Shown here: positions 1 through 64,000 of the stretch, in pieces
How positions within the stretch are numbered: the stretch's first letter is position 1
Layout of the letters: each line of letters starts with the position of its first letter
Sequence record: OZ195776.1
Length of the DNA stretch: 64,000 nt
Direction: 5' to 3' (one strand)
Translations under genes and position numbers: made by a program
Notes under the pieces: generated by a model
The model's input: only the letters and a program-made list of their open reading frames with translations
Database searches by the model: none
What the model was told of the DNA's origin: nothing

Positions 1-36
1 AACTTTAAGCCTCATGATAAGGCAAATGGTGGTTTT

Positions 37-453
37 ATGCGAACGAAGCGCTTAAAACACGATTTTAGAACGTTCTACGATGCACAGGAGGTTTGGTTCA
101 AACAGATCCTTGCGGAACATCGAGTTGATGTGAAGCAGCGAAATGGAACAATGCGTAAGAAGAACCCAGTATTTTACACATGTGGCATTCGACCAGCTAA
201 GATAAGAAAAACGTTGAATAAAGGATGTGGTTTGGTGATAATGGATACGGACGGAATTACACCTAAAGTATTCGCAATCGCAATCGGCAACGTTAGATAC
301 ACATTCGAAGCAATGGACAGTTTAGGTAACGGTGCTTGTAATGCACAACAAGGTAGAAAAGTTGTTGACGTTAGCGAGTGTATCGATTACAATGACGATG
401 TTGAAGATTGGGATTTTGATTCAGAAATCGAAGATTTATTATTAGACGAGTGA
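37..453 (+). CDS. hypothetical protein with acidic C-terminus
   Basis: 138-aa ORF preceded by GGTGG; directly upstream of the radical SAM gene. Confidence 0.7.
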   Translation: MRTKRLKHDFRTFYDAQEVWFKQILAEHRVDVKQRNGTMRKKNPVFYTCGIRPAKIRKTLNKGCGLVIMDTDGITPKVFAIAIGNVRYTFEAMDSLGNGACNAQQGRKVVDVSECIDYNDDVEDWDFDSEIEDLLLDE

Positions 454-463
454 GTATTACATA

Positions 464-1309
464 ATGGAAACTATTAACCGTAAAAACTTTACAAATGGCT
501 TTGTTGCTGCATTGGCATTAGAAGATGGGATGAAAATCGAAACCACAGCTACTTGCCTACCAGTCGCTACCGAAATGCGTGGTACTGGTCGAACAGACAA
601 TCGAGTCGATTACAACAATCACGACGATGTCAATTGGAAGCAAAAGTACATGATTGGTGTATCCACTCAAAGTGGTTGTCCAGTTAAGTGTAAGTTCTGT
701 GCGGTTAATAAGCTGACTGAGAAACAAGGTTGGCGTAATCTAACTACAGAAGAAATCATCGAACAAGTTCAGTGGGCTATTGACGAGAGTGGTCACAATC
801 CCAACGATGCTGAAATCTTCCGTGTGTTGTTTACTCGAATGGGTGAACCGGCAATGAACGTGAAGAACGTAATCGAAGCTGCTCGAATTCTGAAAGTGCA
901 ATTCCCACACGTACGCATTCAAATCAGTACAATTGGTTTTGGTGTACACAGCCGTCGTCTTGTTATTGAGTTGGCAAAACTAACAGAAGAGTTCGATGAT
1001 GAGTTCATTGAACTTCAATTCAGCATTCATAGCACAGACAACGAGTTCCGCAAATGGTTGCAACACAACGGTGTGCTCGAGAACGAGACGATTAGTAACT
1101 TGATCGCCGCCCATTGGCAACCTGAAAAACGCAATTGGAAGGTTACGCTGAATTTTGCACTCGCGGAAGATACTCCATTTGATGTAGCGAAGCTACGTGA
1201 GCAATTCAACCCAGAGCAAGTTTTCATCAAAGTTTCTCCTATCAACGAGAATAGCGAATCTGATGACAACGGCATTAAAAGTCTATTCAAAAATGAAAAC
1301 ACAATTTAA
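464..1309 (+). CDS. RlmN/Cfr-like radical SAM protein, C-terminally truncated
   Basis: CxxxCxxC (STQSGCPVKCKFC), RNLTTEEIIEQV, MGEP, ISTIG and SIHS match RlmN motifs; lacks the C-terminal AACGQ segment and has Gly at the C118-equivalent position. Confidence 0.85.
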   Translation: METINRKNFTNGFVAALALEDGMKIETTATCLPVATEMRGTGRTDNRVDYNNHDDVNWKQKYMIGVSTQSGCPVKCKFCAVNKLTEKQGWRNLTTEEIIEQVQWAIDESGHNPNDAEIFRVLFTRMGEPAMNVKNVIEAARILKVQFPHVRIQISTIGFGVHSRRLVIELAKLTEEFDDEFIELQFSIHSTDNEFRKWLQHNGVLENETISNLIAAHWQPEKRNWKVTLNFALAEDTPFDVAKLREQFNPEQVFIKVSPINENSESDDNGIKSLFKNENTI

Positions 1310-1319
1310 AGGTATTATT

Positions 1320-1544
1320 ATGAACGGTAATGACGTAATGAAAGAAGTAAAAGAAGCTGGCTTTGACGCGGGTTTAGCGATCGCAACCGATGCTGAAGTA
1401 AACGCGGGTGCAGCGTGCGGTCAAATGGCAATTCTTGATGAAGTAAAAGAAGCGGGGTTCGATGCAGGTCTTGCAATCGCAACTGACGCGGAAGTGGATG
1501 CTGGTGCAGCATGTGGTCAAATGGCAATTTTGGAAGATGCATAA
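1320..1544 (+). CDS. 74-aa peptide with two 32-aa repeats, each carrying the RlmN-type GAACGQ motif
   Basis: SD AAAGGT 6 nt before ATG 1320; repeats differ at 15 synonymous and 2 non-synonymous codons. Confidence 0.85.
   Translation: MNGNDVMKEVKEAGFDAGLAIATDAEVNAGAACGQMAILDEVKEAGFDAGLAIATDAEVDAGAACGQMAILEDA
1344..1535 (+). repeat. two tandem 96-nt units (1344-1439, 1440-1535)
   Basis: EVKEAGFDAGLAIATDAEV(N/D)AGAACGQMAIL(D/E) twice. Confidence 0.95.
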
Positions 1545-1798
1545 TGAGTAAGAAGCAGTTCAACCCAGCAGTTATTGAATTAGCAAAAGACATCGCAGCG
1601 TTTGCATCCATCACGGCCAAGGTCGGATTCGAAGATTGTCTGACCAACCAAAAGTTATTTGTTGAAATGTGTAACGAAGCAGGATTTACCACAGTATCTG
1701 GTAAGCCACTAACTCAAATGAATTTCCGTCATATGATGGGTCGATTGCCCGACGAAGTGAAACTAGAAATACGTGATTCGTTTGACTTCAACGCATAA
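1544..1798 (+). CDS. asiA: anti-sigma70 factor AsiA homolog
   Basis: Similar to T4 AsiA (FASITAK..EDCLTNQKLFVEMCNEAG...KPLTQMNFR); TAATG coupling; convergent with the holin position as in T4. Confidence 0.75.
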   Translation: MSKKQFNPAVIELAKDIAAFASITAKVGFEDCLTNQKLFVEMCNEAGFTTVSGKPLTQMNFRHMMGRLPDEVKLEIRDSFDFNA

Positions 1799-1801
1799 AG
1801 G

Positions 1802-1825
1802 AAAAGCCGCATATGCGGCTTTTTT
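1802..1825. terminator. bidirectional intrinsic terminator
   Basis: AAAAGCCGC-ATAT-GCGGCTTTT between convergent genes. Confidence 0.85.
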
Positions 1826-2207
1826 ATTTTGTTATCTTAGACTCAAGTTTACCAACAGTCACTACAAGCTGGTTAGTGGTCTTGGTTAAGTTGTTCGTAG
1901 CAATTGTTAAGTTTTCAAGCGCTGTTGTCATTTTAGCGTTCGCCACTTCAAGATTGTTAATACGATCAAGCGTAATATTCTGAGCCTTTGTTAGGCTACT
2001 GAATTGCTGTTCTTTTGTCAAAATCTGACGTTCAAGTACAGCGATGCGCGTGTCTTTGTTAGCATCTTCTTGAATAAGATATCGTCTCTCGTCCATAGCC
2101 TTTGATAAGTCTTTGATATCGTCGTTCATGACGTACAAAGCACCAATGGCGGGGATTGCGATGGCGAGTATGGTTAGTAAGTTCTTTCTGATCCAGTTGG
2201 TATCCAT
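1824..2207 (-). CDS. probable holin/lysis membrane protein
   Basis: Single N-terminal TM helix plus coiled coil; sits between the distal tail fibre and asiA, the position of T4 gene t. Confidence 0.5.
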   Translation of the reverse strand: MDTNWIRKNLLTILAIAIPAIGALYVMNDDIKDLSKAMDERRYLIQEDANKDTRIAVLERQILTKEQQFSSLTKAQNITLDRINNLEVANAKMTTALENLTIATNNLTKTTNQLVVTVGKLESKITK

Positions 2208-2269
2208 AGGATTTCCCTTAGATTAGTGGAGACAATCCTGTCCCCACTTAGCTTATAGTTCAATGATAT

Positions 2270-5200
2270 TTAACGTTTGAAAAAGTCCAACAGCTTGCGC
2301 CACGTTGGTTTCTTCAATTGCTCGATTTGCTCTTGCTGCTCTTTTATAGCCTCAACTAACAAACCTACCATATTACCATACGCCACTGAATACTTGGCAT
2401 CTGCGTCGTCCTCAGTAGGACCGCCCAATACAGCTTCTGGTAACACCTCAAGCACTTCCTGTGCAATAACACCCGTTTGACGCGAACAATCATCATCGAT
2501 TCTGTCGTAGGTGTAGCCACCTAATTTCATCACTTTCTCTAACGGATTCTCAATCTTTTTGATGTTCGTCTTAACACGAAGATCTGAATATGCAGTAACG
2601 TTACCAGTACAAGTCAAGTCACCTGTGGATGATAGGGACATTTTCTCGACATACGTTACCGTTTCGCTACCAGCTGCGATACTACTATCAGTAGACCACT
2701 TCATTGCTGAGTTAACAGCATCGTTTGCTACTTCGATTTCCCACGCACTACCATCTTCTCTTGATTGATCATGAGCAAGACCGCCACCAAATCTCAAACC
2801 AACGTTGCCGCCACCATCGTTCGTGAATACTTTCATAGCACCGATAATAGCATCACCACCATTGGCATCACCTATCACCAACGAAGAATCGCCAATGTCG
2901 TTGATCTTCACACCAGCAGCAAAAGTAATCTTACCAGCAGCGGTATCACCTGCATCACTTCTCAGGAATTGACTTGCTTGTAATCCGTCAACCTTATCCG
3001 AGTCTGTGGCCTTTCCGTCACTTCTTAGGAACTGGGTTGAATTCAATCCATCCAATAGATCCGAATCAGCAGCTTTCGCGGTAATACCAAGATATCGAGC
3101 ATCTCCCTCGGATTTACTGTATACGCCAACGTGTGTTCTAACGGCACCCATGTCACTACAGAATCGAACGTAATTGTCACTACTGCTATTGACACGATAT
3201 GCAATCGCACCAGCGATCGTAGTTTGATTATTGTAAGTTGGACGAAGCAATCGACAATAAATGTCACCAGAACTGTTTCGTGCAGCGATTGTATTAGCGG
3301 TTCCACCCGTAGCTGATTGCAAACCATCCAACAGATCAGCATCTAATCCACTACCAGCGCCATCGTTATTTGCGTTCCAAATCTCATGATCGGTACCGCC
3401 GCTATCTCTCCACACAGGAGGATTTTGACTGGCTAGTCTAACATCAGCACGTCCAGTACTACCCAGATACGCCGACGTCGCATTTACTTGAAGCAATGGC
3501 TTGTTGTCAGAACCGTAAATCGTATTCATTGAATTGATTCGTTGGTTAAACGTTGCGATTGCTGAGTACGTATTAACAGCAGTCCATGTTTGGGCTTTTG
3601 TTAATTCACCAAATGCAGTACGCTGAGCGCCATCTAACAAATCCGCATCAAGTCCACTACCAGTACCATCGTTACCAGCATGCCAAACTTCGTTGTCAAG
3701 AATCTTCAATCCGGTTTGAGACAACTGCATTACGTTGGTGCTTGCGGTATTCGAGTTGTAATGGTAGTCCCAATTGAACGTTGCTTGCGCAGATGTTCCG
3801 TATCTATGCGCGTTTAACAACCAACCATAGCCTGCGGCAGATGTCGATGATGCGAATGCAATCGAAGTACGGCCAGTTGTATTGGTTGTAGTGCTCGGTT
3901 GCAATACAATAGATGCTGCATCAAAGATCGTGCCATTTGTTTGTGCTTTTGTAATATGAACTTTGTTTTTTGATACGATTCTGTTGTTGAAGTCGTTGTT
4001 ACCAGTCCATGTATTAGCACCAGCTAATTTACCAAATGATGCGTGGTCGTAACCATCCAACGAGTTTGCTTCTTGAGCATACGTGTATGCGTTTGAAATC
4101 GTCGTGCTTAGGTCTGGAATTGCGGTTGCATCGATACTGATGTCCCAACCGTCGTTCCAACGATTTGTATCTGAGTCACCGTACCCATGTTGGAAATCTC
4201 GAATCGATACTTGGGTGTATGACCAACTCGTTGTTGATTCACCGATCCAAACGCAGCAATTTGTACCATCGTGACCAAAGCGTACGTTGTAATTGTTGCC
4301 CTTTGGACCCACAATCGCAGCGCTTGCGTTCACCCACGTAGACGAGCTACCGTAGTTGTAACCACCAATCAACACCGAAAATGTATGCCCAGTTGTATAC
4401 TCATACACATCCACCCAGAATTTCATCATGGTGCTTGTCCACGATACAGGCAATGTAACTTTGATATATCCAGTTGAGGTTGAGGTTGTTGTTTCAAAAT
4501 GACCACCACCGACTGAGTGATGAATACGACCGGTACGGATACCGTTTGCCGCGCCGACGCTAAGGTTATTCGACATACCAACATCTTGGTCGCTTCGTAG
4601 GAATTGACTTCCTTGCAATCCGTCAACAGTGTCGGCATTCAGACCGCTACCAGGACCGTCGTTCCCAGCGTGCCATACTTTATTACCGTTGTATTGAATT
4701 GCATCGGTTTGACTACCAGCCCCACCATTGATTTTCAGAATGTTCTGACCGGACTTGATGTGAACGGTACGACTAGTTTCATTGTCATTCGAATCCGCAT
4801 TCAGCCAAATATCACCAACTGAAGTTAGCGTAATATCCGTTGAGTTGAACTGCAACTCATAACTCGACGCTGCTCCTCGAATGTTGTTTGTGCCCATTGT
4901 TAACAGGCCAGTCATCGTATCGCCTGAAGCGTTTATGTAACGCGCGTCTAGCGTAGTGTAACTATTGGCTGTAAAGATTTCCTTACCTAGCCAATTGAAC
5001 GTAGATCCGCTAGCTACAAAACCGTTAGTTGCGGTGGATCCAACTTGAAATCCCCCATCTGTTCTTACAAAGCTGTTACCGAAATACACGCCTGATGTTG
5101 AATCGCCAGTGTCGTTAATTCGCAACCAACTGTCAGTGGTTCGTACGACAGTTTTGCCAGCTACTTTGAAGTTGGTAACTTTGAAGTCTGCATTACCGTT

Positions 5201-5608
5201 GTCTAATATGAATCGCTGAGTACCTGTGGTATCTTCTCTGATACCAAACTTAGATCCATCTACAATAACGTACCACTTTTTGCTACCCTCAGTCAGAGTC
5301 AGACGTGGTGACGTACCTTGGATTTCGATATCATTGCTGGTAACTGTCAACTTACCAGACATCGTATCGCCGTTTTTGCTTACATAGCCTGCACCGTTGA
5401 TAGGAGCAAACCTTGCATCAGATTCGGTTTTCGTATACGCACTTGTAGTTCCTCCATTTCCTAATTCACCAGGAAGCGGAGTATCGTGCTCGGTATATAT
5501 TTTGTAGCCTGAGTAGCGGACCGTCTCACCTTGCGTTTGAAAGCGCAGATTTCCGCTGTGCCAGACCAGATTTCCGCCAATTGACGTTGACGATCTTAAC
5601 TCTGCCAT
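2270..5608 (-). CDS. long tail fibre distal subunit (gp37-like) with C-terminal S74 intramolecular chaperone
   Basis: WHAGNDGxGSGLxAD repeats; AYSDLRVKTNI...GVIAQEV chaperone motif; start moved to MAELRSS at 5608. Confidence 0.85.
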   Translation of the reverse strand: MAELRSSTSIGGNLVWHSGNLRFQTQGETVRYSGYKIYTEHDTPLPGELGNGGTTSAYTKTESDARFAPINGAGYVSKNGDTMSGKLTVTSNDIEIQGTSPRLTLTEGSKKWYVIVDGSKFGIREDTTGTQRFILDNGNADFKVTNFKVAGKTVVRTTDSWLRINDTGDSTSGVYFGNSFVRTDGGFQVGSTATNGFVASGSTFNWLGKEIFTANSYTTLDARYINASGDTMTGLLTMGTNNIRGAASSYELQFNSTDITLTSVGDIWLNADSNDNETSRTVHIKSGQNILKINGGAGSQTDAIQYNGNKVWHAGNDGPGSGLNADTVDGLQGSQFLRSDQDVGMSNNLSVGAANGIRTGRIHHSVGGGHFETTTSTSTGYIKVTLPVSWTSTMMKFWVDVYEYTTGHTFSVLIGGYNYGSSSTWVNASAAIVGPKGNNYNVRFGHDGTNCCVWIGESTTSWSYTQVSIRDFQHGYGDSDTNRWNDGWDISIDATAIPDLSTTISNAYTYAQEANSLDGYDHASFGKLAGANTWTGNNDFNNRIVSKNKVHITKAQTNGTIFDAASIVLQPSTTTNTTGRTSIAFASSTSAAGYGWLLNAHRYGTSAQATFNWDYHYNSNTASTNVMQLSQTGLKILDNEVWHAGNDGTGSGLDADLLDGAQRTAFGELTKAQTWTAVNTYSAIATFNQRINSMNTIYGSDNKPLLQVNATSAYLGSTGRADVRLASQNPPVWRDSGGTDHEIWNANNDGAGSGLDADLLDGLQSATGGTANTIAARNSSGDIYCRLLRPTYNNQTTIAGAIAYRVNSSSDNYVRFCSDMGAVRTHVGVYSKSEGDARYLGITAKAADSDLLDGLNSTQFLRSDGKATDSDKVDGLQASQFLRSDAGDTAAGKITFAAGVKINDIGDSSLVIGDANGGDAIIGAMKVFTNDGGGNVGLRFGGGLAHDQSREDGSAWEIEVANDAVNSAMKWSTDSSIAAGSETVTYVEKMSLSSTGDLTCTGNVTAYSDLRVKTNIKKIENPLEKVMKLGGYTYDRIDDDCSRQTGVIAQEVLEVLPEAVLGGPTEDDADAKYSVAYGNMVGLLVEAIKEQQEQIEQLKKPTWRKLLDFFKR

Positions 5609-5650
5609 TTTATGTTCCTTTAGGTATATGTTTCTATTTAGCAGATAAAG

Positions 5651-5675
5651 AAAAAGCACCCGAAGGTGCTCTTTA
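5651..5675 (-). terminator. intrinsic terminator with UUCG loop
   Basis: GAGCACC-TTCG-GGTGCTTTTT on - strand. Confidence 0.85.
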
Positions 5676-6842
5676 TTAATGAAGCTGAGCTTTTAGGTCT
5701 TCGACCGTTTGCATCAACATCTCTACTTTATTATTCAGTCCCTCAATCGCAGCAGCTTGAACTGCTACAAGACGACCGTAATCAAGCGTTTTGTAATTTT
5801 CACCAGATAGTGATTCATTACCATCTGGATTGTTGTCGAACGGAGCAAGTGGAGTAACTTCTGGATAATCTTTAGAGACCTTATCAGCAAGCAATCCAAT
5901 CTCAATCTTATCCATGTTGAATCCAGCCAAACGATTGGCTGTCTCGTTCCAAGTGTATTTCACCTTATCCCAACTCAGTACCTGTTTGAGAGCCGTGTCT
6001 GGATCAAGATGTTCGACAATGTCTTTTAAACGTCCATCAGAAGCGTACGCTATTACGTTACCTGTAGCAGATACATCAACCGTCGTCGTTAGTGTTCCAG
6101 TGATTGCAACACCGCCAGTCGCTGTTTGTAGTTTAGTGCTACCAGCGAACAATAAGTCAGCAGAACCCGTCGCCTGACAACGCAAATACCACTGCGAGTC
6201 GGTATCGTTGTATATGCCACTAGAGCTACCATCTGCCATGTAAGACCACAATTGCGAATCAGAAGCATTTGATATTTGAATACCTCCCCAACCGGTTGTT
6301 GTTGATTTGATTTGCAATAGTCCGGCACGGTCTGTTGATTCTTTTAACGTATTGGTACCAACAACAAATGATGTTGCTGATGCAGGACCTTCAACATCCA
6401 GTCCAGCTCCAGCAACCTGCAACGTATTATCTCCAACGAGAATCAATCGCGCATCATAATCTTCTGTGCCGTTACTGAAGTCGATGTGTGGGCTTGCTTC
6501 ACCTGCACCTTGAAGTTGGATCTGTGGATCGTTCGCAGAAGAAACACCAATGTAAACACCACGTTGGGTTTGAGACGTACCTAGACTACCATTGAATTTA
6601 CCATATCCAGTGTTGACTAATAAGTTGCCACCAACATCAACATCACCAACGACAGATAGGTCATCACCAAACGTTGCCAACCTTGCATTGACTATTAAGT
6701 TGCCGTCAATGGTCGTATCGCCCTTCACGGTCAAATCAACACCAATGGTAGCCGTTCCATCCACCATTAGATTTTTGTTTATTCTACCATCAGCGGTGAC
6801 CAGAAGGTCACCGTAAACAGTACTACTCGATAATTGAGCCAT
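5676..6842 (-). CDS. tail fibre protein with C-terminal S74 chaperone domain
   Basis: AYASDGRLKD...IGLLA...LDYGRLVAV motif; VxGD repeats. Confidence 0.8.
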   Translation of the reverse strand: MAQLSSSTVYGDLLVTADGRINKNLMVDGTATIGVDLTVKGDTTIDGNLIVNARLATFGDDLSVVGDVDVGGNLLVNTGYGKFNGSLGTSQTQRGVYIGVSSANDPQIQLQGAGEASPHIDFSNGTEDYDARLILVGDNTLQVAGAGLDVEGPASATSFVVGTNTLKESTDRAGLLQIKSTTTGWGGIQISNASDSQLWSYMADGSSSGIYNDTDSQWYLRCQATGSADLLFAGSTKLQTATGGVAITGTLTTTVDVSATGNVIAYASDGRLKDIVEHLDPDTALKQVLSWDKVKYTWNETANRLAGFNMDKIEIGLLADKVSKDYPEVTPLAPFDNNPDGNESLSGENYKTLDYGRLVAVQAAAIEGLNNKVEMLMQTVEDLKAQLH

Positions 6843-9800
6843 TATACTTCCTTAATTTCGTGTACCGACACAGACCCATCTTCGTATATGGACATCGGAG
6901 ATTCATTTGCAATGTAACTATTTAGTCTCAATGCTTCTTCCTCAGTCAATGCACGATCGTACGCTCGAATTGAACGAATTACCGAGCCTGGAATCTGGTC
7001 GCAGAACGTACCCACATACGACCTACCCAAATCAAAAGACGGATCGTGAGTTGTTGGAACTTTATCCCAAATCGTCTGAGCGCCTGATTTACTTCCGTTT
7101 ATGTAATGATGTGACGTTGCAGTTCCATCACCATCCAACGCGTATGTGAATATCCACACCGCTCGCTCATCTGCAGCAAATGCACCTGCAGTGTGGATGC
7201 TATATCCGCCACTACCTTGATTGGAGTCCTTGTACACTTGAACGTTTCCACTTTGGTCGAAGTTCACCGCGAACTCGTGCGTATAGTGCGTTTCTAATAG
7301 GCCAGTTCGACCACCATCAATTGTGCCATGAGGTCCTGGAACGAAATCGACTACCAACGTAATCTCTCCGGTTAGATCGGCCTTCCCAGCAATGTCACCG
7401 CAACTGTAATAGCCACCAATCAATCCACGACCATCGTGCACAGCACCTTGAGATGTTCCATCAATGCCGTTTCCAGATAAGTCGGTAGCATCGCCACGAG
7501 TAAAGTCCCAATACCCAACCAATCCTTCGGTAACGCCCACTTCACTAACCTCACCAAATTTAGCAACGCCAGTTTCGGTAACGCCCAAATGCGTAGAAAA
7601 GTCCTGCGAGTAGGCATCGGATGTTGTTGTTGTGGCGTTGTTTTTCCACCACTCCGTATATTTCCGACCACCCTTCTCTGCAATCATAGCGTAATGATCA
7701 CGAGAATGAGTTACTTTGGAAATTTCAGTGGCTCCAAACGCATCGCTCATACAGGTGTTGATCTCAGCGGATGTATACATTGAATCGTATGAGTGGAATC
7801 CGCACAAATAACCATCCGGAATACCATTTACAAACTCAATGAATTTCTCATCCGCAGTATCAACAACAACCACAGTAGTTGGAGTCGTTGGATCATCAAT
7901 GTAATCAATGATGTAATCATCATCGGTGTACAAATCGAAGTTTGCATACGCCCAAGGTTTTAGCGCTCGGTCAAATACAACAACGTTAATCCCACGCGTA
8001 CGATACCCCACACGAGTACCATCAACAAAGAATCCAGAATCACCACGGTTTGGCGAATTGCCACCGGTACCAATTACTTTGAGATTGACTGATTCGCCTA
8101 ACGGAGCGTCCAATCGCTCATTGAATTCACTGGCAACTAACATTCCAGTATCTGACAACGATGCTTTTGTTTCGTACATAGCTTTCACGTCATCTGCAGA
8201 AAGAGCAGTTGCGTACACTCGAACATCATCCAATGTCAACTCTTTTGAGTAGTAACTTGCTGGTGGATTGTAGAACTGACCCATGCGCAATTCCGTACCA
8301 ACCGTCAGGGTACCGGCATGAGTTGCACTACCAACTTGAACACCGTCAATGTATCCACGCATCGTAGTTCCATCAAATGTGGATGTTAGTAGATGCCAAT
8401 TCCCATCTAGTAAACCAGATCCCCAGTTATACACTTTACGAGAACCGCTGATATTAAATCCACATCGAATGCTACCGCCAGATGATATCGACATTTCATA
8501 ACGAGCATCGTTGATATTAAACGGAATGTGATATGCATCACCACCAGTAACGGAAGTCTTTATCCAACACGACATCGTTACTCGATTTGAACCGCCTACG
8601 TTACATGGCGCATACGCAGCAGAATCATCAAAGTAAAATGCGCCCCCACCACTAGCAGAGTCCTTGGTCCAAACCGGAGCTCCTACCGAATATACCATAC
8701 CAGCATCATACTCGTGACCAGATGAATCTCGAATCGTTGCTGTTGGATTTTCACCAATAGTAAATTTAGTTGCTTTTGGTCTGCGCTCAATCTGAACATT
8801 ATCAATCCACTGCGTACTACCATCTGCGCTATAATGTCCGTAAAAATACACGGTCATGTTTTTTGTAATGTCAATTGTGCTTGGAATCGTTGTTGCGTAC
8901 TCTTGACGTTCCCACTGACCAACATTCGTCTGGGTGTGGGTTTTCTTGCCTGGTAACCACGTCCGACTACCACTTGTATTGTATACATAAAACCCAACGT
9001 TTTGACCTGCTCCAGAAACGTTAACTTTTTGATCCCATGAAACGACGATATCGTCATCAGTTGTGAATCCGAGATCGTCTAGGTTACCACCAGTTGCAGT
9101 AATTCCCATCCAACGCTTAGCATGACCAAATTGACCATTGTCGTTGATGTGTTTTTGACAAGGTGAACCATCTTTGCCTTCACGCACCCATTGACCATGA
9201 TAACCAATGGTCGGATCAGGAACACCACTATTGTACCCACTTGAAAATCCAGATACGGTTAACGCGTTCGGATGTAAAGCAGCGTTCCAACCAGGATCGT
9301 AGTTTTCATTCGTAACCGAGTCTCCAGTCGGGTCTGATTTTAGATTGTCAGTCACATCCACTTGATGATTGAAATCGTAATGAATTGCCAAACCCTTGGA
9401 TAGGTCCTTGATTTCTTTTACTGATAACGTTTCTGAGTAGAATCGAATGTCTTGCATGTACGCATCGGAGTTAGCACCTCCTCCACCAATTCGCATATCT
9501 GGTGGCTCTGGCATGGGCGGAGCGTGCATATTGCCACTTGATAATAAATTGCCGTTCAGATAACAGTACCACTTTGTACCATCCAACTGCCAAACGTAGT
9601 GATTCCATTCTGCCTTGGCGGTTCCGGCAATATTGCTGTTTGTGTACAATGCTCCATTCACCGCATCATTGCGACCTATCGAACAATACATGTCCTGGCC
9701 GCCACCGGTAGTAACATTACCACGTTCCCAACGACGATCGTATACGCCATCGTGCCAATGAATCAGATTTGCCCAAGACCCTACGCTATCATATTCATAC

Positions 9801-10015
9801 AAAAAGAACGACATCGCGAAGATGCCGCTATTCATGTACGCGTCTTTAAGTCGCTGAGGCCAGAGGATGTTCAATTCCCCAGAACTCAAATCAGCACATT
9901 TACCAAACATGCCACCGTCAACTAAACCTAACGTATCGATTTCTTTTGTTGTAACGTTTCTGCTCCAATCGTCAGTATCAACGTGGAGCGGAAACCATGC
10001 TTCTAATTGTGCCAT
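6842..10015 (-). CDS. multi-domain lectin-like adhesin (several LamG/concanavalin-like domains)
   Basis: Repeated LamG-type motifs (WNHYVW..YLNG..DIRFYSETLS; WHLLTSTFDG..DDVRVYATALS; IRAYDRALT) and a RGINVVVFD module. Confidence 0.7.
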   Translation of the reverse strand: MAQLEAWFPLHVDTDDWSRNVTTKEIDTLGLVDGGMFGKCADLSSGELNILWPQRLKDAYMNSGIFAMSFFLYEYDSVGSWANLIHWHDGVYDRRWERGNVTTGGGQDMYCSIGRNDAVNGALYTNSNIAGTAKAEWNHYVWQLDGTKWYCYLNGNLLSSGNMHAPPMPEPPDMRIGGGGANSDAYMQDIRFYSETLSVKEIKDLSKGLAIHYDFNHQVDVTDNLKSDPTGDSVTNENYDPGWNAALHPNALTVSGFSSGYNSGVPDPTIGYHGQWVREGKDGSPCQKHINDNGQFGHAKRWMGITATGGNLDDLGFTTDDDIVVSWDQKVNVSGAGQNVGFYVYNTSGSRTWLPGKKTHTQTNVGQWERQEYATTIPSTIDITKNMTVYFYGHYSADGSTQWIDNVQIERRPKATKFTIGENPTATIRDSSGHEYDAGMVYSVGAPVWTKDSASGGGAFYFDDSAAYAPCNVGGSNRVTMSCWIKTSVTGGDAYHIPFNINDARYEMSISSGGSIRCGFNISGSRKVYNWGSGLLDGNWHLLTSTFDGTTMRGYIDGVQVGSATHAGTLTVGTELRMGQFYNPPASYYSKELTLDDVRVYATALSADDVKAMYETKASLSDTGMLVASEFNERLDAPLGESVNLKVIGTGGNSPNRGDSGFFVDGTRVGYRTRGINVVVFDRALKPWAYANFDLYTDDDYIIDYIDDPTTPTTVVVVDTADEKFIEFVNGIPDGYLCGFHSYDSMYTSAEINTCMSDAFGATEISKVTHSRDHYAMIAEKGGRKYTEWWKNNATTTTSDAYSQDFSTHLGVTETGVAKFGEVSEVGVTEGLVGYWDFTRGDATDLSGNGIDGTSQGAVHDGRGLIGGYYSCGDIAGKADLTGEITLVVDFVPGPHGTIDGGRTGLLETHYTHEFAVNFDQSGNVQVYKDSNQGSGGYSIHTAGAFAADERAVWIFTYALDGDGTATSHHYINGSKSGAQTIWDKVPTTHDPSFDLGRSYVGTFCDQIPGSVIRSIRAYDRALTEEEALRLNSYIANESPMSIYEDGSVSVHEIKEV

Positions 10016-10022
10016 TTTTCAC

Positions 10023-12242
10023 CTATACAAATTTAAAGTCAATTGACTTAGTAGAACTGTTGTAACTTACGGACGCTTTGGTAACCATAGCTTCTGCAAA
10101 TTGCACTTCACCATTGGTTGTGATGTTACCACTATCCAAATCAACCGCTGCTCTTGCTGTTCCAGATCCACGATATTCGAATGAATTACTCGAGGTGTTC
10201 CAATACAATCCCCAGTTTGTAGCAGTCTTTAGCCAATACTTACTCGAATCGTTGTACGTAATGCCACCATTGTTGCTATTGATGGTTAGATCGCCACCAT
10301 TGATGGTTAGATCGCCACCAACTGTTGTATTGCCGGTCGTTGATAAAGTACCAGCAAATTCAGCAGAACCACGGACCAGTTTCAACCAACGGGTAAACGT
10401 GCTTGATGTTGCGCTCGTATCGTAATCACCAAACTCCATGTACTCAGTGCCGTTATCGTCCCAAGTAGAGAAACGCATGTATCCAGAATTCGAACCGCCC
10501 TTCATTTCGATGAATCCACCATCGCTTGATCCAGGTAATTGGAATTGGATTTGCGACACACTGGTCAAGCTCGTGTGATTATGCGAATCGTCAGCAACAG
10601 TAGCAGTCAACGAAACATTCGCCGTACCATCCATTGAAACAGAGCCACTCACATCACCAGCTAACGTCAGTGTTCTTGCGGTAGTCCACTTGTCAGCGTT
10701 TGGATGATATCCATCGTTGAATACCCATTGATCCACCCCACCATGCCACACAGATAGCTTTCTACCAGCAGATGAACCAGATCCGTGTACTCGAGTGTGC
10801 GTTTCTGCGCCGGTTGAATTACCAATGCGTAGAATATTATCAGCAGCAGTGTCAATCAGACGCTGGCCAGTGCGTGTCTGGAAGTTCTGAGCTCGAATGT
10901 TTGTACCAGTTAGTATGCCGGTCATCGTGTCGCCAGTAACGTTCAAGTAACGATTATCAAGCGTTGAGTAATCTCCAGCGTGGAATATGGCATTTCCTTT
11001 GTAACTAACGCCGTTATGATCCACGTAAAACGTCGATACCCAAGCACCACCAGTTTTATACTGAACATTGAATTTGGACGAGTCGGAGTCGTTGTCATTA
11101 TCCACTCGAACCATCAGTCCGCCGTCATCCACAACCAAATTCACAACGTCATCACCAGTGTTTGATGACGCATTACGTTTTAAACGGAATCCGGTACTGG
11201 TATCGAACTCAGTTGCACCGTTGAACTCCGACGTTGCGGTTGTTAGGAAATTACCAGTCACGCCTGCAAATGACCAAGTATCTCCAGATAGCTTATTGCC
11301 ACGAACGAGGATGTTGTCGCCAGACGTGTTGCCCAGATACGTGTTGGTTGCATACAGATACGTGTTCTGAACGTCTGATTGAATGTAGAAGTCACCGCCC
11401 TTATACGAAACTCGAGTACTGGAGTCGTTGAAGAAGTATCCAGAAGAACGATCTACAGATGCGTACAAACGACTACCTTGGACATATCGACTCGCGATTA
11501 AATCAGACGTTGCTCTTGCTGTGCCGTAAAACGCCGATACGTAGTCGCTACTTCCAGCTCGTGTAAACGATAGGATGTTATCACCACCACCGTTGTTAAT
11601 GAACATGACTGACGAATCTTCCATCGTACCCATCATGCTGATTAGCGTATCACTTGAGGTGCCTGAGTGGTCAACTTGAATCATGCCATCAGTGACATGA
11701 AGCGTTGGTACGTTTAGCGTACCGGTCATTGTATCGCCAGCAGTGTTTACGTAACGACCATCCAATGTATTGTTGATATTGCCTGTGTGCAACATCGTGT
11801 ATGTATTTGCACCATTAAAGTAATTAAAGTTACCGCTATGGTCCATTTGCCAGTATTTCGGACTCGCTCCGTATGTACTACCAAAACGGAGTTCGTTGCT
11901 ACCAATACCACCACCAGTGCCCATGTAACGAATTTGCCACGCGTAGTGAGTATCAGCTTTACCATTACCCATACTAATCCACGAATCAGTGCTGCTGAAT
12001 GCTGTATTGGTCAAATCCAGCTGTTCGCCCGCGTTTGTAATGCGTAGCGCACCAGTCATAGTATCACCGGAACGTTTAACAACCGACGTCGTTAAATCCG
12101 TGTGTGGGTCTGGCTTATCGTGTTCTGTGTAAATTTTATAGCCGGAGTAACGAATCGTCTCACCTTGAGTATCAAAACGAAGATTTCCGCTATGCCATAC
12201 TAAGTTTCCGCCGATTGAGGTCGACGATCTTAACTCTGCCAT
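10023..12242 (-). CDS. tail fibre protein, N-terminus shared with 2270-5608
   Basis: First ~40 aa nearly identical to the gp37-like fibre; GDTMTG and ADKWTTARTLTL fibre motifs. Confidence 0.8.
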   Translation of the reverse strand: MAELRSSTSIGGNLVWHSGNLRFDTQGETIRYSGYKIYTEHDKPDPHTDLTTSVVKRSGDTMTGALRITNAGEQLDLTNTAFSSTDSWISMGNGKADTHYAWQIRYMGTGGGIGSNELRFGSTYGASPKYWQMDHSGNFNYFNGANTYTMLHTGNINNTLDGRYVNTAGDTMTGTLNVPTLHVTDGMIQVDHSGTSSDTLISMMGTMEDSSVMFINNGGGDNILSFTRAGSSDYVSAFYGTARATSDLIASRYVQGSRLYASVDRSSGYFFNDSSTRVSYKGGDFYIQSDVQNTYLYATNTYLGNTSGDNILVRGNKLSGDTWSFAGVTGNFLTTATSEFNGATEFDTSTGFRLKRNASSNTGDDVVNLVVDDGGLMVRVDNDNDSDSSKFNVQYKTGGAWVSTFYVDHNGVSYKGNAIFHAGDYSTLDNRYLNVTGDTMTGILTGTNIRAQNFQTRTGQRLIDTAADNILRIGNSTGAETHTRVHGSGSSAGRKLSVWHGGVDQWVFNDGYHPNADKWTTARTLTLAGDVSGSVSMDGTANVSLTATVADDSHNHTSLTSVSQIQFQLPGSSDGGFIEMKGGSNSGYMRFSTWDDNGTEYMEFGDYDTSATSSTFTRWLKLVRGSAEFAGTLSTTGNTTVGGDLTINGGDLTINSNNGGITYNDSSKYWLKTATNWGLYWNTSSNSFEYRGSGTARAAVDLDSGNITTNGEVQFAEAMVTKASVSYNSSTKSIDFKFV

Positions 12243-12284
12243 TTTATGTTCCTTCTCGTATATTTTTCTATTTATGGCAGATAC

Positions 12285-12310
12285 AAAAAAAGCGCCAAAA
12301 GGCGCTTTCT
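12285..12310 (-). terminator. intrinsic terminator
   Basis: AGCGCC-TTTT-GGCGCT followed by T tract on - strand. Confidence 0.8.
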
Positions 12311-12324
12311 TAATTTAATCATTT

Positions 12325-13011
12325 TTACTGCTGGAGCTCACGTTCCAATTCGTAAGATTTACACTTCGCAACTTCGAGCATTACGTCACTGTAATCTTCG
12401 TCAGTTAGGAACTGCTTATTGTCTGTCAGACCAATCAACTTCACTTTAGCTCGGTTACAAGTCTTAGAAGCAGCGATTAGACGATCGTACAACGCCGGTT
12501 CAAGAACGTTTTCAACTTCACCGCTCATCGTTTTGTCTTCATCAATCACAACAACCTGTGTTGGAACAACAGTAACTGACTGAGCTGTTTCAACACCACA
12601 CAAACGTTCCATTGTATTGCCGTATGTGTTCTTGAACTGATTCGTGATAAACTTAGGACGTTGTTCTTCCAAACGATCTGGATATTGAATCGTGTATGCT
12701 AGCTCATCTTTCTTGATTTCATCGTAGTAATCACAGAACGGATACTTGCTCATGTCTGGTTTCGTTGACGTGAAGCCGTTACCAGCTTTTGCCGAACGAA
12801 CATTTGAGATGCGATCTTCGTTCATCTTCTGAATCGTGATTTCGTACGACATTGCACGGTCACTGTTGATAAAGAAGTCACCGTCGTATGCTTTGAACAT
12901 TGCCTTTTCGATAGGCGACACGTGATACTTTGCAACTTCGTAGTCTGAACGACCACAAGCTGTTAGTAGAAGACCAAGACCGATAATTGCAATAGATTTT
13001 ACGAGTTTCAT
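12325..13011 (-). CDS. putative lipoprotein
   Basis: Signal peptide with lipobox LLTA-C. Confidence 0.7.
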   Translation of the reverse strand: MKLVKSIAIIGLGLLLTACGRSDYEVAKYHVSPIEKAMFKAYDGDFFINSDRAMSYEITIQKMNEDRISNVRSAKAGNGFTSTKPDMSKYPFCDYYDEIKKDELAYTIQYPDRLEEQRPKFITNQFKNTYGNTMERLCGVETAQSVTVVPTQVVVIDEDKTMSGEVENVLEPALYDRLIAASKTCNRAKVKLIGLTDNKQFLTDEDYSDVMLEVAKCKSYELERELQQ

Positions 13012-13892
13012 AGTAGCTCCAATTTTAAGTAAACACCGCCAGACACTTTATTTGCACCGTAGTAAGAAGTGCACTTGTAACGCCCTGGCTTAACTTTGAC
13101 GATATCATAGCTGCCTTTCTCAGGAACGTCAACGTTATTTTTACGACATTGCTCTTCTAAAATCTGAACGTCTACCATGCTCGTCCACCAAAGGTCAGTA
13201 CAAACATAACCAACTTCAACTGCGTCAGGACCGCCGAGTGGTTTAGCTTCATCAGTTTCTTCATCGTAAGCAGAACCGATTAGAATCGTTCCGTCGTGAT
13301 CCCAGATACGTGGACAGCTATTGCCGACAAATGAGTAGAAGAAACCGTAATCAGCATACGCTTCTGTGGTTTTACGAAGACCGATAAAACGATTGACGTC
13401 GTAGTCGTGGCCATCGTTATCACAAATCGTACGCATTTCGCCAATGTAGTCGTTTACGTACAGCTCACCGGATGGACAATCGATGATTACTTCAAACGCT
13501 TCCAGACGTTGCTGACAAGGTTCGGATACACAGGTAACAGTTTGACCTTTCAGCTCAAACGTAATGGTCTCACCACAAGTATCACAACCATGATAAGAAG
13601 GAGTCTTGATTACCACAACATCTTCACCTTTCAACGCTGCAACCAGTTTATCGGATTGTAGACGATGGAAGTATGGTTCGAAGTTGTACACAGAATGACC
13701 GTTTTGGTCTTTGCGATTGGCGTGTTTGAAAATCTTCTTCACGAGAGAATCCAGGAACAGAGCAGCATGATCACCAAACTCTACTTGAATCGCATCTACG
13801 TACTGGATTTGTTCTTCCAACGAAGGAAGTTTAGCTTTGTTATCAAAGATGTATTTGTTGCTAAATTCACTAACCGAAAATGTATCAGACAT
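13008..13892 (-). CDS. hypothetical protein
   Basis: Long ORF with CxxC motifs; overlaps the next gene by 4 nt. Confidence 0.75.
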   Translation of the reverse strand: MSDTFSVSEFSNKYIFDNKAKLPSLEEQIQYVDAIQVEFGDHAALFLDSLVKKIFKHANRKDQNGHSVYNFEPYFHRLQSDKLVAALKGEDVVVIKTPSYHGCDTCGETITFELKGQTVTCVSEPCQQRLEAFEVIIDCPSGELYVNDYIGEMRTICDNDGHDYDVNRFIGLRKTTEAYADYGFFYSFVGNSCPRIWDHDGTILIGSAYDEETDEAKPLGGPDAVEVGYVCTDLWWTSMVDVQILEEQCRKNNVDVPEKGSYDIVKVKPGRYKCTSYYGANKVSGGVYLKLELL

Positions 13893-13917
13893 GTTATTCT
13901 CACTATATTTTAGAGAC

Positions 13918-13943
13918 AAAAAAGGCGGGATTTCCCGCCTTTC
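13918..13943 (-). terminator. intrinsic terminator after the DUF2828 gene
   Basis: AAAGGCGGGA-AA-TCCCGCCTTT plus T tract. Confidence 0.8.
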
Positions 13944-13949
13944 AAAGGT

Positions 13950-15392
13950 TTAACCGCGGAAGAATTCCAGATCGTAGCGCTCGTTGCCAACCGCTTGCAT
14001 CATGATCTTCACAGGTTCAAGCTCACCACCCAACAAGTTGGTTAGGATGCTTGGCGAACAGCCGCTTACTAGAGCAGTGCCCACTTCACCAGACTTAACT
14101 GGTACGTTGCCGATACGACCACGTAGGTTCCAGAAAACCAGTTGTGGCATTTCGTAACCAGCTCGAGCGTACTCTTGCTTGATTACTTCCAAGTTGGTCT
14201 TCTGACCACCGCCCCAGTAACCTGCACCAGCTTGGTCGAATTCCATGTCTGACAGAATCAGCATCTTGGTTGGTAGGTCTTCTTGCGATAGACCCGCTTG
14301 AACTGCACGTTGCAATAGGACTCGGAAGACCTTGTTCACGTCAGTCGACATGTTTTCGCCTGAGCGATCCATGTTCATTAGGCGTTCGTGCAACGTTGCA
14401 CCTTTCAGTGCGTGGAAGTGTGGGTCGCTTGAGAACGAAATGAATTGGTTCTGGAAGATACCTTCATTGCGCTCTGCGATGTAAATGCCCAAAGACATTG
14501 CAACATCTTTACAAGTTACCGAACCAGTACCTGCGTTGATTGGAGTCTGCATAGAGCCAGACACGTCAACGATTGGCATGATGCGTTCGTCGCTACCTTC
14601 CATGTAGTTAGGTAGAGCCTTCCACTGTGCATCCGCTACGCGAGCATCACCTCGGTTGACTGACTTAACAATGTCGTATGGGTAAACCGCACCAGCGTTG
14701 ATCTTCTCAGTGCCTTTTTCAAGACCTTGAATGTACTGAGTGTACGTTTCCTGAGCGTTGCGACCAAACGCTTTTTGGTATCGAGCAGAAGCTACCGATG
14801 GTAGTTTGCCGAATTCAATTGCGTCCCACTCACGAGCACACATCTTCTGTTCAACGGTATCAGACAACATTGACAGAATCTTACGAAGCTGTTTGTTCTT
14901 GATATCAGCAGCTTTTGCAAGCGCTTTGAAGACATGACCGTTTGCAGACTTCTCACGAGGAGTCCACTTCGCAGCAAGGCCGTTGCGCTCGTTTACCAAC
15001 GCGTTCAGCCAAAGAGCTTCTGCATCAGCTTGAACTTGCGTACCAAAGGCAACCACAAGATCATCCCAACGACCAAGAGCTGGAACTTTGAACATTACTG
15101 CTCGCGCCAAATCTGGTTTCTCGTTACACAGTTTTGCGAATACCGTACGGAATACGTTACGCTCACCTGCACCACCACGAACGTCACGAGCCCACATCAA
15201 GATGCGAGTTGCAACTTCTTGGTTTTCACCGAACGCTCGGCTAAACAGAGTTACTGCTTCATCAGGAGTACGGCGAAGCGCACCAGCTGTGAAGAACCAG
15301 TCCAGACAAGCTGTACCGGATGTTGAATGTGTTACCGCACCGTTTTCAGTACGTGCGTCGTTTGTTTGCATTGCGTTCATAAAGTTGCTCAT
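13950..15392 (-). CDS. DUF2828-family TROVE-like/vWA protein (Ro60-related)
   Basis: TENGA, RDVRGGAGER, GRWDD, AAKWTPRE, EQKMCAREW, GAVYPYDIV, MIDAS DVSGSM, LSDMEFD, FWNL motifs. Confidence 0.85.
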   Translation of the reverse strand: MSNFMNAMQTNDARTENGAVTHSTSGTACLDWFFTAGALRRTPDEAVTLFSRAFGENQEVATRILMWARDVRGGAGERNVFRTVFAKLCNEKPDLARAVMFKVPALGRWDDLVVAFGTQVQADAEALWLNALVNERNGLAAKWTPREKSANGHVFKALAKAADIKNKQLRKILSMLSDTVEQKMCAREWDAIEFGKLPSVASARYQKAFGRNAQETYTQYIQGLEKGTEKINAGAVYPYDIVKSVNRGDARVADAQWKALPNYMEGSDERIMPIVDVSGSMQTPINAGTGSVTCKDVAMSLGIYIAERNEGIFQNQFISFSSDPHFHALKGATLHERLMNMDRSGENMSTDVNKVFRVLLQRAVQAGLSQEDLPTKMLILSDMEFDQAGAGYWGGGQKTNLEVIKQEYARAGYEMPQLVFWNLRGRIGNVPVKSGEVGTALVSGCSPSILTNLLGGELEPVKIMMQAVGNERYDLEFFRG

Positions 15393-15396
15393 TTTC

Positions 15397-15433
15397 AGAA
15401 ATCCTATTTTCAAATGTGTGCTGTATAATTTCT
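15397..15433 (-). promoter_or_regulatory. RNA-module hairpin overlapping the RBS of the DUF2828 gene
   Basis: AGAAAT-TATACAGCACAC-...-AGG-ATTTCT; same module as in eight ncRNAs at 24.8-30.2 kb. Confidence 0.6.
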
Positions 15434-15738
15434 TAACAGCGTGGCATTACCACGCCATTTTTATGGATAGTAATTTTCAGACCGTTTCCAGTCTTATTGA
15501 TGCGAACGTTCTTGTAGCCGTTTTGACGAAGAAGCTCGCTAATAATCTGACTACCCATATTCTGAGTGTCTTCGAGATGGTGTTGTATGTCCATTTCTAA
15601 GGGGAACTCTACACCATCTTTTAAAGAAGTAAACCCTTTATCCATTTCTTTTGAATAAAAATCAGTTAGAGTTTGGCGAACGTCGTGGTTTCGCTGTGTA
15701 ATCTGCTTGTTCAGATCATCGTAATGAGGAATTGTCAT
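15433..15738 (-). CDS. hypothetical protein, paralog-like to 15716-16048
   Basis: Shared ELLxxxG(Y/F)xN motif; start reassigned to MTIPH. Confidence 0.6.
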   Translation of the reverse strand: MTIPHYDDLNKQITQRNHDVRQTLTDFYSKEMDKGFTSLKDGVEFPLEMDIQHHLEDTQNMGSQIISELLRQNGYKNVRINKTGNGLKITIHKNGVVMPRC

Positions 15739-16048
15739 TGTTTGCCTTAATAATAATTCGGAACATTCGATTCGAATCGCTGAATCGGCTGTCTGGTTCG
15801 TATCCAGGGACTTTAACTTCTGCGTTTCTAAAGCCATGTAATGCCAGAAGTTCGCGCACTTGGTCAGCATGAGCTTCTGTCGTTTTGTTAACACATCCAA
15901 TTTTGATGTGGAAATCAAATGGGAATTTCCCATTTAACATACCAGAAAAGAACTTTTCAATTTCTTCACTAGCTTGTTTCTTCACCGTTTCCAGCTCACG
16001 AGCGTAACTCGCATCTGAAAGTGATTTAACTGCGTCGTACGTGATCAT
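15716..16048 (-). CDS. hypothetical protein
   Basis: ORF with GGTGG upstream; coupled to neighbours. Confidence 0.65.
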   Translation of the reverse strand: MITYDAVKSLSDASYARELETVKKQASEEIEKFFSGMLNGKFPFDFHIKIGCVNKTTEAHADQVRELLALHGFRNAEVKVPGYEPDSRFSDSNRMFRIIIKANNDNSSLR

Positions 16049-16554
16049 TACCACCACCCTTTATTAGCTTGATCAATCCAGAATTGACGCACGTTTGGTT
16101 GTGCATCTTCCCAACAAGAAGTTGTTGGAATCGCTTCGCGGTACTCATTGTAGAGCTTTTGAGCACGATCTAACATGCGACGAGCGTGCACGTCTGCAGG
16201 TTTCGCGAACACGTTTGCACGAACATCAACGGTAACAAAGTTGGTAGAGTCACCTGTGCAGTGCATCGCGCGAGCTTTGATAATTTCAACCCAAACATTG
16301 TCGTTGTGAACTGCACGAACGATACCAAGTTTCTTGGTATCGTCACAATCGTTATACATCGGACGAGCAAGACCATCAATCGGAGGAATACCGAAACCAT
16401 CCCAGCCGTCATCTTTAGCAGAATCAGGTACTAACTCCCACTCATTAGGAGAAAAGTAGTTGCGTTTGGCTTCCTTACCCCACTGCGATGTAATGTTCTT
16501 CGCTCGGATTAGACGAATCTGAGTTGAAGGTTTGTAATGATTTGCGTTTAGCAT
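16048..16554 (-). CDS. hypothetical protein
   Basis: 168-aa ORF in a coupled operon. Confidence 0.65.
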   Translation of the reverse strand: MLNANHYKPSTQIRLIRAKNITSQWGKEAKRNYFSPNEWELVPDSAKDDGWDGFGIPPIDGLARPMYNDCDDTKKLGIVRAVHNDNVWVEIIKARAMHCTGDSTNFVTVDVRANVFAKPADVHARRMLDRAQKLYNEYREAIPTTSCWEDAQPNVRQFWIDQANKGWW

Positions 16555-16880
16555 TCTTTAACCTTTTTCTTTGGAATTGGATCATTGGTAAACAAACGAT
16601 CACCTTTAGAAGCAATAATGATATCGATTTGAGTGATATACATTGGAGCACGAGCAAAACTTTGCATCATACAACTTGCACCGGACGTACCCTCTTCGAA
16701 TTTGTCGTAGAGACCTAACAGACCAGCAGCATTGCCCAATAGAGTTGGGATGCGCTCAACGCTTACATCAAGCGTTTCTGCGATTTGAGGATACGTCAGA
16801 CCACCAAGAAACAGTTTGCCAGCGTAAAGTGAACGACCTTGCTTGTTAAGACGTTGTTTGATTTTGCCTACTTGATACAT
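16548..16880 (-). CDS. helix-turn-helix protein (sigma region 4-like)
   Basis: GLTYPQIAETLDVSVERI; SD GGAG; promoter-like TTGACT-16-TAAGAT upstream. Confidence 0.6.
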   Translation of the reverse strand: MYQVGKIKQRLNKQGRSLYAGKLFLGGLTYPQIAETLDVSVERIPTLLGNAAGLLGLYDKFEEGTSGASCMMQSFARAPMYITQIDIIIASKGDRLFTNDPIPKKKVKEC

Positions 16881-16945
16881 AATTTACTCTCCAAATGCTT
16901 TGTCAATGCCCTGCATCTTACAGGGCTCAATTTTTAAGTCAACTA

Positions 16946-17275
16946 TTATTTTCGAACAAATAGCGAACCAATTTGACGATATTGTTGTGTGTATTCCAAT
17001 AGCTTGCTCATTTTCATACGAGCAACAGGATTTGATGTTACCAACATTACACGATGCGGCAAGTTGTTAGCATCAATCGCACACGATAAGATATCGTATC
17101 CTTCGTGACCAGGAGTTTCATCATCCAAGTCGTTATCCATCAACAATGTAATGTCTTGCAAGTTTGTGTGTTTAACAAAGGACATTCCCTCATCAAACGT
17201 ACGAATCACCAGCTTTTTGTCACTAGGACGTACGAACTGATTGATGTCTCGGAGATCGTCGATTAGTACGAACAT
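16946..17275 (-). CDS. cyclic-phosphate processing receiver-like domain protein
   Basis: LIDDLR, LLMDNDL...EGYD and VTSNPVAR motifs. Confidence 0.65.
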   Translation of the reverse strand: MFVLIDDLRDINQFVRPSDKKLVIRTFDEGMSFVKHTNLQDITLLMDNDLDDETPGHEGYDILSCAIDANNLPHRVMLVTSNPVARMKMSKLLEYTQQYRQIGSLFVRK

Positions 17276-17516
17276 GTATTACCTTCTCTTTAAATTGAAC
17301 CAACATGCGATGGCTGAAATCGTCAGGATGCTCGTTCAACAATTCTGCGTTTCGCCAAAGCCCACACTCGTTACGGACTGCTCGTCCAAGACCCATGTGG
17401 TAACGACTCGGGTCCGATTCCAAGAAAGCATCTTGAACTTCAGATTCCGTGTGATTCCACGCTTCGGATAGAAACTTTTGACAGCGACGTTCCAAAATAG
17501 TAATGATGATAGCCAT
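17223..17516 (-). CDS. DUF6794-like protein
   Basis: HMGLGRAVRNECGLW...HPDDFS motif. Confidence 0.55.
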   Translation of the reverse strand: MAIIITILERRCQKFLSEAWNHTESEVQDAFLESDPSRYHMGLGRAVRNECGLWRNAELLNEHPDDFSHRMLVQFKEKVIHVRTNRRSPRHQSVRTS

Positions 17517-17567
17517 AACAACCTCTTTTCATAAGTAATTACAATCATTATCCATTTTGATACGAGG

Positions 17568-17855
17568 ATGTCAACGGTGAAAACTAAAATAAACATAGGA
17601 AAACGTTTGAAAGCGGTAAAGAACGCATTTGATGCGCGCCGTTTCAGAAAGATGAGTGGCTTGGAGACAAAGCTAATGAAAGCGGAACGTGACTTGAATT
17701 ACAAGGATGCTAAGAAATATGCGTTTGAATTGCGCGACTACGCAACGAAGAGTATGAGAAAGGCGACTTCTGATGAGGAACGCAACCACGTTCAAGGTTA
17801 CATTGACAAGGCGAAGCAGTCGTTGTACGAATTGACAATCAATCACGCCATATAA
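17568..17855 (+). CDS. hypothetical basic protein on the strand opposite its neighbours
   Basis: GAGG SD, 95 aa, followed by a bidirectional terminator. Confidence 0.6.
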   Translation: MSTVKTKINIGKRLKAVKNAFDARRFRKMSGLETKLMKAERDLNYKDAKKYAFELRDYATKSMRKATSDEERNHVQGYIDKAKQSLYELTINHAI

Positions 17856-17859
17856 AGAA

Positions 17860-17885
17860 AAAGCCGCTATATAGCGGCTTTTTAT
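17860..17885. terminator. bidirectional terminator
   Basis: AAAAGCCGC-TATATA-GCGGCTTTT. Confidence 0.85.
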
Positions 17886-18097
17886 TAGGATTTACGTCGT
17901 AGTTTCTGAGAGATCGTTTGATCTACAACCGTGGAGTAAGTTAGATGTCTTTTGTAGAACTTTTTGTCGTGATTGGTGCATTCGAATCGATTGATCTCTT
18001 TGCGAATTTTCGCAAGTACTTTGTTCAACGATTTACGAAGGCTGCACACTTCTGAAAGGTTCATACGGTTTAGGTCATCTGCTGTTAGGAATTCCAT
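17885..18097 (-). CDS. hypothetical protein
   Basis: GAGG SD; 70 aa. Confidence 0.6.
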   Translation of the reverse strand: MEFLTADDLNRMNLSEVCSLRKSLNKVLAKIRKEINRFECTNHDKKFYKRHLTYSTVVDQTISQKLRRKS

Positions 18098-18184
18098 GAT
18101 TGTTACCTCTATTGATTGACAAAAAAAGAGGGAGCAAGGAATCGAACCTCGATGTACCAGTCTCCCTCATAGGAGAACGACTAG

Positions 18185-18391
18185 TTAATACGCCAACATC
18201 ATTGCACGACGCATACGTTCTTTTTCGGTTAGCTCTTCTTCGACAACATCGACTTTCGGAGCTTCTTCCGGTTCTTTCTTAGCGCCACCTTTAGCTTCAA
18301 TGCTATCCCACAAAGGACTGTTGCGCCACTTTTCATTGTGCCCGTTTCCAGCGCCACGACCTTCACGAGCATGAGATTTGAAATTACTCAT
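18185..18391 (-). CDS. hypothetical protein
   Basis: Start reassigned to MSNFKSH, overlapping the upstream stop. Confidence 0.55.
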   Translation of the reverse strand: MSNFKSHAREGRGAGNGHNEKWRNSPLWDSIEAKGGAKKEPEEAPKVDVVEEELTEKERMRRAMMLAY

Positions 18392-18584
18392 TTGACTTCC
18401 TGGTTGCAGCACGCACAGTAGCGGCAGCCGCAACTGCACCAGCGACTTTAGCACCAGTCTTTGCACGACTACCAGCCTTGCGCGCGCCAGATTTCACTTT
18501 GCGTTTAACACGATCGCGTCTACGCTCTTTTGGCTTCTCTTCTTCCATAAATTGGTCGAAGGTTTTAAGTTTGGACATATCCAT
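18384..18584 (-). CDS. basic internal head protein-like
   Basis: N-terminal LKTFDQFMEE resembles the T4 capsid-targeting sequence; Lys/Arg/Ala rich; TAAATA upstream. Confidence 0.55.
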   Translation of the reverse strand: MDMSKLKTFDQFMEEEKPKERRRDRVKRKVKSGARKAGSRAKTGAKVAGAVAAAATVRAATRKSNE

Positions 18585-18619
18585 AACATCTCTCCTTTGA
18601 GTATTATGGACTATTTAAG

Positions 18620-19012
18620 CTAATCAGCAAATGGGTCCGACAAGTCATGTGCCAAACGAACGCGGTGCTTCTTGGAGACTCGGAATCCAGCTCGGTCAAT
18701 GACTTCATCCAAGTTAATCCAATTCTTCATATTAAGCTCGAGATACTTTCCACTGCCGTGCCACGTACGATCACATACGATACGCGTACCAATGGACTGG
18801 TATTTTCCAGCAATAGTAGCGTACATCGTTTCTTCTTTCGTCTCGTACATAAAATCCCCATGTATAACGCGTATTCTAACGCGTGAGAACGATTCTACAC
18901 CGAGGAACTCGTTGGAGATGAATCCGTTTACAGATAATTTCATAAACGTCTGAGAATCCGGCATATCGCGGATTCTCTTCATCTTTTCAATTGATACTCG
19001 TTTGTTTATCAT
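18620..19012 (-). CDS. hypothetical protein
   Basis: 130 aa, coupled to Sir2. Confidence 0.65.
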   Translation of the reverse strand: MINKRVSIEKMKRIRDMPDSQTFMKLSVNGFISNEFLGVESFSRVRIRVIHGDFMYETKEETMYATIAGKYQSIGTRIVCDRTWHGSGKYLELNMKNWINLDEVIDRAGFRVSKKHRVRLAHDLSDPFAD

Positions 19013-19806
19013 AAGTCCATTCGCTTTTCAATATCTTCACGAACCAATTCGAACCCACGAGATGCTCCAAACGGAATCTTGCGGTCGATGATTGGCATGG
19101 CCATTGTCATTTCAGAGTAACCGTTCGACGGCATGTACTCAGAATCTTCTGGATCGTACTCAGGGATCGCAGGATCAATCATGATTTTGTACGGGTATGG
19201 GTTTGTTGAGAAGAACCAACCAACGTAGTCGACGACGCTTAGCTGCGTACCAACAACCACTACAGTGTCTTGAGGTCGAACTGCACCAGCACCACGTAGC
19301 AAAGAATTCATTTTCTCGTAGGCAGGCGCCATCTCACCAAAGAAGATTACATCTGGCTTGGCGTTTAATTCAAACGTACGTGAATCGATACGGTCTTTCT
19401 CGTAATCGTACGCTGCGTAACCGATGTCTTTCGAATCGCAATCAGGCGTCGTGTAGTCAGTAACGACTTTGGTCAGCTCACCATGAATATGCAGTACGTC
19501 TTCAACGCCAGCGCGTTCAAGCAAGTCTGATACATTTGCAGTAATGTTGATAACACGATCTTTACCGTATTTCTTTTGCATTTCAGCAATGAAATGGTGC
19601 GCTGCGTTTGGCTCAACATTTCCAAGTTGCATACGACGTTCGTTATAGAACGAATGCACTTTTTCGTAGTTCTGAGCCCACGTACGGATGTTACAGACTT
19701 CGTTCAAATCAAACTTATCCCAGGTACCACCAGTATCACGAAAGGTATTGATGCCAGACTCTTTGTCCAGACCAGCACCACTTAAAATAAAAAGTCTTGG
19801 TAACAT
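19009..19806 (-). CDS. Sir2/CobB-family NAD-dependent deacylase
   Basis: SGAGLDKESGINTFRD, PNAAH, TANVSDLLERAG, HIHG, KPDVIFFGE. Confidence 0.9.
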   Translation of the reverse strand: MLPRLFILSGAGLDKESGINTFRDTGGTWDKFDLNEVCNIRTWAQNYEKVHSFYNERRMQLGNVEPNAAHHFIAEMQKKYGKDRVINITANVSDLLERAGVEDVLHIHGELTKVVTDYTTPDCDSKDIGYAAYDYEKDRIDSRTFELNAKPDVIFFGEMAPAYEKMNSLLRGAGAVRPQDTVVVVGTQLSVVDYVGWFFSTNPYPYKIMIDPAIPEYDPEDSEYMPSNGYSEMTMAMPIIDRKIPFGASRGFELVREDIEKRMDL

Positions 19807-19815
19807 CAGTTACTC

Positions 19816-20499
19816 CTATGTGTATTGTTGCATTAACTCATCACGAAACGCTTGTTTACGTTTCTCTTCACGCTTTTGTTGTTTGGCAGCTTGCGCTTGT
19901 CGTTGTCTACATACCACAAACCACAACGCATTCGCAATCACTCGATTCTCAGTCTCGGTAAAACAAGAAGGAATGGTCATTTCAAAACGACCAATGTGAT
20001 TATTGTAAACAGCCACGAATTTAACTTGCGTGTCTTTATCTACAATAACACATGAACTGCCGTGTCTAAAGCCCTCAGTTTGGGTCGCAATGTGAAAACG
20101 TGTTGGTGTATTGATCATTTTATCGATTATAGCAATAGCAGGTTCTTCAACATCGTATTTGAAATCATCAGCAGTCATCATACGGTATTTTGCATAATCT
20201 GCACGCATTTCGATCATTTTCTTGGCATTAATTGCCCAAGGGTTCTCGTAACAATTACCAATGCGACGATGGTTACGGTAGCCAGGACTAAAGCCAGAAT
20301 TGTCAGGTTGCGTAACGACGTACATCTTGTAAATCGAAGCAGGACTGTTCAAGAAGGTTTGGAAGTATTTGTGTTTGGGATTTTGGCTTATAAAGCCGCC
20401 AATGGTTCCATCACCGTAAGCGTGGACATTGATTTGAGGTTTGCAAAGAGGGGTGTGAAGAATACTATGGATGTATTCTTGTGCTGTGGTAGTTGACAT
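19816..20499 (-). CDS. hypothetical protein
   Basis: 227 aa; AGGAG SD; promoter-like TTGACC-17-TAATAT upstream. Confidence 0.7.
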   Translation of the reverse strand: MSTTTAQEYIHSILHTPLCKPQINVHAYGDGTIGGFISQNPKHKYFQTFLNSPASIYKMYVVTQPDNSGFSPGYRNHRRIGNCYENPWAINAKKMIEMRADYAKYRMMTADDFKYDVEEPAIAIIDKMINTPTRFHIATQTEGFRHGSSCVIVDKDTQVKFVAVYNNHIGRFEMTIPSCFTETENRVIANALWFVVCRQRQAQAAKQQKREEKRKQAFRDELMQQYT

Positions 20500-20557
20500 A
20501 ACGTTCTCCTTTGATTGATACGGAGATATTAAGCCAACTACGTTTTCAGGTCAACGA

Positions 20558-20761
20558 TTAATCCATTCGGGTTAATTCGTGATCGCGAACTTTCTGACCA
20601 TTACGAGTGTTTTCGTATAATCGATCTGCGCGGATGTAAGACCAGTCGTAAGGCGAACCATCACGGTGAGCAGCAAGTCGGTAACATACCGATGCAATGT
20701 TGCGTCCACGATGATCCTTATCCAACTGGAATAGATTTTTGACAACCTTTAGTAAATTCAT
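20558..20761 (-). CDS. hypothetical protein
   Basis: GGAG SD; 67 aa. Confidence 0.55.
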   Translation of the reverse strand: MNLLKVVKNLFQLDKDHRGRNIASVCYRLAAHRDGSPYDWSYIRADRLYENTRNGQKVRDHELTRMD

Positions 20762-20821
20762 GCTAGTTCTCCAATTAATAAACTCCGGATAAAGAAAAAC
20801 CCGCTCGAGGCGGGTTATTTA

Positions 20822-20928
20822 TTGAAGCGATGGCGTGACAAGCACCATTGAATTTGTGTATAGATTCGCTTGCGGCAATCCTACTGCATACCAGTCTTAC
20901 CTGGTCCTATATGAGTCACACTTCAAAA
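20822..20928 (-). ncRNA. putative structured small RNA
   Basis: TTGAAG...CTTCAA closing stem; shares ACCAGGTAA and TATGCAGTAG with 22999-23080. Confidence 0.4.
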
Positions 20929-20934
20929 ATCTTA

Positions 20935-21282
20935 TTAATCGTAGTACCACCAGAAACCGATGTACTTTTTAGCTTTATCGTAGAAGTCCCAGTTATTTTC
21001 AGGATCTTTCCAGAATCGAGCTTGTTGCTGTTGCCAATGTGAACGTCTCGCTTTACGAGTGTACCACTTGACTGCAGCGGATTCTTTGTAGTTGTGGTCT
21101 GTTTCTTCAACCAAGCACCAAGAGTCATACTCATCTTCTGTGTTAATCCAATTAGCGTAACGCTCTGGATCCTCATCGTAACGATTGCGAAGCCCGTAAT
21201 CCATACGGTTGATGTATTCGTCTAATGCTCCGTGACGACGCCACGGACGGTTACCTTTTTGCTTACGATATGTTTTTGACAC
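20935..21282 (-). CDS. hypothetical protein
   Basis: GAGG SD; 115 aa, Trp/Tyr rich. Confidence 0.65.
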   Translation of the reverse strand: MSKTYRKQKGNRPWRRHGALDEYINRMDYGLRNRYDEDPERYANWINTEDEYDSWCLVEETDHNYKESAAVKWYTRKARRSHWQQQQARFWKDPENNWDFYDKAKKYIGFWWYYD

Positions 21283-21341
21283 TTTTGATTTCCTCTATTG
21301 ATGACATTCAATAGAAAAAATCGTTCTCAAAATAATTCATT

Positions 21342-21605
21342 TTAGCTACCTGTAAACAAGAATGATATCAAACTACCCAAGTCTCCAAAAGACGTGGCAC
21401 CAAAAGAAAATCCTGATATCCACATTGAAACTGTGAATAAAAGTGAAACAAAATGAACACCGAGTGCTCCAAGTTCCATCATTCTTACCGTGTTGCTACT
21501 GTTGTATGCTAACGTCAATGCGTTGATTATCAAGATTCCGTACCAAGGTACATGAACGCCTATCATCCAACCAATGACAACAAAAAAGATGCTTACGACC
21601 ACCAT
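21342..21605 (-). CDS. small membrane protein
   Basis: Three hydrophobic segments. Confidence 0.5.
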   Translation of the reverse strand: MVVVSIFFVVIGWMIGVHVPWYGILIINALTLAYNSSNTVRMMELGALGVHFVSLLFTVSMWISGFSFGATSFGDLGSLISFLFTGS

Positions 21606-21897
21606 TATATAAATTCCTCACAATGAATTTGTGGATGCCACTACCATCCTGCACATATTGAATCTTACATTCTGACGTGTGCACGTGCCGCGTGGTTCTC
21701 TTTCGATAATTTATACACCACTGAGACTCATAAGAGGTGTTTGACTGCATACCCAATTCCATCAGTCGCTACTGGCACCAAAACTTCCTTCAAACCAGCT
21801 CCCCTGCAGGTTGATCAACTCTATCTCACGACAGTATTTGACCTATACTTCTTTAACGTCAGTGCAGACCCGACGATTACACAGTTAAGTGATAATG

Positions 21898-21973
21898 TGG
21901 TGGAAGTGGTGGGACTCGAACCCACGACCGACGGCTTATCGGGCCGGCGCTCTACCAACTGAGCTACACTTCC
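21898..21973 (-). tRNA. tRNA-Ile(GAT)
   Basis: Cloverleaf with CCA; unusual C33. Confidence 0.9.
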
Positions 21974-21980
21974 ATTAATA

Positions 21981-22056
21981 TGGTGCACCCTACTGGAATC
22001 GAACCAGTGACGCGAAGATCTTCAATCTACCGCTCTACCATCTGAGCTAAGGGTGC
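21981..22056 (-). tRNA. tRNA-Phe(GAA)
   Basis: Cloverleaf with CCA. Confidence 0.95.
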
Positions 22057-22265
22057 ATATTGTATTCGTTTATATCAAAATCGGTTAACGACTCAACGAG
22101 AATAGTTGCTTTGTAACCTACGTACAATTCATCTCCGTACCACAAGTCGGTGCATTCCTCTACAATATAAGAAGAACCAAGAACGATGTGCTTGATGTTA
22201 AAGAATTGCAAATTGCGTTCAAGAACTGTTTTAGCTCTATCTGTCAATGGTTTGATTTTGATCAT
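22047..22265 (-). CDS. hypothetical protein within the tRNA array
   Basis: AGGAG SD; 72 aa. Confidence 0.5.
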   Translation of the reverse strand: MIKIKPLTDRAKTVLERNLQFFNIKHIVLGSSYIVEECTDLWYGDELYVGYKATILVESLTDFDINEYNMHP

Positions 22266-22296
22266 AACATTCTCCTATTTGGAGAATATTTATAAT

Positions 22297-22372
22297 TGGA
22301 GCGAATGATGAGGTTCGAACTCACGACCTGTTGCTTGGCAAGCAACCGCTCTACCAACTGAGCTACATTCGC
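22297..22372 (-). tRNA. tRNA-Gly(GCC)
   Basis: Cloverleaf with CCA. Confidence 0.95.
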
Positions 22373-22833
22373 ATTTGAACTTTTCGGTTCCCGTGTATAT
22401 TTTGTATGTGGCACGGACCACAACCCCTACGCCTTGGTGCGTCAATGGAGCTAGTATTCGTTATCAAGTGCTGCTTCCATGTGCTACTCCTTATAGGTTT
22501 TCCAAACCCTGATTTCGCACTCTCGGCAGTTTCTACGTCAACTTTTCTTCCGATATCCTTTTGAAACACTCACTATCCAGTTGGATTCGCATTGCTAAGT
22601 GAGGTCCGCATCCTTAATCGATTTGTCGTACACCTGAAAATTTTAATTGCTTTGATCGAACAAATTCTTTATTGCTTTCAAATTAGTCAAATCAACTTGA
22701 AGTTGCCGTAGCATTACTTCGTTCTTTGTTGATTTAATCTGCCTCTCCAAATCCTTTATCAGAAATCCAATAGATGACTTGGTGATATTGAAATAGTTTA
22801 TATTGAAACTCGCATCTGTTAAACCTTTTTGTT

Positions 22834-22910
22834 TGGTGGATAGTGCTGGATTTGAACCAGCGACCAACGGATTATGATTCCGACGAACTACCAGACTGTT
22901 CTAACTATCC
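22834..22910 (-). tRNA. tRNA-Met(CAT), probably elongator
   Basis: Cloverleaf; anticodon loop AT-CAT-AA. Confidence 0.85.
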
Positions 22911-22912
22911 AA

Positions 22913-22988
22913 TGGTGGAGAATATCGGAATCGAACCGATGACCTCCTCCTTGCAAGGGAGGCGCTCTACCAACTGAGCTAAGACCCC
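22913..22988 (-). tRNA. tRNA-Ala(TGC)
   Basis: Cloverleaf with G3:U70 and CCA. Confidence 0.9.
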
Positions 22989-22998
22989 ATTTATTAAA

Positions 22999-23080
22999 TT
23001 CAAGATTGTCTATTGCAGGTGTCCGGACTTACTACTGCATAAAGCTGCTGCCTTCGTTACCTGGTTCAACAATCTTGGAA
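22999..23080 (-). ncRNA. putative structured small RNA
   Basis: CAAGATTGT...ACAATCTTG closing stem and internal CAGGT/ACCTG pairing. Confidence 0.45.
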
Positions 23081-23082
23081 AC

Positions 23083-23160
23083 TGGCAGGAGATGTGGGAC
23101 TCGAACCCAACAACCTTCGGATTTGGAATCCGCTGCTCTACCAATTAGAGCTAATCTCCT
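23083..23160 (-). tRNA. tRNA-Trp(CCA)
   Basis: Cloverleaf with CCA. Confidence 0.9.
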
Positions 23161-23214
23161 ATTGATGATTTTATGTTTTTAACGTGGAGATAATCAACAA
23201 CTCTCACAATCAAT

Positions 23215-23290
23215 TGGGGTGACCTGCGGGGTTCGAACCCGCGACCGCCGGAATCACAATCCAGAGCTCTACCAACTGAGCTAAGGCCAC
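23215..23290 (-). tRNA. tRNA-His(GTG)
   Basis: Cloverleaf with C73; the genomic -1 base is T, not G. Confidence 0.9.
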
Positions 23291-23534
23291 ATCTAAAAAC
23301 ACTCAACGAATGCGCTTAGATGTGATTGCCTCACATCGAATAGTTTCTCGGACTATTCCAAGACTCTGTTACAAGTCACCGCCCTATTCTATCTGTTGTT
23401 ATACTCGTGAAGGGTACCGAGTGGTCTTTTGCAAAACTATCAAGAGTTTAGCTTCGTGCAAGGCTCTTGGACCTTCTACCGATTAGCGATCGGTATTTCC
23501 AGCAATAGAACTAATCGCTCTACTCGTAAAGTTT

Positions 23535-23645
23535 TGAAGAATGATGGGAATTGAACCCACTTCGGATAACAGCATTGTAAAGAGGCTATCGATTATTTCC
23601 TACCGGCTTGTTTCAGACCTGCATTTCCTCTTTGCGAGCATTCTT
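23535..23645 (-). ncRNA. tRNA-like RNA (acceptor stem plus T arm, no anticodon arm)
   Basis: AAGAATG/CATTCTT stem; GTGGG-TTCAATT-CCCAT T arm. Confidence 0.5.
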
Positions 23646-23651
23646 TCAAAT

Positions 23652-23742
23652 TGGCGGAGAGACAGAGACTCGAACTCTGACGACGCTATTAACATCGAAC
23701 GGCTTTCAAGGCCGCGGCAGTACCAATTATGCTTACCTCTCC
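23652..23742 (-). tRNA. tRNA-Ser(TGA)
   Basis: Type II cloverleaf. Confidence 0.95.
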
Positions 23743-23748
23743 AGAATA

Positions 23749-23833
23749 TGGTGCGCAGGGTGGGACTCGAACCCACACGCCCTAAGGCCACGGAATCTAA
23801 ATCCGCGTTGTCTACCAATTCCAGCACCTGCGC
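23749..23833 (-). tRNA. tRNA-Leu(TAG)
   Basis: Type II cloverleaf. Confidence 0.95.
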
Positions 23834-24253
23834 ATGTTATTTCTACACCAGACAATAGGACTTACTTCGACTTATTCCAACGTCTAACGTATTAGCTTCA
23901 CAAGGTCGTCACCTATCATATTCGGATTCACCGTGGTTGCCACCTATTCGATATAACGTCATCGAAAACGACCTGGTATTCACAAGGGCATAATGCCTAT
24001 TTCCAAGTAAACCAACTTCGTCGTAATCATGCTAAAGAGCAAGAATCGAGGTAGTTACCTAATCAACACTCCGTAGAGCTGTTTCCAAGTATTGAAAACG
24101 CATCAAAGAGGCGTGGCCTATCATTCTTAGTTAGGTTTTATTGTTTGCTGGACACTGTCTTCTGTGCAGAACTTTTAATGTGGTTGTTTTTACGATTTCA
24201 AGAGAGCCACACTTCCTTGAGTAACCGTCCTAATCAAGTTAGGAAGGATAATA

Positions 24254-24330
24254 TGGCGGATCCTCAGGGATTTGAACCCCGAACCTTGCGCTTAACAGGC
24301 GCCCGCTCTAACCATTGGAGCTAAGGATCC
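24254..24330 (-). tRNA. tRNA-Asn(GTT)
   Basis: Cloverleaf with CCA. Confidence 0.95.
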
Positions 24331-24336
24331 GTAATA

Positions 24337-24413
24337 TGGCGCACCGAGTAGGACTCGAACCTACCTCAATCCTCGTTCGTAGCGAGGTGCCAATCCAGAT
24401 TGACTACCGGTGC
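24337..24413 (-). tRNA. tRNA-Arg(ACG)
   Basis: Cloverleaf with CCA. Confidence 0.9.
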
Positions 24414-24420
24414 AAAAATT

Positions 24421-24497
24421 TGGCGGGTGTGACGGGATTTGAACCCGCTACCTACGACGTGACAGGCCGTTATGCAAACCAACTACACCTCACACCC
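24421..24497 (-). tRNA. tRNA-Asp(GTC)
   Basis: Cloverleaf with CCA. Confidence 0.95.
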
Positions 24498-24498
24498 T

Positions 24499-24714
24499 TT
24501 AAGAAACTACATGTACAATACCTAGGATTGGAAGAACTATAAACCAACAAAGCAAAATTAAGAAGAACAATCCTGTACCAATGATACCAGGTAATTGCTT
24601 TAGACGATATCCCCAAAGTCCATACTTCTTGATCTGTTTCTGACGTTCTAACTCTGCTCGACGAGCGATATTCTCGGAGCTAAAGTAGTTCAGTATATCT
24701 CTTGTATCAAACAT
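24499..24714 (-). CDS. small membrane protein
   Basis: C-terminal TM helix; weak SD. Confidence 0.45.
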   Translation of the reverse strand: MFDTRDILNYFSSENIARRAELERQKQIKKYGLWGYRLKQLPGIIGTGLFFLILLCWFIVLPILGIVHVVS

Positions 24715-24729
24715 ATAATTCTCATAAAC

Positions 24730-24807
24730 TGGTCGGAACTGTAGGATTCGAACCTACGACCCCTTGCTCCCAAAGCAAGCGCTGCTACCAAACTGAGCTA
24801 AGTTCCG
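24730..24807 (-). tRNA. tRNA-Pro(TGG)
   Basis: Cloverleaf with CCA. Confidence 0.95.
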
Positions 24808-24816
24808 AAAATAACT

Positions 24817-24876
24817 GGATACGTTTGTCTTTTTTTTCAAATAAAAAATTAGATTTAATGTTTGCTGAATGTATCC
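24817..24876 (-). ncRNA. minimal motif RNA
   Basis: GGATAC-ATTCAGCAAAC...GTATCC end-to-end stem. Confidence 0.55.
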
Positions 24877-24882
24877 ATAAAC

Positions 24883-24958
24883 TGGCTGGCGTAGGAGGAC
24901 TCGAACCTCCGACCATCGGTATCAAAAACCGATGCGCTACCAACTGCGCTATACGCCA
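24883..24958 (-). tRNA. tRNA-Gln(TTG)
   Basis: Cloverleaf with CCA. Confidence 0.95.
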
Positions 24959-24965
24959 ATAAAAC

Positions 24966-25042
24966 TGGTGGGTGTAGAAGGACTCGAACCTTCGACCACT
25001 CGATTAAAAGTCGAGTGCTCTAACCAACTGAGCTACACACCC
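24966..25042 (-). tRNA. tRNA-Lys(TTT)
   Basis: Cloverleaf with CCA. Confidence 0.95.
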
Positions 25043-25114
25043 AAATCTTGTAACTGAGATAAGCATCTCATGTTTCCATTTGAAAGTAAACCAGTTATTT
25101 GATTTACTTTGAAA

Positions 25115-25191
25115 TGGAAGCGGGAGGTGGATTTGAACCACCGACCTTTGGGTTATGAGCCCAATAAGCTACCAGACTGCTCCATCCCGCT
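25115..25191 (-). tRNA. initiator tRNA-fMet(CAT)
   Basis: Three G:C pairs closing the anticodon stem; A1:U72. Confidence 0.9.
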
Positions 25192-25197
25192 ACAATT

Positions 25198-25282
25198 TGG
25201 TGGGAACACATACCTCCGTGGGCTTATCAACAATACTTCACTGACTCGTAAAGTTGATTACCTTCTCCGAAGAGAACTCCCA
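25198..25282 (-). ncRNA. CCA-ended non-tRNA small RNA
   Basis: TGGGA...TTCCCA-CCA ends, no cloverleaf. Confidence 0.45.
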
Positions 25283-25287
25283 TAATT

Positions 25288-25365
25288 TGGTTCTCGAGAC
25301 GGGAATCGAACCCGCTAATCCCACCTTGAAAGGGTGGTGACTCAACCAGATGGTCTGCCCGAGAA
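25288..25365 (-). tRNA. tRNA-Glu(TTC)
   Basis: Cloverleaf with CCA. Confidence 0.95.
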
Positions 25366-25370
25366 TTGTT

Positions 25371-25456
25371 TGGTGGGCCATCCTGGACTCGAACCAGGAA
25401 CTCCGTGAGGAGGACGGATTTACAATCCGCTGCAATCGCCATTCTGCCAACGACCC
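25371..25456 (-). tRNA. tRNA-Tyr(GTA)
   Basis: Type II cloverleaf. Confidence 0.95.
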
Positions 25457-25481
25457 AATGTATTTTTAACTAATGTTATCC

Positions 25482-25556
25482 TGGTGCTCTGTGACGGATT
25501 CGAACCGCCGTCACCTCATTACAAGTGAGGTGCTAAACCAACTCAGCTAACAGAGC
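25482..25556 (-). tRNA. tRNA-Thr(TGT)
   Basis: Cloverleaf with CCA. Confidence 0.95.
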
Positions 25557-25571
25557 AACGTATTTGTAGTT

Positions 25572-25600
25572 ATTATCCAGCATTCCAGCTGGTTGTAAAC
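25572..25600 (-). promoter_or_regulatory. T4-type early promoter
   Basis: GTTTAC-17 nt (ending TG)-GATAAT just upstream of tRNA-Thr. Confidence 0.65.
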
Positions 25601-25608
25601 TTGAAAGC

Positions 25609-25665
25609 AAAAAAAAAGCCGCTTTAATAAGCGGCTTCTATAAATCTTTGGAATATAGAAGACGC
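25609..25665 (-). terminator. terminator with overlapping antiterminator (attenuator)
   Basis: AAGCCGC-8-GCGGCTT-T tract; competing stem GCGTCTTCTATA/TATAGAAGCCGC. Confidence 0.8.
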
Positions 25666-25667
25666 AG

Positions 25668-25724
25668 TTAGCTCGCAGGATTTGTTTCGTAAATGTAAAA
25701 TTTTTGAAGTGAATGTGCGAACAT
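25668..25724 (-). CDS. leader peptide MFAHSLQKFYIYETNPAS
   Basis: AAGGA SD 7 nt before ATG; stop 2 nt before the antiterminator 5' arm. Confidence 0.6.
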   Translation of the reverse strand: MFAHSLQKFYIYETNPAS

Positions 25725-25846
25725 AATTGATTCCTTTGGGAAAAATAAACTTTTTTTCTTTCTCTTACTTTATATATAACAGCTTACTCAAGGATTCGGC
25801 TGTTTTAAACAAAAAATTTGAATTTTTTTCAAATTAATTTAGAATG

Positions 25847-25938
25847 TGGCGGAAGGAGAGGGACTCGAACCCTCAGACCGGCTATTAACCAGTCGATTCC
25901 TTAGCAGGGAACTCCGATACCAATTATGGGATCCTTCC
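25847..25938 (-). tRNA. tRNA-Ser(GCT)
   Basis: Type II cloverleaf. Confidence 0.95.
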
Positions 25939-25948
25939 GTTGTATATC

Positions 25949-26033
25949 TGGTACGGGTAGCGGGAGTCGAACCCGCACCTCCTAAGAGAGTGGATTTTAA
26001 GTCCACAGCATATGCCAATTTCGCCATACCCGT
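25949..26033 (-). tRNA. tRNA-Leu(TAA)
   Basis: Type II cloverleaf. Confidence 0.95.
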
Positions 26034-26040
26034 ATAAATT

Positions 26041-26127
26041 TGGTGCCAGTGGCCGGACTCGAACCGGCACGGTATTTCTACCACAGGATTTTGAATCCTG
26101 CGCGCCTACCAATTACGCCACACTGGC
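26041..26127 (-). tRNA. tRNA-Leu(CAA)
   Basis: Type II cloverleaf. Confidence 0.95.
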
Positions 26128-26128
26128 T

Positions 26129-26206
26129 TGGAGCTGCGTGAGGGATTCGAACCCCCGAAGCTTGGATTTGCAATCCAGTACATTAGACCAACTCTGCCAA
26201 CACAGC
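26129..26206 (-). tRNA. tRNA-Cys(GCA)
   Basis: Cloverleaf with CCA. Confidence 0.95.
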
Positions 26207-26293
26207 ATTTTTCAAGTTCACACTTTTGATTAGTACGGTAGTGACTCTCCGTAATGTGGTGACCCGCCGTGGACTCGAACCACGCCCTATCGA

Positions 26294-26770
26294 TTATTCT
26301 GAACGCTCTGTGCGTCTGCGTCTATACGTTGATGTTTGTGAATGACAATTTGGACACAACCAGGATAGGTTTTCCTTCCGATTATCGTTGCTAATTCCAT
26401 TAACATGTTCCAGCTCCAATGTAAGAGGTTTCCCATTCCAAGTATCCGGAATTCCACACTCATCACAGTGGTTTCGATAGAACCCTAATCGAATTGATAT
26501 TTGTCGGGCGCTGCTACGAGGTGCAGTGCAATTCTCTACAAAGAACGATTCTTCGGTGTGTGAAAATTTATTACGCTTAAACGTCTTTTTAACATCAAAG
26601 TGTTCAGTAGACACGTCGTACTTATCACACAGCACTTTCAATCGATTTATATTGTATGTACAGACCGTTATACCAACACCACGGCACACATCACTCCAAC
26701 AAAACGAATCACTTGCTACGGTGATTAGCTGTTCTAACGTATAGTGCTTAAAATCTTTATTGCTTTTCAT
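26294..26770 (-). mobile_element. HNH homing endonuclease inside the tRNA anticodon loop
   Basis: CDECG...LELEHVNGISNDNRKENLSWLCPNCHSQT. Confidence 0.9.
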
Positions 26771-26775
26771 TTTCT

Positions 26776-26814
26776 ACTCCTACTGCTGATGTGTTATTTA
26801 TACAGCAGTAGGAG
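26776..26814 (-). promoter_or_regulatory. late promoter in an RBS-sequestering hairpin
   Basis: CTCCTACTGCTG-TATAAATA-ACACAT-CAGCAGTAGGAG. Confidence 0.85.
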
Positions 26815-26863
26815 ATAATGAGTCGATTGCTCTCAACCAGGTGAGCTATCGGGCCACATAAAC

Positions 26864-26940
26864 TGGAGCAAGTGACGGGACTCGAACCCGCGACCACCGA
26901 CTTGGAAGGACGGAACTCTACCAACTGAGTTTACACTTGC
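26864..26940 (-). tRNA. tRNA-Gly(TCC)
   Basis: Cloverleaf with CCA. Confidence 0.95.
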
Positions 26941-26946
26941 AAAACT

Positions 26947-27051
26947 GGATGTACAAAATAGCTCACCATTACCTCAACCCAGAGTAACGTTAGTCTTTTA
27001 CGACTTGGCTCCTGATATGTAATTTTAGGTTATTGTTTGCGGTAGACATCC
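26947..27051 (-). ncRNA. stand-alone motif RNA
   Basis: GGATGT-CTACCG-CAAA...TTTG-T-ACATCC end-to-end stem with internal loop. Confidence 0.6.
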
Positions 27052-27079
27052 AAGGTCGAACCTTGACGAATCAAGATCT

Positions 27080-27409
27080 TTAAAACTGTTCACCTTTCGG
27101 CTCTTCGGTATTTAGAAGAGTAACCAAATCGTTTAGCGCATTATACTTGTTTATTTCAAGTTTTGTCGCTGGACGAAGGATTTCAGTGCTTTCCCAAGAA
27201 TGAGATGTGTAGTGTTCAACATCATGAACCCAATCCCAATTGTGTAGATATGCACTATCCGGAAGTTTAATGGAATGTTTGAAGTTGGTTTTCAACTTAC
27301 GTAAAAGAGTATCTGTGCTAACTGAGCCAGAGTAAACCGCTTTTGCCAATTGTTCATCGGTAATTCGCAATTTTCTTGTAACCAGTTCGCTACCTTCAAT
27401 CATGTTCAT
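27080..27409 (-). CDS. hypothetical protein, paralog of 27406-27717
   Basis: Shared (I/V)TDEQL, W..D and LR(P/K)AT..EI motifs. Confidence 0.75.
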   Translation of the reverse strand: MNMIEGSELVTRKLRITDEQLAKAVYSGSVSTDTLLRKLKTNFKHSIKLPDSAYLHNWDWVHDVEHYTSHSWESTEILRPATKLEINKYNALNDLVTLLNTEEPKGEQF

Positions 27410-27717
27410 TTCTTCATCCCGTATTCGTGACGTAGAACATTGATTGCATCATAGATCGCAATCTCACCCATTGTTGCTTTGCGAAGAAACTTCTTCTCGA
27501 TCCAGCGACCGGTACCATCCATATCTTGGTGGTAATGCCAATTGCCGTGTTCTAAGAATGCTTCTTTACGAAGCTCACCTTGCTTGCGCAGGTTCAATCC
27601 AAGTTTGTCAATCAGAACCTCAGATGGTATAGAACCGTCTGAGAACGCTTCTAAGAGCTGTTCGTCTGTAACTTGAATCTCACAAGGAACAAGACGAGTA
27701 CCTTTAATAGTATTCAT
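27406..27717 (-). CDS. hypothetical protein, paralog of 27080-27409
   Basis: GAGG SD; same motifs as neighbour. Confidence 0.75.
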   Translation of the reverse strand: MNTIKGTRLVPCEIQVTDEQLLEAFSDGSIPSEVLIDKLGLNLRKQGELRKEAFLEHGNWHYHQDMDGTGRWIEKKFLRKATMGEIAIYDAINVLRHEYGMKK

Positions 27718-27736
27718 TATATCCTCTTTAAATGAG

Positions 27737-27812
27737 TGGCACGCCTGGAGGGATTCGAACCCACGACCCGAAACTTAGAAGGTTCCTGCTCTTCCAACTG
27801 AGCTACAAGCGC
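27737..27812 (-). tRNA. tRNA-Arg(TCT)
   Basis: Cloverleaf with CCA. Confidence 0.95.
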
Positions 27813-27813
27813 A

Positions 27814-28248
27814 TTATTTCAACGTAAATTTCAAATTGCGATAATTGTACTTAGAGCCGTTATTACGACAAGTGTTAGTCCAGAAGTCACTCCAATCAAT
27901 TTTGACGGGACATTTATCTGATCCAACGCGAGTACAGAACACATCCAAGTGCGGATATTTCAATTGCAGGTTAGCTGCCGTTTGGCGAACTGCCAGTGCA
28001 TGCTCAGTACGTCTTTTAGCAAGTTCTCTACGAGAGTACGTGTTTTGCCAAAAATGACTACGCCAAATATTAACACGCTTCTCATCCCAACCCATGCTAA
28101 ACGAATGTTCAACATAACCAGATAATTTACCAGTTTTAGGGTCACGAGCGAATATTGCGTAACAACGATGTCGAGTGAAATCGGTTCGTTCATATTTGTC
28201 GCAGTTAATAACGTTACCTTTCTTGGTGGTACGAGAGTGTTTAATCAT
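27814..28248 (-). CDS. hypothetical basic protein
   Basis: GAGG SD before MIKHSR. Confidence 0.6.
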   Translation of the reverse strand: MIKHSRTTKKGNVINCDKYERTDFTRHRCYAIFARDPKTGKLSGYVEHSFSMGWDEKRVNIWRSHFWQNTYSRRELAKRRTEHALAVRQTAANLQLKYPHLDVFCTRVGSDKCPVKIDWSDFWTNTCRNNGSKYNYRNLKFTLK

Positions 28249-28426
28249 CGGACACCTCGAAAGATTTAAAGCGTTTATCGAACTCACTTAGACAAGTATC
28301 AGCCCAAGACGTTGCTACGTCTTTTTCTCTGCAATCATTTGCATTTGCTGTTGATGTCCACGCTCGAACCCACACATCACGACGTTGTTCTTCGTGACGA
28401 GCTTCTGCTTTTGTAAATTTTGGCAT
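28241..28426 (-). CDS. hypothetical protein
   Basis: GAGG SD before MPKFTK. Confidence 0.65.
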   Translation of the reverse strand: MPKFTKAEARHEEQRRDVWVRAWTSTANANDCREKDVATSWADTCLSEFDKRFKSFEVSDD

Positions 28427-28439
28427 TTTAATTTCCTCT

Positions 28440-28711
28440 TGATGCCCCACCGTGGATTCGAACCACGCAGTCCATTCATTTTCCTAATACGCAAGGGGCT
28501 TGTTAGATTTAGAACCTTAACGTCAATAGAAACTACAATTCATCGCTTTCCTGGTGTTAATAACTAACACTGCTTTCACACCAGTAATTACTCAACTCTG
28601 TATCTCAATGAAACAAGTTCGTCGGTGAAATTGTCGTTAATTAGACGACGCATTCTCGGAACAAGTTAGTCTGAGCATGACCATGTCAACGGTCTCCAGT
28701 TAGAATGGGGC
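28440..28711 (-). ncRNA. tmRNA-like RNA with non-Ala acceptor stem
   Basis: GCCCCAT/GTGGGGC stem, T arm, P2-like pairings and an internal 17-codon frame (I)NDNFTDELVSLRYRVE. Confidence 0.5.
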
Positions 28712-28733
28712 TTTGTTTAATACATAATGTAAT

Positions 28734-28852
28734 CGGCCGGTGTAGGACTCGAACCTACGACCACGAGCTTAACGGGCTATTGAGTTTAGTGTGCGGTATC
28801 GATTCTTGACAGAATCATTTCATACGTGCTCTACCAACTGAGCTAACCGGCC
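28734..28852 (-). ncRNA. tRNA-shaped RNA with motif insert replacing the anticodon loop
   Basis: Intact acceptor/D/T arms; insert GATTCT-GTCA-AGAATC-GATACCGCACAC; no CCA. Confidence 0.75.
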
Positions 28853-28862
28853 ATAATTTATT

Positions 28863-29270
28863 TTACTCTGATTTAACATCCAAAGTAAACAGTTTTGCAT
28901 TGCTTTCTTTCATCGGTTGAACGCCGACTATTTCTTCTGCAAGTAACGATGGGACAACTTGCTTCGGAATTTTGACGGTAACGCCACTTTCCTTTGCTTG
29001 CTCGCGAAGTTCTTTTGAACGTTCACGTAACATTGCAAGATGTTCTTCACGTTTTGTTACTATGTCATCAAGGTGCTCGTCGATAGTACCGATTTCGTAC
29101 TTCTCACCGTAAGCAAAGGCAGTATGCCAGTGAATCTTTTTAAATTCAGCAATCTGCTTGATGTCTTTGATGACGCGTACTTCGTCGTAAACCCAACCAC
29201 AGTTGATACATTCAATTGCGATTTGATCTCCGTTTTCATCGAAGAATAAAGCGTTACTTGGTAAACTCAT
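28863..29270 (-). CDS. hypothetical protein with a gp23-like C-terminal motif
   Basis: PSLLAEEIVGVQPM resembles the major capsid protein P-x-L-I-A-x-x-I-x-GVQPM motif. Confidence 0.65.
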   Translation of the reverse strand: MSLPSNALFFDENGDQIAIECINCGWVYDEVRVIKDIKQIAEFKKIHWHTAFAYGEKYEIGTIDEHLDDIVTKREEHLAMLRERSKELREQAKESGVTVKIPKQVVPSLLAEEIVGVQPMKESNAKLFTLDVKSE

Positions 29271-29296
29271 AATATAATCTCACGAAATAAAACAAT

Positions 29297-29426
29297 TGGT
29301 AGAGGGTGCAGGATTCGAACCTGCGCCACGGAATTTAAGAGTTTCAATGCAATTTTGGTTGCCGCAACTATTCTTTCCAGAATAATGTTTGTGCTACGTG
29401 TGCTTGCCGTTTTACACCAACCCTCT
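29297..29426 (-). ncRNA. tRNA-shaped RNA with motif insert
   Basis: AGAGGGT/ACCCTCT-A-CCA; insert TATTCT-GGAA-AGAATA-GTTGCGGCAACC. Confidence 0.7.
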
Positions 29427-29525
29427 ACGAATTGTTCTAGTTGATAGATTCTGAGTTCATCTTTCACACTCAAGGTTCTATCGGACCTGCGGCTAAGTGA
29501 CTAAGCTTCGCCGTTAAAATAAACA

Positions 29526-29666
29526 GGATGTACAAATCTTCTGGTGCGTTTTCCAATTCGCTACCTCCCCGTCGATACATTATTGGTGGGGAGGGTTGGG
29601 ATTCGAACCCAACTCATCACAAAAGTGAACCAGTTCTACTCGATTAATATTACGCTGTAGACATCC
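29526..29666 (-). ncRNA. circularly permuted tRNA-like RNA (YrlA-type topology)
   Basis: GGATGT-CTACAGCG...T arm-CCTCCCC-ACCA-linker-GGGGAGG-D arm...ACATCC. Confidence 0.7.
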
Positions 29667-29672
29667 TTAAAT

Positions 29673-29750
29673 TGGCCAGTAGTAAGGGACTCGAACCCAA
29701 GCACGGACTCCACGAGGGCGACTGCTTTACCTAACATAAGCTAAACTACT
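29673..29750 (-). pseudogene. degenerate tRNA with unpaired anticodon stem
   Basis: Acceptor, D and T arms and CCA present; anticodon arm does not pair. Confidence 0.55.
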
Positions 29751-29758
29751 TTCAAATT

Positions 29759-29877
29759 TGGCGCGTGTGACAGGACTCGAACCTGTGACCTCCGGCGGGA
29801 TTAATGTAATTGCTGTAACGATTCATTACTGAATCCATTTATTAGGCCGGCATTCTAACCAACTGAATTACACACGC
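29759..29877 (-). ncRNA. tRNA-shaped RNA with motif insert (Asp-like D arm)
   Basis: GCGTGTG/CACACGC-G-CCA; insert GATTCA-GTAA-TGAATC-GTTACAGCAATT. Confidence 0.75.
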
Positions 29878-29884
29878 GATGTTA

Positions 29885-30028
29885 AAAACAATTTGAGCAG
29901 CGTACAGGATTCGAACCTGTGTTACCTCCTGGAAATGGAATTAGCGTTAGTTGCTGAAAGCATCTTTACCAAGATACATTGCTTTTAGGTGTCCTAGGCC
30001 ACTAGACGAACGCTGCTCAAATTGTTTT
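29885..30028 (-). ncRNA. tRNA-shaped RNA with motif insert (Glu-like D arm) and extended acceptor stem
   Basis: Insert GTATCTT-GGTA-AAGATGC-TTTCAGCAACT; ~18-bp terminal inverted repeat; no CCA. Confidence 0.75.
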
Positions 30029-30034
30029 TATTAA

Positions 30035-30177
30035 GTCTTATTGCCGGCGGGGCTGGATTCGAACCAGCGACCTCGTGCTCCCTATGCAATTAATAATTGG
30101 TTGCGGTACCCAATCTTTTCAGATTGGTTTATTAATACGCGCGCTAACCTGACTGCGCTACCCGCCGGCAATAAGAC
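30035..30177 (-). ncRNA. tRNA-shaped RNA with motif insert and extended acceptor stem
   Basis: Insert CCAATCT-GAAA-AGATTGG-GTACCGCAACC; ~17-bp terminal inverted repeat; no CCA. Confidence 0.75.
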
Positions 30178-30246
30178 CTAATTGTGTTCATATCTTCCCA
30201 AAGAGACAGCAACGATATGACTGGGCTGCTTAATCAACTTGCGGTT

Positions 30247-30276
30247 ACTATATAATCAAATGATTCAGAAGTAAAC
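30247..30276 (-). promoter_or_regulatory. T4-type early promoter heading the ncRNA/tRNA array
   Basis: GTTTAC-16/17 nt-TATATAGT. Confidence 0.55.
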
Positions 30277-30292
30277 CGTTTTTTACATCTTC

Positions 30293-30478
30293 CTAAAAGA
30301 GGCGGTAACGATGTAACAGGACCGCTTTTGCAACCGTAGTTGCTTCAACAGGGCTTACTATCTGATAGTTAATTTCAAAAGTAAACCGCTTTTTTCTACA
30401 TCCGAGATGGATCAAGAATGATGCCAGCTTCGGATACTCCACAACGTTGAGCTTCCTGCATATTTTGCAATTGGGCAA
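30293..30478 (-). CDS. possible small hypothetical protein
   Basis: 61-aa ORF; start uncertain. Confidence 0.35.
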   Translation of the reverse strand: MPNCKICRKLNVVEYPKLASFLIHLGCRKKRFTFEINYQIVSPVEATTVAKAVLLHRYRLF

Positions 30479-30656
30479 CAGCGTGTTGAAGTTCTGTTAG
30501 AAGTTTTTCGTACATACTCTGATTGTCTTTTAGTAGCGCAATCTGATCCGACTGCATGCCAACAATGTAAGTCAACAGAATGACGTTTTCCGGATCGGTA
30601 AGTGATTCCGGATCTTCGTGGTACTTAGCAAGTACCAATTGAGTTTCATTATCCAT
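30396..30656 (-). CDS. hypothetical coiled-coil protein
   Basis: Start reassigned to MDNETQ. Confidence 0.55.
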   Translation of the reverse strand: MDNETQLVLAKYHEDPESLTDPENVILLTYIVGMQSDQIALLKDNQSMYEKLLTELQHAVAQLQNMQEAQRCGVSEAGIILDPSRM

Positions 30657-30732
30657 AGTAAATCTCATTTGACAACAATTAATTTGTGATTTAATTATAC
30701 GCAAAGAAAAAGCGGGATAAACCCGCTTCTTT

Positions 30733-31023
30733 TTAGTGATCTTCCGAACCGTATTCCCAATCGTCATACAATTCATCAGCACCCTTTTCGTTTCTTCCTA
30801 CCCAGATATCTTCCGGTTCCAGAACATTCACATCAGAGCCATTTACAACGCCCCAGAACACGATATACTCGCCGTTACGTTTGATTGCTTTGAATACATA
30901 ACTGTTCTTCGGAACTGCCTTAGAATCGAATCTACGGCGTTCTACGACCGTTTCGATAGCATGAGCAAGATTAACGAATCTCCAGTTCATAGTTGCTTCT
31001 GAATAGAAGTCCATAAAACCCAT
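30733..31023 (-). CDS. hypothetical protein
   Basis: GGAG SD; followed by a terminator at about 30707-30735. Confidence 0.6.
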   Translation of the reverse strand: MGFMDFYSEATMNWRFVNLAHAIETVVERRRFDSKAVPKNSYVFKAIKRNGEYIVFWGVVNGSDVNVLEPEDIWVGRNEKGADELYDDWEYGSEDH

Positions 31024-31025
31024 CG

Positions 31026-31454
31026 TTATCTCCTTGTAAGCAAGAAATTACCGTTGCTGAATGAATACGCATATCCAATATCGCCAGCAAATCGTCTAGT
31101 TAAACGCTCATAGAGTTTCTTACGTGACGGTTCGTTATCTGCCGCCTCGAAGTACAAATACATTGGTTGGTGATCGTGTAGCACCTCACGTACACCAGCT
31201 AACACTGTTCCCAATACAGTCAACTCACTGCCCGTACCAGTAATACTCATATCTTGACCACGATCTCCAATTAACGCGAAGCTAATCGTCATCATGTCTT
31301 TCTGATATTCATACGAGGTTGTTAGTACGTACGTTTCTCCACCCACTTCAAACTCACCGTGTGATTGGTCGTGGGTATAGTTGTTGCTGTGATTCCAACG
31401 AATTGGTACAGATCTCTTGAGCGCCTCAACCATGTATGTTTGAAGCGTCTTCAT
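31026..31454 (-). CDS. putative internal head protein, paralog 1
   Basis: MKTLQTYMVEA capsid-targeting-like N-terminus; SRKKLYERL motif. Confidence 0.75.
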   Translation of the reverse strand: MKTLQTYMVEALKRSVPIRWNHSNNYTHDQSHGEFEVGGETYVLTTSYEYQKDMMTISFALIGDRGQDMSITGTGSELTVLGTVLAGVREVLHDHQPMYLYFEAADNEPSRKKLYERLTRRFAGDIGYAYSFSNGNFLLTRR

Positions 31455-31455
31455 A

Positions 31456-32157
31456 TTACCATTCCTCGAATGTAGCGTAAGCGTCATCGATATCGTCAGT
31501 TACGTACGAATCATCTTGATCAAGAATAATGTGACGTTTGCTTGTACCACGAACCACACCTGAGATAACAACAACATCGAAGCCGTCTTGCGACATGCCA
31601 AGAATTACCATTTCTTTACCAGGTTTCAACCAACGGAACTCACGAACTTCGAATGGGAACATCAAATCGTTTGAGTTATCGATTGCCAATTGCACTTCTT
31701 CTTCTGTCCATTCTGCATCTTTGCGTTGTGCACGAACAAGAGTGTATTTGTTGCGATCGATTGTAAATGTGTAACCAGCGTCTTCTGCAAAGCGCTTAAC
31801 AAGACGGTCGTACAATTTCTTACGGCTATCTCGTTTGTCGTCATGTTCGTAAGCAGTGAAGAAAATCTTCGTCGGGCTCTTGCGATCAATGTACTCTTTC
31901 ACAGCTTTTAAAACTGAGGTGATAACTTTTAGCGTTTCGCTTGGTGAACCAGTTACGTTATTCGCAGAGACATTCATTCTGCCGCGTTCATTAACAGAAC
32001 CGTAAGCTACTTCGGTGTATCCACCAAAACCAGCAAATTCAATCACATACTGCGTTGAACCAACACGGAAGTTCGCGTCGTTGTCGTTTTTCCATTGAAT
32101 TGGTGCGGCTTTCGCTAAGTCAAGCGCTTCCACCATAAATTGTTTAAAGTCGTTCAT
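31456..32157 (-). CDS. putative internal head protein, paralog 2
   Basis: MNDFKQFMVEA; SRKKLYDRL motif. Confidence 0.75.
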   Translation of the reverse strand: MNDFKQFMVEALDLAKAAPIQWKNDNDANFRVGSTQYVIEFAGFGGYTEVAYGSVNERGRMNVSANNVTGSPSETLKVITSVLKAVKEYIDRKSPTKIFFTAYEHDDKRDSRKKLYDRLVKRFAEDAGYTFTIDRNKYTLVRAQRKDAEWTEEEVQLAIDNSNDLMFPFEVREFRWLKPGKEMVILGMSQDGFDVVVISGVVRGTSKRHIILDQDDSYVTDDIDDAYATFEEW

Positions 32158-32161
32158 TTCA

Positions 32162-32941
32162 TTACCTATCGTATTCGATGCGATGCTTATCAAGCACCTT
32201 GTAAGTTTCTGGATTTTTGAAAGATGTGCGCATATGTTTGACGTAACCGTTGGAGTAACCGTTAGCAGCCATCATCTCTCCAATCATTTTATCCAACGTG
32301 TCGACGTAATCGCCAAGAGGACCGATATGAGATAGATCAACCACACCAGTAGTTGGTTCGTCTTCCATTGGATGAATGTTTACCACAACACCACCTGCGC
32401 CATTCGAGAACATACCAACACGTTTTTGGTCATTCTGATAGTTGATATCGTACAACACGCCTTTTGGAGCGTCTTTAACCAAATCATATTGCATTTTGTT
32501 CTTGAACGTGGCTGTTGATAACGAGTAACCGTATTGTTTACCCATTTTCTTAAACAACATCGAATACAGACGTTCGCGCTTCTTACGAAACTCTTCGTTT
32601 GAATCAGGATATGCCCAAGTTTGAATGCGAGTTGGTGAACACCAATCCATTGCTTGTTTTGCTGCTTCAATAACTGTCGCGAAAACTTGCAAAGCGTTAT
32701 CGGTGTCTGTTTGATCGTTTGTCCAATCTCGCTTAGATGCATCGAACGCCATGAAATGAATTTCCATGAGGTCGCTGGTCTTTTCCTCTGTCACGCCGCG
32801 ATGAATAACGATCGCTTTGTACATCACCTTACCAACTTGAAATATCCCCTCAAGTGGTCGATCGGAACGAACAGCATTGCTTTTCCAAGTAATCCGAGCT
32901 GGTTTATCAAACGCTTCAGTTAAGAAGGTTCTGAATTCCAT
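32162..32941 (-). CDS. putative internal head protein, paralog 3
   Basis: MEFRTFLTEA; KRERLYSML motif. Confidence 0.75.
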   Translation of the reverse strand: MEFRTFLTEAFDKPARITWKSNAVRSDRPLEGIFQVGKVMYKAIVIHRGVTEEKTSDLMEIHFMAFDASKRDWTNDQTDTDNALQVFATVIEAAKQAMDWCSPTRIQTWAYPDSNEEFRKKRERLYSMLFKKMGKQYGYSLSTATFKNKMQYDLVKDAPKGVLYDINYQNDQKRVGMFSNGAGGVVVNIHPMEDEPTTGVVDLSHIGPLGDYVDTLDKMIGEMMAANGYSNGYVKHMRTSFKNPETYKVLDKHRIEYDR

Positions 32942-32994
32942 TTGATTTCCTTTTAATATAGCTATATGGGACTACTTATACAAAAAGAGCGCCA

Positions 32995-33450
32995 TTAGGC
33001 GCTCTTCTCAACCCAGTCTAAATCCAGTGGTTCGCTATACTCGTCAATTAAATTGATGGGTTGCGAAATGTCCAGTGGTTTGACTGCATCGTCATATGAC
33101 AATGTTATGTGTGCGTTGTACTCAGGAAAATCGTGAGTACCGCCTGCATCGATTAAATCATCGTGTCGATTTTTCAACCCTTCCGATTTCAATTTAACGA
33201 TGACTACTGACTTGCCTTCTTGATCTTTCCAACTATCAACTCGATAGGCTTCCGCGTCATACGAGTTACCGGTAGATGGAACTTCAATCCCATTACGACT
33301 GTATAACACAGTCGCGTGAAACTTACTTGATTCAAGAGGATTGTTCAGTTTGAGCGTTTTCTGCAGCTCTTGTAACCATTCAGAGCTCGCAGAGTCTACT
33401 TTGACACCAACATAAGTGCCTTGGTTTTCAAGAAACTGCTGAAACTTCAT
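32995..33450 (-). CDS. acb1: anti-CBASS 2H phosphodiesterase Acb1 (gp57B)
   Basis: HATVLYS and HITLSY 2H motifs, GGTHDFPEY, EPLDLDW; T4 57B position. Confidence 0.9.
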   Translation of the reverse strand: MKFQQFLENQGTYVGVKVDSASSEWLQELQKTLKLNNPLESSKFHATVLYSRNGIEVPSTGNSYDAEAYRVDSWKDQEGKSVVIVKLKSEGLKNRHDDLIDAGGTHDFPEYNAHITLSYDDAVKPLDISQPINLIDEYSEPLDLDWVEKSA

Positions 33451-33707
33451 TACTCGCCTTCTGCTTCGGTCTCAACCGGTTCGTAAGCTGCAAGTTTTTC
33501 TTTTAGCTCAACAACACGATCGATGTAATTTTGTAGAGATTGTGCATCTTCGCCTTCGATAGAAAGCAATTCTGCTAGAATATTCACAAATTGAGAAATG
33601 TGCTGACGCTCACCGTTAAGAGCTTCTTGAAGATCGAATGTACGAACTTTCAGTTCTTTTAGTTGGCCGTTCAGCGCTTCAAATTGTTTTTCAGGGGTTT
33701 GTTGCAT
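33450..33707 (-). CDS. 57A: tail fibre chaperone gp57A
   Basis: LKVRTFDLQE coiled coil; directly upstream of 57B. Confidence 0.75.
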   Translation of the reverse strand: MQQTPEKQFEALNGQLKELKVRTFDLQEALNGERQHISQFVNILAELLSIEGEDAQSLQNYIDRVVELKEKLAAYEPVETEAEGE

Positions 33708-33782
33708 TTTAATCACCATTGTTTAAACAGGATGAGCTTTCGCTCGGATACATGTACTTAGATTTAAAATTGTATAGTAAAT

Positions 33783-34088
33783 CTACTCAGGATAAACTTC
33801 GTCGTTCATATAATCTGCAAAGTCATCTTCTTCTGCGGCAATACCGTCAAGTACGTTTAGCATATCCGAAATGCTTAACATATTGTGTTCCGCTAGTACA
33901 AAGTAGTAGACTTCGTCGTAACTTACCGAGTAGCCAAGCGATTTACTTGTTGTTAAAATAATTTCTGTTGCTTCCGAGTACGGGAATATTCTTTCTTTCG
34001 TATCGAAATCGTCTCCACCAGCTACGTCTGTCGGCTCATAACCGTAAGGCGCAAGTGAGTGGGCCAGTGCTTTAATGTGGTCATTCAT
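33783..34088 (-). CDS. hypothetical protein
   Basis: GGAGG SD; promoter-like GTTTAT...TG-TACTAT upstream. Confidence 0.65.
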   Translation of the reverse strand: MNDHIKALAHSLAPYGYEPTDVAGGDDFDTKERIFPYSEATEIILTTSKSLGYSVSYDEVYYFVLAEHNMLSISDMLNVLDGIAAEEDDFADYMNDEVYPE

Positions 34089-34304
34089 AACGACCTCCGT
34101 TTGTTAATTGTGCATTCATAGTACAGCATCAACCAGCACGGATAAACCACAGCCCACTTGACCAGAACCACCATCCCTTATATAAATTATAAAATTATTA
34201 AAAGCCTTTTTTTAAACCCCTAATATAATAACTACTATAAGAAGCTGGCGGATTTTAGCGCCAGTTCGTATTGGATTGGTGGTTTATAATCGCTAGTAAA
34301 TCGA

Positions 34305-34823
34305 TTATGCTACTGGTCCAACTAAAGTTTTGCCGTCCATTAACATATCGAAATATGAATACTCGAATGTTACATCACAAGTAATTGCATCGACATCACC
34401 TTGTTCCGTATAAGTCCATTCAATATCCCCAATGGATTTTGGAAAAGGATTGATAAACTTAAATGATGCCATTATCTTGTCCTTGTTATTATCAAGGATA
34501 TGCAAAAGCATAGTAGCTGGAATCTTGCCTTCAAATTCACTACCACCTGTTGGATTGTTCATTGTAAGCATCCAAGAAAGTAATTCCTTGTATGTTAAAA
34601 GTTCCTCGTCAACGATAAATGTGATAGTTAAGTCATCGTAGCTAGTTGCAGAACCAGCTACATGATTGTTTGCAATCTTGGCATACTTCGGACCATTTAC
34701 TATAGGAGCAATCTCTAGCGATACTCCTGGAATAGTCAAATTCTGAATCTGCCAAACGAAGTTATCAAATGCCGAATCTGGAATATCCAATCGGAAGTTG
34801 TTCTTCATTGCTAGATTTTTCAT
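34305..34823 (-). CDS. 3: tail tube terminator gp3
   Basis: NFRLDIP..TIPG..YDDLTITFIVDEEL...SWM. Confidence 0.85.
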   Translation of the reverse strand: MKNLAMKNNFRLDIPDSAFDNFVWQIQNLTIPGVSLEIAPIVNGPKYAKIANNHVAGSATSYDDLTITFIVDEELLTYKELLSWMLTMNNPTGGSEFEGKIPATMLLHILDNNKDKIMASFKFINPFPKSIGDIEWTYTEQGDVDAITCDVTFEYSYFDMLMDGKTLVGPVA

Positions 34824-36760
34824 AAAGCACCGCCTGGTCTTGATGTTTTAGCAGAACCACTAGTTGTTAGTGGTGCACTCATTGAAACTTTGGAACTACT
34901 ATCTGATACGCTATTGTTAGTAACTTGGTTTTGAACAACGACTTGTTGTCTTTGCATTTCAGCACCATTTAATTTACGATTTGCGTTTTCTAATTCCAAC
35001 GATCGTCTACGTGCATCCATGACTTGGAGACGTGCCCACAAACGTTCTTCTTCTGGAGTTGATAAATCATCTTGTTTGCGATTCAACAATGCTTTCATCT
35101 CTTCATCCGTCATTGTTTGAAGAGCTAGGTTATCGTTCAAGTTTTCAATTGAAGTGCCAACTGCATCTAGTGGATGACCAATCGTATCGCGAATATCCTT
35201 GCCAACCTGCTTAACAGAATCAACGGTCGCCTTCGCAGCATCTTGAACATACTCTTGTTTCATACGTTCAGCCATTCGCTCGCTTAATTCCATCTGAGCT
35301 TTATCGATTTCCGATTGACGTTTTTCTGAATCAGCAATCATCTCTTCGCCGGTATCGCCGAACCCTGGAATGTAGCTAATCATTTTACCGATGCCTAACT
35401 TAACATCATTCATCATGTCTTCGATAGAAAGGATCATGTACTGGAAAGCGTCAGGAATCGATGCAAACGCACCTATGACCTTATTAACACCATTGATGAC
35501 CATCATGAAGTTGTTCTTCACTGTTTCAATATACCATTCAACTCCGCTTATAACAGAATCTAGCATACCTTCTGGCATCATCTCTGCGATGTCGGATCCA
35601 GTATCGGTAAACCAACCCGTAATAGAACCTATAACACTACTAAACCAGCCAGTTATGTTTTGCCATAGAGCAGCTCTCTTTTTGGGGTCTCCAAAAATAC
35701 TAGCTAATCCAGCAAATATACGATCGAACTCTTCTTCAAATATCTTGTATATTGAGTATCCGGCGACCAATCCAATTAGGACCACAGGGTTCATCATCAT
35801 ACCAATGACGCGCGTTAATCCCATAAATGTTTGACGGACCAGTGTAACAAACCATTTCGAAATGGTGCCACGGAAGTCAATCATCAACTCACCGGTACCT
35901 TTTGAAAGTAGACCAAGTCCCTTTAAGGACCCCGAAACCACTCTCGCCATGCCACCAAGCAATTTATTCGATGTAGCTAATGCTCCAACCTTACTTGATA
36001 AGAACATCAATCCACTTGATGCCATCACAAAGCCCGTACCAACAAACGTCAGTATTTTCTGCCACATAGAGACATTCGGACCGATTAAATGGGTTAGGAT
36101 GCGACGTACGTTATCGCCTAAAGTACGTTGAAATTTATTTGATTCTTTCCAACGAGCTGTTGCGGTTTTACGAGCACGAGTATCTGTAATTAAGTTGTAT
36201 GTGAATATCTTGTTGTACAAACCAGAAACCCAACCAACTGTTAGTGGTGCGTTCTGTCCTGTAGATGCGTTCAGATAATCCTGCATCCCTTGTTGAGCCA
36301 GCTTCTGCATCGCTGCATCGCGTCTCATTTCCTTCGTGCTATTCGTAACTGTGTCAATCAGTCGTTGTTCGAGAGTAACCATTCGAATAAAGCCATTTTT
36401 CGTAGCTGTTTTAATCGAATCCCAAGTGTTCTGCATTTTCAAGAAATGCGAGTTGAAGTCCAAAGCTGCAACGATGGTATCGCGTACGTTTTGCAACGCA
36501 GCAGACATTCTGCTTTGTTGACTCTGCCATGCCTCTTGCCACTTCACAAATAAACTTTTCTGTGCTTCCGCTTGCTTGTCGTTAGCACCAAACGCTTCTA
36601 CCAGTTTATCGAAAATTTTGCTTGTGGTTAAATCAACGTTGCTTGTGTACATCGCAACGCGTTGCATGGAGGCTGCTTCTGGACTATCGTCAGATTGCAT
36701 AACGATGAGATCGAGACGTGCGATAATCTCATCAATCTGCTTTTTATTGTCCGATGCCAT
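34820..36760 (-). CDS. tape measure / baseplate hub gp29-like
   Basis: Helical, central hydrophobic segments, C-terminal QNQVTNNS; follows the 26/51-like gene. Confidence 0.65.
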   Translation of the reverse strand: MASDNKKQIDEIIARLDLIVMQSDDSPEAASMQRVAMYTSNVDLTTSKIFDKLVEAFGANDKQAEAQKSLFVKWQEAWQSQQSRMSAALQNVRDTIVAALDFNSHFLKMQNTWDSIKTATKNGFIRMVTLEQRLIDTVTNSTKEMRRDAAMQKLAQQGMQDYLNASTGQNAPLTVGWVSGLYNKIFTYNLITDTRARKTATARWKESNKFQRTLGDNVRRILTHLIGPNVSMWQKILTFVGTGFVMASSGLMFLSSKVGALATSNKLLGGMARVVSGSLKGLGLLSKGTGELMIDFRGTISKWFVTLVRQTFMGLTRVIGMMMNPVVLIGLVAGYSIYKIFEEEFDRIFAGLASIFGDPKKRAALWQNITGWFSSVIGSITGWFTDTGSDIAEMMPEGMLDSVISGVEWYIETVKNNFMMVINGVNKVIGAFASIPDAFQYMILSIEDMMNDVKLGIGKMISYIPGFGDTGEEMIADSEKRQSEIDKAQMELSERMAERMKQEYVQDAAKATVDSVKQVGKDIRDTIGHPLDAVGTSIENLNDNLALQTMTDEEMKALLNRKQDDLSTPEEERLWARLQVMDARRRSLELENANRKLNGAEMQRQQVVVQNQVTNNSVSDSSSKVSMSAPLTTSGSAKTSRPGGAL

Positions 36761-36938
36761 TTTTCATTTGTTCCTCTTTTTGTTTGATGTGTTGTGTTAA
36801 CAACATCGCGTATATTTCCCGCTCGAACGGAAGCATATCCTCCACATCTCTCAAGGAAAAGCTCCCGTGTTCAACGAGAGCAAAGTTTTCCTGGTAGTAT
36901 TCTTGTAGAGAATGACGCCCGAGCGTTACACGAAAAAA
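36744..36938 (-). CDS. gp51-type C-terminal domain in the -1 frame, no own start codon
   Basis: SLQEYYQENFALVEHGSFSLRDVEDMLPFEREIYAMLL; frame opens exactly at T TTT TTC after two TGA stops. Confidence 0.8.
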   Translation of the reverse strand, partial: FFRVTLGRHSLQEYYQENFALVEHGSFSLRDVEDMLPFEREIYAMLLTQHIKQKEEQMKNGIGQ

Positions 36939-37807
36939 TCATCAATGCCGCTAAGTGCAATCTTTTCAAAATTACCACACTTAGGACATTTCACATCAAT
37001 AAACACGGTCAAACGTGGAGTTTGGTCGATAAAGTCACGAATTTGTGTAAACGCAGCAATACTCAACTGATCCATGATCTGAACCAACATACCTTGCTGT
37101 TGCAATTCCTGTTTCGTGTACATAGTATCACCTACATGCACTTCGCTAATCGCTTCTGTTGCTAAGTTAAACAACCCGATTGACGTGGTTGGATCATTTT
37201 CTTCGAATCCGCGAATGTTTGGGTGTTTCAATTTGATTGCCACCTGGTCATTCACTTTAACCATGTCCGAACCAGCAAACGGTGTTACGAACGTCTTGTT
37301 CAAGTCAATCTCACAGCGAATACGTTCGCCACAAACCTTCTCATCCGGACGTAGTAGTTCGTCAACCAGTTCATCTGCCGTCATTTCGCGTTCTGGCTCA
37401 GGACGTACAATTAAATCAGCAAATTCGTCACCTTCCGCGATTGCATCGCTACGCACTTGTTTGCGTTCGTCGATAATCGCTTGTAGTTCTTCATCGGATT
37501 TAGGCGCAGCACAGTGGTATTCTGCTGTTAACACAGGAGAACCGTTGCTATTTGCGTACATCTGAACAAACAGATATTCTGCATCTGCCACATGCAAATC
37601 TTCAATCTTGACATCAGATAGAATGCTTTTCTCGAGACATTGCTCAATTGCATCGATTTTCTGTTCAGACTCGTTAGCCAAGTTAAGCAACTTGTGCTCA
37701 CCTGCCGTCAATGAACGCATTTTAATCACTTCGCCAGATTGCGGTAGAGTTACCGTGGTATGTGGCGTTTTCATTACATTCAAATCGAATTTTTTCATTT
37801 CAGTCAT
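36926..37807 (-). CDS. 26: baseplate hub assembly chaperone gp26-like
   Basis: TLPQSGEVIKMRSLT, IKLKHP, C-terminal KCPKCG...GIDDFFV. Confidence 0.8.
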   Translation of the reverse strand: MTEMKKFDLNVMKTPHTTVTLPQSGEVIKMRSLTAGEHKLLNLANESEQKIDAIEQCLEKSILSDVKIEDLHVADAEYLFVQMYANSNGSPVLTAEYHCAAPKSDEELQAIIDERKQVRSDAIAEGDEFADLIVRPEPEREMTADELVDELLRPDEKVCGERIRCEIDLNKTFVTPFAGSDMVKVNDQVAIKLKHPNIRGFEENDPTTSIGLFNLATEAISEVHVGDTMYTKQELQQQGMLVQIMDQLSIAAFTQIRDFIDQTPRLTVFIDVKCPKCGNFEKIALSGIDDFFV

Positions 37808-37819
37808 TTCATTATTCCT

Positions 37820-38653
37820 TTATAAACCAATGCCGTTTAAAGCACCTAACGATGCGTTATATTTCGAACCAAAATCAGTGTTTGCGTCTGCAATTTGGTC
37901 GAATGTGTTGCCTTTGATGATACTAGCCATCTCTTCACTGATCGCATTAACGTAGTTGAATGTGCTGAATGTAAATTCAACTTCAAACGTTGATACTTCG
38001 TTGTTATTCTCGTAAGATAACTCAACGTCGCCAATTCTCATTGGAAACGCTTTGGATAGCGATGTTACTGTAGCTGGATCACCATTGCGCTTTAATGTAA
38101 TTATCTCGATGCTTTTTTCGTACTCAGCCGCAAATGCAACTTGACACGTAGTTGAGCTAAAGATCGATTTCTGCCAGGCCAACATAATCTGGCGTTCTTC
38201 GTGACCAGGTGATAGATAGAATTGCATCGTTACAGTTCCAGAATCCTTACCTTTAACCACTTTTTGAGTTTTGCGACGTTGATAGTCTGACTCAACTTCA
38301 AGTGTACGTCCTGGTAGATTTGCACCTTTGGCCATCATTGCTAATTTAGCTTCTCTTGTCGGATCAGCGCCAAAATAATCAGCTACCATTGAAGAAGCAT
38401 CACCGTTCAACACACCCTTAATGCCGGTACGTTTCAAAGCACCAAATTGAGAGCGAACTTCTGATGCAGTTTTTAGCGCACTATCTGCTGCTTTGAACCA
38501 CCCATCGACTTGATCTAGTGTACCTTGTGGACTACCCACCACACCATTGTTGTTGATGTAGTTTTCGAGAGATGGAAACGCCACCAAGTACAAATTACTT
38601 CGTGCTACGTCGTCCTGATCCATCTTTGCAACAAATTGCCTTACGCTAAACAT
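37820..38653 (-). CDS. 54: baseplate tail tube initiator gp54
   Basis: ARSNLY..., NLPG, FPMRIGDVELSYENNNEVSTFEVEF. Confidence 0.8.
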   Translation of the reverse strand: MFSVRQFVAKMDQDDVARSNLYLVAFPSLENYINNNGVVGSPQGTLDQVDGWFKAADSALKTASEVRSQFGALKRTGIKGVLNGDASSMVADYFGADPTREAKLAMMAKGANLPGRTLEVESDYQRRKTQKVVKGKDSGTVTMQFYLSPGHEERQIMLAWQKSIFSSTTCQVAFAAEYEKSIEIITLKRNGDPATVTSLSKAFPMRIGDVELSYENNNEVSTFEVEFTFSTFNYVNAISEEMASIIKGNTFDQIADANTDFGSKYNASLGALNGIGL

Positions 38654-38654
38654 G

Positions 38655-39107
38655 TTACACCTTCAATCCTATTAATTTTCGTAAAGACACTTCAGTTAAA
38701 ACCTTAAATGTCCAACCCTTCTGTCTGGCAAATTTCGACGCCGCTTCCCATTTATCCGAATTCACTTTAAACGTGTATGCTTCGTGCAACAATCGCTTCT
38801 TGGCTTTCTCGGTCATGCGTTGAGGCTTCTCAGGTGGCTTGGTTTCCTTGAGAGGTTTGATTTCGAAGATAAACTCACGTCCATCTTCCAACTTCATGTA
38901 AATGTCCATAAAGTAGCGACGTTTCTTGCCGTCTGCTGTACTGAAATATGGAATTACTATGGTTTCTGACCCCCATCTGACCACGGCCGGATTATTGTCT
39001 AACCATCTAAACATCGACAATTCCCACGAACTGCGATACTCAATGTTACTCAAGTTGCCTTTGTATTTGCTCAGATTACGAGGCTTGTATTTTCCACTAT
39101 ATGCCAT
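38655..39107 (-). CDS. 4: head completion protein gp4
   Basis: MAYSGKYKPRNLSKYKG...YRSSWE...RRYFMD...EIKP. Confidence 0.95.
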   Translation of the reverse strand: MAYSGKYKPRNLSKYKGNLSNIEYRSSWELSMFRWLDNNPAVVRWGSETIVIPYFSTADGKKRRYFMDIYMKLEDGREFIFEIKPLKETKPPEKPQRMTEKAKKRLLHEAYTFKVNSDKWEAASKFARQKGWTFKVLTEVSLRKLIGLKV

Positions 39108-39131
39108 AATACCTCCAAACTCTGTGTCTAC

Positions 39132-39155
39132 TATTTATAGCAACGACAATAAATA
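39132..39155. promoter_or_regulatory. divergent late promoters
   Basis: TATAAATA on - strand (39132-39139) and ATAAATA on + strand. Confidence 0.7.
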
Positions 39156-39158
39156 GGT

Positions 39159-39205
39159 GAGGAAAACAAATGGCGAAGAAAACAAATGGCGAGGAAAACA
39201 AATGG
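39159..39205 (+). repeat. three tandem 16-nt SD+ATG units
   Basis: GA(G/A)GAAAACAAATGG(C) three times. Confidence 0.9.
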
Positions 39206-40287
39206 ATAATTTTATTGGTGGTGATTTGTGGGATAGTATCGTTGGTACGAATACGAACCCAGTTCAGCCAAAAGGTGGTACCCAATCAACCACACAACCA
39301 GCGGAATTCAAACAAGCGGAGTTGAATTTGGATGAACAGCAGAATTTTGTGTATCCATCCAACTTGCTACAAGATAGCGAACACAACAGCTTCTTCGTTT
39401 ACCGTGCTTACGATTTGAGCAGCTCTACGCGTCAATATTACGGAAATATGCGTAGCTCGTTCACATCCACAACGAAGAAAACAACAACCGATCAGAATGA
39501 TAGTAAGACGCAAGAACTACTAGCGGTAATCACACTAAACTCTCCTTTGTTGCAAGAAGAATTAGCTCACGATTTTGGCGAACATGCAACTAGTGTAGCT
39601 GCAGATTTCGTTCAAAACATGATGAACGTGAAGGGTGGGGATACGATTGGCGAGACAGTGTCAAACGTAGCAGGTACTGCCAAATCCGCTGGATTACAAG
39701 GTGCGGGTGGTTTAGTTGCAAACATGCAACGTGGATTGATTGAATCAGGACAAGGTGGTTCTGCAGCTCAATTGAGGAAAAGCAGCACCGTGTTAGCGGA
39801 TTACGCATCGACTACGGCGTTCAAAGGTACATCTCTACGTACACAAACCGTTGAATATACGTTCAATCCAACTAGCGTCGAGGAATTGAAAATCGTTGGT
39901 GGTATTTTACGAACCTTTATGCGTCTATCGTTAGCTACTCGCTCTCAATTATCTCTTCCAGTTGAAGTGGAGAATCGTGAGTTCCAAAAAGGATATGGCA
40001 AATACGCGACGCTATTGAAAACACCTCCGGTATGGATGATTGAAGAAGTTTCAGATGATCCGGCAGCATCGTTCCGATACACGCCACGATTTGTATTTGG
40101 ACCGGCTGGTATCACAAGTGTTCGTATCAATCGCACGCCAGATCAATACTGGAAAACGTTTGTAGGTTCTGCTGGCGATTCAGCTTCGATCGTTATGGAG
40201 GTTACATTTACTGAATTGATTCCGATGGATCGTGATGTATACGATGCTGACCTGAAGAGCTCGATTCGTGGTTACACAGGAGAATAA
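39202..40287 (+). CDS. 48: baseplate tail tube cap gp48
   Basis: FRAYDLSS, RTQTVEYTFNP, PPVWMI, FGPAGITSVRINRTP. Confidence 0.8.
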   Translation: MDNFIGGDLWDSIVGTNTNPVQPKGGTQSTTQPAEFKQAELNLDEQQNFVYPSNLLQDSEHNSFFVYRAYDLSSSTRQYYGNMRSSFTSTTKKTTTDQNDSKTQELLAVITLNSPLLQEELAHDFGEHATSVAADFVQNMMNVKGGDTIGETVSNVAGTAKSAGLQGAGGLVANMQRGLIESGQGGSAAQLRKSSTVLADYASTTAFKGTSLRTQTVEYTFNPTSVEELKIVGGILRTFMRLSLATRSQLSLPVEVENREFQKGYGKYATLLKTPPVWMIEEVSDDPAASFRYTPRFVFGPAGITSVRINRTPDQYWKTFVGSAGDSASIVMEVTFTELIPMDRDVYDADLKSSIRGYTGE

Positions 40288-40289
40288 TA

Positions 40290-40868
40290 ATGATATTTTC
40301 ATTATTGGACACAGTTACGTATGGCGGTAAACAAACCGCTGACATTTTTCGGAATTTAAACTATTACCACAAACAAGTGATTGGTAATTTTGATACAGTA
40401 ACGTACCAAGTTGTTGGCGATTCTCGTCCCGAGCAAACAGCTTATGAGATATACGGCGATCCGTCGTTGTATTGGATTTTATTGTTGATTAATGGTGATG
40501 TGGATCCTTATTACGATTGGTTGTTGCCAAACGAAACGACGATTGCTACTTCGGAATATCGATACGAGGATGTTGGTGGCGCTGACGTGGTTCACCACTG
40601 GGTTGATGAAAAAGGACGCTGGTGGTACGACGTTATCGAAGATCCAGACAAACCATTACAGTGGTACAACAGATACGATTTTCTAAACAACGCTCCAGAA
40701 GACGGCCAATTGGACAAACGTCAATTATTATATGTTGGTGTTATGACTCCAGTATCTCGTCGTGAGCATGATTTTAACGTGAATGAGCGTAATCGTACGA
40801 TTGAAATTCTTCACCCAAGTGACGTTTCGTCGTATATCAGCTCATTCTTAGCAATTGCAGGAGTGTAA
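40290..40868 (+). CDS. 53: baseplate wedge gp53
   Basis: RPEQTAYEIYGDPSLYWILLLIN...DPYYDW. Confidence 0.9.
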   Translation: MIFSLLDTVTYGGKQTADIFRNLNYYHKQVIGNFDTVTYQVVGDSRPEQTAYEIYGDPSLYWILLLINGDVDPYYDWLLPNETTIATSEYRYEDVGGADVVHHWVDEKGRWWYDVIEDPDKPLQWYNRYDFLNNAPEDGQLDKRQLLYVGVMTPVSRREHDFNVNERNRTIEILHPSDVSSYISSFLAIAGV

Positions 40869-40871
40869 CAA

Positions 40872-42149
40872 ATGTTAGCCAAGCAATCCTTATCTCCGGC
40901 GGAGAATTATCTAGTATCTCGGGTGCACATTCGTGGTGTTGATAAAATCGCTGATATGACAGACACGCTAGTCAAACTTGATATCTATGAGACGTTGGAT
41001 GGTTTGGTTAGTGGAATGGTAGCTCTAAACGATACAATTGGCGTAGTGGATGATCTACTGATGATGGGCTACGAAGCAATTGATATTGAATTTGCATCCG
41101 GTGTTGGTAATACATACGAAAGAGTATTCAAGAAATCATTTCGATTGACCAACATATCGCGATCTCAAAACGGACCATCTTCTCAGGAATTTATCCTGAT
41201 TACGTTCGCGAATAATATGATCGTGACTAACGACCTCATTAAACGTCCGTACGTATTCAAAGCGACGAGTATTTCGGCAATGATTAAGGCGATTTTGGAT
41301 GGAATGGGCGATGAGACACCGACTTATGAAATTGAAGATACTCTATATCAACGAGATTACGTCCGTCATATCGCCAAACCACTCGATACGATATTCGATT
41401 TGAAAGATCATGCATCTAGTCGTGATAGCGATAGCTGTCATTTCTTGTTCTACGAAGATCGTGATAGTGTCAAGTTTAAGTCATTAGGTACGTTGCGCGC
41501 GCAGGATTACGACTTCATTATTCGTAAAGGTGCATCGACAGGCGATGAGAAGTTTGATGGTGGTGATACCAATATCCTAACAGCGATTCGTATTTCAATA
41601 CCAGAACAAACAAATGTTGAGCAAATGTCATCTGGCATGTACGGAACTCGTACAATATCACATAGCCTTATTCGCAAGAAGCTGGTCACTAGTGATATTA
41701 AACGCACGCAATACGCGGATACTATGGGTGTGATGAATGCAGTTCCTCACATGTTTACATCTCCAGAAGCGCTTGCGCCTGAGATGATCGAAACGGAACA
41801 ACCTCTGAACGTCATTCAGACAATGCCGGCTGATGGGTTCTATCTGAAATCGGATACTCATACTCTTGGAAACGTGCAGGGTGTTGGTTATATGGAAGAT
41901 ACGTACATTAATGCTAAGAAAATTACCGTAGAGATTGCAGGGAACACGAATTTAACAGTGGGTAATGTGGTGTGGATGGATTACGCGAGTATTCAATCTG
42001 AAGGCACTGCATCTATCATGGCTTCGGGCAAATGGCTGATACACGATATCCGTCATTCGGTCGATCAAATGGCAAAAGTATTCAAAACCACGATTGATCT
42101 GGTTAATGATTCTACGCCAATGAACGCAGTAGCGGGAGCACAACAATAA
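40872..42149 (+). CDS. baseplate hub protein, gp27-like
   Basis: IYETLDG, FLFYEDR, FKSL, SGKWLI..IRH; directly upstream of gp5. Confidence 0.65.
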   Translation: MLAKQSLSPAENYLVSRVHIRGVDKIADMTDTLVKLDIYETLDGLVSGMVALNDTIGVVDDLLMMGYEAIDIEFASGVGNTYERVFKKSFRLTNISRSQNGPSSQEFILITFANNMIVTNDLIKRPYVFKATSISAMIKAILDGMGDETPTYEIEDTLYQRDYVRHIAKPLDTIFDLKDHASSRDSDSCHFLFYEDRDSVKFKSLGTLRAQDYDFIIRKGASTGDEKFDGGDTNILTAIRISIPEQTNVEQMSSGMYGTRTISHSLIRKKLVTSDIKRTQYADTMGVMNAVPHMFTSPEALAPEMIETEQPLNVIQTMPADGFYLKSDTHTLGNVQGVGYMEDTYINAKKITVEIAGNTNLTVGNVVWMDYASIQSEGTASIMASGKWLIHDIRHSVDQMAKVFKTTIDLVNDSTPMNAVAGAQQ

Positions 42150-43321
42150 TGTTTATGGGAATGGACGGATTCAAATGGTTTCAAGGTGTAGTTGAAGATC
42201 GTATGGATCCATTAAAATTGGGTAGATTGAGAGTTCGAATGGTCGGACTTCATCCCGAAAAGAAATCATCGATTCAAGGTATTCGTACCGAAGAATTGTT
42301 GTGGTGTCATCCAATGCAGCCGATTACTGACGCTGCTATGAACGGTATTGGTCAAACACCGTTGGGAGTTGTTGAAGGCACGTGGGTGTTTGGATTCTTC
42401 CGAGATTGTCAGTTGATGCAAGATCCTGTAATCATTGGCACCGTTGGTGGGATTCCAGAAGATGCGCCAGTTGGATCTCGTGGATTTAACGATCCTAACG
42501 AAAAATATCCAAAATCGGATTTCTTGACAGAGCCTGATACAAATCGACTTGCTCGAAATGAGAAAATTGATCAAACGATTGTTCAAGCTAAACGTGATAC
42601 CGAAGAAGCTGATATTCCAACTGCTGGATATAATGCAGATGGAACGTCTTACAACGAGCCTACAACGCCGTATAACGCATCATATCCGTTTAATCATGTT
42701 CACGAGAGCGAAAGTGGCCACGTAAGCGAAATCGATGATACGGCCGGCTCAGAGCGTTTACATACGTACCACAGAACTGGCACATTTGAAGAGATTCATC
42801 CTGATGGAAGTAAAGTAACTAAAGTTGTTGGTGATGATTATGAAATCGTGGTGAAAGACAAGAAGTGTTATGTGAAAGGTAATTTAAACGTGACCGTGAT
42901 TGGCGATGCGAATGTGTACGTTCAAGGGAATGTTACTCAACAAGTCGATGGAAATTACGAACAGCATATCAAAGGCGATGTGGATCAACATGTTGAGGGT
43001 AACGTTACTCAAACAGTTGATTTGAACGTAACTGAGACGGTTCATGGAAATGTTACTCAACAAGTCGACGGAAACGTAACGTCCACTATTGATGGGGATG
43101 TTAATCAAACCATTAGCGGTGGTACTGGATTAACTCAGAACGTTTCTAGTGACGTGAGTATCACATGTACAAACTTTACAGTCAACGCTTCGGCAAGTCA
43201 CTCAACCACAGCTTCTTCTATCTCGAGGTCGGGTAGCACGATATCGGATGATGGTGGCGGCGCAACAGTAAATCTTGCTGGTGCTGCGTCAATTGACGGC
43301 TCAGCAATTAACTTAGGATAA
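42149..43321 (+). CDS. 5: central spike gp5 without lysozyme domain
   Basis: WFQGVVEDRMDPLKLGRLRVR OB fold, YPFNHV..SESGH, VxGN beta-helix. Confidence 0.95.
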   Translation: MFMGMDGFKWFQGVVEDRMDPLKLGRLRVRMVGLHPEKKSSIQGIRTEELLWCHPMQPITDAAMNGIGQTPLGVVEGTWVFGFFRDCQLMQDPVIIGTVGGIPEDAPVGSRGFNDPNEKYPKSDFLTEPDTNRLARNEKIDQTIVQAKRDTEEADIPTAGYNADGTSYNEPTTPYNASYPFNHVHESESGHVSEIDDTAGSERLHTYHRTGTFEEIHPDGSKVTKVVGDDYEIVVKDKKCYVKGNLNVTVIGDANVYVQGNVTQQVDGNYEQHIKGDVDQHVEGNVTQTVDLNVTETVHGNVTQQVDGNVTSTIDGDVNQTISGGTGLTQNVSSDVSITCTNFTVNASASHSTTASSISRSGSTISDDGGGATVNLAGAASIDGSAINLG

Positions 43322-43326
43322 ACGAC

Positions 43327-43827
43327 ATGGCAGACATTCTTCCGCTATTAACTACGTTGGACGAAGTCGTCGAAGGAAATGCAGTGAACGTCTCATTCAC
43401 TGCAGATTTGGATTCTGCGTTAGGAGAGTCGTTGGTTGGATTATCAATCACGAACTTCCGTCAAAACGATGGCATCACAGTAGGTACTGCTGATTTCAGT
43501 GGCGCTTATCGAGACAGCTTCGATTTGGGTGCTAATGGTATTCAATATCGAGATTTGACGGACGATACTCACAAATCGGTTTCGAAGTTTTCCGACTTAC
43601 CAGCAGATCCAACAACCGCGCATGTGTATATGTTCAGAGCACCAGCTGTATTACAGACGAACTACACGTACGAGGTTACTTTGGATTATGAAATTACACC
43701 AGTTCCGCCAGCACCTCCTACTCCACCAACTCAACATCAGTTGGTCAAGACGTACACACAATCAGTACGAGGAACCTGGGATATGTGGGGAACTCAACTC
43801 AAAGATTACATTGCGAGGGGCAACTGA
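43327..43827 (+). CDS. 5.1: gp5.1-like protein
   Basis: YMFRAP..TYEVTLDY..LVKTYTQSVRGTW. Confidence 0.75.
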   Translation: MADILPLLTTLDEVVEGNAVNVSFTADLDSALGESLVGLSITNFRQNDGITVGTADFSGAYRDSFDLGANGIQYRDLTDDTHKSVSKFSDLPADPTTAHVYMFRAPAVLQTNYTYEVTLDYEITPVPPAPPTPPTQHQLVKTYTQSVRGTWDMWGTQLKDYIARGN

Positions 43828-44123
43828 TGCCAGCATTAGCAAAAGCAGGTGATCCGACCACGGGTCATGGAACATACCCACCGACCACAGTATCTGGTGG
43901 AAGCAGCAAAGTGTCTGCAGATGGAATTGCGGTATTGTCAGTGGACAACGTAATCCATGATGGGCACACGAATACAGTAAAGCCGTACGATTTTCATCAA
44001 GGTACTGGCGTATCTGGATCGAGTAAGGTGTTTATCGAAGGAAGTCCAGCACTTCGGATCGGTGATACGTTATCTTGTGGTGATACAATCGCTGGCGGTA
44101 GTGGTAAAACAAACGGAGCATAA
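43827..44123 (+). CDS. 5.4: PAAR spike tip protein
   Basis: GDPTTGHG..GSSKVFIEGSPALRIGD..CG. Confidence 0.9.
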   Translation: MPALAKAGDPTTGHGTYPPTTVSGGSSKVSADGIAVLSVDNVIHDGHTNTVKPYDFHQGTGVSGSSKVFIEGSPALRIGDTLSCGDTIAGGSGKTNGA

Positions 44124-44127
44124 TCAA

Positions 44128-44550
44128 ATGGCAGTTACAGAATTAGACACTCTATTGTTGGGTCGTTATCACTACAGCGATATTCCGGCAAATTTTGGTA
44201 AATCAGTTGCGTCAAATGATTTGGCAGCATCTTACGATTTACGTGCAATCAACGAATCCTTGTTGGGTCTTGTACAGACAACTAAAGGCGAACGCCTGTT
44301 TCAACCAACAGTTGGGTGTAATATTAACAAACAATTGTTCGAAAATATCAACCCCGCTGCTGCGTTCACTATTAAGTATAACATTGAAACTACAATTCAG
44401 CAGTATGAACCTCGTGTGCAGATTCAGCAAGTTGACGTTTCGCCGATATACGATCAGAACACTTATCTTGTGACAGTTCGATATCGATTGCGTACTGACG
44501 TCAATAAAGAATACGAGTTCTCATCTCAACTTAGACAAGGATTGGTATAA
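44128..44550 (+). CDS. 25: baseplate wedge gp25
   Basis: YSDI, TTKGERLFQP..G, YEPRV. Confidence 0.9.
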   Translation: MAVTELDTLLLGRYHYSDIPANFGKSVASNDLAASYDLRAINESLLGLVQTTKGERLFQPTVGCNINKQLFENINPAAAFTIKYNIETTIQQYEPRVQIQQVDVSPIYDQNTYLVTVRYRLRTDVNKEYEFSSQLRQGLV

Positions 44551-46514
44551 TGTCAGACAATTACAACTTGCCGGTAGCATCCGGCTCGTTTGAAACAATC
44601 AAGCAAGATTTAATTCAGTACATGAATTCGCAAACTGAATTTAAAGACTACGATTTTACCGGTAGTCGTCTGAACGTCTTGGTTGATTTGCTTGCGTACA
44701 ATACGATGTACATGCAGCATTACTCAAACGCTGCTTTGATGGAAGGGTTTATTCGAACCGCTCAGAGACACAGCAGCGTAGTACAACACGCTCAGGATAT
44801 GGGATACAACCCATCTTCTATAAGCGCATCAACAAATACAATCGGCATTACAGCGTATCATGCTGCAAATCCAACAGAAATCACTCTACCAACAGGTACT
44901 CGATTTTCTGCGGATGTAGATCAGCTAACATACTACCCGTTTGTAACTTGGGATCCGCATATCCTAATTGGTGTCCGTGAAGATCCACTTGATCCACTAT
45001 CTCCTATGGTGTATCGCGGTAACATATCGTTAGTCCAGGGTACACTAGGACGTTACGAGACGGCATTTGATTCAACACAATCGATTCAGATAAAAGATCC
45101 TGATTTGGACCGTCAGTTCGTTCGCGTATTCGTTGATGCTCAAGAATGGACAAACTGGACGGACAAAAGTATCGTAAACACCAATGGTGGTAGTAACGTA
45201 TTCTACTTGAGAGAGACTGTTGATGGCCACACCGAAGTTTACTTTGGCGAAGGCGCTACCACTGACTTTGTTGAGTCAGGAAACGCGTATGATCCTCAAT
45301 ACATTGGTGGCGCAAAACCAGTGAATGGACAGAACGTAGTTGTTCAGTACGTTAAAACATCTGGTCCACTAGCGAACGGCTCACGACGCTTTACATTTGC
45401 GGATGATATCGAAAACTTCGTGTTGGATGATGCAAATATCTCTGATAACCCTAATAACGATGCAAACTTCACAGGTTCACTTGGCGGTGGTTATCCAGAA
45501 GGCACTGAGCGTATTCGAGAGCTTGCTCAAATCTACCGCGAATCTCAACGTCGTTGTGTTACAAAACTAGATTACGAAACGTTCGTTTCTCAGCGTTACG
45601 GTAATATCGTTCAAGCGATTCAAGCGTACGGTGATAGCGAAAGACCTGGCTACGTATTCATTAGTATCAAACCAAAAAGTGGATTGACGCTTCCTCAAGT
45701 CGTGCGTGAAGATATCGAAGCGTATTTGCAGGAATTCAACATTGTGACGGTAACTCCGAAAGTGGTAGATCCTGAATATTTGTACATTCGACACAATTTA
45801 CGCGTCAACTATCGTATTGGTTCGTTATCAGAAGGTGCGGATTACTTGAAGTCTGCGATTACTGCGGCGATATCCGAGTATTATTCTCGAGAAGTTGAGA
45901 TATTCGAAGCATCGTATCACACGTCACGTATGTTGTCATTTGTTGATGCTTCTCATGCGTCAATTCTTGGTAGCCGATGTGATATTTCACTTATCCGTGA
46001 AATTGAAACGTTCTCGCAAACTCCAATGGCTGGTACGAGCTTCTTGAATCCGATTCAAGAGCGTAGCTTAACCACAGGAAATATGCTGTATCTGACCAAG
46101 GATTATAATGTTCAATTGAAGTCTACAGCAAGACGTGGTGGCGAAACAACCGCGGATGTGGGTTGGTTAGTACTTGGTCCGTTTGCACCAGGTGACGTAA
46201 CGAACGCAACTGATCCAGAAACTGGAGAACCAACAGGTCCATACACAGGCGACGATTTTGATCGAGTTCCGGATGGTAACCGTACGGAATATTACCGAGT
46301 TGGTACAATCAATTACGTTACTGGTATGATGGATTACAACTTTGGTGTGTTGGGTATCAACACTGAAGAATGGGATTCTGTTGGATCTGGATACGTGACA
46401 TTTGAAGTATCGCCAGTGCGTACAAACGTATACACAAGTGGCGGAAGTCTAATTGTGTATGAAAATGATTTGCGTCCAGACTACACAACCATAGTGCTAG
46501 AAGGAATTTCTTAA
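44550..46514 (+). CDS. 6: baseplate wedge gp6
   Basis: FKDYDFTGSRLNVLVDLLAYNT, RCVTKLDYE, PGYVFISIKP. Confidence 0.95.
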   Translation: MSDNYNLPVASGSFETIKQDLIQYMNSQTEFKDYDFTGSRLNVLVDLLAYNTMYMQHYSNAALMEGFIRTAQRHSSVVQHAQDMGYNPSSISASTNTIGITAYHAANPTEITLPTGTRFSADVDQLTYYPFVTWDPHILIGVREDPLDPLSPMVYRGNISLVQGTLGRYETAFDSTQSIQIKDPDLDRQFVRVFVDAQEWTNWTDKSIVNTNGGSNVFYLRETVDGHTEVYFGEGATTDFVESGNAYDPQYIGGAKPVNGQNVVVQYVKTSGPLANGSRRFTFADDIENFVLDDANISDNPNNDANFTGSLGGGYPEGTERIRELAQIYRESQRRCVTKLDYETFVSQRYGNIVQAIQAYGDSERPGYVFISIKPKSGLTLPQVVREDIEAYLQEFNIVTVTPKVVDPEYLYIRHNLRVNYRIGSLSEGADYLKSAITAAISEYYSREVEIFEASYHTSRMLSFVDASHASILGSRCDISLIREIETFSQTPMAGTSFLNPIQERSLTTGNMLYLTKDYNVQLKSTARRGGETTADVGWLVLGPFAPGDVTNATDPETGEPTGPYTGDDFDRVPDGNRTEYYRVGTINYVTGMMDYNFGVLGINTEEWDSVGSGYVTFEVSPVRTNVYTSGGSLIVYENDLRPDYTTIVLEGIS

Positions 46515-49500
46515 TGGCAACAGCAACTATTCCGGCGCCTCCTGTAAGGGAGGTGGCCATCACCACCTTAACAAGTCACTTCGCGCGTATCAACTGGGAA
46601 ACGGTTGGTGAGGGTTTCCGTTACGAAATTCAATACCGTTCTGGTGCGTCGTCAGAAGATGTACAAAAAGAGAATTATCGTTCAGTTTATCCAAATCCAT
46701 GGACCGGCGAAACCACGTATTTCACGACTATTTCACCAGAGGTAAAATTCTGGCAGTTTCGTGTGCGTGCAGTATACAAAGGCTTTTTGGATGGGGAATG
46801 GTCGGAATCGTTGATTGGCCAATCGGCTATCGAAAATACATACGATTTATTCTCACAAACTGAGTTTACTCCTGCTACGTCGTTTATTCAAAACCGATTG
46901 GAGCAGAACAATGAAGCATACTTGAATCCACTAAACACGCTTCAAGCAACGCTATGTCGTCCTGGATACTTGTTTGATCCAGCAATGACTGATTATCGCG
47001 CAGCACAAAACTTCTTCGTAACGAATCCGAAATTCAGTGCGAATTACGGAACGATTCCTCAGGTGTGTAATCCAATTACACAAAACCGTCAGGTGCCTGC
47101 AGTGATTGATGATGTAATCTACGTTTTCGAGAAGTGGCAAGAAGTGTGTAAGATTTCAAACGATGGTGGAGCAACTTGGCAAACGTACGATGCGTTGAAC
47201 GATCGAATTGGATTTCCAGTTTACAACTGCGTTGTTCAGCAAAACGATACTTTCAGCTACGTACTTGGTTACAATAACCTAATTCAAGGCGTTAGTTCAT
47301 CCGACGTTGATTTCTCTCATGATAACGGTACTCAGTATTCTTACGCGTCGGTCGATTTGACATTTGATAAATTGGATTACGACTTGGGATTCGGGTTCGA
47401 GGTTGAACGATTCACAAACTTGGCACCATTACCACCACAAGTTACTCAGAAAGCTGATGCATTTGCTGTTGATAACATAATGACGGTTGTCAACTATAAT
47501 AACACTTGGGTTTGGCACAATAACCGTGTTCCTGACATTGACGATAACGTGTCTTCTCCACACTATGGTGAGCGTTTATTCAGATACACTGGTCACGATG
47601 GTAGCAACAATCCAATATACGAACAGGGTGTAATTGTACCAAATGATTCGTCTCGTCCTGAATTTGACGAGAATACGAGTCCAGTTGCTGTTAAAAAGAT
47701 GCAATACTTCATCGACCCTACTGGCAATGCTGAGCCAGGTAATGACATTGGTGCGATATACGCATTGGTAATGGGCGAGTGGATCTTAGATGCTGACGGT
47801 AACCGTGCTGGTGTTGTAGATCCAAACGAAATCCGTGGTATTTGGAGATTGAATCGCACACCGGTACAAGATTCAGATGGTGTGGTTGTAGATTTCACGA
47901 ACTTTTCTTGGACTCGTGTATACGGCGAAAGTATCGTTGAGCGTCAATCCGTAAATGAATTCTCGACAATATCTCGCGATGAAACTCATCTAATCGTTGG
48001 TCACGACCTCATTCCTTTTGTAGGTGAGCCAGGAACACCATTGTACGATAGTCGTCAACAATCAAGTGGAGCTTCTGTGAAACTTGTGAATGGCGATTTT
48101 GATAACACGGTTGGTGGTTGGACTGCGATCAATGCAGGATATACGCTAACGTGGGATGATACAAATGGTCGAGCTCGTGTTGATTCAGTATCAGCGTCTG
48201 ACGATAAACCTGAGATTATCAGCTCTGGTAATCCAATGACGATTACTTCAGGTTCGTTGTACCAAATTGGCGCTAATTTTGATATGGAAGGTACCAACGT
48301 CGTGCCTAAAATTGTTATTCGTGAAGCGGGCAACCTATCGAATATCATTCATACGATTTCCGGAGCCGCGACTAACGGAACGAGCAACAATCAACAACTA
48401 GTTAATGAATATTGGTCAAGTACGTTTAGTGGTGATGTTGTGGTTGGTCTTCAATCGGATGCATCAGCAGCTACTGAGTCACCAGAAACAATATCAACGT
48501 GGTTTGATAACGCTCGATTTGGTGGATATCACTCTCAGCCAAAAGATTTCTACGGCACGATCGACGATCCCGAATTGGTGTTGACTGACCCAGACGTGTC
48601 TGAGGCTGTTCAGTTCTTCTCTCGTCCATTGTATACGACAGAGAAACAACCTGGTCGTCAAATCATCGCTACCACAACGGGCGATGTTGGAGATTGGTCA
48701 CCAAAACCACAAGACTATTACGGCGCATCGGATTTCAACTGGATGCAGCGTGGCGGTACTCGTGATGTTAAGAGTTGGGCACTGGAAATCATTTACTTGA
48801 AACCAGCAACAACATTTACTGAGGATTTTGACAATGCTGATGCTGTTCGTTGGAAAGAGACGCAAATCGATGAAACGTACTTGTTCCAAGCACCTGATTT
48901 GACCGTTCGCGGATTTAACGGGTATGCTGATGGAGCAATTATCCACACATCGAATGATGCAAAAGTACTTGGGTACTACAAGTTCCCATATCGCGTGGAT
49001 GTAACAGCTCCGATTCGTTGGAACCCAACAACCCACGTTGTAAGTGGATCGTTGATTGCATATGACCCAATTGTGATTACGCCACCATCTGAAAATGTAT
49101 TCAAAATCAATGATCCTGAGTTAAGTCAGTTGATTTACAAGTTTGCGCCAGAAGCGTACTTGGACAATGATGGATACTTCAAAAAGTTCATTGAATACTA
49201 CATGCAGTACGTATCGAAGGGTACCAACTCATCGTATAATAACCTGTACAACTTGATGAACAGCAAAAATCCATCAACGGAGCAGTATACTGAATACTTG
49301 CATAAGATGATTTACCAACGTAACCGTTATCTTGATGATGACAAGCGTACGGCTGTTACCAAGTTCTTCTTGGAGCGTCGTGGTGATTTCTACAGCACGA
49401 AAGGCATTATCGATTCTTATCAATTCTTGTTTAAGTTGCTTTACAACGAAGCAGTTGAAGTTGAAGTTGAATCGCTAAATCGTTTTGAATACTTCTTGGA

Positions 49501-50491
49501 GGTATCTTCGAATGATGTAACCGCCGATGTTGTTGGTCGTCGTATGTACTCCGACAACGGTTCTGCTGATATCACGTACTACGAACGTCATTACGAAGAC
49601 GGCAAACGTTATTGGAAATTCAGCTTAAACAACCTGATTGGTTCGTTTGTTGAAGGCGATGAAATACAAATCGATGGTCTTGAGTTCACAGCAACCTCAA
49701 GAGGTAGCGTATCAGGCGATATAATCGATTATCAAGCGAAAGACTTTGCTGATCGAAACAAGTCATATTACGTTATGAAACTACGTAGTGAGATGCAATT
49801 GAGCCAGTATTACGACGATGTAATTCGCTTCGTACATCCAGTTGGATTCAATTTCGTTGGTATTACAGTACTAACCGCATTGATTAACCAAGGTGTATCA
49901 ATTGCTCGTGTCGAAAACATTGTAGATTTCTTCTTCACCAACCGTGCGGATAGTGGAATCGGCAAGACGTTCCCAGCAATCACGTCTTACTTGGACGTGG
50001 ACGGCAATCGTCAATATGATGATAAAGGTAACTTACTGACCCGTGTTCACCACCTAGCTGGCCAACTTTGTTTGGATCATAGCATTATCGATTATGTAGC
50101 TGGTACAACTGGCATTACAGAAACGCAGTATAATGACTATTGGGGCAATGATTATTCGATTGCACTCGACGAAACCAAAGCGATTAACGAAACTCGTATA
50201 GTCGAAACTGCAACGGGTGATCCGACAGATGAGTGGGGAGGTTTTACTAGAACAGTGAATCCTGACTTCAACCCAACAGCAACGGTTCGTATGGCAGACG
50301 TAAATAACTCAATACAATGGGACTTGACGCCCTATGATAGAACCGGTGAAAACGTTCCTGGTTGTGCGTCAGCTTGGGCATCTGTATCGGATATGCGTAA
50401 CGATCCATCACGTCGATTGAAAGACAATGTTGGTAATCCATACGATCCAGAGGTGCCGACTCAGAAACATGTAGGAGATTTGAGTGGCTAA
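46514..50491 (+). CDS. 7: baseplate wedge gp7 with inserted carbohydrate-binding-like domain
   Basis: N-terminal FN3-like domain, FYSTKGIIDSYQFLFKLLYNE, HPVGF. Confidence 0.9.
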   Translation: MATATIPAPPVREVAITTLTSHFARINWETVGEGFRYEIQYRSGASSEDVQKENYRSVYPNPWTGETTYFTTISPEVKFWQFRVRAVYKGFLDGEWSESLIGQSAIENTYDLFSQTEFTPATSFIQNRLEQNNEAYLNPLNTLQATLCRPGYLFDPAMTDYRAAQNFFVTNPKFSANYGTIPQVCNPITQNRQVPAVIDDVIYVFEKWQEVCKISNDGGATWQTYDALNDRIGFPVYNCVVQQNDTFSYVLGYNNLIQGVSSSDVDFSHDNGTQYSYASVDLTFDKLDYDLGFGFEVERFTNLAPLPPQVTQKADAFAVDNIMTVVNYNNTWVWHNNRVPDIDDNVSSPHYGERLFRYTGHDGSNNPIYEQGVIVPNDSSRPEFDENTSPVAVKKMQYFIDPTGNAEPGNDIGAIYALVMGEWILDADGNRAGVVDPNEIRGIWRLNRTPVQDSDGVVVDFTNFSWTRVYGESIVERQSVNEFSTISRDETHLIVGHDLIPFVGEPGTPLYDSRQQSSGASVKLVNGDFDNTVGGWTAINAGYTLTWDDTNGRARVDSVSASDDKPEIISSGNPMTITSGSLYQIGANFDMEGTNVVPKIVIREAGNLSNIIHTISGAATNGTSNNQQLVNEYWSSTFSGDVVVGLQSDASAATESPETISTWFDNARFGGYHSQPKDFYGTIDDPELVLTDPDVSEAVQFFSRPLYTTEKQPGRQIIATTTGDVGDWSPKPQDYYGASDFNWMQRGGTRDVKSWALEIIYLKPATTFTEDFDNADAVRWKETQIDETYLFQAPDLTVRGFNGYADGAIIHTSNDAKVLGYYKFPYRVDVTAPIRWNPTTHVVSGSLIAYDPIVITPPSENVFKINDPELSQLIYKFAPEAYLDNDGYFKKFIEYYMQYVSKGTNSSYNNLYNLMNSKNPSTEQYTEYLHKMIYQRNRYLDDDKRTAVTKFFLERRGDFYSTKGIIDSYQFLFKLLYNEAVEVEVESLNRFEYFLEVSSNDVTADVVGRRMYSDNGSADITYYERHYEDGKRYWKFSLNNLIGSFVEGDEIQIDGLEFTATSRGSVSGDIIDYQAKDFADRNKSYYVMKLRSEMQLSQYYDDVIRFVHPVGFNFVGITVLTALINQGVSIARVENIVDFFFTNRADSGIGKTFPAITSYLDVDGNRQYDDKGNLLTRVHHLAGQLCLDHSIIDYVAGTTGITETQYNDYWGNDYSIALDETKAINETRIVETATGDPTDEWGGFTRTVNPDFNPTATVRMADVNNSIQWDLTPYDRTGENVPGCASAWASVSDMRNDPSRRLKDNVGNPYDPEVPTQKHVGDLSG

Positions 50492-51506
50492 GATTTACAG
50501 AAGTACGATTACTACGGAATATCGTACTAAAAACCTGATGAACTTTTTTGACCAGATCGGCGATACAGCCGATCTGAACACAATTTATTTGATGTTCGGT
50601 CGTACGGAAAGTTGGTCAGATCGCGAAGATGAAATTAACTTCGCTCCTCCGTATCCTGATGATTCAGCGGACGGTCAAGCAGATGCTTGGGCTCGTGCGT
50701 TGGGTTTTGTTAAAATTCCAAGAACTCAATTACGTCCGGTTATTCCACGACGAGATTGGGGTGATCCAGACGTTACGGATCCGCTACGATTTACGTTTGG
50801 TGATATTGTGGTTGTGAATACAATCGCTGAAAACAGTCACCCGAGCGCATATCCTGGATACATGGTATATCGTTGTGTTGATATTCCAGAGACGGATCCA
50901 AACAACCCAGCCATTCGTGGCACGTGTAGTAAACCAGAAATTACCAATAAGTCGGATTGTGTGGCAGTTGGTGGTACTTGGTCTGCTCCGCGTTCACCTG
51001 GATTGGAAGAGAATATTCCACACGGTACTGGCAATGCGGTTAATACCGGCGATGGTTACATTTGGGAATATTTGTACACCATTCCACCAAGCGACGTAAT
51101 CACTGACGTGACCAACGAATACATCGTATGTCCAACTCCGAGTGATGTTATTGGAAATCGGAAAGCATGGGGATTGCATGAAGTAATCACGTTTGATCCG
51201 TCTTTGGACAACACAATCTTTAGTGTTGGTGCTACGCAATTGCGCTTCCGTTCTAAATTAATTGGTGGTGACTTTGCACACTTGTTCGGTCCAGGAAACA
51301 ACGGATATCGTCAAGTGAATGTGGTACTGAATCCTTTATTGAAACGTTTGTCGGCAACTGAACCAGCCGTGAAAGCAACTGCGACGACGTACAATCCTGG
51401 CGATATTGAAGAAATGACCGGTGAGGTGATTTACATGGAGAATCGCCAGCCAATTAAGAAATCAATTGACCAGGTTGAAGAGTTCAACTTGATCTTCCAA
51501 TTCTAA
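50484..51506 (+). CDS. 8: baseplate wedge gp8
   Basis: IYRSTITTEYRT, FAPPYP, GDGYIWEYLYTIP, IYMENR. Confidence 0.95.
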   Translation: MAKIYRSTITTEYRTKNLMNFFDQIGDTADLNTIYLMFGRTESWSDREDEINFAPPYPDDSADGQADAWARALGFVKIPRTQLRPVIPRRDWGDPDVTDPLRFTFGDIVVVNTIAENSHPSAYPGYMVYRCVDIPETDPNNPAIRGTCSKPEITNKSDCVAVGGTWSAPRSPGLEENIPHGTGNAVNTGDGYIWEYLYTIPPSDVITDVTNEYIVCPTPSDVIGNRKAWGLHEVITFDPSLDNTIFSVGATQLRFRSKLIGGDFAHLFGPGNNGYRQVNVVLNPLLKRLSATEPAVKATATTYNPGDIEEMTGEVIYMENRQPIKKSIDQVEEFNLIFQF

Positions 51507-51515
51507 GGAAACACG

Positions 51516-52469
51516 ATGGGACGTAAAAGACTTGAAACTGGTACCGCTGGCTCGGTTGGTACCGGTGACACCATCCATAATGGTGGTAACAAACTACGTG
51601 ATAATTCAGATGAGTTTTATCACATTTCTGCTGACTTTGAATTAACAGATGCTGGTGAATCGTATATCCCTGTTCAAGGAGATACCGCACCTCGTCCATT
51701 TGCAGATGGTTATTATAACCGCATACCACCGTCAAGCACAGCCGGTGGTATTGGTGGTCCAAACAACACCAACTTACAAAACAGCATAGTAACGGGTGGC
51801 AAATACGACCTAGATTCATCTACTGTCGGTGGTGGTGGTAATATGATTATTACACTACCTCGAATCGGAGTAGCAGCTGGTCAAGCCAAGCGCGGTGAGC
51901 ATGTTGTATTCCAGAATACAACTGGATCGTTTTCGGACAACCCTCTGGAGCTTCGTCCAGAAGCTGGTCAAGCAATACTGGGTGCAAATACAACAACCGG
52001 TTCTTATGTAATTCGAGATAACCACGTGCAGATCGATTGTATCGTTACTGATGATGGTACCGGTGCTGCTGCTGAACCACAATGGACGATCAAGATTTCG
52101 CCAATTGGTGGGGAGTTTGGTGCTCCTGTTAACCACACAGAATATACAATTCCTAGTGGTGACTCTCGAGTGGTTGACTTGTTTGATGTTAACTCCTATC
52201 CAGCAATCAAAATTATGATGTTCGGAGAGAATCGAGATACTGGTACTTCATTACCAACGCGTTGGACAGCATCGGAAATTCTGCTATTAAATACAGGCAG
52301 TGACGTTTACGTTGATGAATACAGTGTTATCAATTCAGATTCGGCTTTCGGATCGATGTACTCAATTGCTTGTGATATTTCAACAGGCAGGGTTCGAATG
52401 ACTGTGACCTCAAACGATGATAACGTATCTGTATCGATTAAGTCAATCGAAACAATCCGCTTAGTATAA
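51516..52469 (+). CDS. 9: baseplate tail fibre connector gp9
   Basis: TGDTIHNGGNKL; position between 8 and 10. Confidence 0.85.
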   Translation: MGRKRLETGTAGSVGTGDTIHNGGNKLRDNSDEFYHISADFELTDAGESYIPVQGDTAPRPFADGYYNRIPPSSTAGGIGGPNNTNLQNSIVTGGKYDLDSSTVGGGGNMIITLPRIGVAAGQAKRGEHVVFQNTTGSFSDNPLELRPEAGQAILGANTTTGSYVIRDNHVQIDCIVTDDGTGAAAEPQWTIKISPIGGEFGAPVNHTEYTIPSGDSRVVDLFDVNSYPAIKIMMFGENRDTGTSLPTRWTASEILLLNTGSDVYVDEYSVINSDSAFGSMYSIACDISTGRVRMTVTSNDDNVSVSIKSIETIRLV

Positions 52470-52478
52470 GGAAAACCA

Positions 52479-54725
52479 ATGAAGCAGACGATTAACGTCG
52501 GTTCTGTGGTTGATGACGGCACTGGCGACTATCTTCGCGCCAGTTCCATCAAAACCAGAGACAACTTTGACGAAATTTATAGAAACCTGGGCGATGGTGC
52601 AAACATCTTCGCGGCAGGTGCATGGAGAACGTGGCGTTATTCAGCGACGTTCTTAAATGGCGATACAACTTGGGACGACGCTAATCGAGAAGCATACTTC
52701 GATGAAGATGGCAATGGTCGTGGTCCATACCTAAACTTACGCTTTGGTGAATCGTGGGTTATTGATACTTCGATTGCCTCCGTAGAATTGCAACTACCAC
52801 CAGGTGTTGAGGAAGTAGATTACGGTAAATCGATTCGAATTCGTGACGCTCGTGGTACTTGGGATCGCTTTAAAGTAACAATTAAACCAGATCCGCGCGA
52901 TTCAATCAAACGAGTTGCTGGTAGTTCTTCTGTGGAACTGGGCAAATCTGTTGAATTTACAGATGCGTATCAAGATCTAGAGCTAGTGTTTACGCCACCT
53001 CGTCATTGGGAATACGTGGCACAGAAATATGTAAATGGATTGACGTTCGGCGACGTTCCATCAGTTCTACGTCGTGCTATCTTGGCTCGTGAAGGACAGC
53101 GTGATTTTAACATCGAAGCTGAACTAGGTGGTGAGTACAACAGCAGTGCTGTGGAAGTGTATCGTCGTGGTAACTTGATGTACTACGGAAGCGCAGGTCT
53201 CCAAGACGCTTCAGATTACGGCTCTATTCCATTACACACAGTTCCAGCGTGGATTCCAAACAACCCGAATGCGTACATGGTAGGTGATTTGGTTGTTGGT
53301 CAAGCTGGTACAGCTTACGACGATCGTATTTGGCAATGTAATACAGAACATAACTCGACTGGCGCGTGGGAACCTACGTATTGGACTGAGTTTGCAGATA
53401 AGCCTGATTACGCAGAATTTGCTGGATCGACCGCGTATACAGCAGGTACAATTGTTTACCAAACAATAGACACGTACGATGAACTATTTGAATGTCTAGT
53501 GGCTCATACGTCCGCAGCAGGTACTACTGATCTCACCACAGACAACAGATGGCGTCAGATCACAAATGGTGATTTAGCTCCTCTTGATGGTCGTACAATT
53601 CGTCTTCGTTTGGGTGCCGTTGAAGGTGATCCGATTGCTTGTGTGACTTATTTGGCAGATGTGTCGAGTTTCCGAAGCAGTTATGTGATGCGTTCAATAC
53701 AAGTCGTTGACGAAGGGCACTTGGCAGTTGAAGCAGTTCCAGGACAGATAGTATCTCGTGTGCTTGAAGATGGAATGCAATTAACTCTTGCTGACTTCGC
53801 ATTTCCCGCGTATACGCAGTACAATACAGAAACTCTAGAAGTTCTTGTGAATGGTACGTTGTTAATCCCAGCAAATACGGCAGGTTTGGGTGATGCTAAT
53901 AGTGGTACTGACTACGATTACGATACTATTCAAGATGCTGATGGTCGTTGGAATGGACTTCAATTTAACGAACCGTTAGTTGATTCAGACATCGTAACAA
54001 TTCGTTGGTTTGATAACGTCATTGGTACGCTATTAACGTGGGATGAAGGTCAAGATAACATTCAGAGCCGCTCGCGTGACATATTCGTATCGCGTGACGA
54101 TTGGAGTGAAATCCGCCGTACAAACACGATGACTTACTCGGATCCAGCAAATCCTAATGCGGGCAACGCGACAATCGATCCGGACGCTGAAGTTAACGCA
54201 CCTGGTAGCAACCTAACTGATTTGATGAAGACAATTTATCCAATTGGCTCGGTTTACATAAACGCGAATAACCCAAACAATCCGTTCGATTACATGGGCT
54301 TTGGTACGTGGGTGCGTTATGGTGAAGGTCAAGCAATCGTTGGTTGGAACAGCCAGGATGATGGTACATTCCACCGTAACAACAATAACGGTAACATTGT
54401 ACAAGCTGGTGGTACTGGCGGCAATATCGGTGTGACTCTAGTCGCGGCGAACATTCCAGAACTAATTAGTACAACCAACCCAAATTACGCAAATCCAGGT
54501 GATCGAGATATTGGCGACGTTACAGAGCAATATTCTTTGGTAGCTCGTAGTACCGCGTCTGGTGGTAGCATTAACTTGAATGGTTGTTTGGGCGATCCAA
54601 CTGACTACACACCGTTGTCATACTACGCAGAAGAACCTATCAAGGTAAATCATGGCAATGTAGCAGTGGCGGTAGATGTAGTTCAGCCGTTTATTACAGC
54701 CTACACGTGGATAAGGACTGAATAA
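52479..54725 (+). CDS. 10: baseplate wedge gp10 with two CBM5/12-like inserts
   Basis: MKQTINVGSVVDDGTGDYLR, IYPIGSVY..NPNNP..MGFGTW, VQPFIT..WIR. Confidence 0.95.
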   Translation: MKQTINVGSVVDDGTGDYLRASSIKTRDNFDEIYRNLGDGANIFAAGAWRTWRYSATFLNGDTTWDDANREAYFDEDGNGRGPYLNLRFGESWVIDTSIASVELQLPPGVEEVDYGKSIRIRDARGTWDRFKVTIKPDPRDSIKRVAGSSSVELGKSVEFTDAYQDLELVFTPPRHWEYVAQKYVNGLTFGDVPSVLRRAILAREGQRDFNIEAELGGEYNSSAVEVYRRGNLMYYGSAGLQDASDYGSIPLHTVPAWIPNNPNAYMVGDLVVGQAGTAYDDRIWQCNTEHNSTGAWEPTYWTEFADKPDYAEFAGSTAYTAGTIVYQTIDTYDELFECLVAHTSAAGTTDLTTDNRWRQITNGDLAPLDGRTIRLRLGAVEGDPIACVTYLADVSSFRSSYVMRSIQVVDEGHLAVEAVPGQIVSRVLEDGMQLTLADFAFPAYTQYNTETLEVLVNGTLLIPANTAGLGDANSGTDYDYDTIQDADGRWNGLQFNEPLVDSDIVTIRWFDNVIGTLLTWDEGQDNIQSRSRDIFVSRDDWSEIRRTNTMTYSDPANPNAGNATIDPDAEVNAPGSNLTDLMKTIYPIGSVYINANNPNNPFDYMGFGTWVRYGEGQAIVGWNSQDDGTFHRNNNNGNIVQAGGTGGNIGVTLVAANIPELISTTNPNYANPGDRDIGDVTEQYSLVARSTASGGSINLNGCLGDPTDYTPLSYYAEEPIKVNHGNVAVAVDVVQPFITAYTWIRTE

Positions 54726-55411
54726 TGTCAAGTAAAGCAGTACAAAGCACTCGTGTCATTTCAAACGAAGCGAGTGCGAAACAATTTAACCAAGATACGG
54801 TGTCGGATGCGACGCTATATCCTGGTAACCGATACAACTTTAGAGGAGCCGTTTTAGGCGACTCTACGGTTGATGAGATTCGTAACGGTGGTTGGTCACC
54901 AAACGCTCAATCAGCTCTAATGCAATTAGCAATGGCGTCTGTATTACCAGTTGGTAGTTTGTTGATGTCAACTGACGCAACCAACCCGTTTAACACTGAG
55001 CAATTTCAAGAAACGATTACGTTCGGCGGCAGCTCTACTGTAACATACATTGAATTGTACAATGTGTCAATTGAAGTTGCTGTTGGCGATGCAGGTAATG
55101 ATGTGGCAGCAAAGGCGTTCGATGCGCTCATCGCTACTGATTTGTTTGACATCGATCCAGGTGATTACACACCTGGTACCGCTACGTTTATTTTGAAACA
55201 CAAATCGTCACGTCCGCATGCTACGCAATACACTAGCGTACCAACGGTCATCGTTAATCCGGATGGTACCAACACTGGCATTACGGCAGAGACGACTATT
55301 ACTGGTGCATCGGACGGAGAGTTCTCGGTAGGATATGGAGTTTGGAGCTTGTTTCATACCGACACTTCGACGTTCCCTGCGCCTGTATACTACTATCAAA
55401 GGACTTCGTAA
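54725..55411 (+). CDS. 11: baseplate wedge gp11
   Basis: GAVLGDSTVDEIRNG..PNAQSAL; position after 10. Confidence 0.8.
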   Translation: MSSKAVQSTRVISNEASAKQFNQDTVSDATLYPGNRYNFRGAVLGDSTVDEIRNGGWSPNAQSALMQLAMASVLPVGSLLMSTDATNPFNTEQFQETITFGGSSTVTYIELYNVSIEVAVGDAGNDVAAKAFDALIATDLFDIDPGDYTPGTATFILKHKSSRPHATQYTSVPTVIVNPDGTNTGITAETTITGASDGEFSVGYGVWSLFHTDTSTFPAPVYYYQRTS

Positions 55412-57001
55412 ATGGCTGGAGAAGGCACCAACACAATTGGGCACGTAAGAGACGGTGCCCAGTATATCACACTTACGCCGTTCACGTCAGCAGGCAAGGC
55501 ATTCGAAGCTGGTGGTGATGTGCAAAGCATAATGGAGCGATTCGTTCCATCATCGTTGGAGCCGTATCCTGTACCAGGTGATTCGAACTTCCGCGAAGCT
55601 GGTTTTGTACGCATCGCAACTGTAGCTGAGGCAGTCGCTCGCGAATCGGTTACGAGTGTGATGTCACCAAAGAAGTTAAACGATTTGAAGCTGGCGATAT
55701 CACCCCCGCCAGCTAACTCATACGGATTTCCTAGATTAGTATCTGCCGGTGATTTGGATCGTGATTACGCAACATCTGATGGCGAAAAGACAATCCCTTG
55801 GAGTCGTTTGTGGGACCTTCGAGGAACTCGACCTGCGATTACAGATGATTCTGGTAATGATTCTGGCATCGGTGGTACGCCATCTCTAGCTGGATTTACT
55901 CGACTAGCAAATACATCAGAATCGCTGACGTACGCGACCAACCTATCAATTAGCCCTCGTAATACTTGGGCATTGGTAAATCAAGAAATTCTAACTCGTT
56001 GGAATGACGCTCTTGAGACGGACACTGGTATTATTCGAGGTATTGCTCCAGGCGATGCAAGAAAAGCGGACGTTAGCATTGGATTGACAAACCGAGGTTT
56101 GGATTACATGCGCGCTACGCCATCAATCAAATCTCCATTTTATCTTCCAGACAATAACGTTGATCGAGAAGACCCACTAGCAGATCAAACCGCGATTACT
56201 CCTGGAACAATCAGCACAATTCAAGCAACAGATACGATGTACGGGTTTGCTTCGCTAGCACCAACGCTTGATACAAGAACAGACACCACCGTTACGGCGG
56301 CTCAAGGTGTTGAGTTGGATAAATTGCTGGGTGTGAATGGTGGACGCATTACAGGCGTTCTGAGAGCGGATGAACTGCGTGCGACTTATGTAGTTGCAGA
56401 GCGTGAATATCTACCTGGTGGTGGATATCATTACGTAAATCGCAAATACGACAAATTGGTATTTCCGAACGCGCAACTGGATTCAGATATCGGACTAGAA
56501 GGTCGTCCTGTTGGTAGTTTGTATATGACTACGAATAGTCATAATCCTTCATCGGTGTTTGGCGGAAGTTGGGTGAAAATTCAAGGTCGAACGCCACTAG
56601 GTGCTGGTACTGGTGCTGTAAGTTACGGTAGTAGCCGACCAACAGACCGTCGTTCTTTCCAATCCGGTCATACTGGAGGAGATGTTCGCGTTCGCGTTAC
56701 TGAATCCCAAATCCCAAGTCACAAGCACGCTGGTTGGGGAGAAACGTATTCATCGAGAAACACAAACGAGTGTATTCGTTGGAATTACAAGCCAGGACCT
56801 TATGGTGGATATCGCCAATGTCTTCAATATAAGACAGAGGGTGTGTGGCGATGGGGTCAACAAGGTGGTCGTAATCATATCGGCATGGGTCGTACTGATC
56901 ACGATAATTACCTGTATTACAATGAACCAGTAGGTGGCGGTCAATCGCATGAAAATATGCAGCCGTACTACGTAGTAAACATTTGGAGACGCACACGATG
57001 A
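55412..57001 (+). CDS. 12: short tail fibre gp12, copy 1
   Basis: GFVRIATVAEA repeats, collar motif PVGSLYM, HKHAGWGE tip, HENMQPY. Confidence 0.85.
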   Translation: MAGEGTNTIGHVRDGAQYITLTPFTSAGKAFEAGGDVQSIMERFVPSSLEPYPVPGDSNFREAGFVRIATVAEAVARESVTSVMSPKKLNDLKLAISPPPANSYGFPRLVSAGDLDRDYATSDGEKTIPWSRLWDLRGTRPAITDDSGNDSGIGGTPSLAGFTRLANTSESLTYATNLSISPRNTWALVNQEILTRWNDALETDTGIIRGIAPGDARKADVSIGLTNRGLDYMRATPSIKSPFYLPDNNVDREDPLADQTAITPGTISTIQATDTMYGFASLAPTLDTRTDTTVTAAQGVELDKLLGVNGGRITGVLRADELRATYVVAEREYLPGGGYHYVNRKYDKLVFPNAQLDSDIGLEGRPVGSLYMTTNSHNPSSVFGGSWVKIQGRTPLGAGTGAVSYGSSRPTDRRSFQSGHTGGDVRVRVTESQIPSHKHAGWGETYSSRNTNECIRWNYKPGPYGGYRQCLQYKTEGVWRWGQQGGRNHIGMGRTDHDNYLYYNEPVGGGQSHENMQPYYVVNIWRRTR

Positions 57002-58419
57002 AAGGTACTACCATATTCAGTCACGTCATTGACGACGCGAGTACGGTAACAGTTGACCTTGAACAAACAGCATTTAACGGACTGACTGCAGATAATACAC
57101 TGCAGTCGTGTTTGGAACTTATCGATGTTCACGCAACAACTGGTATTCCACCTTGGCCAATTGCAGATGAAAGCACAGCGGGTGTTTCTCGTCACGCAAC
57201 AAACGCCGAAGCGTTGGATACAACAAACGATTCGCAATCAATTACACCAATGACGTTAGACTATTGGTTTTCGCAACTTGGCATTGCATCTGAAGTGGCT
57301 CACGGTACTGTGCAGCTTATCACAGAGGATAGCATAGACAATGGAAATCCAACAGACTCAACGGAGGAAGCGACTAATCACGCGTTCACGTTAAAAACAT
57401 TAAACTACGCATTAAACACGAAGTTTTATTCAAATGAGACAACTGCTGGTGTTGTTCGATACGCAACTCAAGCTCAAGCTGAGACAGTGGGTACGTTATC
57501 GAAAACCGTGGCTATGACCCCAGAACGCACCAAACAGATGATTGATGTTTGGGGTAACAGTTCCGCGTCGAGTGCATCGGAAACAGCCAAAGGGTTGATT
57601 CAATTAGCTAACGCAACTACAGTAAATGACACATCGTCATCTTCACAATTGTTGGCGATTTCGCCGTATCGATTTAATTCTCGTACAGCAACTACGTCTC
57701 GTAAAGCAGGGTTCTACTTGCCAACCGCGTCAGTTGCGAATGCTAGAACATCTAATGAGCATGCAGTAACGGTAGGTACATTGGATTTGTTCGCGGCGAC
57801 CACATCTCGCGTCGGAGCGATTAAGCTGATTGACAATTTAACAACCAATGATGCTACTGCTGGATTGACAGCAAATATGGGCAAATGGTTGAACGAGAAC
57901 AAGATTGGCGAAGCTGGTGGTACAGTAAACGGTAGACTTTACATCAACGATGTAAACTCGATTGGTAACGTACCGGTAATGCGAAGTGGTCGAGTACAAT
58001 CAACCGCAATGTTGAACATGTATCCAGTTGGTGCAGTTTACATGTCTTTGTCAAGCACAAGTCCATCTACGTTGTTTGGTGGATCTTGGACTCGAATGGC
58101 TCAAGGTCGAGTACTTGTAGGACAAGGAACGCTTCAAGGACGTACGTTTAATGTACGCCAAACTGGCGGTGAGTATGAGGTTGTTTTAACCGAGGCTACT
58201 ATGCCATCTCATAAACATGCTGGTTGGGGTGAGCACCATTGGTATAATGGTAAAGGTCTTGGATTCGGCGTTGCTACTCAATATGGTCGTGGTAATATCG
58301 GATCGAGGAAAACCGACTCGGATAACTATCTGTATTACAGTGAACCGAAAGGTGGAAGCGGCGCTCACAATAATATTCAACCATATTTGGTTGTGTATAT
58401 GTGGGAAAGAACTGCTTAA
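56998..58419 (+). CDS. 12: short tail fibre gp12, copy 2
   Basis: HVIDDA, GVVRYATQAQA repeats, YPVGAVY, HKHAGWGE, HNNIQPY. Confidence 0.85.
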   Translation: MKGTTIFSHVIDDASTVTVDLEQTAFNGLTADNTLQSCLELIDVHATTGIPPWPIADESTAGVSRHATNAEALDTTNDSQSITPMTLDYWFSQLGIASEVAHGTVQLITEDSIDNGNPTDSTEEATNHAFTLKTLNYALNTKFYSNETTAGVVRYATQAQAETVGTLSKTVAMTPERTKQMIDVWGNSSASSASETAKGLIQLANATTVNDTSSSSQLLAISPYRFNSRTATTSRKAGFYLPTASVANARTSNEHAVTVGTLDLFAATTSRVGAIKLIDNLTTNDATAGLTANMGKWLNENKIGEAGGTVNGRLYINDVNSIGNVPVMRSGRVQSTAMLNMYPVGAVYMSLSSTSPSTLFGGSWTRMAQGRVLVGQGTLQGRTFNVRQTGGEYEVVLTEATMPSHKHAGWGEHHWYNGKGLGFGVATQYGRGNIGSRKTDSDNYLYYSEPKGGSGAHNNIQPYLVVYMWERTA

Positions 58420-58422
58420 TAA

Positions 58423-58448
58423 GAAGCTCGCAATTGCGGGCTTTTCCT
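58423..58448 (+). terminator. intrinsic terminator
   Basis: AAGCTCGC-AATT-GCGGGCTTTT. Confidence 0.75.
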
Positions 58449-58489
58449 TTATGCGTTCTAAATAGGACATCATAACTAAGGAAACAGAC

Positions 58490-59806
58490 ATGGAAATTTA
58501 TGCAATCGTAAAGCCAGTCATTCAAGAATTACGTTATGTGAACGGAACACCAGATCCAAACCAGCGTCCTGACCAAGTTCGAATCAACTGGATTAAAAAT
58601 GGTGACCCAATCACAGGCGCAACTGGCGACACCGTTTCGGACGGGGCACTAAACCGACCATCGACGGAACTACAAGAAAACATCCTAACTACTCACAACA
58701 ACACAAAAGCTCAACAAACAATCATCAGCGAACTGGTTGATACTGTGAATGAGCTGACTGGTGGCAATGAGGTTGACTTCGGTACGCGTATCACTGCAAA
58801 CGAAGACGATATTTTAGCGCTACAAGAAAACGTTGTTGATATCGACCTTCGATTAGGTAAACCGGAAGATACTACTGCTCCTGATACTCCAGTTCCAGCA
58901 TCTGGTTTATTCTTGCGCATGGCTAATGTTGAAACGAATGTTGGTATTCGTAATTCTGGCGATTTGCGCAACCCAACATCTCACTCTGAAAGCAAGTGGG
59001 ACGACGCGTGGTTCATCAAAGAGCAGCTAATCGGTCAACGTCGTGGTATGGATCCTAACGGAAACATCGCACCAGGTACAAATCCGACTGGTATTCACGC
59101 AAACATCGATTCAATGTCTCAGCTAGTTACGGGCATACGTACTGATGTTGGTACCGCTGATGGATCGGGTTCGTTATTCCTTCGTGTAAAGGCGTTAGAA
59201 GATAGCTCGGCGGTTGGTGATGTAACTCAGATTCGTACCGAAATTGGCCAAACAGGCGATGCTACGGCCGATACAATCTACACCCGATTGACAAACCTAG
59301 AAACAGATACAAGCGATCTGGATACTGATTTAACTGCGCTGACTGCTACCGTAACAACACCAACAACTGGATTGGTCGACGTGGTTGCAAGTCACACTAC
59401 TGAGATTGGTACATTACAAACGTCAGCAAATGACAATACGAACACGATTACCACAGTCCAGCAAGATATCGGTAACTACGATTCGGGCGATGCTTACGCT
59501 GGTACCATCAAAGCACGCTTGTCTGCTTTTGACACGGGTCATACTGATTTGTGGAACGTTGTAGGGCGTACAGCAGGTGATACTGGTACGTTGAACCAAA
59601 AAGTAAGCTCGATTGAAACTCAATTGGGTGCACAAGCTGGTACAGATCCAAATACATTGTGGTGGTACGGCATCAATCACGATAGTGCAATTGGTACTCT
59701 AACAAACCGCACAGACACTTCCGGATTGACCGGATTGACTGATAACTCATCGTTGCTGACTTCATTGCAAGAAATCATCGATCGTATCATTGCCTTAGAA
59801 CCGTAA
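58490..59806 (+). CDS. wac: fibritin (neck whiskers)
   Basis: LRYVNGTP..QVRINWIKNGD..GALNRPS; segmented coiled coil. Confidence 0.9.
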   Translation: MEIYAIVKPVIQELRYVNGTPDPNQRPDQVRINWIKNGDPITGATGDTVSDGALNRPSTELQENILTTHNNTKAQQTIISELVDTVNELTGGNEVDFGTRITANEDDILALQENVVDIDLRLGKPEDTTAPDTPVPASGLFLRMANVETNVGIRNSGDLRNPTSHSESKWDDAWFIKEQLIGQRRGMDPNGNIAPGTNPTGIHANIDSMSQLVTGIRTDVGTADGSGSLFLRVKALEDSSAVGDVTQIRTEIGQTGDATADTIYTRLTNLETDTSDLDTDLTALTATVTTPTTGLVDVVASHTTEIGTLQTSANDNTNTITTVQQDIGNYDSGDAYAGTIKARLSAFDTGHTDLWNVVGRTAGDTGTLNQKVSSIETQLGAQAGTDPNTLWWYGINHDSAIGTLTNRTDTSGLTGLTDNSSLLTSLQEIIDRIIALEP

Positions 59807-59818
59807 TAGGAGAGTAAT

Positions 59819-60736
59819 ATGCAAATGTACAGCGCTTCATCTCCAAAAGAGTTGAAAGATTTAATCTTGCGTCGTTTGGGCGCTCCTGTTATCAACATCG
59901 AAGTGACCGAAGATCAAGTTTACGATTGCGTTTCGCGCGCAATTGAGCTGTTCATTGATTACCATCCTGACGGATTGCGCAAAACGTTTTCCGTCATTCG
60001 GCTTACCGAAGAACAAGCTGCGTCAGGCATCATCCAATTGGATCTGCCTGCGCACTCAGTAACAAGTTTACTTCGTTCTGGTAGTACGTTTTGGACAATG
60101 GACGGCAACGCGACATACACATGGTTTAACGACTTTCTTCAAGGGTTGACTGGCAACTCATCGGGATGTAATAGCTATTATCCTGGTATGCTGGGTCAAG
60201 GTGACCTGAGTTCATATTGGCAATTAATGTCATACAAGAATACGATGATGGATATGCTTCAGCCTGTTCATGATTATTTCTTTGACGCGACCAATAACAT
60301 GGTTCGCATTAACGGTAATCTGATTACAGATGAGTACATCATCCTAGAATGTTATGTTCCAACAGCAATGCTTGTGCAAGAATCGGGTACTGGTATTGTA
60401 GGCAATCGCGCAGCTACTGTGGGTTCGTTAGAAAGTGTAACAGATGCAAATGCTTGGGATGACCCTTATTCGGCGTTGAAAATGGGTAACTTTGTTGGTA
60501 ATCCAGAATTGTACGCTCCGCAAGGTGTCTACAACATTCGTTGGGTGAAGGACATGGCAACCGCATTCGTTAAGCAAGTAAACGGCACGATTCTGAAAAA
60601 GCACCAAGGTATGCAATTGCCAGGTGGCACGACTGTAGATGGCCAAACCATTTACCAAGAAGCAACCGAAGAGATTGCGATGCTTCGTGAAGAATTGATG
60701 AATTTGATTACACCACTTCCAATCCTTTACGGATAA
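59819..60736 (+). CDS. 13: neck protein gp13
   Basis: SPKELKDLILRRLGAPVINIEVTEDQ, WVKDMATA..LPGG..DG. Confidence 0.95.
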   Translation: MQMYSASSPKELKDLILRRLGAPVINIEVTEDQVYDCVSRAIELFIDYHPDGLRKTFSVIRLTEEQAASGIIQLDLPAHSVTSLLRSGSTFWTMDGNATYTWFNDFLQGLTGNSSGCNSYYPGMLGQGDLSSYWQLMSYKNTMMDMLQPVHDYFFDATNNMVRINGNLITDEYIILECYVPTAMLVQESGTGIVGNRAATVGSLESVTDANAWDDPYSALKMGNFVGNPELYAPQGVYNIRWVKDMATAFVKQVNGTILKKHQGMQLPGGTTVDGQTIYQEATEEIAMLREELMNLITPLPILYG

Positions 60737-60745
60737 GGGGCTAAC

Positions 60746-61576
60746 ATGTCAGATTCTTATCAGACCGCTAGTGGCGGTCTGTTTGCGCAACTCGAAGGAC
60801 AAACTGGGTATGGTTCGACGTACAATAACGATACGACGAATCCGTATTTCTCATGGATGACCAATACAAGTGTGCAACAACTACAAGACGTGATGGTAGC
60901 AGAGGCTGTCCAGGCTCGTGGTATCGAAGTTCTTTACATTCGAAGAGAAATGGCGAAGCCTGATTTGGTATTTGGTGAAGATCCATTGAGTGCGTTTAAG
61001 AAAAGTTATCGTATTTCCGTCTACATCGACTCGTTTGATGGCTGGGATGGAGATGGGGATTGGTACAGTAAATTTGGATTCCAAGTTGATGATGAATTGA
61101 ACGTCACTACCAACGATAATCTATTCAAAACGCAAGCCGATGGCAAAGGCGTTACCATGGGCGATTTGGTATACTTCCCGTTATCACAAGCGCTATTCGA
61201 AATCAACTGGGTGGAGACTGATGATCCGCTATTCTCGATGGGTGCATTGCCAATGAGAAAGATCAAGCTAACTCGCTTTGTATACTCTGGTGAAGAGATC
61301 GCAGTCGAACAACCTGCATCATACATCGATACAATTGATGATATTATGGGTGGTGCTGTTGAAGACGAAGATATTCAGATTATAAACAACCTTGATAAAC
61401 AATGGGACATCCTTACTCAACCAGGTGCGGAAGTTGACCAAATTCAAGACGAAGTTGATGCATTTTACGAAGGCGAACAGGTGGTTCCTAATGGCTCTGA
61501 TGTTATTCCGCCACCTCCTGCAAGTAAAATGCCAGGTCTTCGTAAGCAAAATGCAACGATGACCACCAACTTGTAA
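60746..61576 (+). CDS. 14: neck protein gp14
   Basis: EAVQARGIEVLYIRRE, SKFGFQVDDE, GDLVYFP..LFEINWVE. Confidence 0.95.
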   Translation: MSDSYQTASGGLFAQLEGQTGYGSTYNNDTTNPYFSWMTNTSVQQLQDVMVAEAVQARGIEVLYIRREMAKPDLVFGEDPLSAFKKSYRISVYIDSFDGWDGDGDWYSKFGFQVDDELNVTTNDNLFKTQADGKGVTMGDLVYFPLSQALFEINWVETDDPLFSMGALPMRKIKLTRFVYSGEEIAVEQPASYIDTIDDIMGGAVEDEDIQIINNLDKQWDILTQPGAEVDQIQDEVDAFYEGEQVVPNGSDVIPPPPASKMPGLRKQNATMTTNL

Positions 61577-61586
61577 GGAGATTAAC

Positions 61587-62831
61587 ATGCTGGGTGGATA
61601 TTTCTACCACAAGTCGTTAAGAAAGTACACTCTCCTGTTGGGAAATTTGTTTTCAAATATCTACGTATCTCGTGGTGAAAACTATCAGCGAGTGCCGATT
61701 ACTGTTACATCAAAGGAACGATTTGTAGCAGCTCTCAACAGCCGAGAATACTCCGACGATAAGGTGGCTCGTGTAGCCACCATTTTGCCGCGTATTGGCA
61801 TACAAATGACGTCAATGACATACGACGCAACACGAAAGACTAACGTTTCAAATAGACGCAACGTGTCTGATTTATCAGCAGGTCGTCCACAATTGAATAC
61901 GTTGTTCAATCCTGTTCCGTACGATATTGAATTTGATGTTACGGTTTACACGCGTCATCAGGATGATGCGTATCAAATCATCGAGCAGATAGTGCCGTAT
62001 TTCCAACCGGCATTTAACACGATGATCAAAGAGCTTGATGAGAATGAAGTGGTCATAGACCAACGAGACATTCCAATCTTGCTTGAATCGGTAACACCAG
62101 ATGAAGATTTGGAAGGCGCTGCTAACGAGTCTCGTCACATTGAGTGGAACTTGTCGTTAAGGCTTAAAGGATGGTTATATCCACCAACGAATGCTCAGTT
62201 TGGCGAAATCCGAACCATTTACCTAAACTTTGAAGATGAAGAACAGGTAATCATAGCAGCAGATCGCGAAGCGGTAACATCATCGATCACGATGCAATGG
62301 AACACGCAGCGTAAAATGTTCGCACCATCAACTCTTGAGTTCGATTGGCGATACAGTACAGATGCTTCTACTATGGAAGTTGATTGGACAACTAGGAACT
62401 TTACTGACAACTCATTCAGACTTGACTACATGGTTCGACAAGATTCTATTCAATCTGATTACGAAACGTCTTACAGCGTAAGAACGACATCAGTATCAGA
62501 CATTGAGTTACAATGGAAAGTGTTCAACATATCCACAATTGGAACTATGGAACTGGAATGGCAAGTTAGAACAGATTCGTTGATTGGAACTATGGAACTG
62601 GATTGGAATACGAGATCGTACGCGACGAGCACGTTCGGAGCAGATTGGACCGTATTTAACCGCATTAATAGCTCAAATCTTGAATTTGATTGGAAAGTAA
62701 CGCAATTTGCATCAACTGATGTGGAACTGGAATGGCAAACTCGTTCGGGTGCTGAAACTGACCTAGAAGTCGATTGGAGCGTTCGTGATTCTATTGCGGT
62801 ACCGTACGGAAACAACTGGGTAGTTGAATAA
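61587..62831 (+). CDS. 15: tail sheath stabilizer gp15 with repetitive C-terminal extension
   Basis: YFYHKSLRKY..GNLFS, PVPYD, IEQIVPYFQP; about 13 xxxMELxWxxR-type repeats. Confidence 0.9.
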   Translation: MLGGYFYHKSLRKYTLLLGNLFSNIYVSRGENYQRVPITVTSKERFVAALNSREYSDDKVARVATILPRIGIQMTSMTYDATRKTNVSNRRNVSDLSAGRPQLNTLFNPVPYDIEFDVTVYTRHQDDAYQIIEQIVPYFQPAFNTMIKELDENEVVIDQRDIPILLESVTPDEDLEGAANESRHIEWNLSLRLKGWLYPPTNAQFGEIRTIYLNFEDEEQVIIAADREAVTSSITMQWNTQRKMFAPSTLEFDWRYSTDASTMEVDWTTRNFTDNSFRLDYMVRQDSIQSDYETSYSVRTTSVSDIELQWKVFNISTIGTMELEWQVRTDSLIGTMELDWNTRSYATSTFGADWTVFNRINSSNLEFDWKVTQFASTDVELEWQTRSGAETDLEVDWSVRDSIAVPYGNNWVVE

Positions 62832-62865
62832 ATACCCACACTACTTTTAATTTGAGGGAATACAA

Positions 62866-63402
62866 ATGGCTGTAACACCTACAGACTTAAACTACTACAA
62901 GAGCAGCGTAACGAGTACCGTTGGTAACACTAACGGTCGTACGATCGAGTCTCTTGGTGGAGATATCACAAACGATCGTCTGATCACTGGTACTTTCCAC
63001 AACTTATTCGATTCAGTAACGGCGGCGGAGGCCGCCGCTGGTCGAACGGAATATCGATGCATCTACGTTAAAAACGACAATGGCCTTCAAACGCTATACG
63101 ATGCGGTTTTCTGGATCAGCTTGGCTGCTACCGGCGTAGATACGCTAATCGAAATCGCACCAGATCCAGCGGCTGATGATACAACGTCAGCAATTGCGTT
63201 GGTTGATGAAATTGACTCAACTAACCAATTAGCTGGTATTACGAACTGGACACAAGCACCAGATGAAGCGAATGCAATCCAAATTGGCGACTTGCCTGCA
63301 GGTCGTGCAAAAGCTATTTGGGTTCGTCGTGCAATCACTGCTGGCCAACCTGCGCTAACTGATAGCTGTATCTTGTCTATCCGTGGCGATACTGACGCGT
63401 AA
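62866..63402 (+). CDS. hypothetical late (virion) protein
   Basis: ATAAATA upstream; SLGG..NLFD..EA..G.TEYRCIYVKN..WVRR motifs. Confidence 0.75.
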   Translation: MAVTPTDLNYYKSSVTSTVGNTNGRTIESLGGDITNDRLITGTFHNLFDSVTAAEAAAGRTEYRCIYVKNDNGLQTLYDAVFWISLAATGVDTLIEIAPDPAADDTTSAIALVDEIDSTNQLAGITNWTQAPDEANAIQIGDLPAGRAKAIWVRRAITAGQPALTDSCILSIRGDTDA

Positions 63403-63408
63403 TGAATT

Positions 63409-63440
63409 AGCGTCTCAGAGCGATTCTGAGACGCTTTCTT
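63409..63440 (+). terminator. hairpin terminator
   Basis: AGCGTCTCAGA-GCGAT-TCTGAGACGCT followed by T-rich run. Confidence 0.7.
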
Positions 63441-63507
63441 CGTTTCTTACGCATTTGGTTATTGACGATGCTTAAAACGTCGTAGAACCGTATTTTGGAG
63501 TGTATAT

Positions 63508-64000
63508 ATGGATAATTTACAAGAAATGTTATCGGGGCTTACGAATATTGATGAACTGGATATTCCAGGAGCACTCGAAGGTGACCATGAAATAGCGGAA
63601 TACGAACCGCCTAAAATCGTACCGGTCGATAGTAACCCAAGCGACCGCAAGCCAGATTTGCAGCATGATTATAAGACTGCGCGTGAGATGGTGCATTTTC
63701 AGCAAGAGATTTTGAGATTGGCTATGTTGAAGCAGTTTGAGAACGCAACGCAGTGCGATTTGCCGCGTCAAATGGAAGTTCTCGCTACGCTATCAACGCA
63801 GATTACGAACAGTACAAAGCAGCTTTTGGATATTCAGAAGCAAATGAAAGACGTTACGCAGGAACAAGTAACAACTGGACAAGGGAATAACGCAGGAACG
63901 CAGATACAAGCGGATCAGGTGTTTGTTGGGAATCCGAACGATTTCCTAAGTGAAGTGGGTAGCCGACAAGAGCACCTACGTGAGAAAGGTAAAATTATAG
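63508..64000 (+). CDS. 16: terminase small subunit gp16, runs off the window end
   Basis: PSDRKPDLQHDYKTARE..PRQMEVLATL..VFVGNP..L; GGAG SD; not in the ORF track. Confidence 0.9.
   Translation, partial: MDNLQEMLSGLTNIDELDIPGALEGDHEIAEYEPPKIVPVDSNPSDRKPDLQHDYKTAREMVHFQQEILRLAMLKQFENATQCDLPRQMEVLATLSTQITNSTKQLLDIQKQMKDVTQEQVTTGQGNNAGTQIQADQVFVGNPNDFLSEVGSRQEHLREKGKII

Follow-up and report, generated by a model that had tools for sequence, protein, structure and literature searches.

Evidence for a −1 frameshift that would join gp26 to a gp51-type extension in Vibrio phage D479 and its T4-like relatives

Introduction

The G/GT frameshift is a textbook example of recoding in phage assembly. This pair of tail assembly chaperones was reportedly described in phage lambda by Levin, Hendrix and Casjens in 1993, and its counterparts in other long-tailed phages are said to have been treated by Xu, Hendrix and Duda in 2004. 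The pair and its counterparts were reviewed in 2016 (PMC5009743), with the statement that G-T frameshifting is conserved in long-tailed phages 'except T4' (PMC5009743). Whether the T4-like phages truly form such an exception is the question raised by the end of gene 26 in Vibrio phage D479, the source of the window analysed here (the whole stretch of DNA under study, 64,000 nt of record OZ195776.1).

The original prediction for this locus was a −1 frameshift at the heptamer T TTT TTC that yields a gp26–gp51 fusion just 5′ of the tape-measure gene, and every comparative test that we ran supports it. Judging from these comparisons, we consider it likely that D479 gene 26 is decoded in two ways, as gp26 and, by means of the −1 frameshift, as a 354-aa gp26–gp51 fusion.

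Results

Layout of the gene 26 locus

Three genes, all on the minus strand, define the locus, with the −1 frame extension lying between the second and the third:

37820–38653, minus strand: tail-tube-like gene of the gp19/gp54 type, 277 aa, immediately 5′ of gene 26 (phrog_45, E=1.6e-35)
36926–37807, minus strand: gene 26, zero-frame product of 293 aa, T4 gp26/gp51 'baseplate hub / hub assembly chaperone' family
34820–36760, minus strand: probable tape-measure or gp29-equivalent gene, 646 aa (phrog_1535 'tail length tape measure protein', E=2.3e-10, and phrog_15654)

The product of gene 26 matches PF12322 (T4_baseplate) over residues 16–292 with E=3.5e-39 and 135 bits (cut-off 24.5), as well as phrog_150 (E=2.9e-45). 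Its AlphaFold model (pLDDT 88) retrieves gp26-type proteins from many myoviruses in Foldseek, and the family as a whole comprises thousands of 50%-identity clusters. The match of the tube-like protein to PF06841 (E=4.4e-6, 27.0 bits) falls slightly under the Pfam cut-off of 28.2. BLASTP found no significant similarity between the 646-aa protein and T4 gp29 (E=0.089), and the gene is probably the tape measure, judging from its position, its size and a weak PHROG match. Its start at 36760 overlaps the end of the −1 ORF by 17 nt.

A slippery heptamer conserved beyond the needs of the protein

The 3′ end of gene 26 reads ...ATT GAT GAT TTT TTC GTG TAA and contains the following elements:

36939–36944, minus strand: two −1 frame TGA codons directly 5′ of the heptamer, blocking entry into the −1 frame from further upstream
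36932–36938, minus strand: slippery heptamer T TTT TTC (codons of Phe291-Phe292 and the last base of Asp290), in X XXY YYZ phase
36926–36928, minus strand: zero-frame stop TAA, 1 codon past the heptamer

The statements of the original prediction on the position and phase of the heptamer, the end of gene 26, the paired TGA codons and the lack of a start codon before the gp51 motif all hold. The TGA codons arise incidentally from ATT GAT GAT, which encodes Ile-Asp-Asp, and KVP40 does not have them. On both strands of the D479 window, TTTTTTC is depleted (8 observed versus 21.5 +/- 4.7 expected), and the copy in gene 26 is the sole sense-strand copy within any ORF of at least 50 aa, a status judged at the remaining plus-strand sites from the gene layout rather than from an ORF listing. 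A bare TTTTTTC is not rare in principle; the significance of the heptamer lies in its position and its conservation in relatives.

Conservation was assessed in 91 unique relative sequences of 20–90% protein identity, originating from Vibrio, Aeromonas, Cronobacter and Stenotrophomonas phages and from cyanophages. This breadth was reached by a profile search of representatives, since a direct protein homologue search gave only 11 relatives; as queries in the locus search, T4 gp26 retrieved only near-identical T4 copies, and the D479 protein alone retrieved one irrelevant locus. The site reads nnT TTT TTC in 90 of the 91 sequences and nnT TTT TTT in the remaining one, so that the heptamer conservation which the original prediction had proposed to check in T4-like relatives was found, as nnT TTT TTY, in 91/91. 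The zero-frame stop follows 1 codon later in 89/91. The codon preceding the Phe pair invariably ends in T (91/91), even though it may be TCT, AGT, AAT, GAT or GCT, and the residue that it encodes differs among the relatives (Ser, Asn, Asp, Ala). Elsewhere in the same genes, the 71 other Phe-Phe pairs are written as TTC TTT (45), TTT TTT (19), TTT TTC (4) or TTC TTC (3), and the excess of TTT TTC at the site is reflected by a Fisher p=2e-39, computed on sequences that are not independent of one another. A need for Phe-Phe at the protein level cannot account for TTT TTC in 90/91 versus 4/71, nor for the invariant preceding T, and the slip site is thus conserved among relatives beyond what the protein requires. 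The heptamer is also present in 7 further loci, namely those of three close relatives of D479 together with BUDD, Variovorax V45v66, S-RSM4 and P-HM2. Of three variants with different C-terminal residues, two carry T TTT TTA and one carries T TTT TTT; in three metagenomic variants, the T-run comprises only five T or, in one case, four.

In E. coli, H_HH.U_UU.Y heptamers rank with the most efficient ones, and IS elements make use of U_UU.U_UU.C (PMC4066793).

The −1 frame encodes the gp51-type extension

From the heptamer onward, the −1 frame reads FFRVTLGRHSLQEYYQENFALVEHGSFSLRDVEDMLPFEREIYAMLLTQHIKQKEEQMKNGIGQ and closes with a stop at 36744–36746. The frame and its current annotation are as follows:

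36744–36931, minus strand: −1 frame extension, 62 codons (RVTLGRH...GIGQ) plus stop, matching the C-terminal domain of T4 gp51
36744–36836, minus strand: public 30-aa CDS VPHD479_0400 'baseplate hub assembly catalyst', starting at an internal ATG

The predicted trans-frame product would consist of gp26 residues 1–292 followed by the 62 residues, 354 aa in total. With E=4.4e-22, the −1 peptide is assigned to PHROG 634 (phrog_634), 'baseplate hub assembly catalyst', and it additionally matches positions 237–281 of the gp26/gp51 profile phrog_150, namely its C-terminal 45. The claim that annotation misses this frame needs correction, as the public record holds the 30-aa stub, which is devoid of the conserved first half of the gp51 motif. 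Across loci, the extension measures 55–66 aa.

The first canonical start codons of the D479 −1 frame (TTG, GTG and ATG at codons 29, 32 and 35) all fall past the YYQENFALV..FSL part of the motif. At the gene 26 stop, D479 reads TAACG and KVP40 TAATG; TAACG is common to D479 and its three nearest relatives (71%, 54% and 53% identity), in which the ORF is intact and conserved at the protein level. No Shine–Dalgarno (SD) sequence lies at a useful distance before the D479 ACG. Of 100 loci, 25 have no ATG, GTG or TTG in −1 codons 1–9, with the entire D479 clade, Aeh1, S13, CC2 and phage 65 among them; another 13 have only GTG or TTG in that interval, and 62 have an ATG within nine codons past the heptamer, which overlaps or abuts the gp26 stop in KVP40, K566, D484 and Marzo. 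The first −1 codon encodes Arg (CGN) in 93/100 loci, while the overlapping zero-frame residue varies between Ala, Gly, Val, Asp and Glu, all with GNN codons. In the stretch 5′ of the internal ATG, substitutions are distributed 143:60:244 over −1 frame codon positions 1:2:3, a pattern by which this part of D479 is seen to evolve as coding sequence in the −1 frame.

Stimulatory elements differ between D479 and its relatives

The original prediction included a hairpin beginning 5 nt past the heptamer:

36915–36926, minus strand: stem-loop ACGC-UCGG-GCGU, 5 nt 3′ of the heptamer

This 4-bp stem-loop is present, yet its stability is insignificant (−3.6 kcal/mol, z=−0.43), as 61 of 200 shuffled sequences fold equally well, and, compared with other windows of the same gene, the 45-nt window past the heptamer ranks at the 56th percentile. 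Being no better than chance, the stem-loop is probably not a stimulator. An SD-like element ~10 nt 5′ of the heptamer is likewise absent from D479, the duplex there reaching −1.7 kcal/mol (50th percentile). In the relatives, a Glu codon 10 nt 5′ of the heptamer is GAG in 70/73 (31% background) and forms GAGG, with the cyanophage SD-like duplex at a median 2.5th percentile. The cyanophages also carry hairpins 6–8 nt 3′ of the heptamer, with a mean of −11.2 versus −5.2 kcal/mol and with 56/79 at or under the 5th percentile; one pair shows compensatory changes. RNAalifold returned zero pairs in a consensus structure over 66 cyanophage sites. Subgroups use different hairpins in slightly different registers, and the hairpins were judged by per-sequence energies and a subgroup covariation count. 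With no recognisable stimulator, the frameshift efficiency of D479 may be low. In E. coli reporters, a heptamer deprived of stimulators supports just over 0.1% frameshifting (PMC4066793).

T4 gp51 combines a gp26-like domain with the same extension

Residues 1–201 of T4 gp51 match PF12322 with E=3.9e-52, and its C-terminus matches phrog_634. As judged from these matches, T4 gp51 is a gp26 paralogue carrying the same C-terminal extension that D479 encodes in the −1 frame. The original prediction rightly stated that T4 keeps genes 26 and 51 separate, which understates the case given this shared architecture. Of all the arguments for the fusion as the functional form, the latter is the strongest. 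The trans-frame products are collinear, gap-free across the junction, with full-length gp51 of T4, Octan, 44RR, RB16 and RB49. Where gp51 is encoded separately, gene 26 does not end with T TTT TTC, the T4 sequence being GAG TTC TTT GAG. RB16 gene 26 has an in-frame T TTA AAG at its end, which was discarded as a candidate for a second frameshift site, the −1 frame closing after 9 codons.

The T4 literature counts gp26 and gp51 among the hub assembly chaperones; gp51 is essential, being needed to assemble the hub, and does not form part of the virion (PMC3004832). As regards annotation, gp26 and gp51 are each labelled 'tape measure protein assembly chaperone' in the GenBank record of Acinetobacter phage Octan, several public records carry a separate small gp51 CDS, and a newer Pfam entry, PF28602 (Gp51_C), exists.

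Discussion

A model for two products from gene 26

Under the proposed mechanism, most ribosomes would read Phe291-Phe292-Val and stop, releasing the 293-aa gp26. In a minority of ribosomes, the tRNA-Phe molecules in the P and A sites would slip from UUU UUC one base back onto U UUU UU, and these ribosomes would pass the UAA in the −1 frame, add 62 residues and finish just inside the probable tape-measure gene. The resulting fusion would be the counterpart of T4 gp51, which T4 encodes by a separate paralogous gene. The division of labour may resemble that of lambda G/GT, with one activity, presumably the chaperoning of the tape-measure/hub complex, common to the short form and the N-terminal part of the long form, and with a second contact, needed in small amounts only, contributed by the extension. 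The data show the sequence anatomy, the conserved slip site and −1 frame, the missing start codon and the architecture of T4 gp51; from these we infer the slippage itself, its efficiency and the binding partners of both forms.

Alternative explanations

The −1 ORF might instead be translated alone into a free peptide of ~60 aa, with ribosomes that terminate at the gp26 UAA re-initiating close by (using the ACG in D479 and, in KVP40, the overlapping AUG) and with the T-run kept only for the gp26 Phe-Phe. An ATG that overlaps or abuts the stop in KVP40, K566, D484 and Marzo fits this idea, as do the separate small gp51 CDS of public records and the 62/100 loci with an ATG within nine codons of the heptamer, where coupled re-initiation (~58 aa) is possible. 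However, it leaves the 25 loci lacking a start, the D479 clade, Aeh1, S13, CC2 and phage 65 among them, without a means of initiation, and the ACG of D479 without a usefully placed SD. The Arg codon kept in 93/100 loci lies 5′ of all these ATGs, a need for Phe-Phe fails to explain TTT TTC in 90/91 versus 4/71 or a T that is invariant across five different codons, and in T4 gp51 the extension is fused to a gp26-like domain. We regard the free peptide as unlikely. Transcriptional slippage, in which RNA polymerase adds one base on the six-T run in some transcripts and creates an in-frame fusion, would give the very same product, and it draws on the fact that the conserved element is a homopolymer run and that a few variants hold a T5 or T7 run without a perfect X XXY YYZ. 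Nevertheless, six T are short for efficient slippage in bacteria, for which runs of eight or more are typical. Furthermore, the base past the run is C in 90/91 relatives, the run was never lengthened in most lineages, and the SD-like element (10 nt) and hairpin (6–8 nt) of the relatives are stimulators of ribosomal frameshifting at the correct spacing. This makes a transcriptional origin of the fusion quite improbable.

Two further readings question whether the gp51 frame of D479 is expressed, or even interrupted, at all. It could represent a decaying, unexpressed remnant left after an ATG -> ACG mutation, its function being dispensable or supplied otherwise; at the stop overlap, D479 and KVP40 differ by exactly this change, and D479 lacks stimulators. 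We hold this to be very unlikely, as the ACG is common to the relatives at 71%, 54% and 53% identity with an intact ORF and a conserved protein, substitutions are distributed as in a translated frame, the 16 kb surrounding the D479 locus showed no second gp26/gp51 homologue, and T4 gp51 is essential (PMC3004832). Finally, homopolymer runs are error-prone in some sequencing chemistries, and a true genome with T7 would turn gp26–gp51 into one ordinary ORF. Given that the six-T run with a stop 1 codon on recurs in ~100 independent assemblies, from isolates and metagenomes of many projects, such an assembly error is extremely improbable. Frameshifting at the heptamer remains our preferred reading, and by the comparative evidence the gp51 reading frame of D479 is most likely made only via slippage at the end of gene 26.

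Implications for the T4 superfamily

Beyond D479, we think it probable that the T4 superfamily is no exception to the frameshifted chaperone pair of long-tailed phages. Outside the T4/RB49/44RR/RB16/Acinetobacter branch, the only source of gp51, the essential hub-assembly factor, in T4-like phages would be gp26 extended into the −1 frame at the conserved U UUU UUC, and T4 gene 51 would be a hard-wired copy of the frameshift product. This reading covers the Schizo-T4 vibriophages, Aeh1-like and CC2-like Aeromonas phages, marine cyanomyoviruses, and Stenotrophomonas, Xanthomonas and Variovorax phages. No published description of a gp26/gp51 frameshift was found in the part of the literature within reach of our search.

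The D479 locus and its ~100 relatives indicate that the T4 superfamily shares the expression logic of the G/GT pair in an unrelated protein family, and that T4 swapped the frameshift for a gene duplication. This offers a testable role for T4 gp51 and gp26, whose hub-assembly functions have been poorly understood since the 1970s. It also accounts for gp51 being missing or reduced to a stub in the annotations of cyanophages and vibriophages, as a result of which gp51 is not counted among the T4-like core genes; gene 26 of these phages is best entered as a slippage join. Moreover, the U UUU UUC sites of the relatives, some with SD and hairpin stimulators and others lacking them, form a large natural series in which frameshift efficiency can be studied.

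Comparison with known systems

Among the closest systems is that of KVP40, in which NP_899574 (55 aa), annotated as independent, is the same ORF in the same −1 phase and with the same heptamer as in D479, except that its ATG overlaps the gp26 stop (TAATG). Its annotation states similarity to the T4 gp51 C-terminus, and no frameshift is annotated. D479 gp26 belongs to the same Pfam family as its T4 counterpart, and the −1 extension has its homologue in the C-terminal ~48 residues of T4 gp51. While T4, RB49, 44RR, RB16 and Acinetobacter phage Octan encode the two forms by separate paralogous genes (divergently transcribed in the case of T4 genes 26 and 51), D479 is predicted to use one gene for both. 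T4 gp51 holds the gp26-like domain and the motif in one ORF; in D479, they lie in different frames with a stop in between and become continuous only in the trans-frame product.

In most relatives, the signal has the same three parts as that of E. coli dnaX (tau/gamma), namely GAGG at 10 nt, the heptamer, and a hairpin at 6–8 nt, whereas both flanking elements are absent from D479 itself. In dnaX, frameshifting yields the shorter product; here, it would yield the longer one.

With respect to lambda, the original prediction regarded gp26/gp51 as the T4-family equivalents of G/GT, which stands for gene order and expression and does not extend to homology. The comparison of gp26 with lambda gpG by hhalign gave a probability of 0.1%, and sequence searches of the PDB and of NCBIfam found no match. 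Foldseek found nothing significant for the gp26 model in the PDB (best E=0.47), the HK97 tail assembly chaperone 2ob9 being under any threshold (E=2.3, probability 0.20, target TM 0.42). Compared with lambda G, gp26 is about twice as large (210–290 versus ~140 aa), and many of its members have Cys pairs suggestive of a zinc ribbon; the extension is short (55–66 aa, against 144 codons in the annotated lambda T ORF), and the heptamer is U UUU UUC instead of G GGA AAG. The likeness lies in two products with a common N-terminus, of which the longer arises, as predicted for D479, when ribosomes shift into the −1 frame at an X XXY YYZ heptamer situated a few codons (1 codon in D479) ahead of the upstream ORF's stop. 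The downstream ORF lacks a start codon, a trait that D479 shares with its three closest relatives and that is not universal in the family, and the pair sits between the genes for the tail tube and the (in D479, probable) tape measure. In a pair of the G/GT type, moreover, the fusion is made and needed at a low ratio to the short form, both forms bind the tape measure, the extension binds the tube protein, and the virion contains neither form; for gp26/gp51, the corresponding support comes from T4, in which gp51 is required for assembly and is not found in the virion (PMC3004832). By analogy, the parallel between gp26/gp51 and G/GT is thus one of gene order and expression logic, functional rather than homologous in nature.

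Organization of the locus and the gene 26 junction

The 3.9 kb around the finding are identical to Vibrio phage D479 (OZ195776.1, 257.8 kb; source, seawater and oysters), a distant relative of vibriophage KVP40, with 52% identity between their gp26 proteins. All genes of interest lie on the minus strand.

Gene order around gene 26 in D479 (window positions)
38655-39107, minus: gp4-type head-closure gene, first in order, before the tail-tube-like gene
37820-38653, minus: tail-tube-like gene (phrog_45)
36926-37807, minus: gene 26, encoding the 293-aa gp26
165 nt: gap after gene 26, before the 646-aa gene
34820-36760, minus: 646-aa gene, probable tape measure
34305-34823, minus: second tube-like gene, after the 646-aa gene (phrog_45)

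The tape-measure identity of the 646-aa gene downstream of gene 26 is weakly suggested by sequence. Two tail-tube-like paralogues (34305-34823 and 37820-38653) lie on either side of the gene 26/tape-measure pair, the downstream one occupying the same place as gp3 of KVP40, annotated as its tail completion and sheath stabilizer protein. The product of the 'head closure' gene (gp4-type; 38655-39107, minus) has a match to PF08722, an N-terminal domain of TnsA-like endonucleases (E=4.3e-22).

Gene 26 ends ATT GAT GAT TTT TTC GTG TAA, in which T TTT TTC (36938-36932, minus; the heptamer, or slip site) is in X XXY YYZ phase. Two TGA codons stand directly 5′ of it in the −1 frame, so in D479 that frame has no entry further upstream. 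Past the heptamer, the −1 frame encodes FFRVTLGRHSLQEYYQENFALVEHGSFSLRDVEDMLPFEREIYAMLLTQHIKQKEEQMKNGIGQ; its stop codon (36744-36746) lies 17 nt within the next gene. This peptide carries the gp51-type motif, matching PHROG 634 (gp51, 'baseplate hub assembly catalyst'; E=4.4e-22) as well as the final 45 positions of PHROG 150, a gp26/gp51 profile, and no canonical start precedes the motif, the earliest being codons 29, 32 and 35. Re-reading the D479 junction confirmed every sequence statement of the original prediction, which proposed a programmed −1 frameshift yielding a gp26-gp51 fusion before the tape measure gene. Across the 64-kb window, TTTTTTC is depleted (8 copies on both strands vs 21.5 ± 4.7 expected from dinucleotide shuffles, all 100 of which held more than 8), consistent with avoidance of slippery T-runs; the copy at 36938-36932 is the only one in the window within an ORF on the sense strand.

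Conservation of the slip site

We compared the 3′ end of gene 26 in 11 sequenced phages (D479, KVP40, K566, D484, Aeh1, S-CAM3, Cronobacter S13, Stenotrophomonas Marzo, VmeM-32, CC2 and Aeromonas phage 65) and 80 cyanophage-like IMG/VR contigs with 47-90% identity to S-CAM3, all 91 sequences being unique. The original prediction had raised conservation of the heptamer at gp26 ends, and the slip site is present in 91/91. The codon preceding the Phe pair (TCT 34, AGT 32, AAT 12, GAT 11, GCT 2) specifies four amino acids and invariably ends in T (91/91). The first Phe codon is always TTT (91/91) and the second TTC in 90/91 (TTT in one), while TTT makes up 72% of Phe codons in the same genes. Phe-Phe pairs elsewhere in these genes read TTC TTT (45), TTT TTT (19), TTT TTC (4) or TTC TTC (3), giving a Fisher p of 2e-39 for TTT TTC at the slip site, a value drawn from related rather than independent sequences. 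Third positions near the site vary freely, which indicates that at this level of divergence synonymous change has reached saturation.

Seven more loci carry the site (three close D479 relatives, Xanthomonas BUDD, Variovorax V45v66, S-RSM4 and P-HM2). When 1.84 billion representatives were searched with a profile, 6056 gp26-family clusters were returned; of the 149 best, 122 have Phe-Phe plus 0-3 residues at the C-terminus, and another 17 have Phe-Leu plus one residue there. DNA was inspected for six variant endings: two Phe-Leu endings have the site T TTT TTA, one ending in Asp-Phe-Phe plus 8 residues has T TTT TTT, and three short metagenomic contigs have a T-run only (five T in two, four T, the U UUU tetramer, in one).

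Access to the −1 frame

The proposed mechanism is that two tRNA-Phe would slip in tandem by −1 on U UUU UUC, yielding a 354-aa gp26-gp51 fusion alongside the 293-aa gp26. Judging from sequence, we regard it as likely that this trans-frame fusion is made in D479; the smaller remaining probability is divided among initiation of the −1 ORF on its own, slippage during transcription, a dead remnant and an error of sequencing. Were the −1 ORF to initiate on its own, an ATG would be available within nine codons in 62/100 loci, and only GTG or TTG in 13; no start is present in 25. The KVP40 stop region reads TAATG; D479 and relatives at 71%, 54% and 53% identity have TAACG at the stop, and the −1 ORF is intact in all. 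As to a dead remnant, substitutions 5′ of D479's internal ATG, counted in six vibriophage sequences, fall at −1-frame codon positions 1, 2 and 3 as 143:60:244, which argues that the stretch upstream of this ATG is translated. Immediately past the heptamer, the −1 frame opens with an Arg codon in 93/100 loci, and the overlapping zero-frame codon specifies Ala, Gly, Val, Asp or Glu; that all are GNN is, at the level of codons, the pattern expected if the −1 codon were constrained to CGN.

The −1 ORF was said to be missed by the ORF track, which holds except that the public record has a 30-aa 'baseplate hub assembly catalyst' starting at an internal ATG. Such internal-ATG stubs (26-44 aa) are all that is annotated in S-CAM3, S-RSM4, P-HM2, phage 65 and D479; in the published genomes of Aeh1 (3265-3447 of the examined locus), S13, VmeM-32 and CC2, the gp51-type ORF is unannotated and a gap follows gene 26. 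A slippage join is marked in none of the annotated relatives examined.

T4 gp51 as a gp26 paralogue

T4 does encode 26 and 51 separately, as the original prediction stated: the two genes are divergently transcribed, so no frameshift can join them. Residues 1-201 of T4 gp51 (249 aa) match PF12322, the gp26 family (E=3.9e-52), and its last ~48 residues bear the same motif as the D479 −1 ORF, which makes T4 gp51 a paralogue of gp26 that carries a C-terminal extension. Trans-frame products, obtained by passing from gene 26 to the −1 frame at the heptamer for D479, KVP40, Aeh1, CC2, S13, Marzo, S-CAM3, P-HM2 and BUDD, align with full-length gp51 of T4, Octan, 44RR, RB16 and RB49, and the alignment is gap-free at the junction (FF followed by RVTLGRHSLQEYYQENFALV vs VF followed by KLLVNPDEIFTFYQINHTL). 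The predicted fusion therefore corresponds to a form present in T4 as an ordinary protein.

Phages with a separate full-length gp51 (T4, Octan, 44RR and RB49) have no slip site at the gene 26 end: T4 reads GAG TTC TTT GAG at the corresponding place, and the other three have nothing comparable. Escherichia phage RB16 also has a gp51 gene of its own, and its gene 26 finishes on a classic slippery heptamer, T TTA AAG, in phase (2576-2582 of the examined locus); the −1 frame there meets a stop after only 9 codons, so this heptamer is probably fortuitous.

Stimulatory elements and tRNAs

The Glu codon that lies four codons 5′ of the slip site in relatives is GAG in 70/73 (vs 31% background), forming GAGG with an invariant Gly 10 nt upstream of the heptamer. 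Cyanophage-clade sequences fold stably 3′ of the site, the first 45 nt averaging −11.2 kcal/mol (vs −5.2 for same-gene windows), with 56/79 folds at or under the 5th percentile, and in one subgroup a stem pair occurs as U-A, A-U and G-C, that is, with compensatory changes. Of these flanking elements, KVP40 has the SD-like one alone, and S-CAM3 has it together with a hairpin. At the D479 site, neither an upstream GAGG-type SD-like element nor significant 3′ structure was found; the stem-loop ACGC-UCGG-GCGU reported there is correctly placed but not significant (−3.6 kcal/mol; 61/200 shuffles equally good). Frameshifting efficiency in D479 may be low, which would suit a hub assembly catalyst missing from the particle; T4 gp51, named 'hub assembly catalyst' in T4 annotation and literature, is not in the particle (PMC3004832). 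In E. coli, heptamers of the H_HH.U_UU.Y type belong to the most efficient group (PMC4066793).

Within the −1 ORF, ~50 nt past the heptamer, an 8-bp stem-loop, GCUCUCGU-UGAAC-ACGGGAGC followed by UUUUCC (36861-36881, minus), looks terminator-like and is too distant to be a usual frameshift stimulator.

D479 encodes its own tRNA-Phe(GAA) (21981-22056, minus) within a tRNA cluster, and this is the tRNA that would slip at U UUU UUC. The cluster comprises 25 tRNA genes (21898-27812, minus). The public record further lists, at 29762-30167, minus, three 'tRNA' features of unusual length (116-124 nt); the match of the Rfam tRNA model at 29762-29877 spans 116 nt, which suggests an insert or intron, and ARAGORN assigns 29895-29982 to a tRNA of unknown identity whose four-base anticodon is 'gcaa'.

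Comparison with lambda G/GT

A 2016 recoding review describes G-T frameshifting as conserved in long-tailed phages 'except T4' (PMC5009743). Our full-text literature searches, whose reach stopped short of key subscription papers, found no description of a gp26/gp51 frameshift. In Acinetobacter phage Octan (MT409116.1, 589-2056 of the examined locus), gp26 and gp51 each carry the name 'tape measure protein assembly chaperone', and no other annotation seen gives a G/GT-like role; the functional analogy, at least, is thus already in circulation. Pending a protein-level test, the proposed D479 frameshift is of real interest for specialists in phage assembly and recoding.

An AlphaFold model of gp26 (good, pLDDT 88) had no significant structural neighbour in the PDB. 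Matches to its fold in a viral structure library were gp26-type proteins from many large myoviruses (CP220, SP-15, phiRSL1, PaBG and an Ackermannviridae member). Gene order and T4 genetics are the sources that suggest binding partners for both forms. The proposed equivalence with G/GT, the lambda tail assembly chaperone pair made by −1 frameshifting, does not extend to homology, D479 gp26 being no member of that class (hhalign vs lambda gpG, probability 0.1%), but it holds for expression logic and gene order: gp26 and the fusion, encoded immediately 5′ of the probable tape measure, would be the T4-family counterpart of G/GT.
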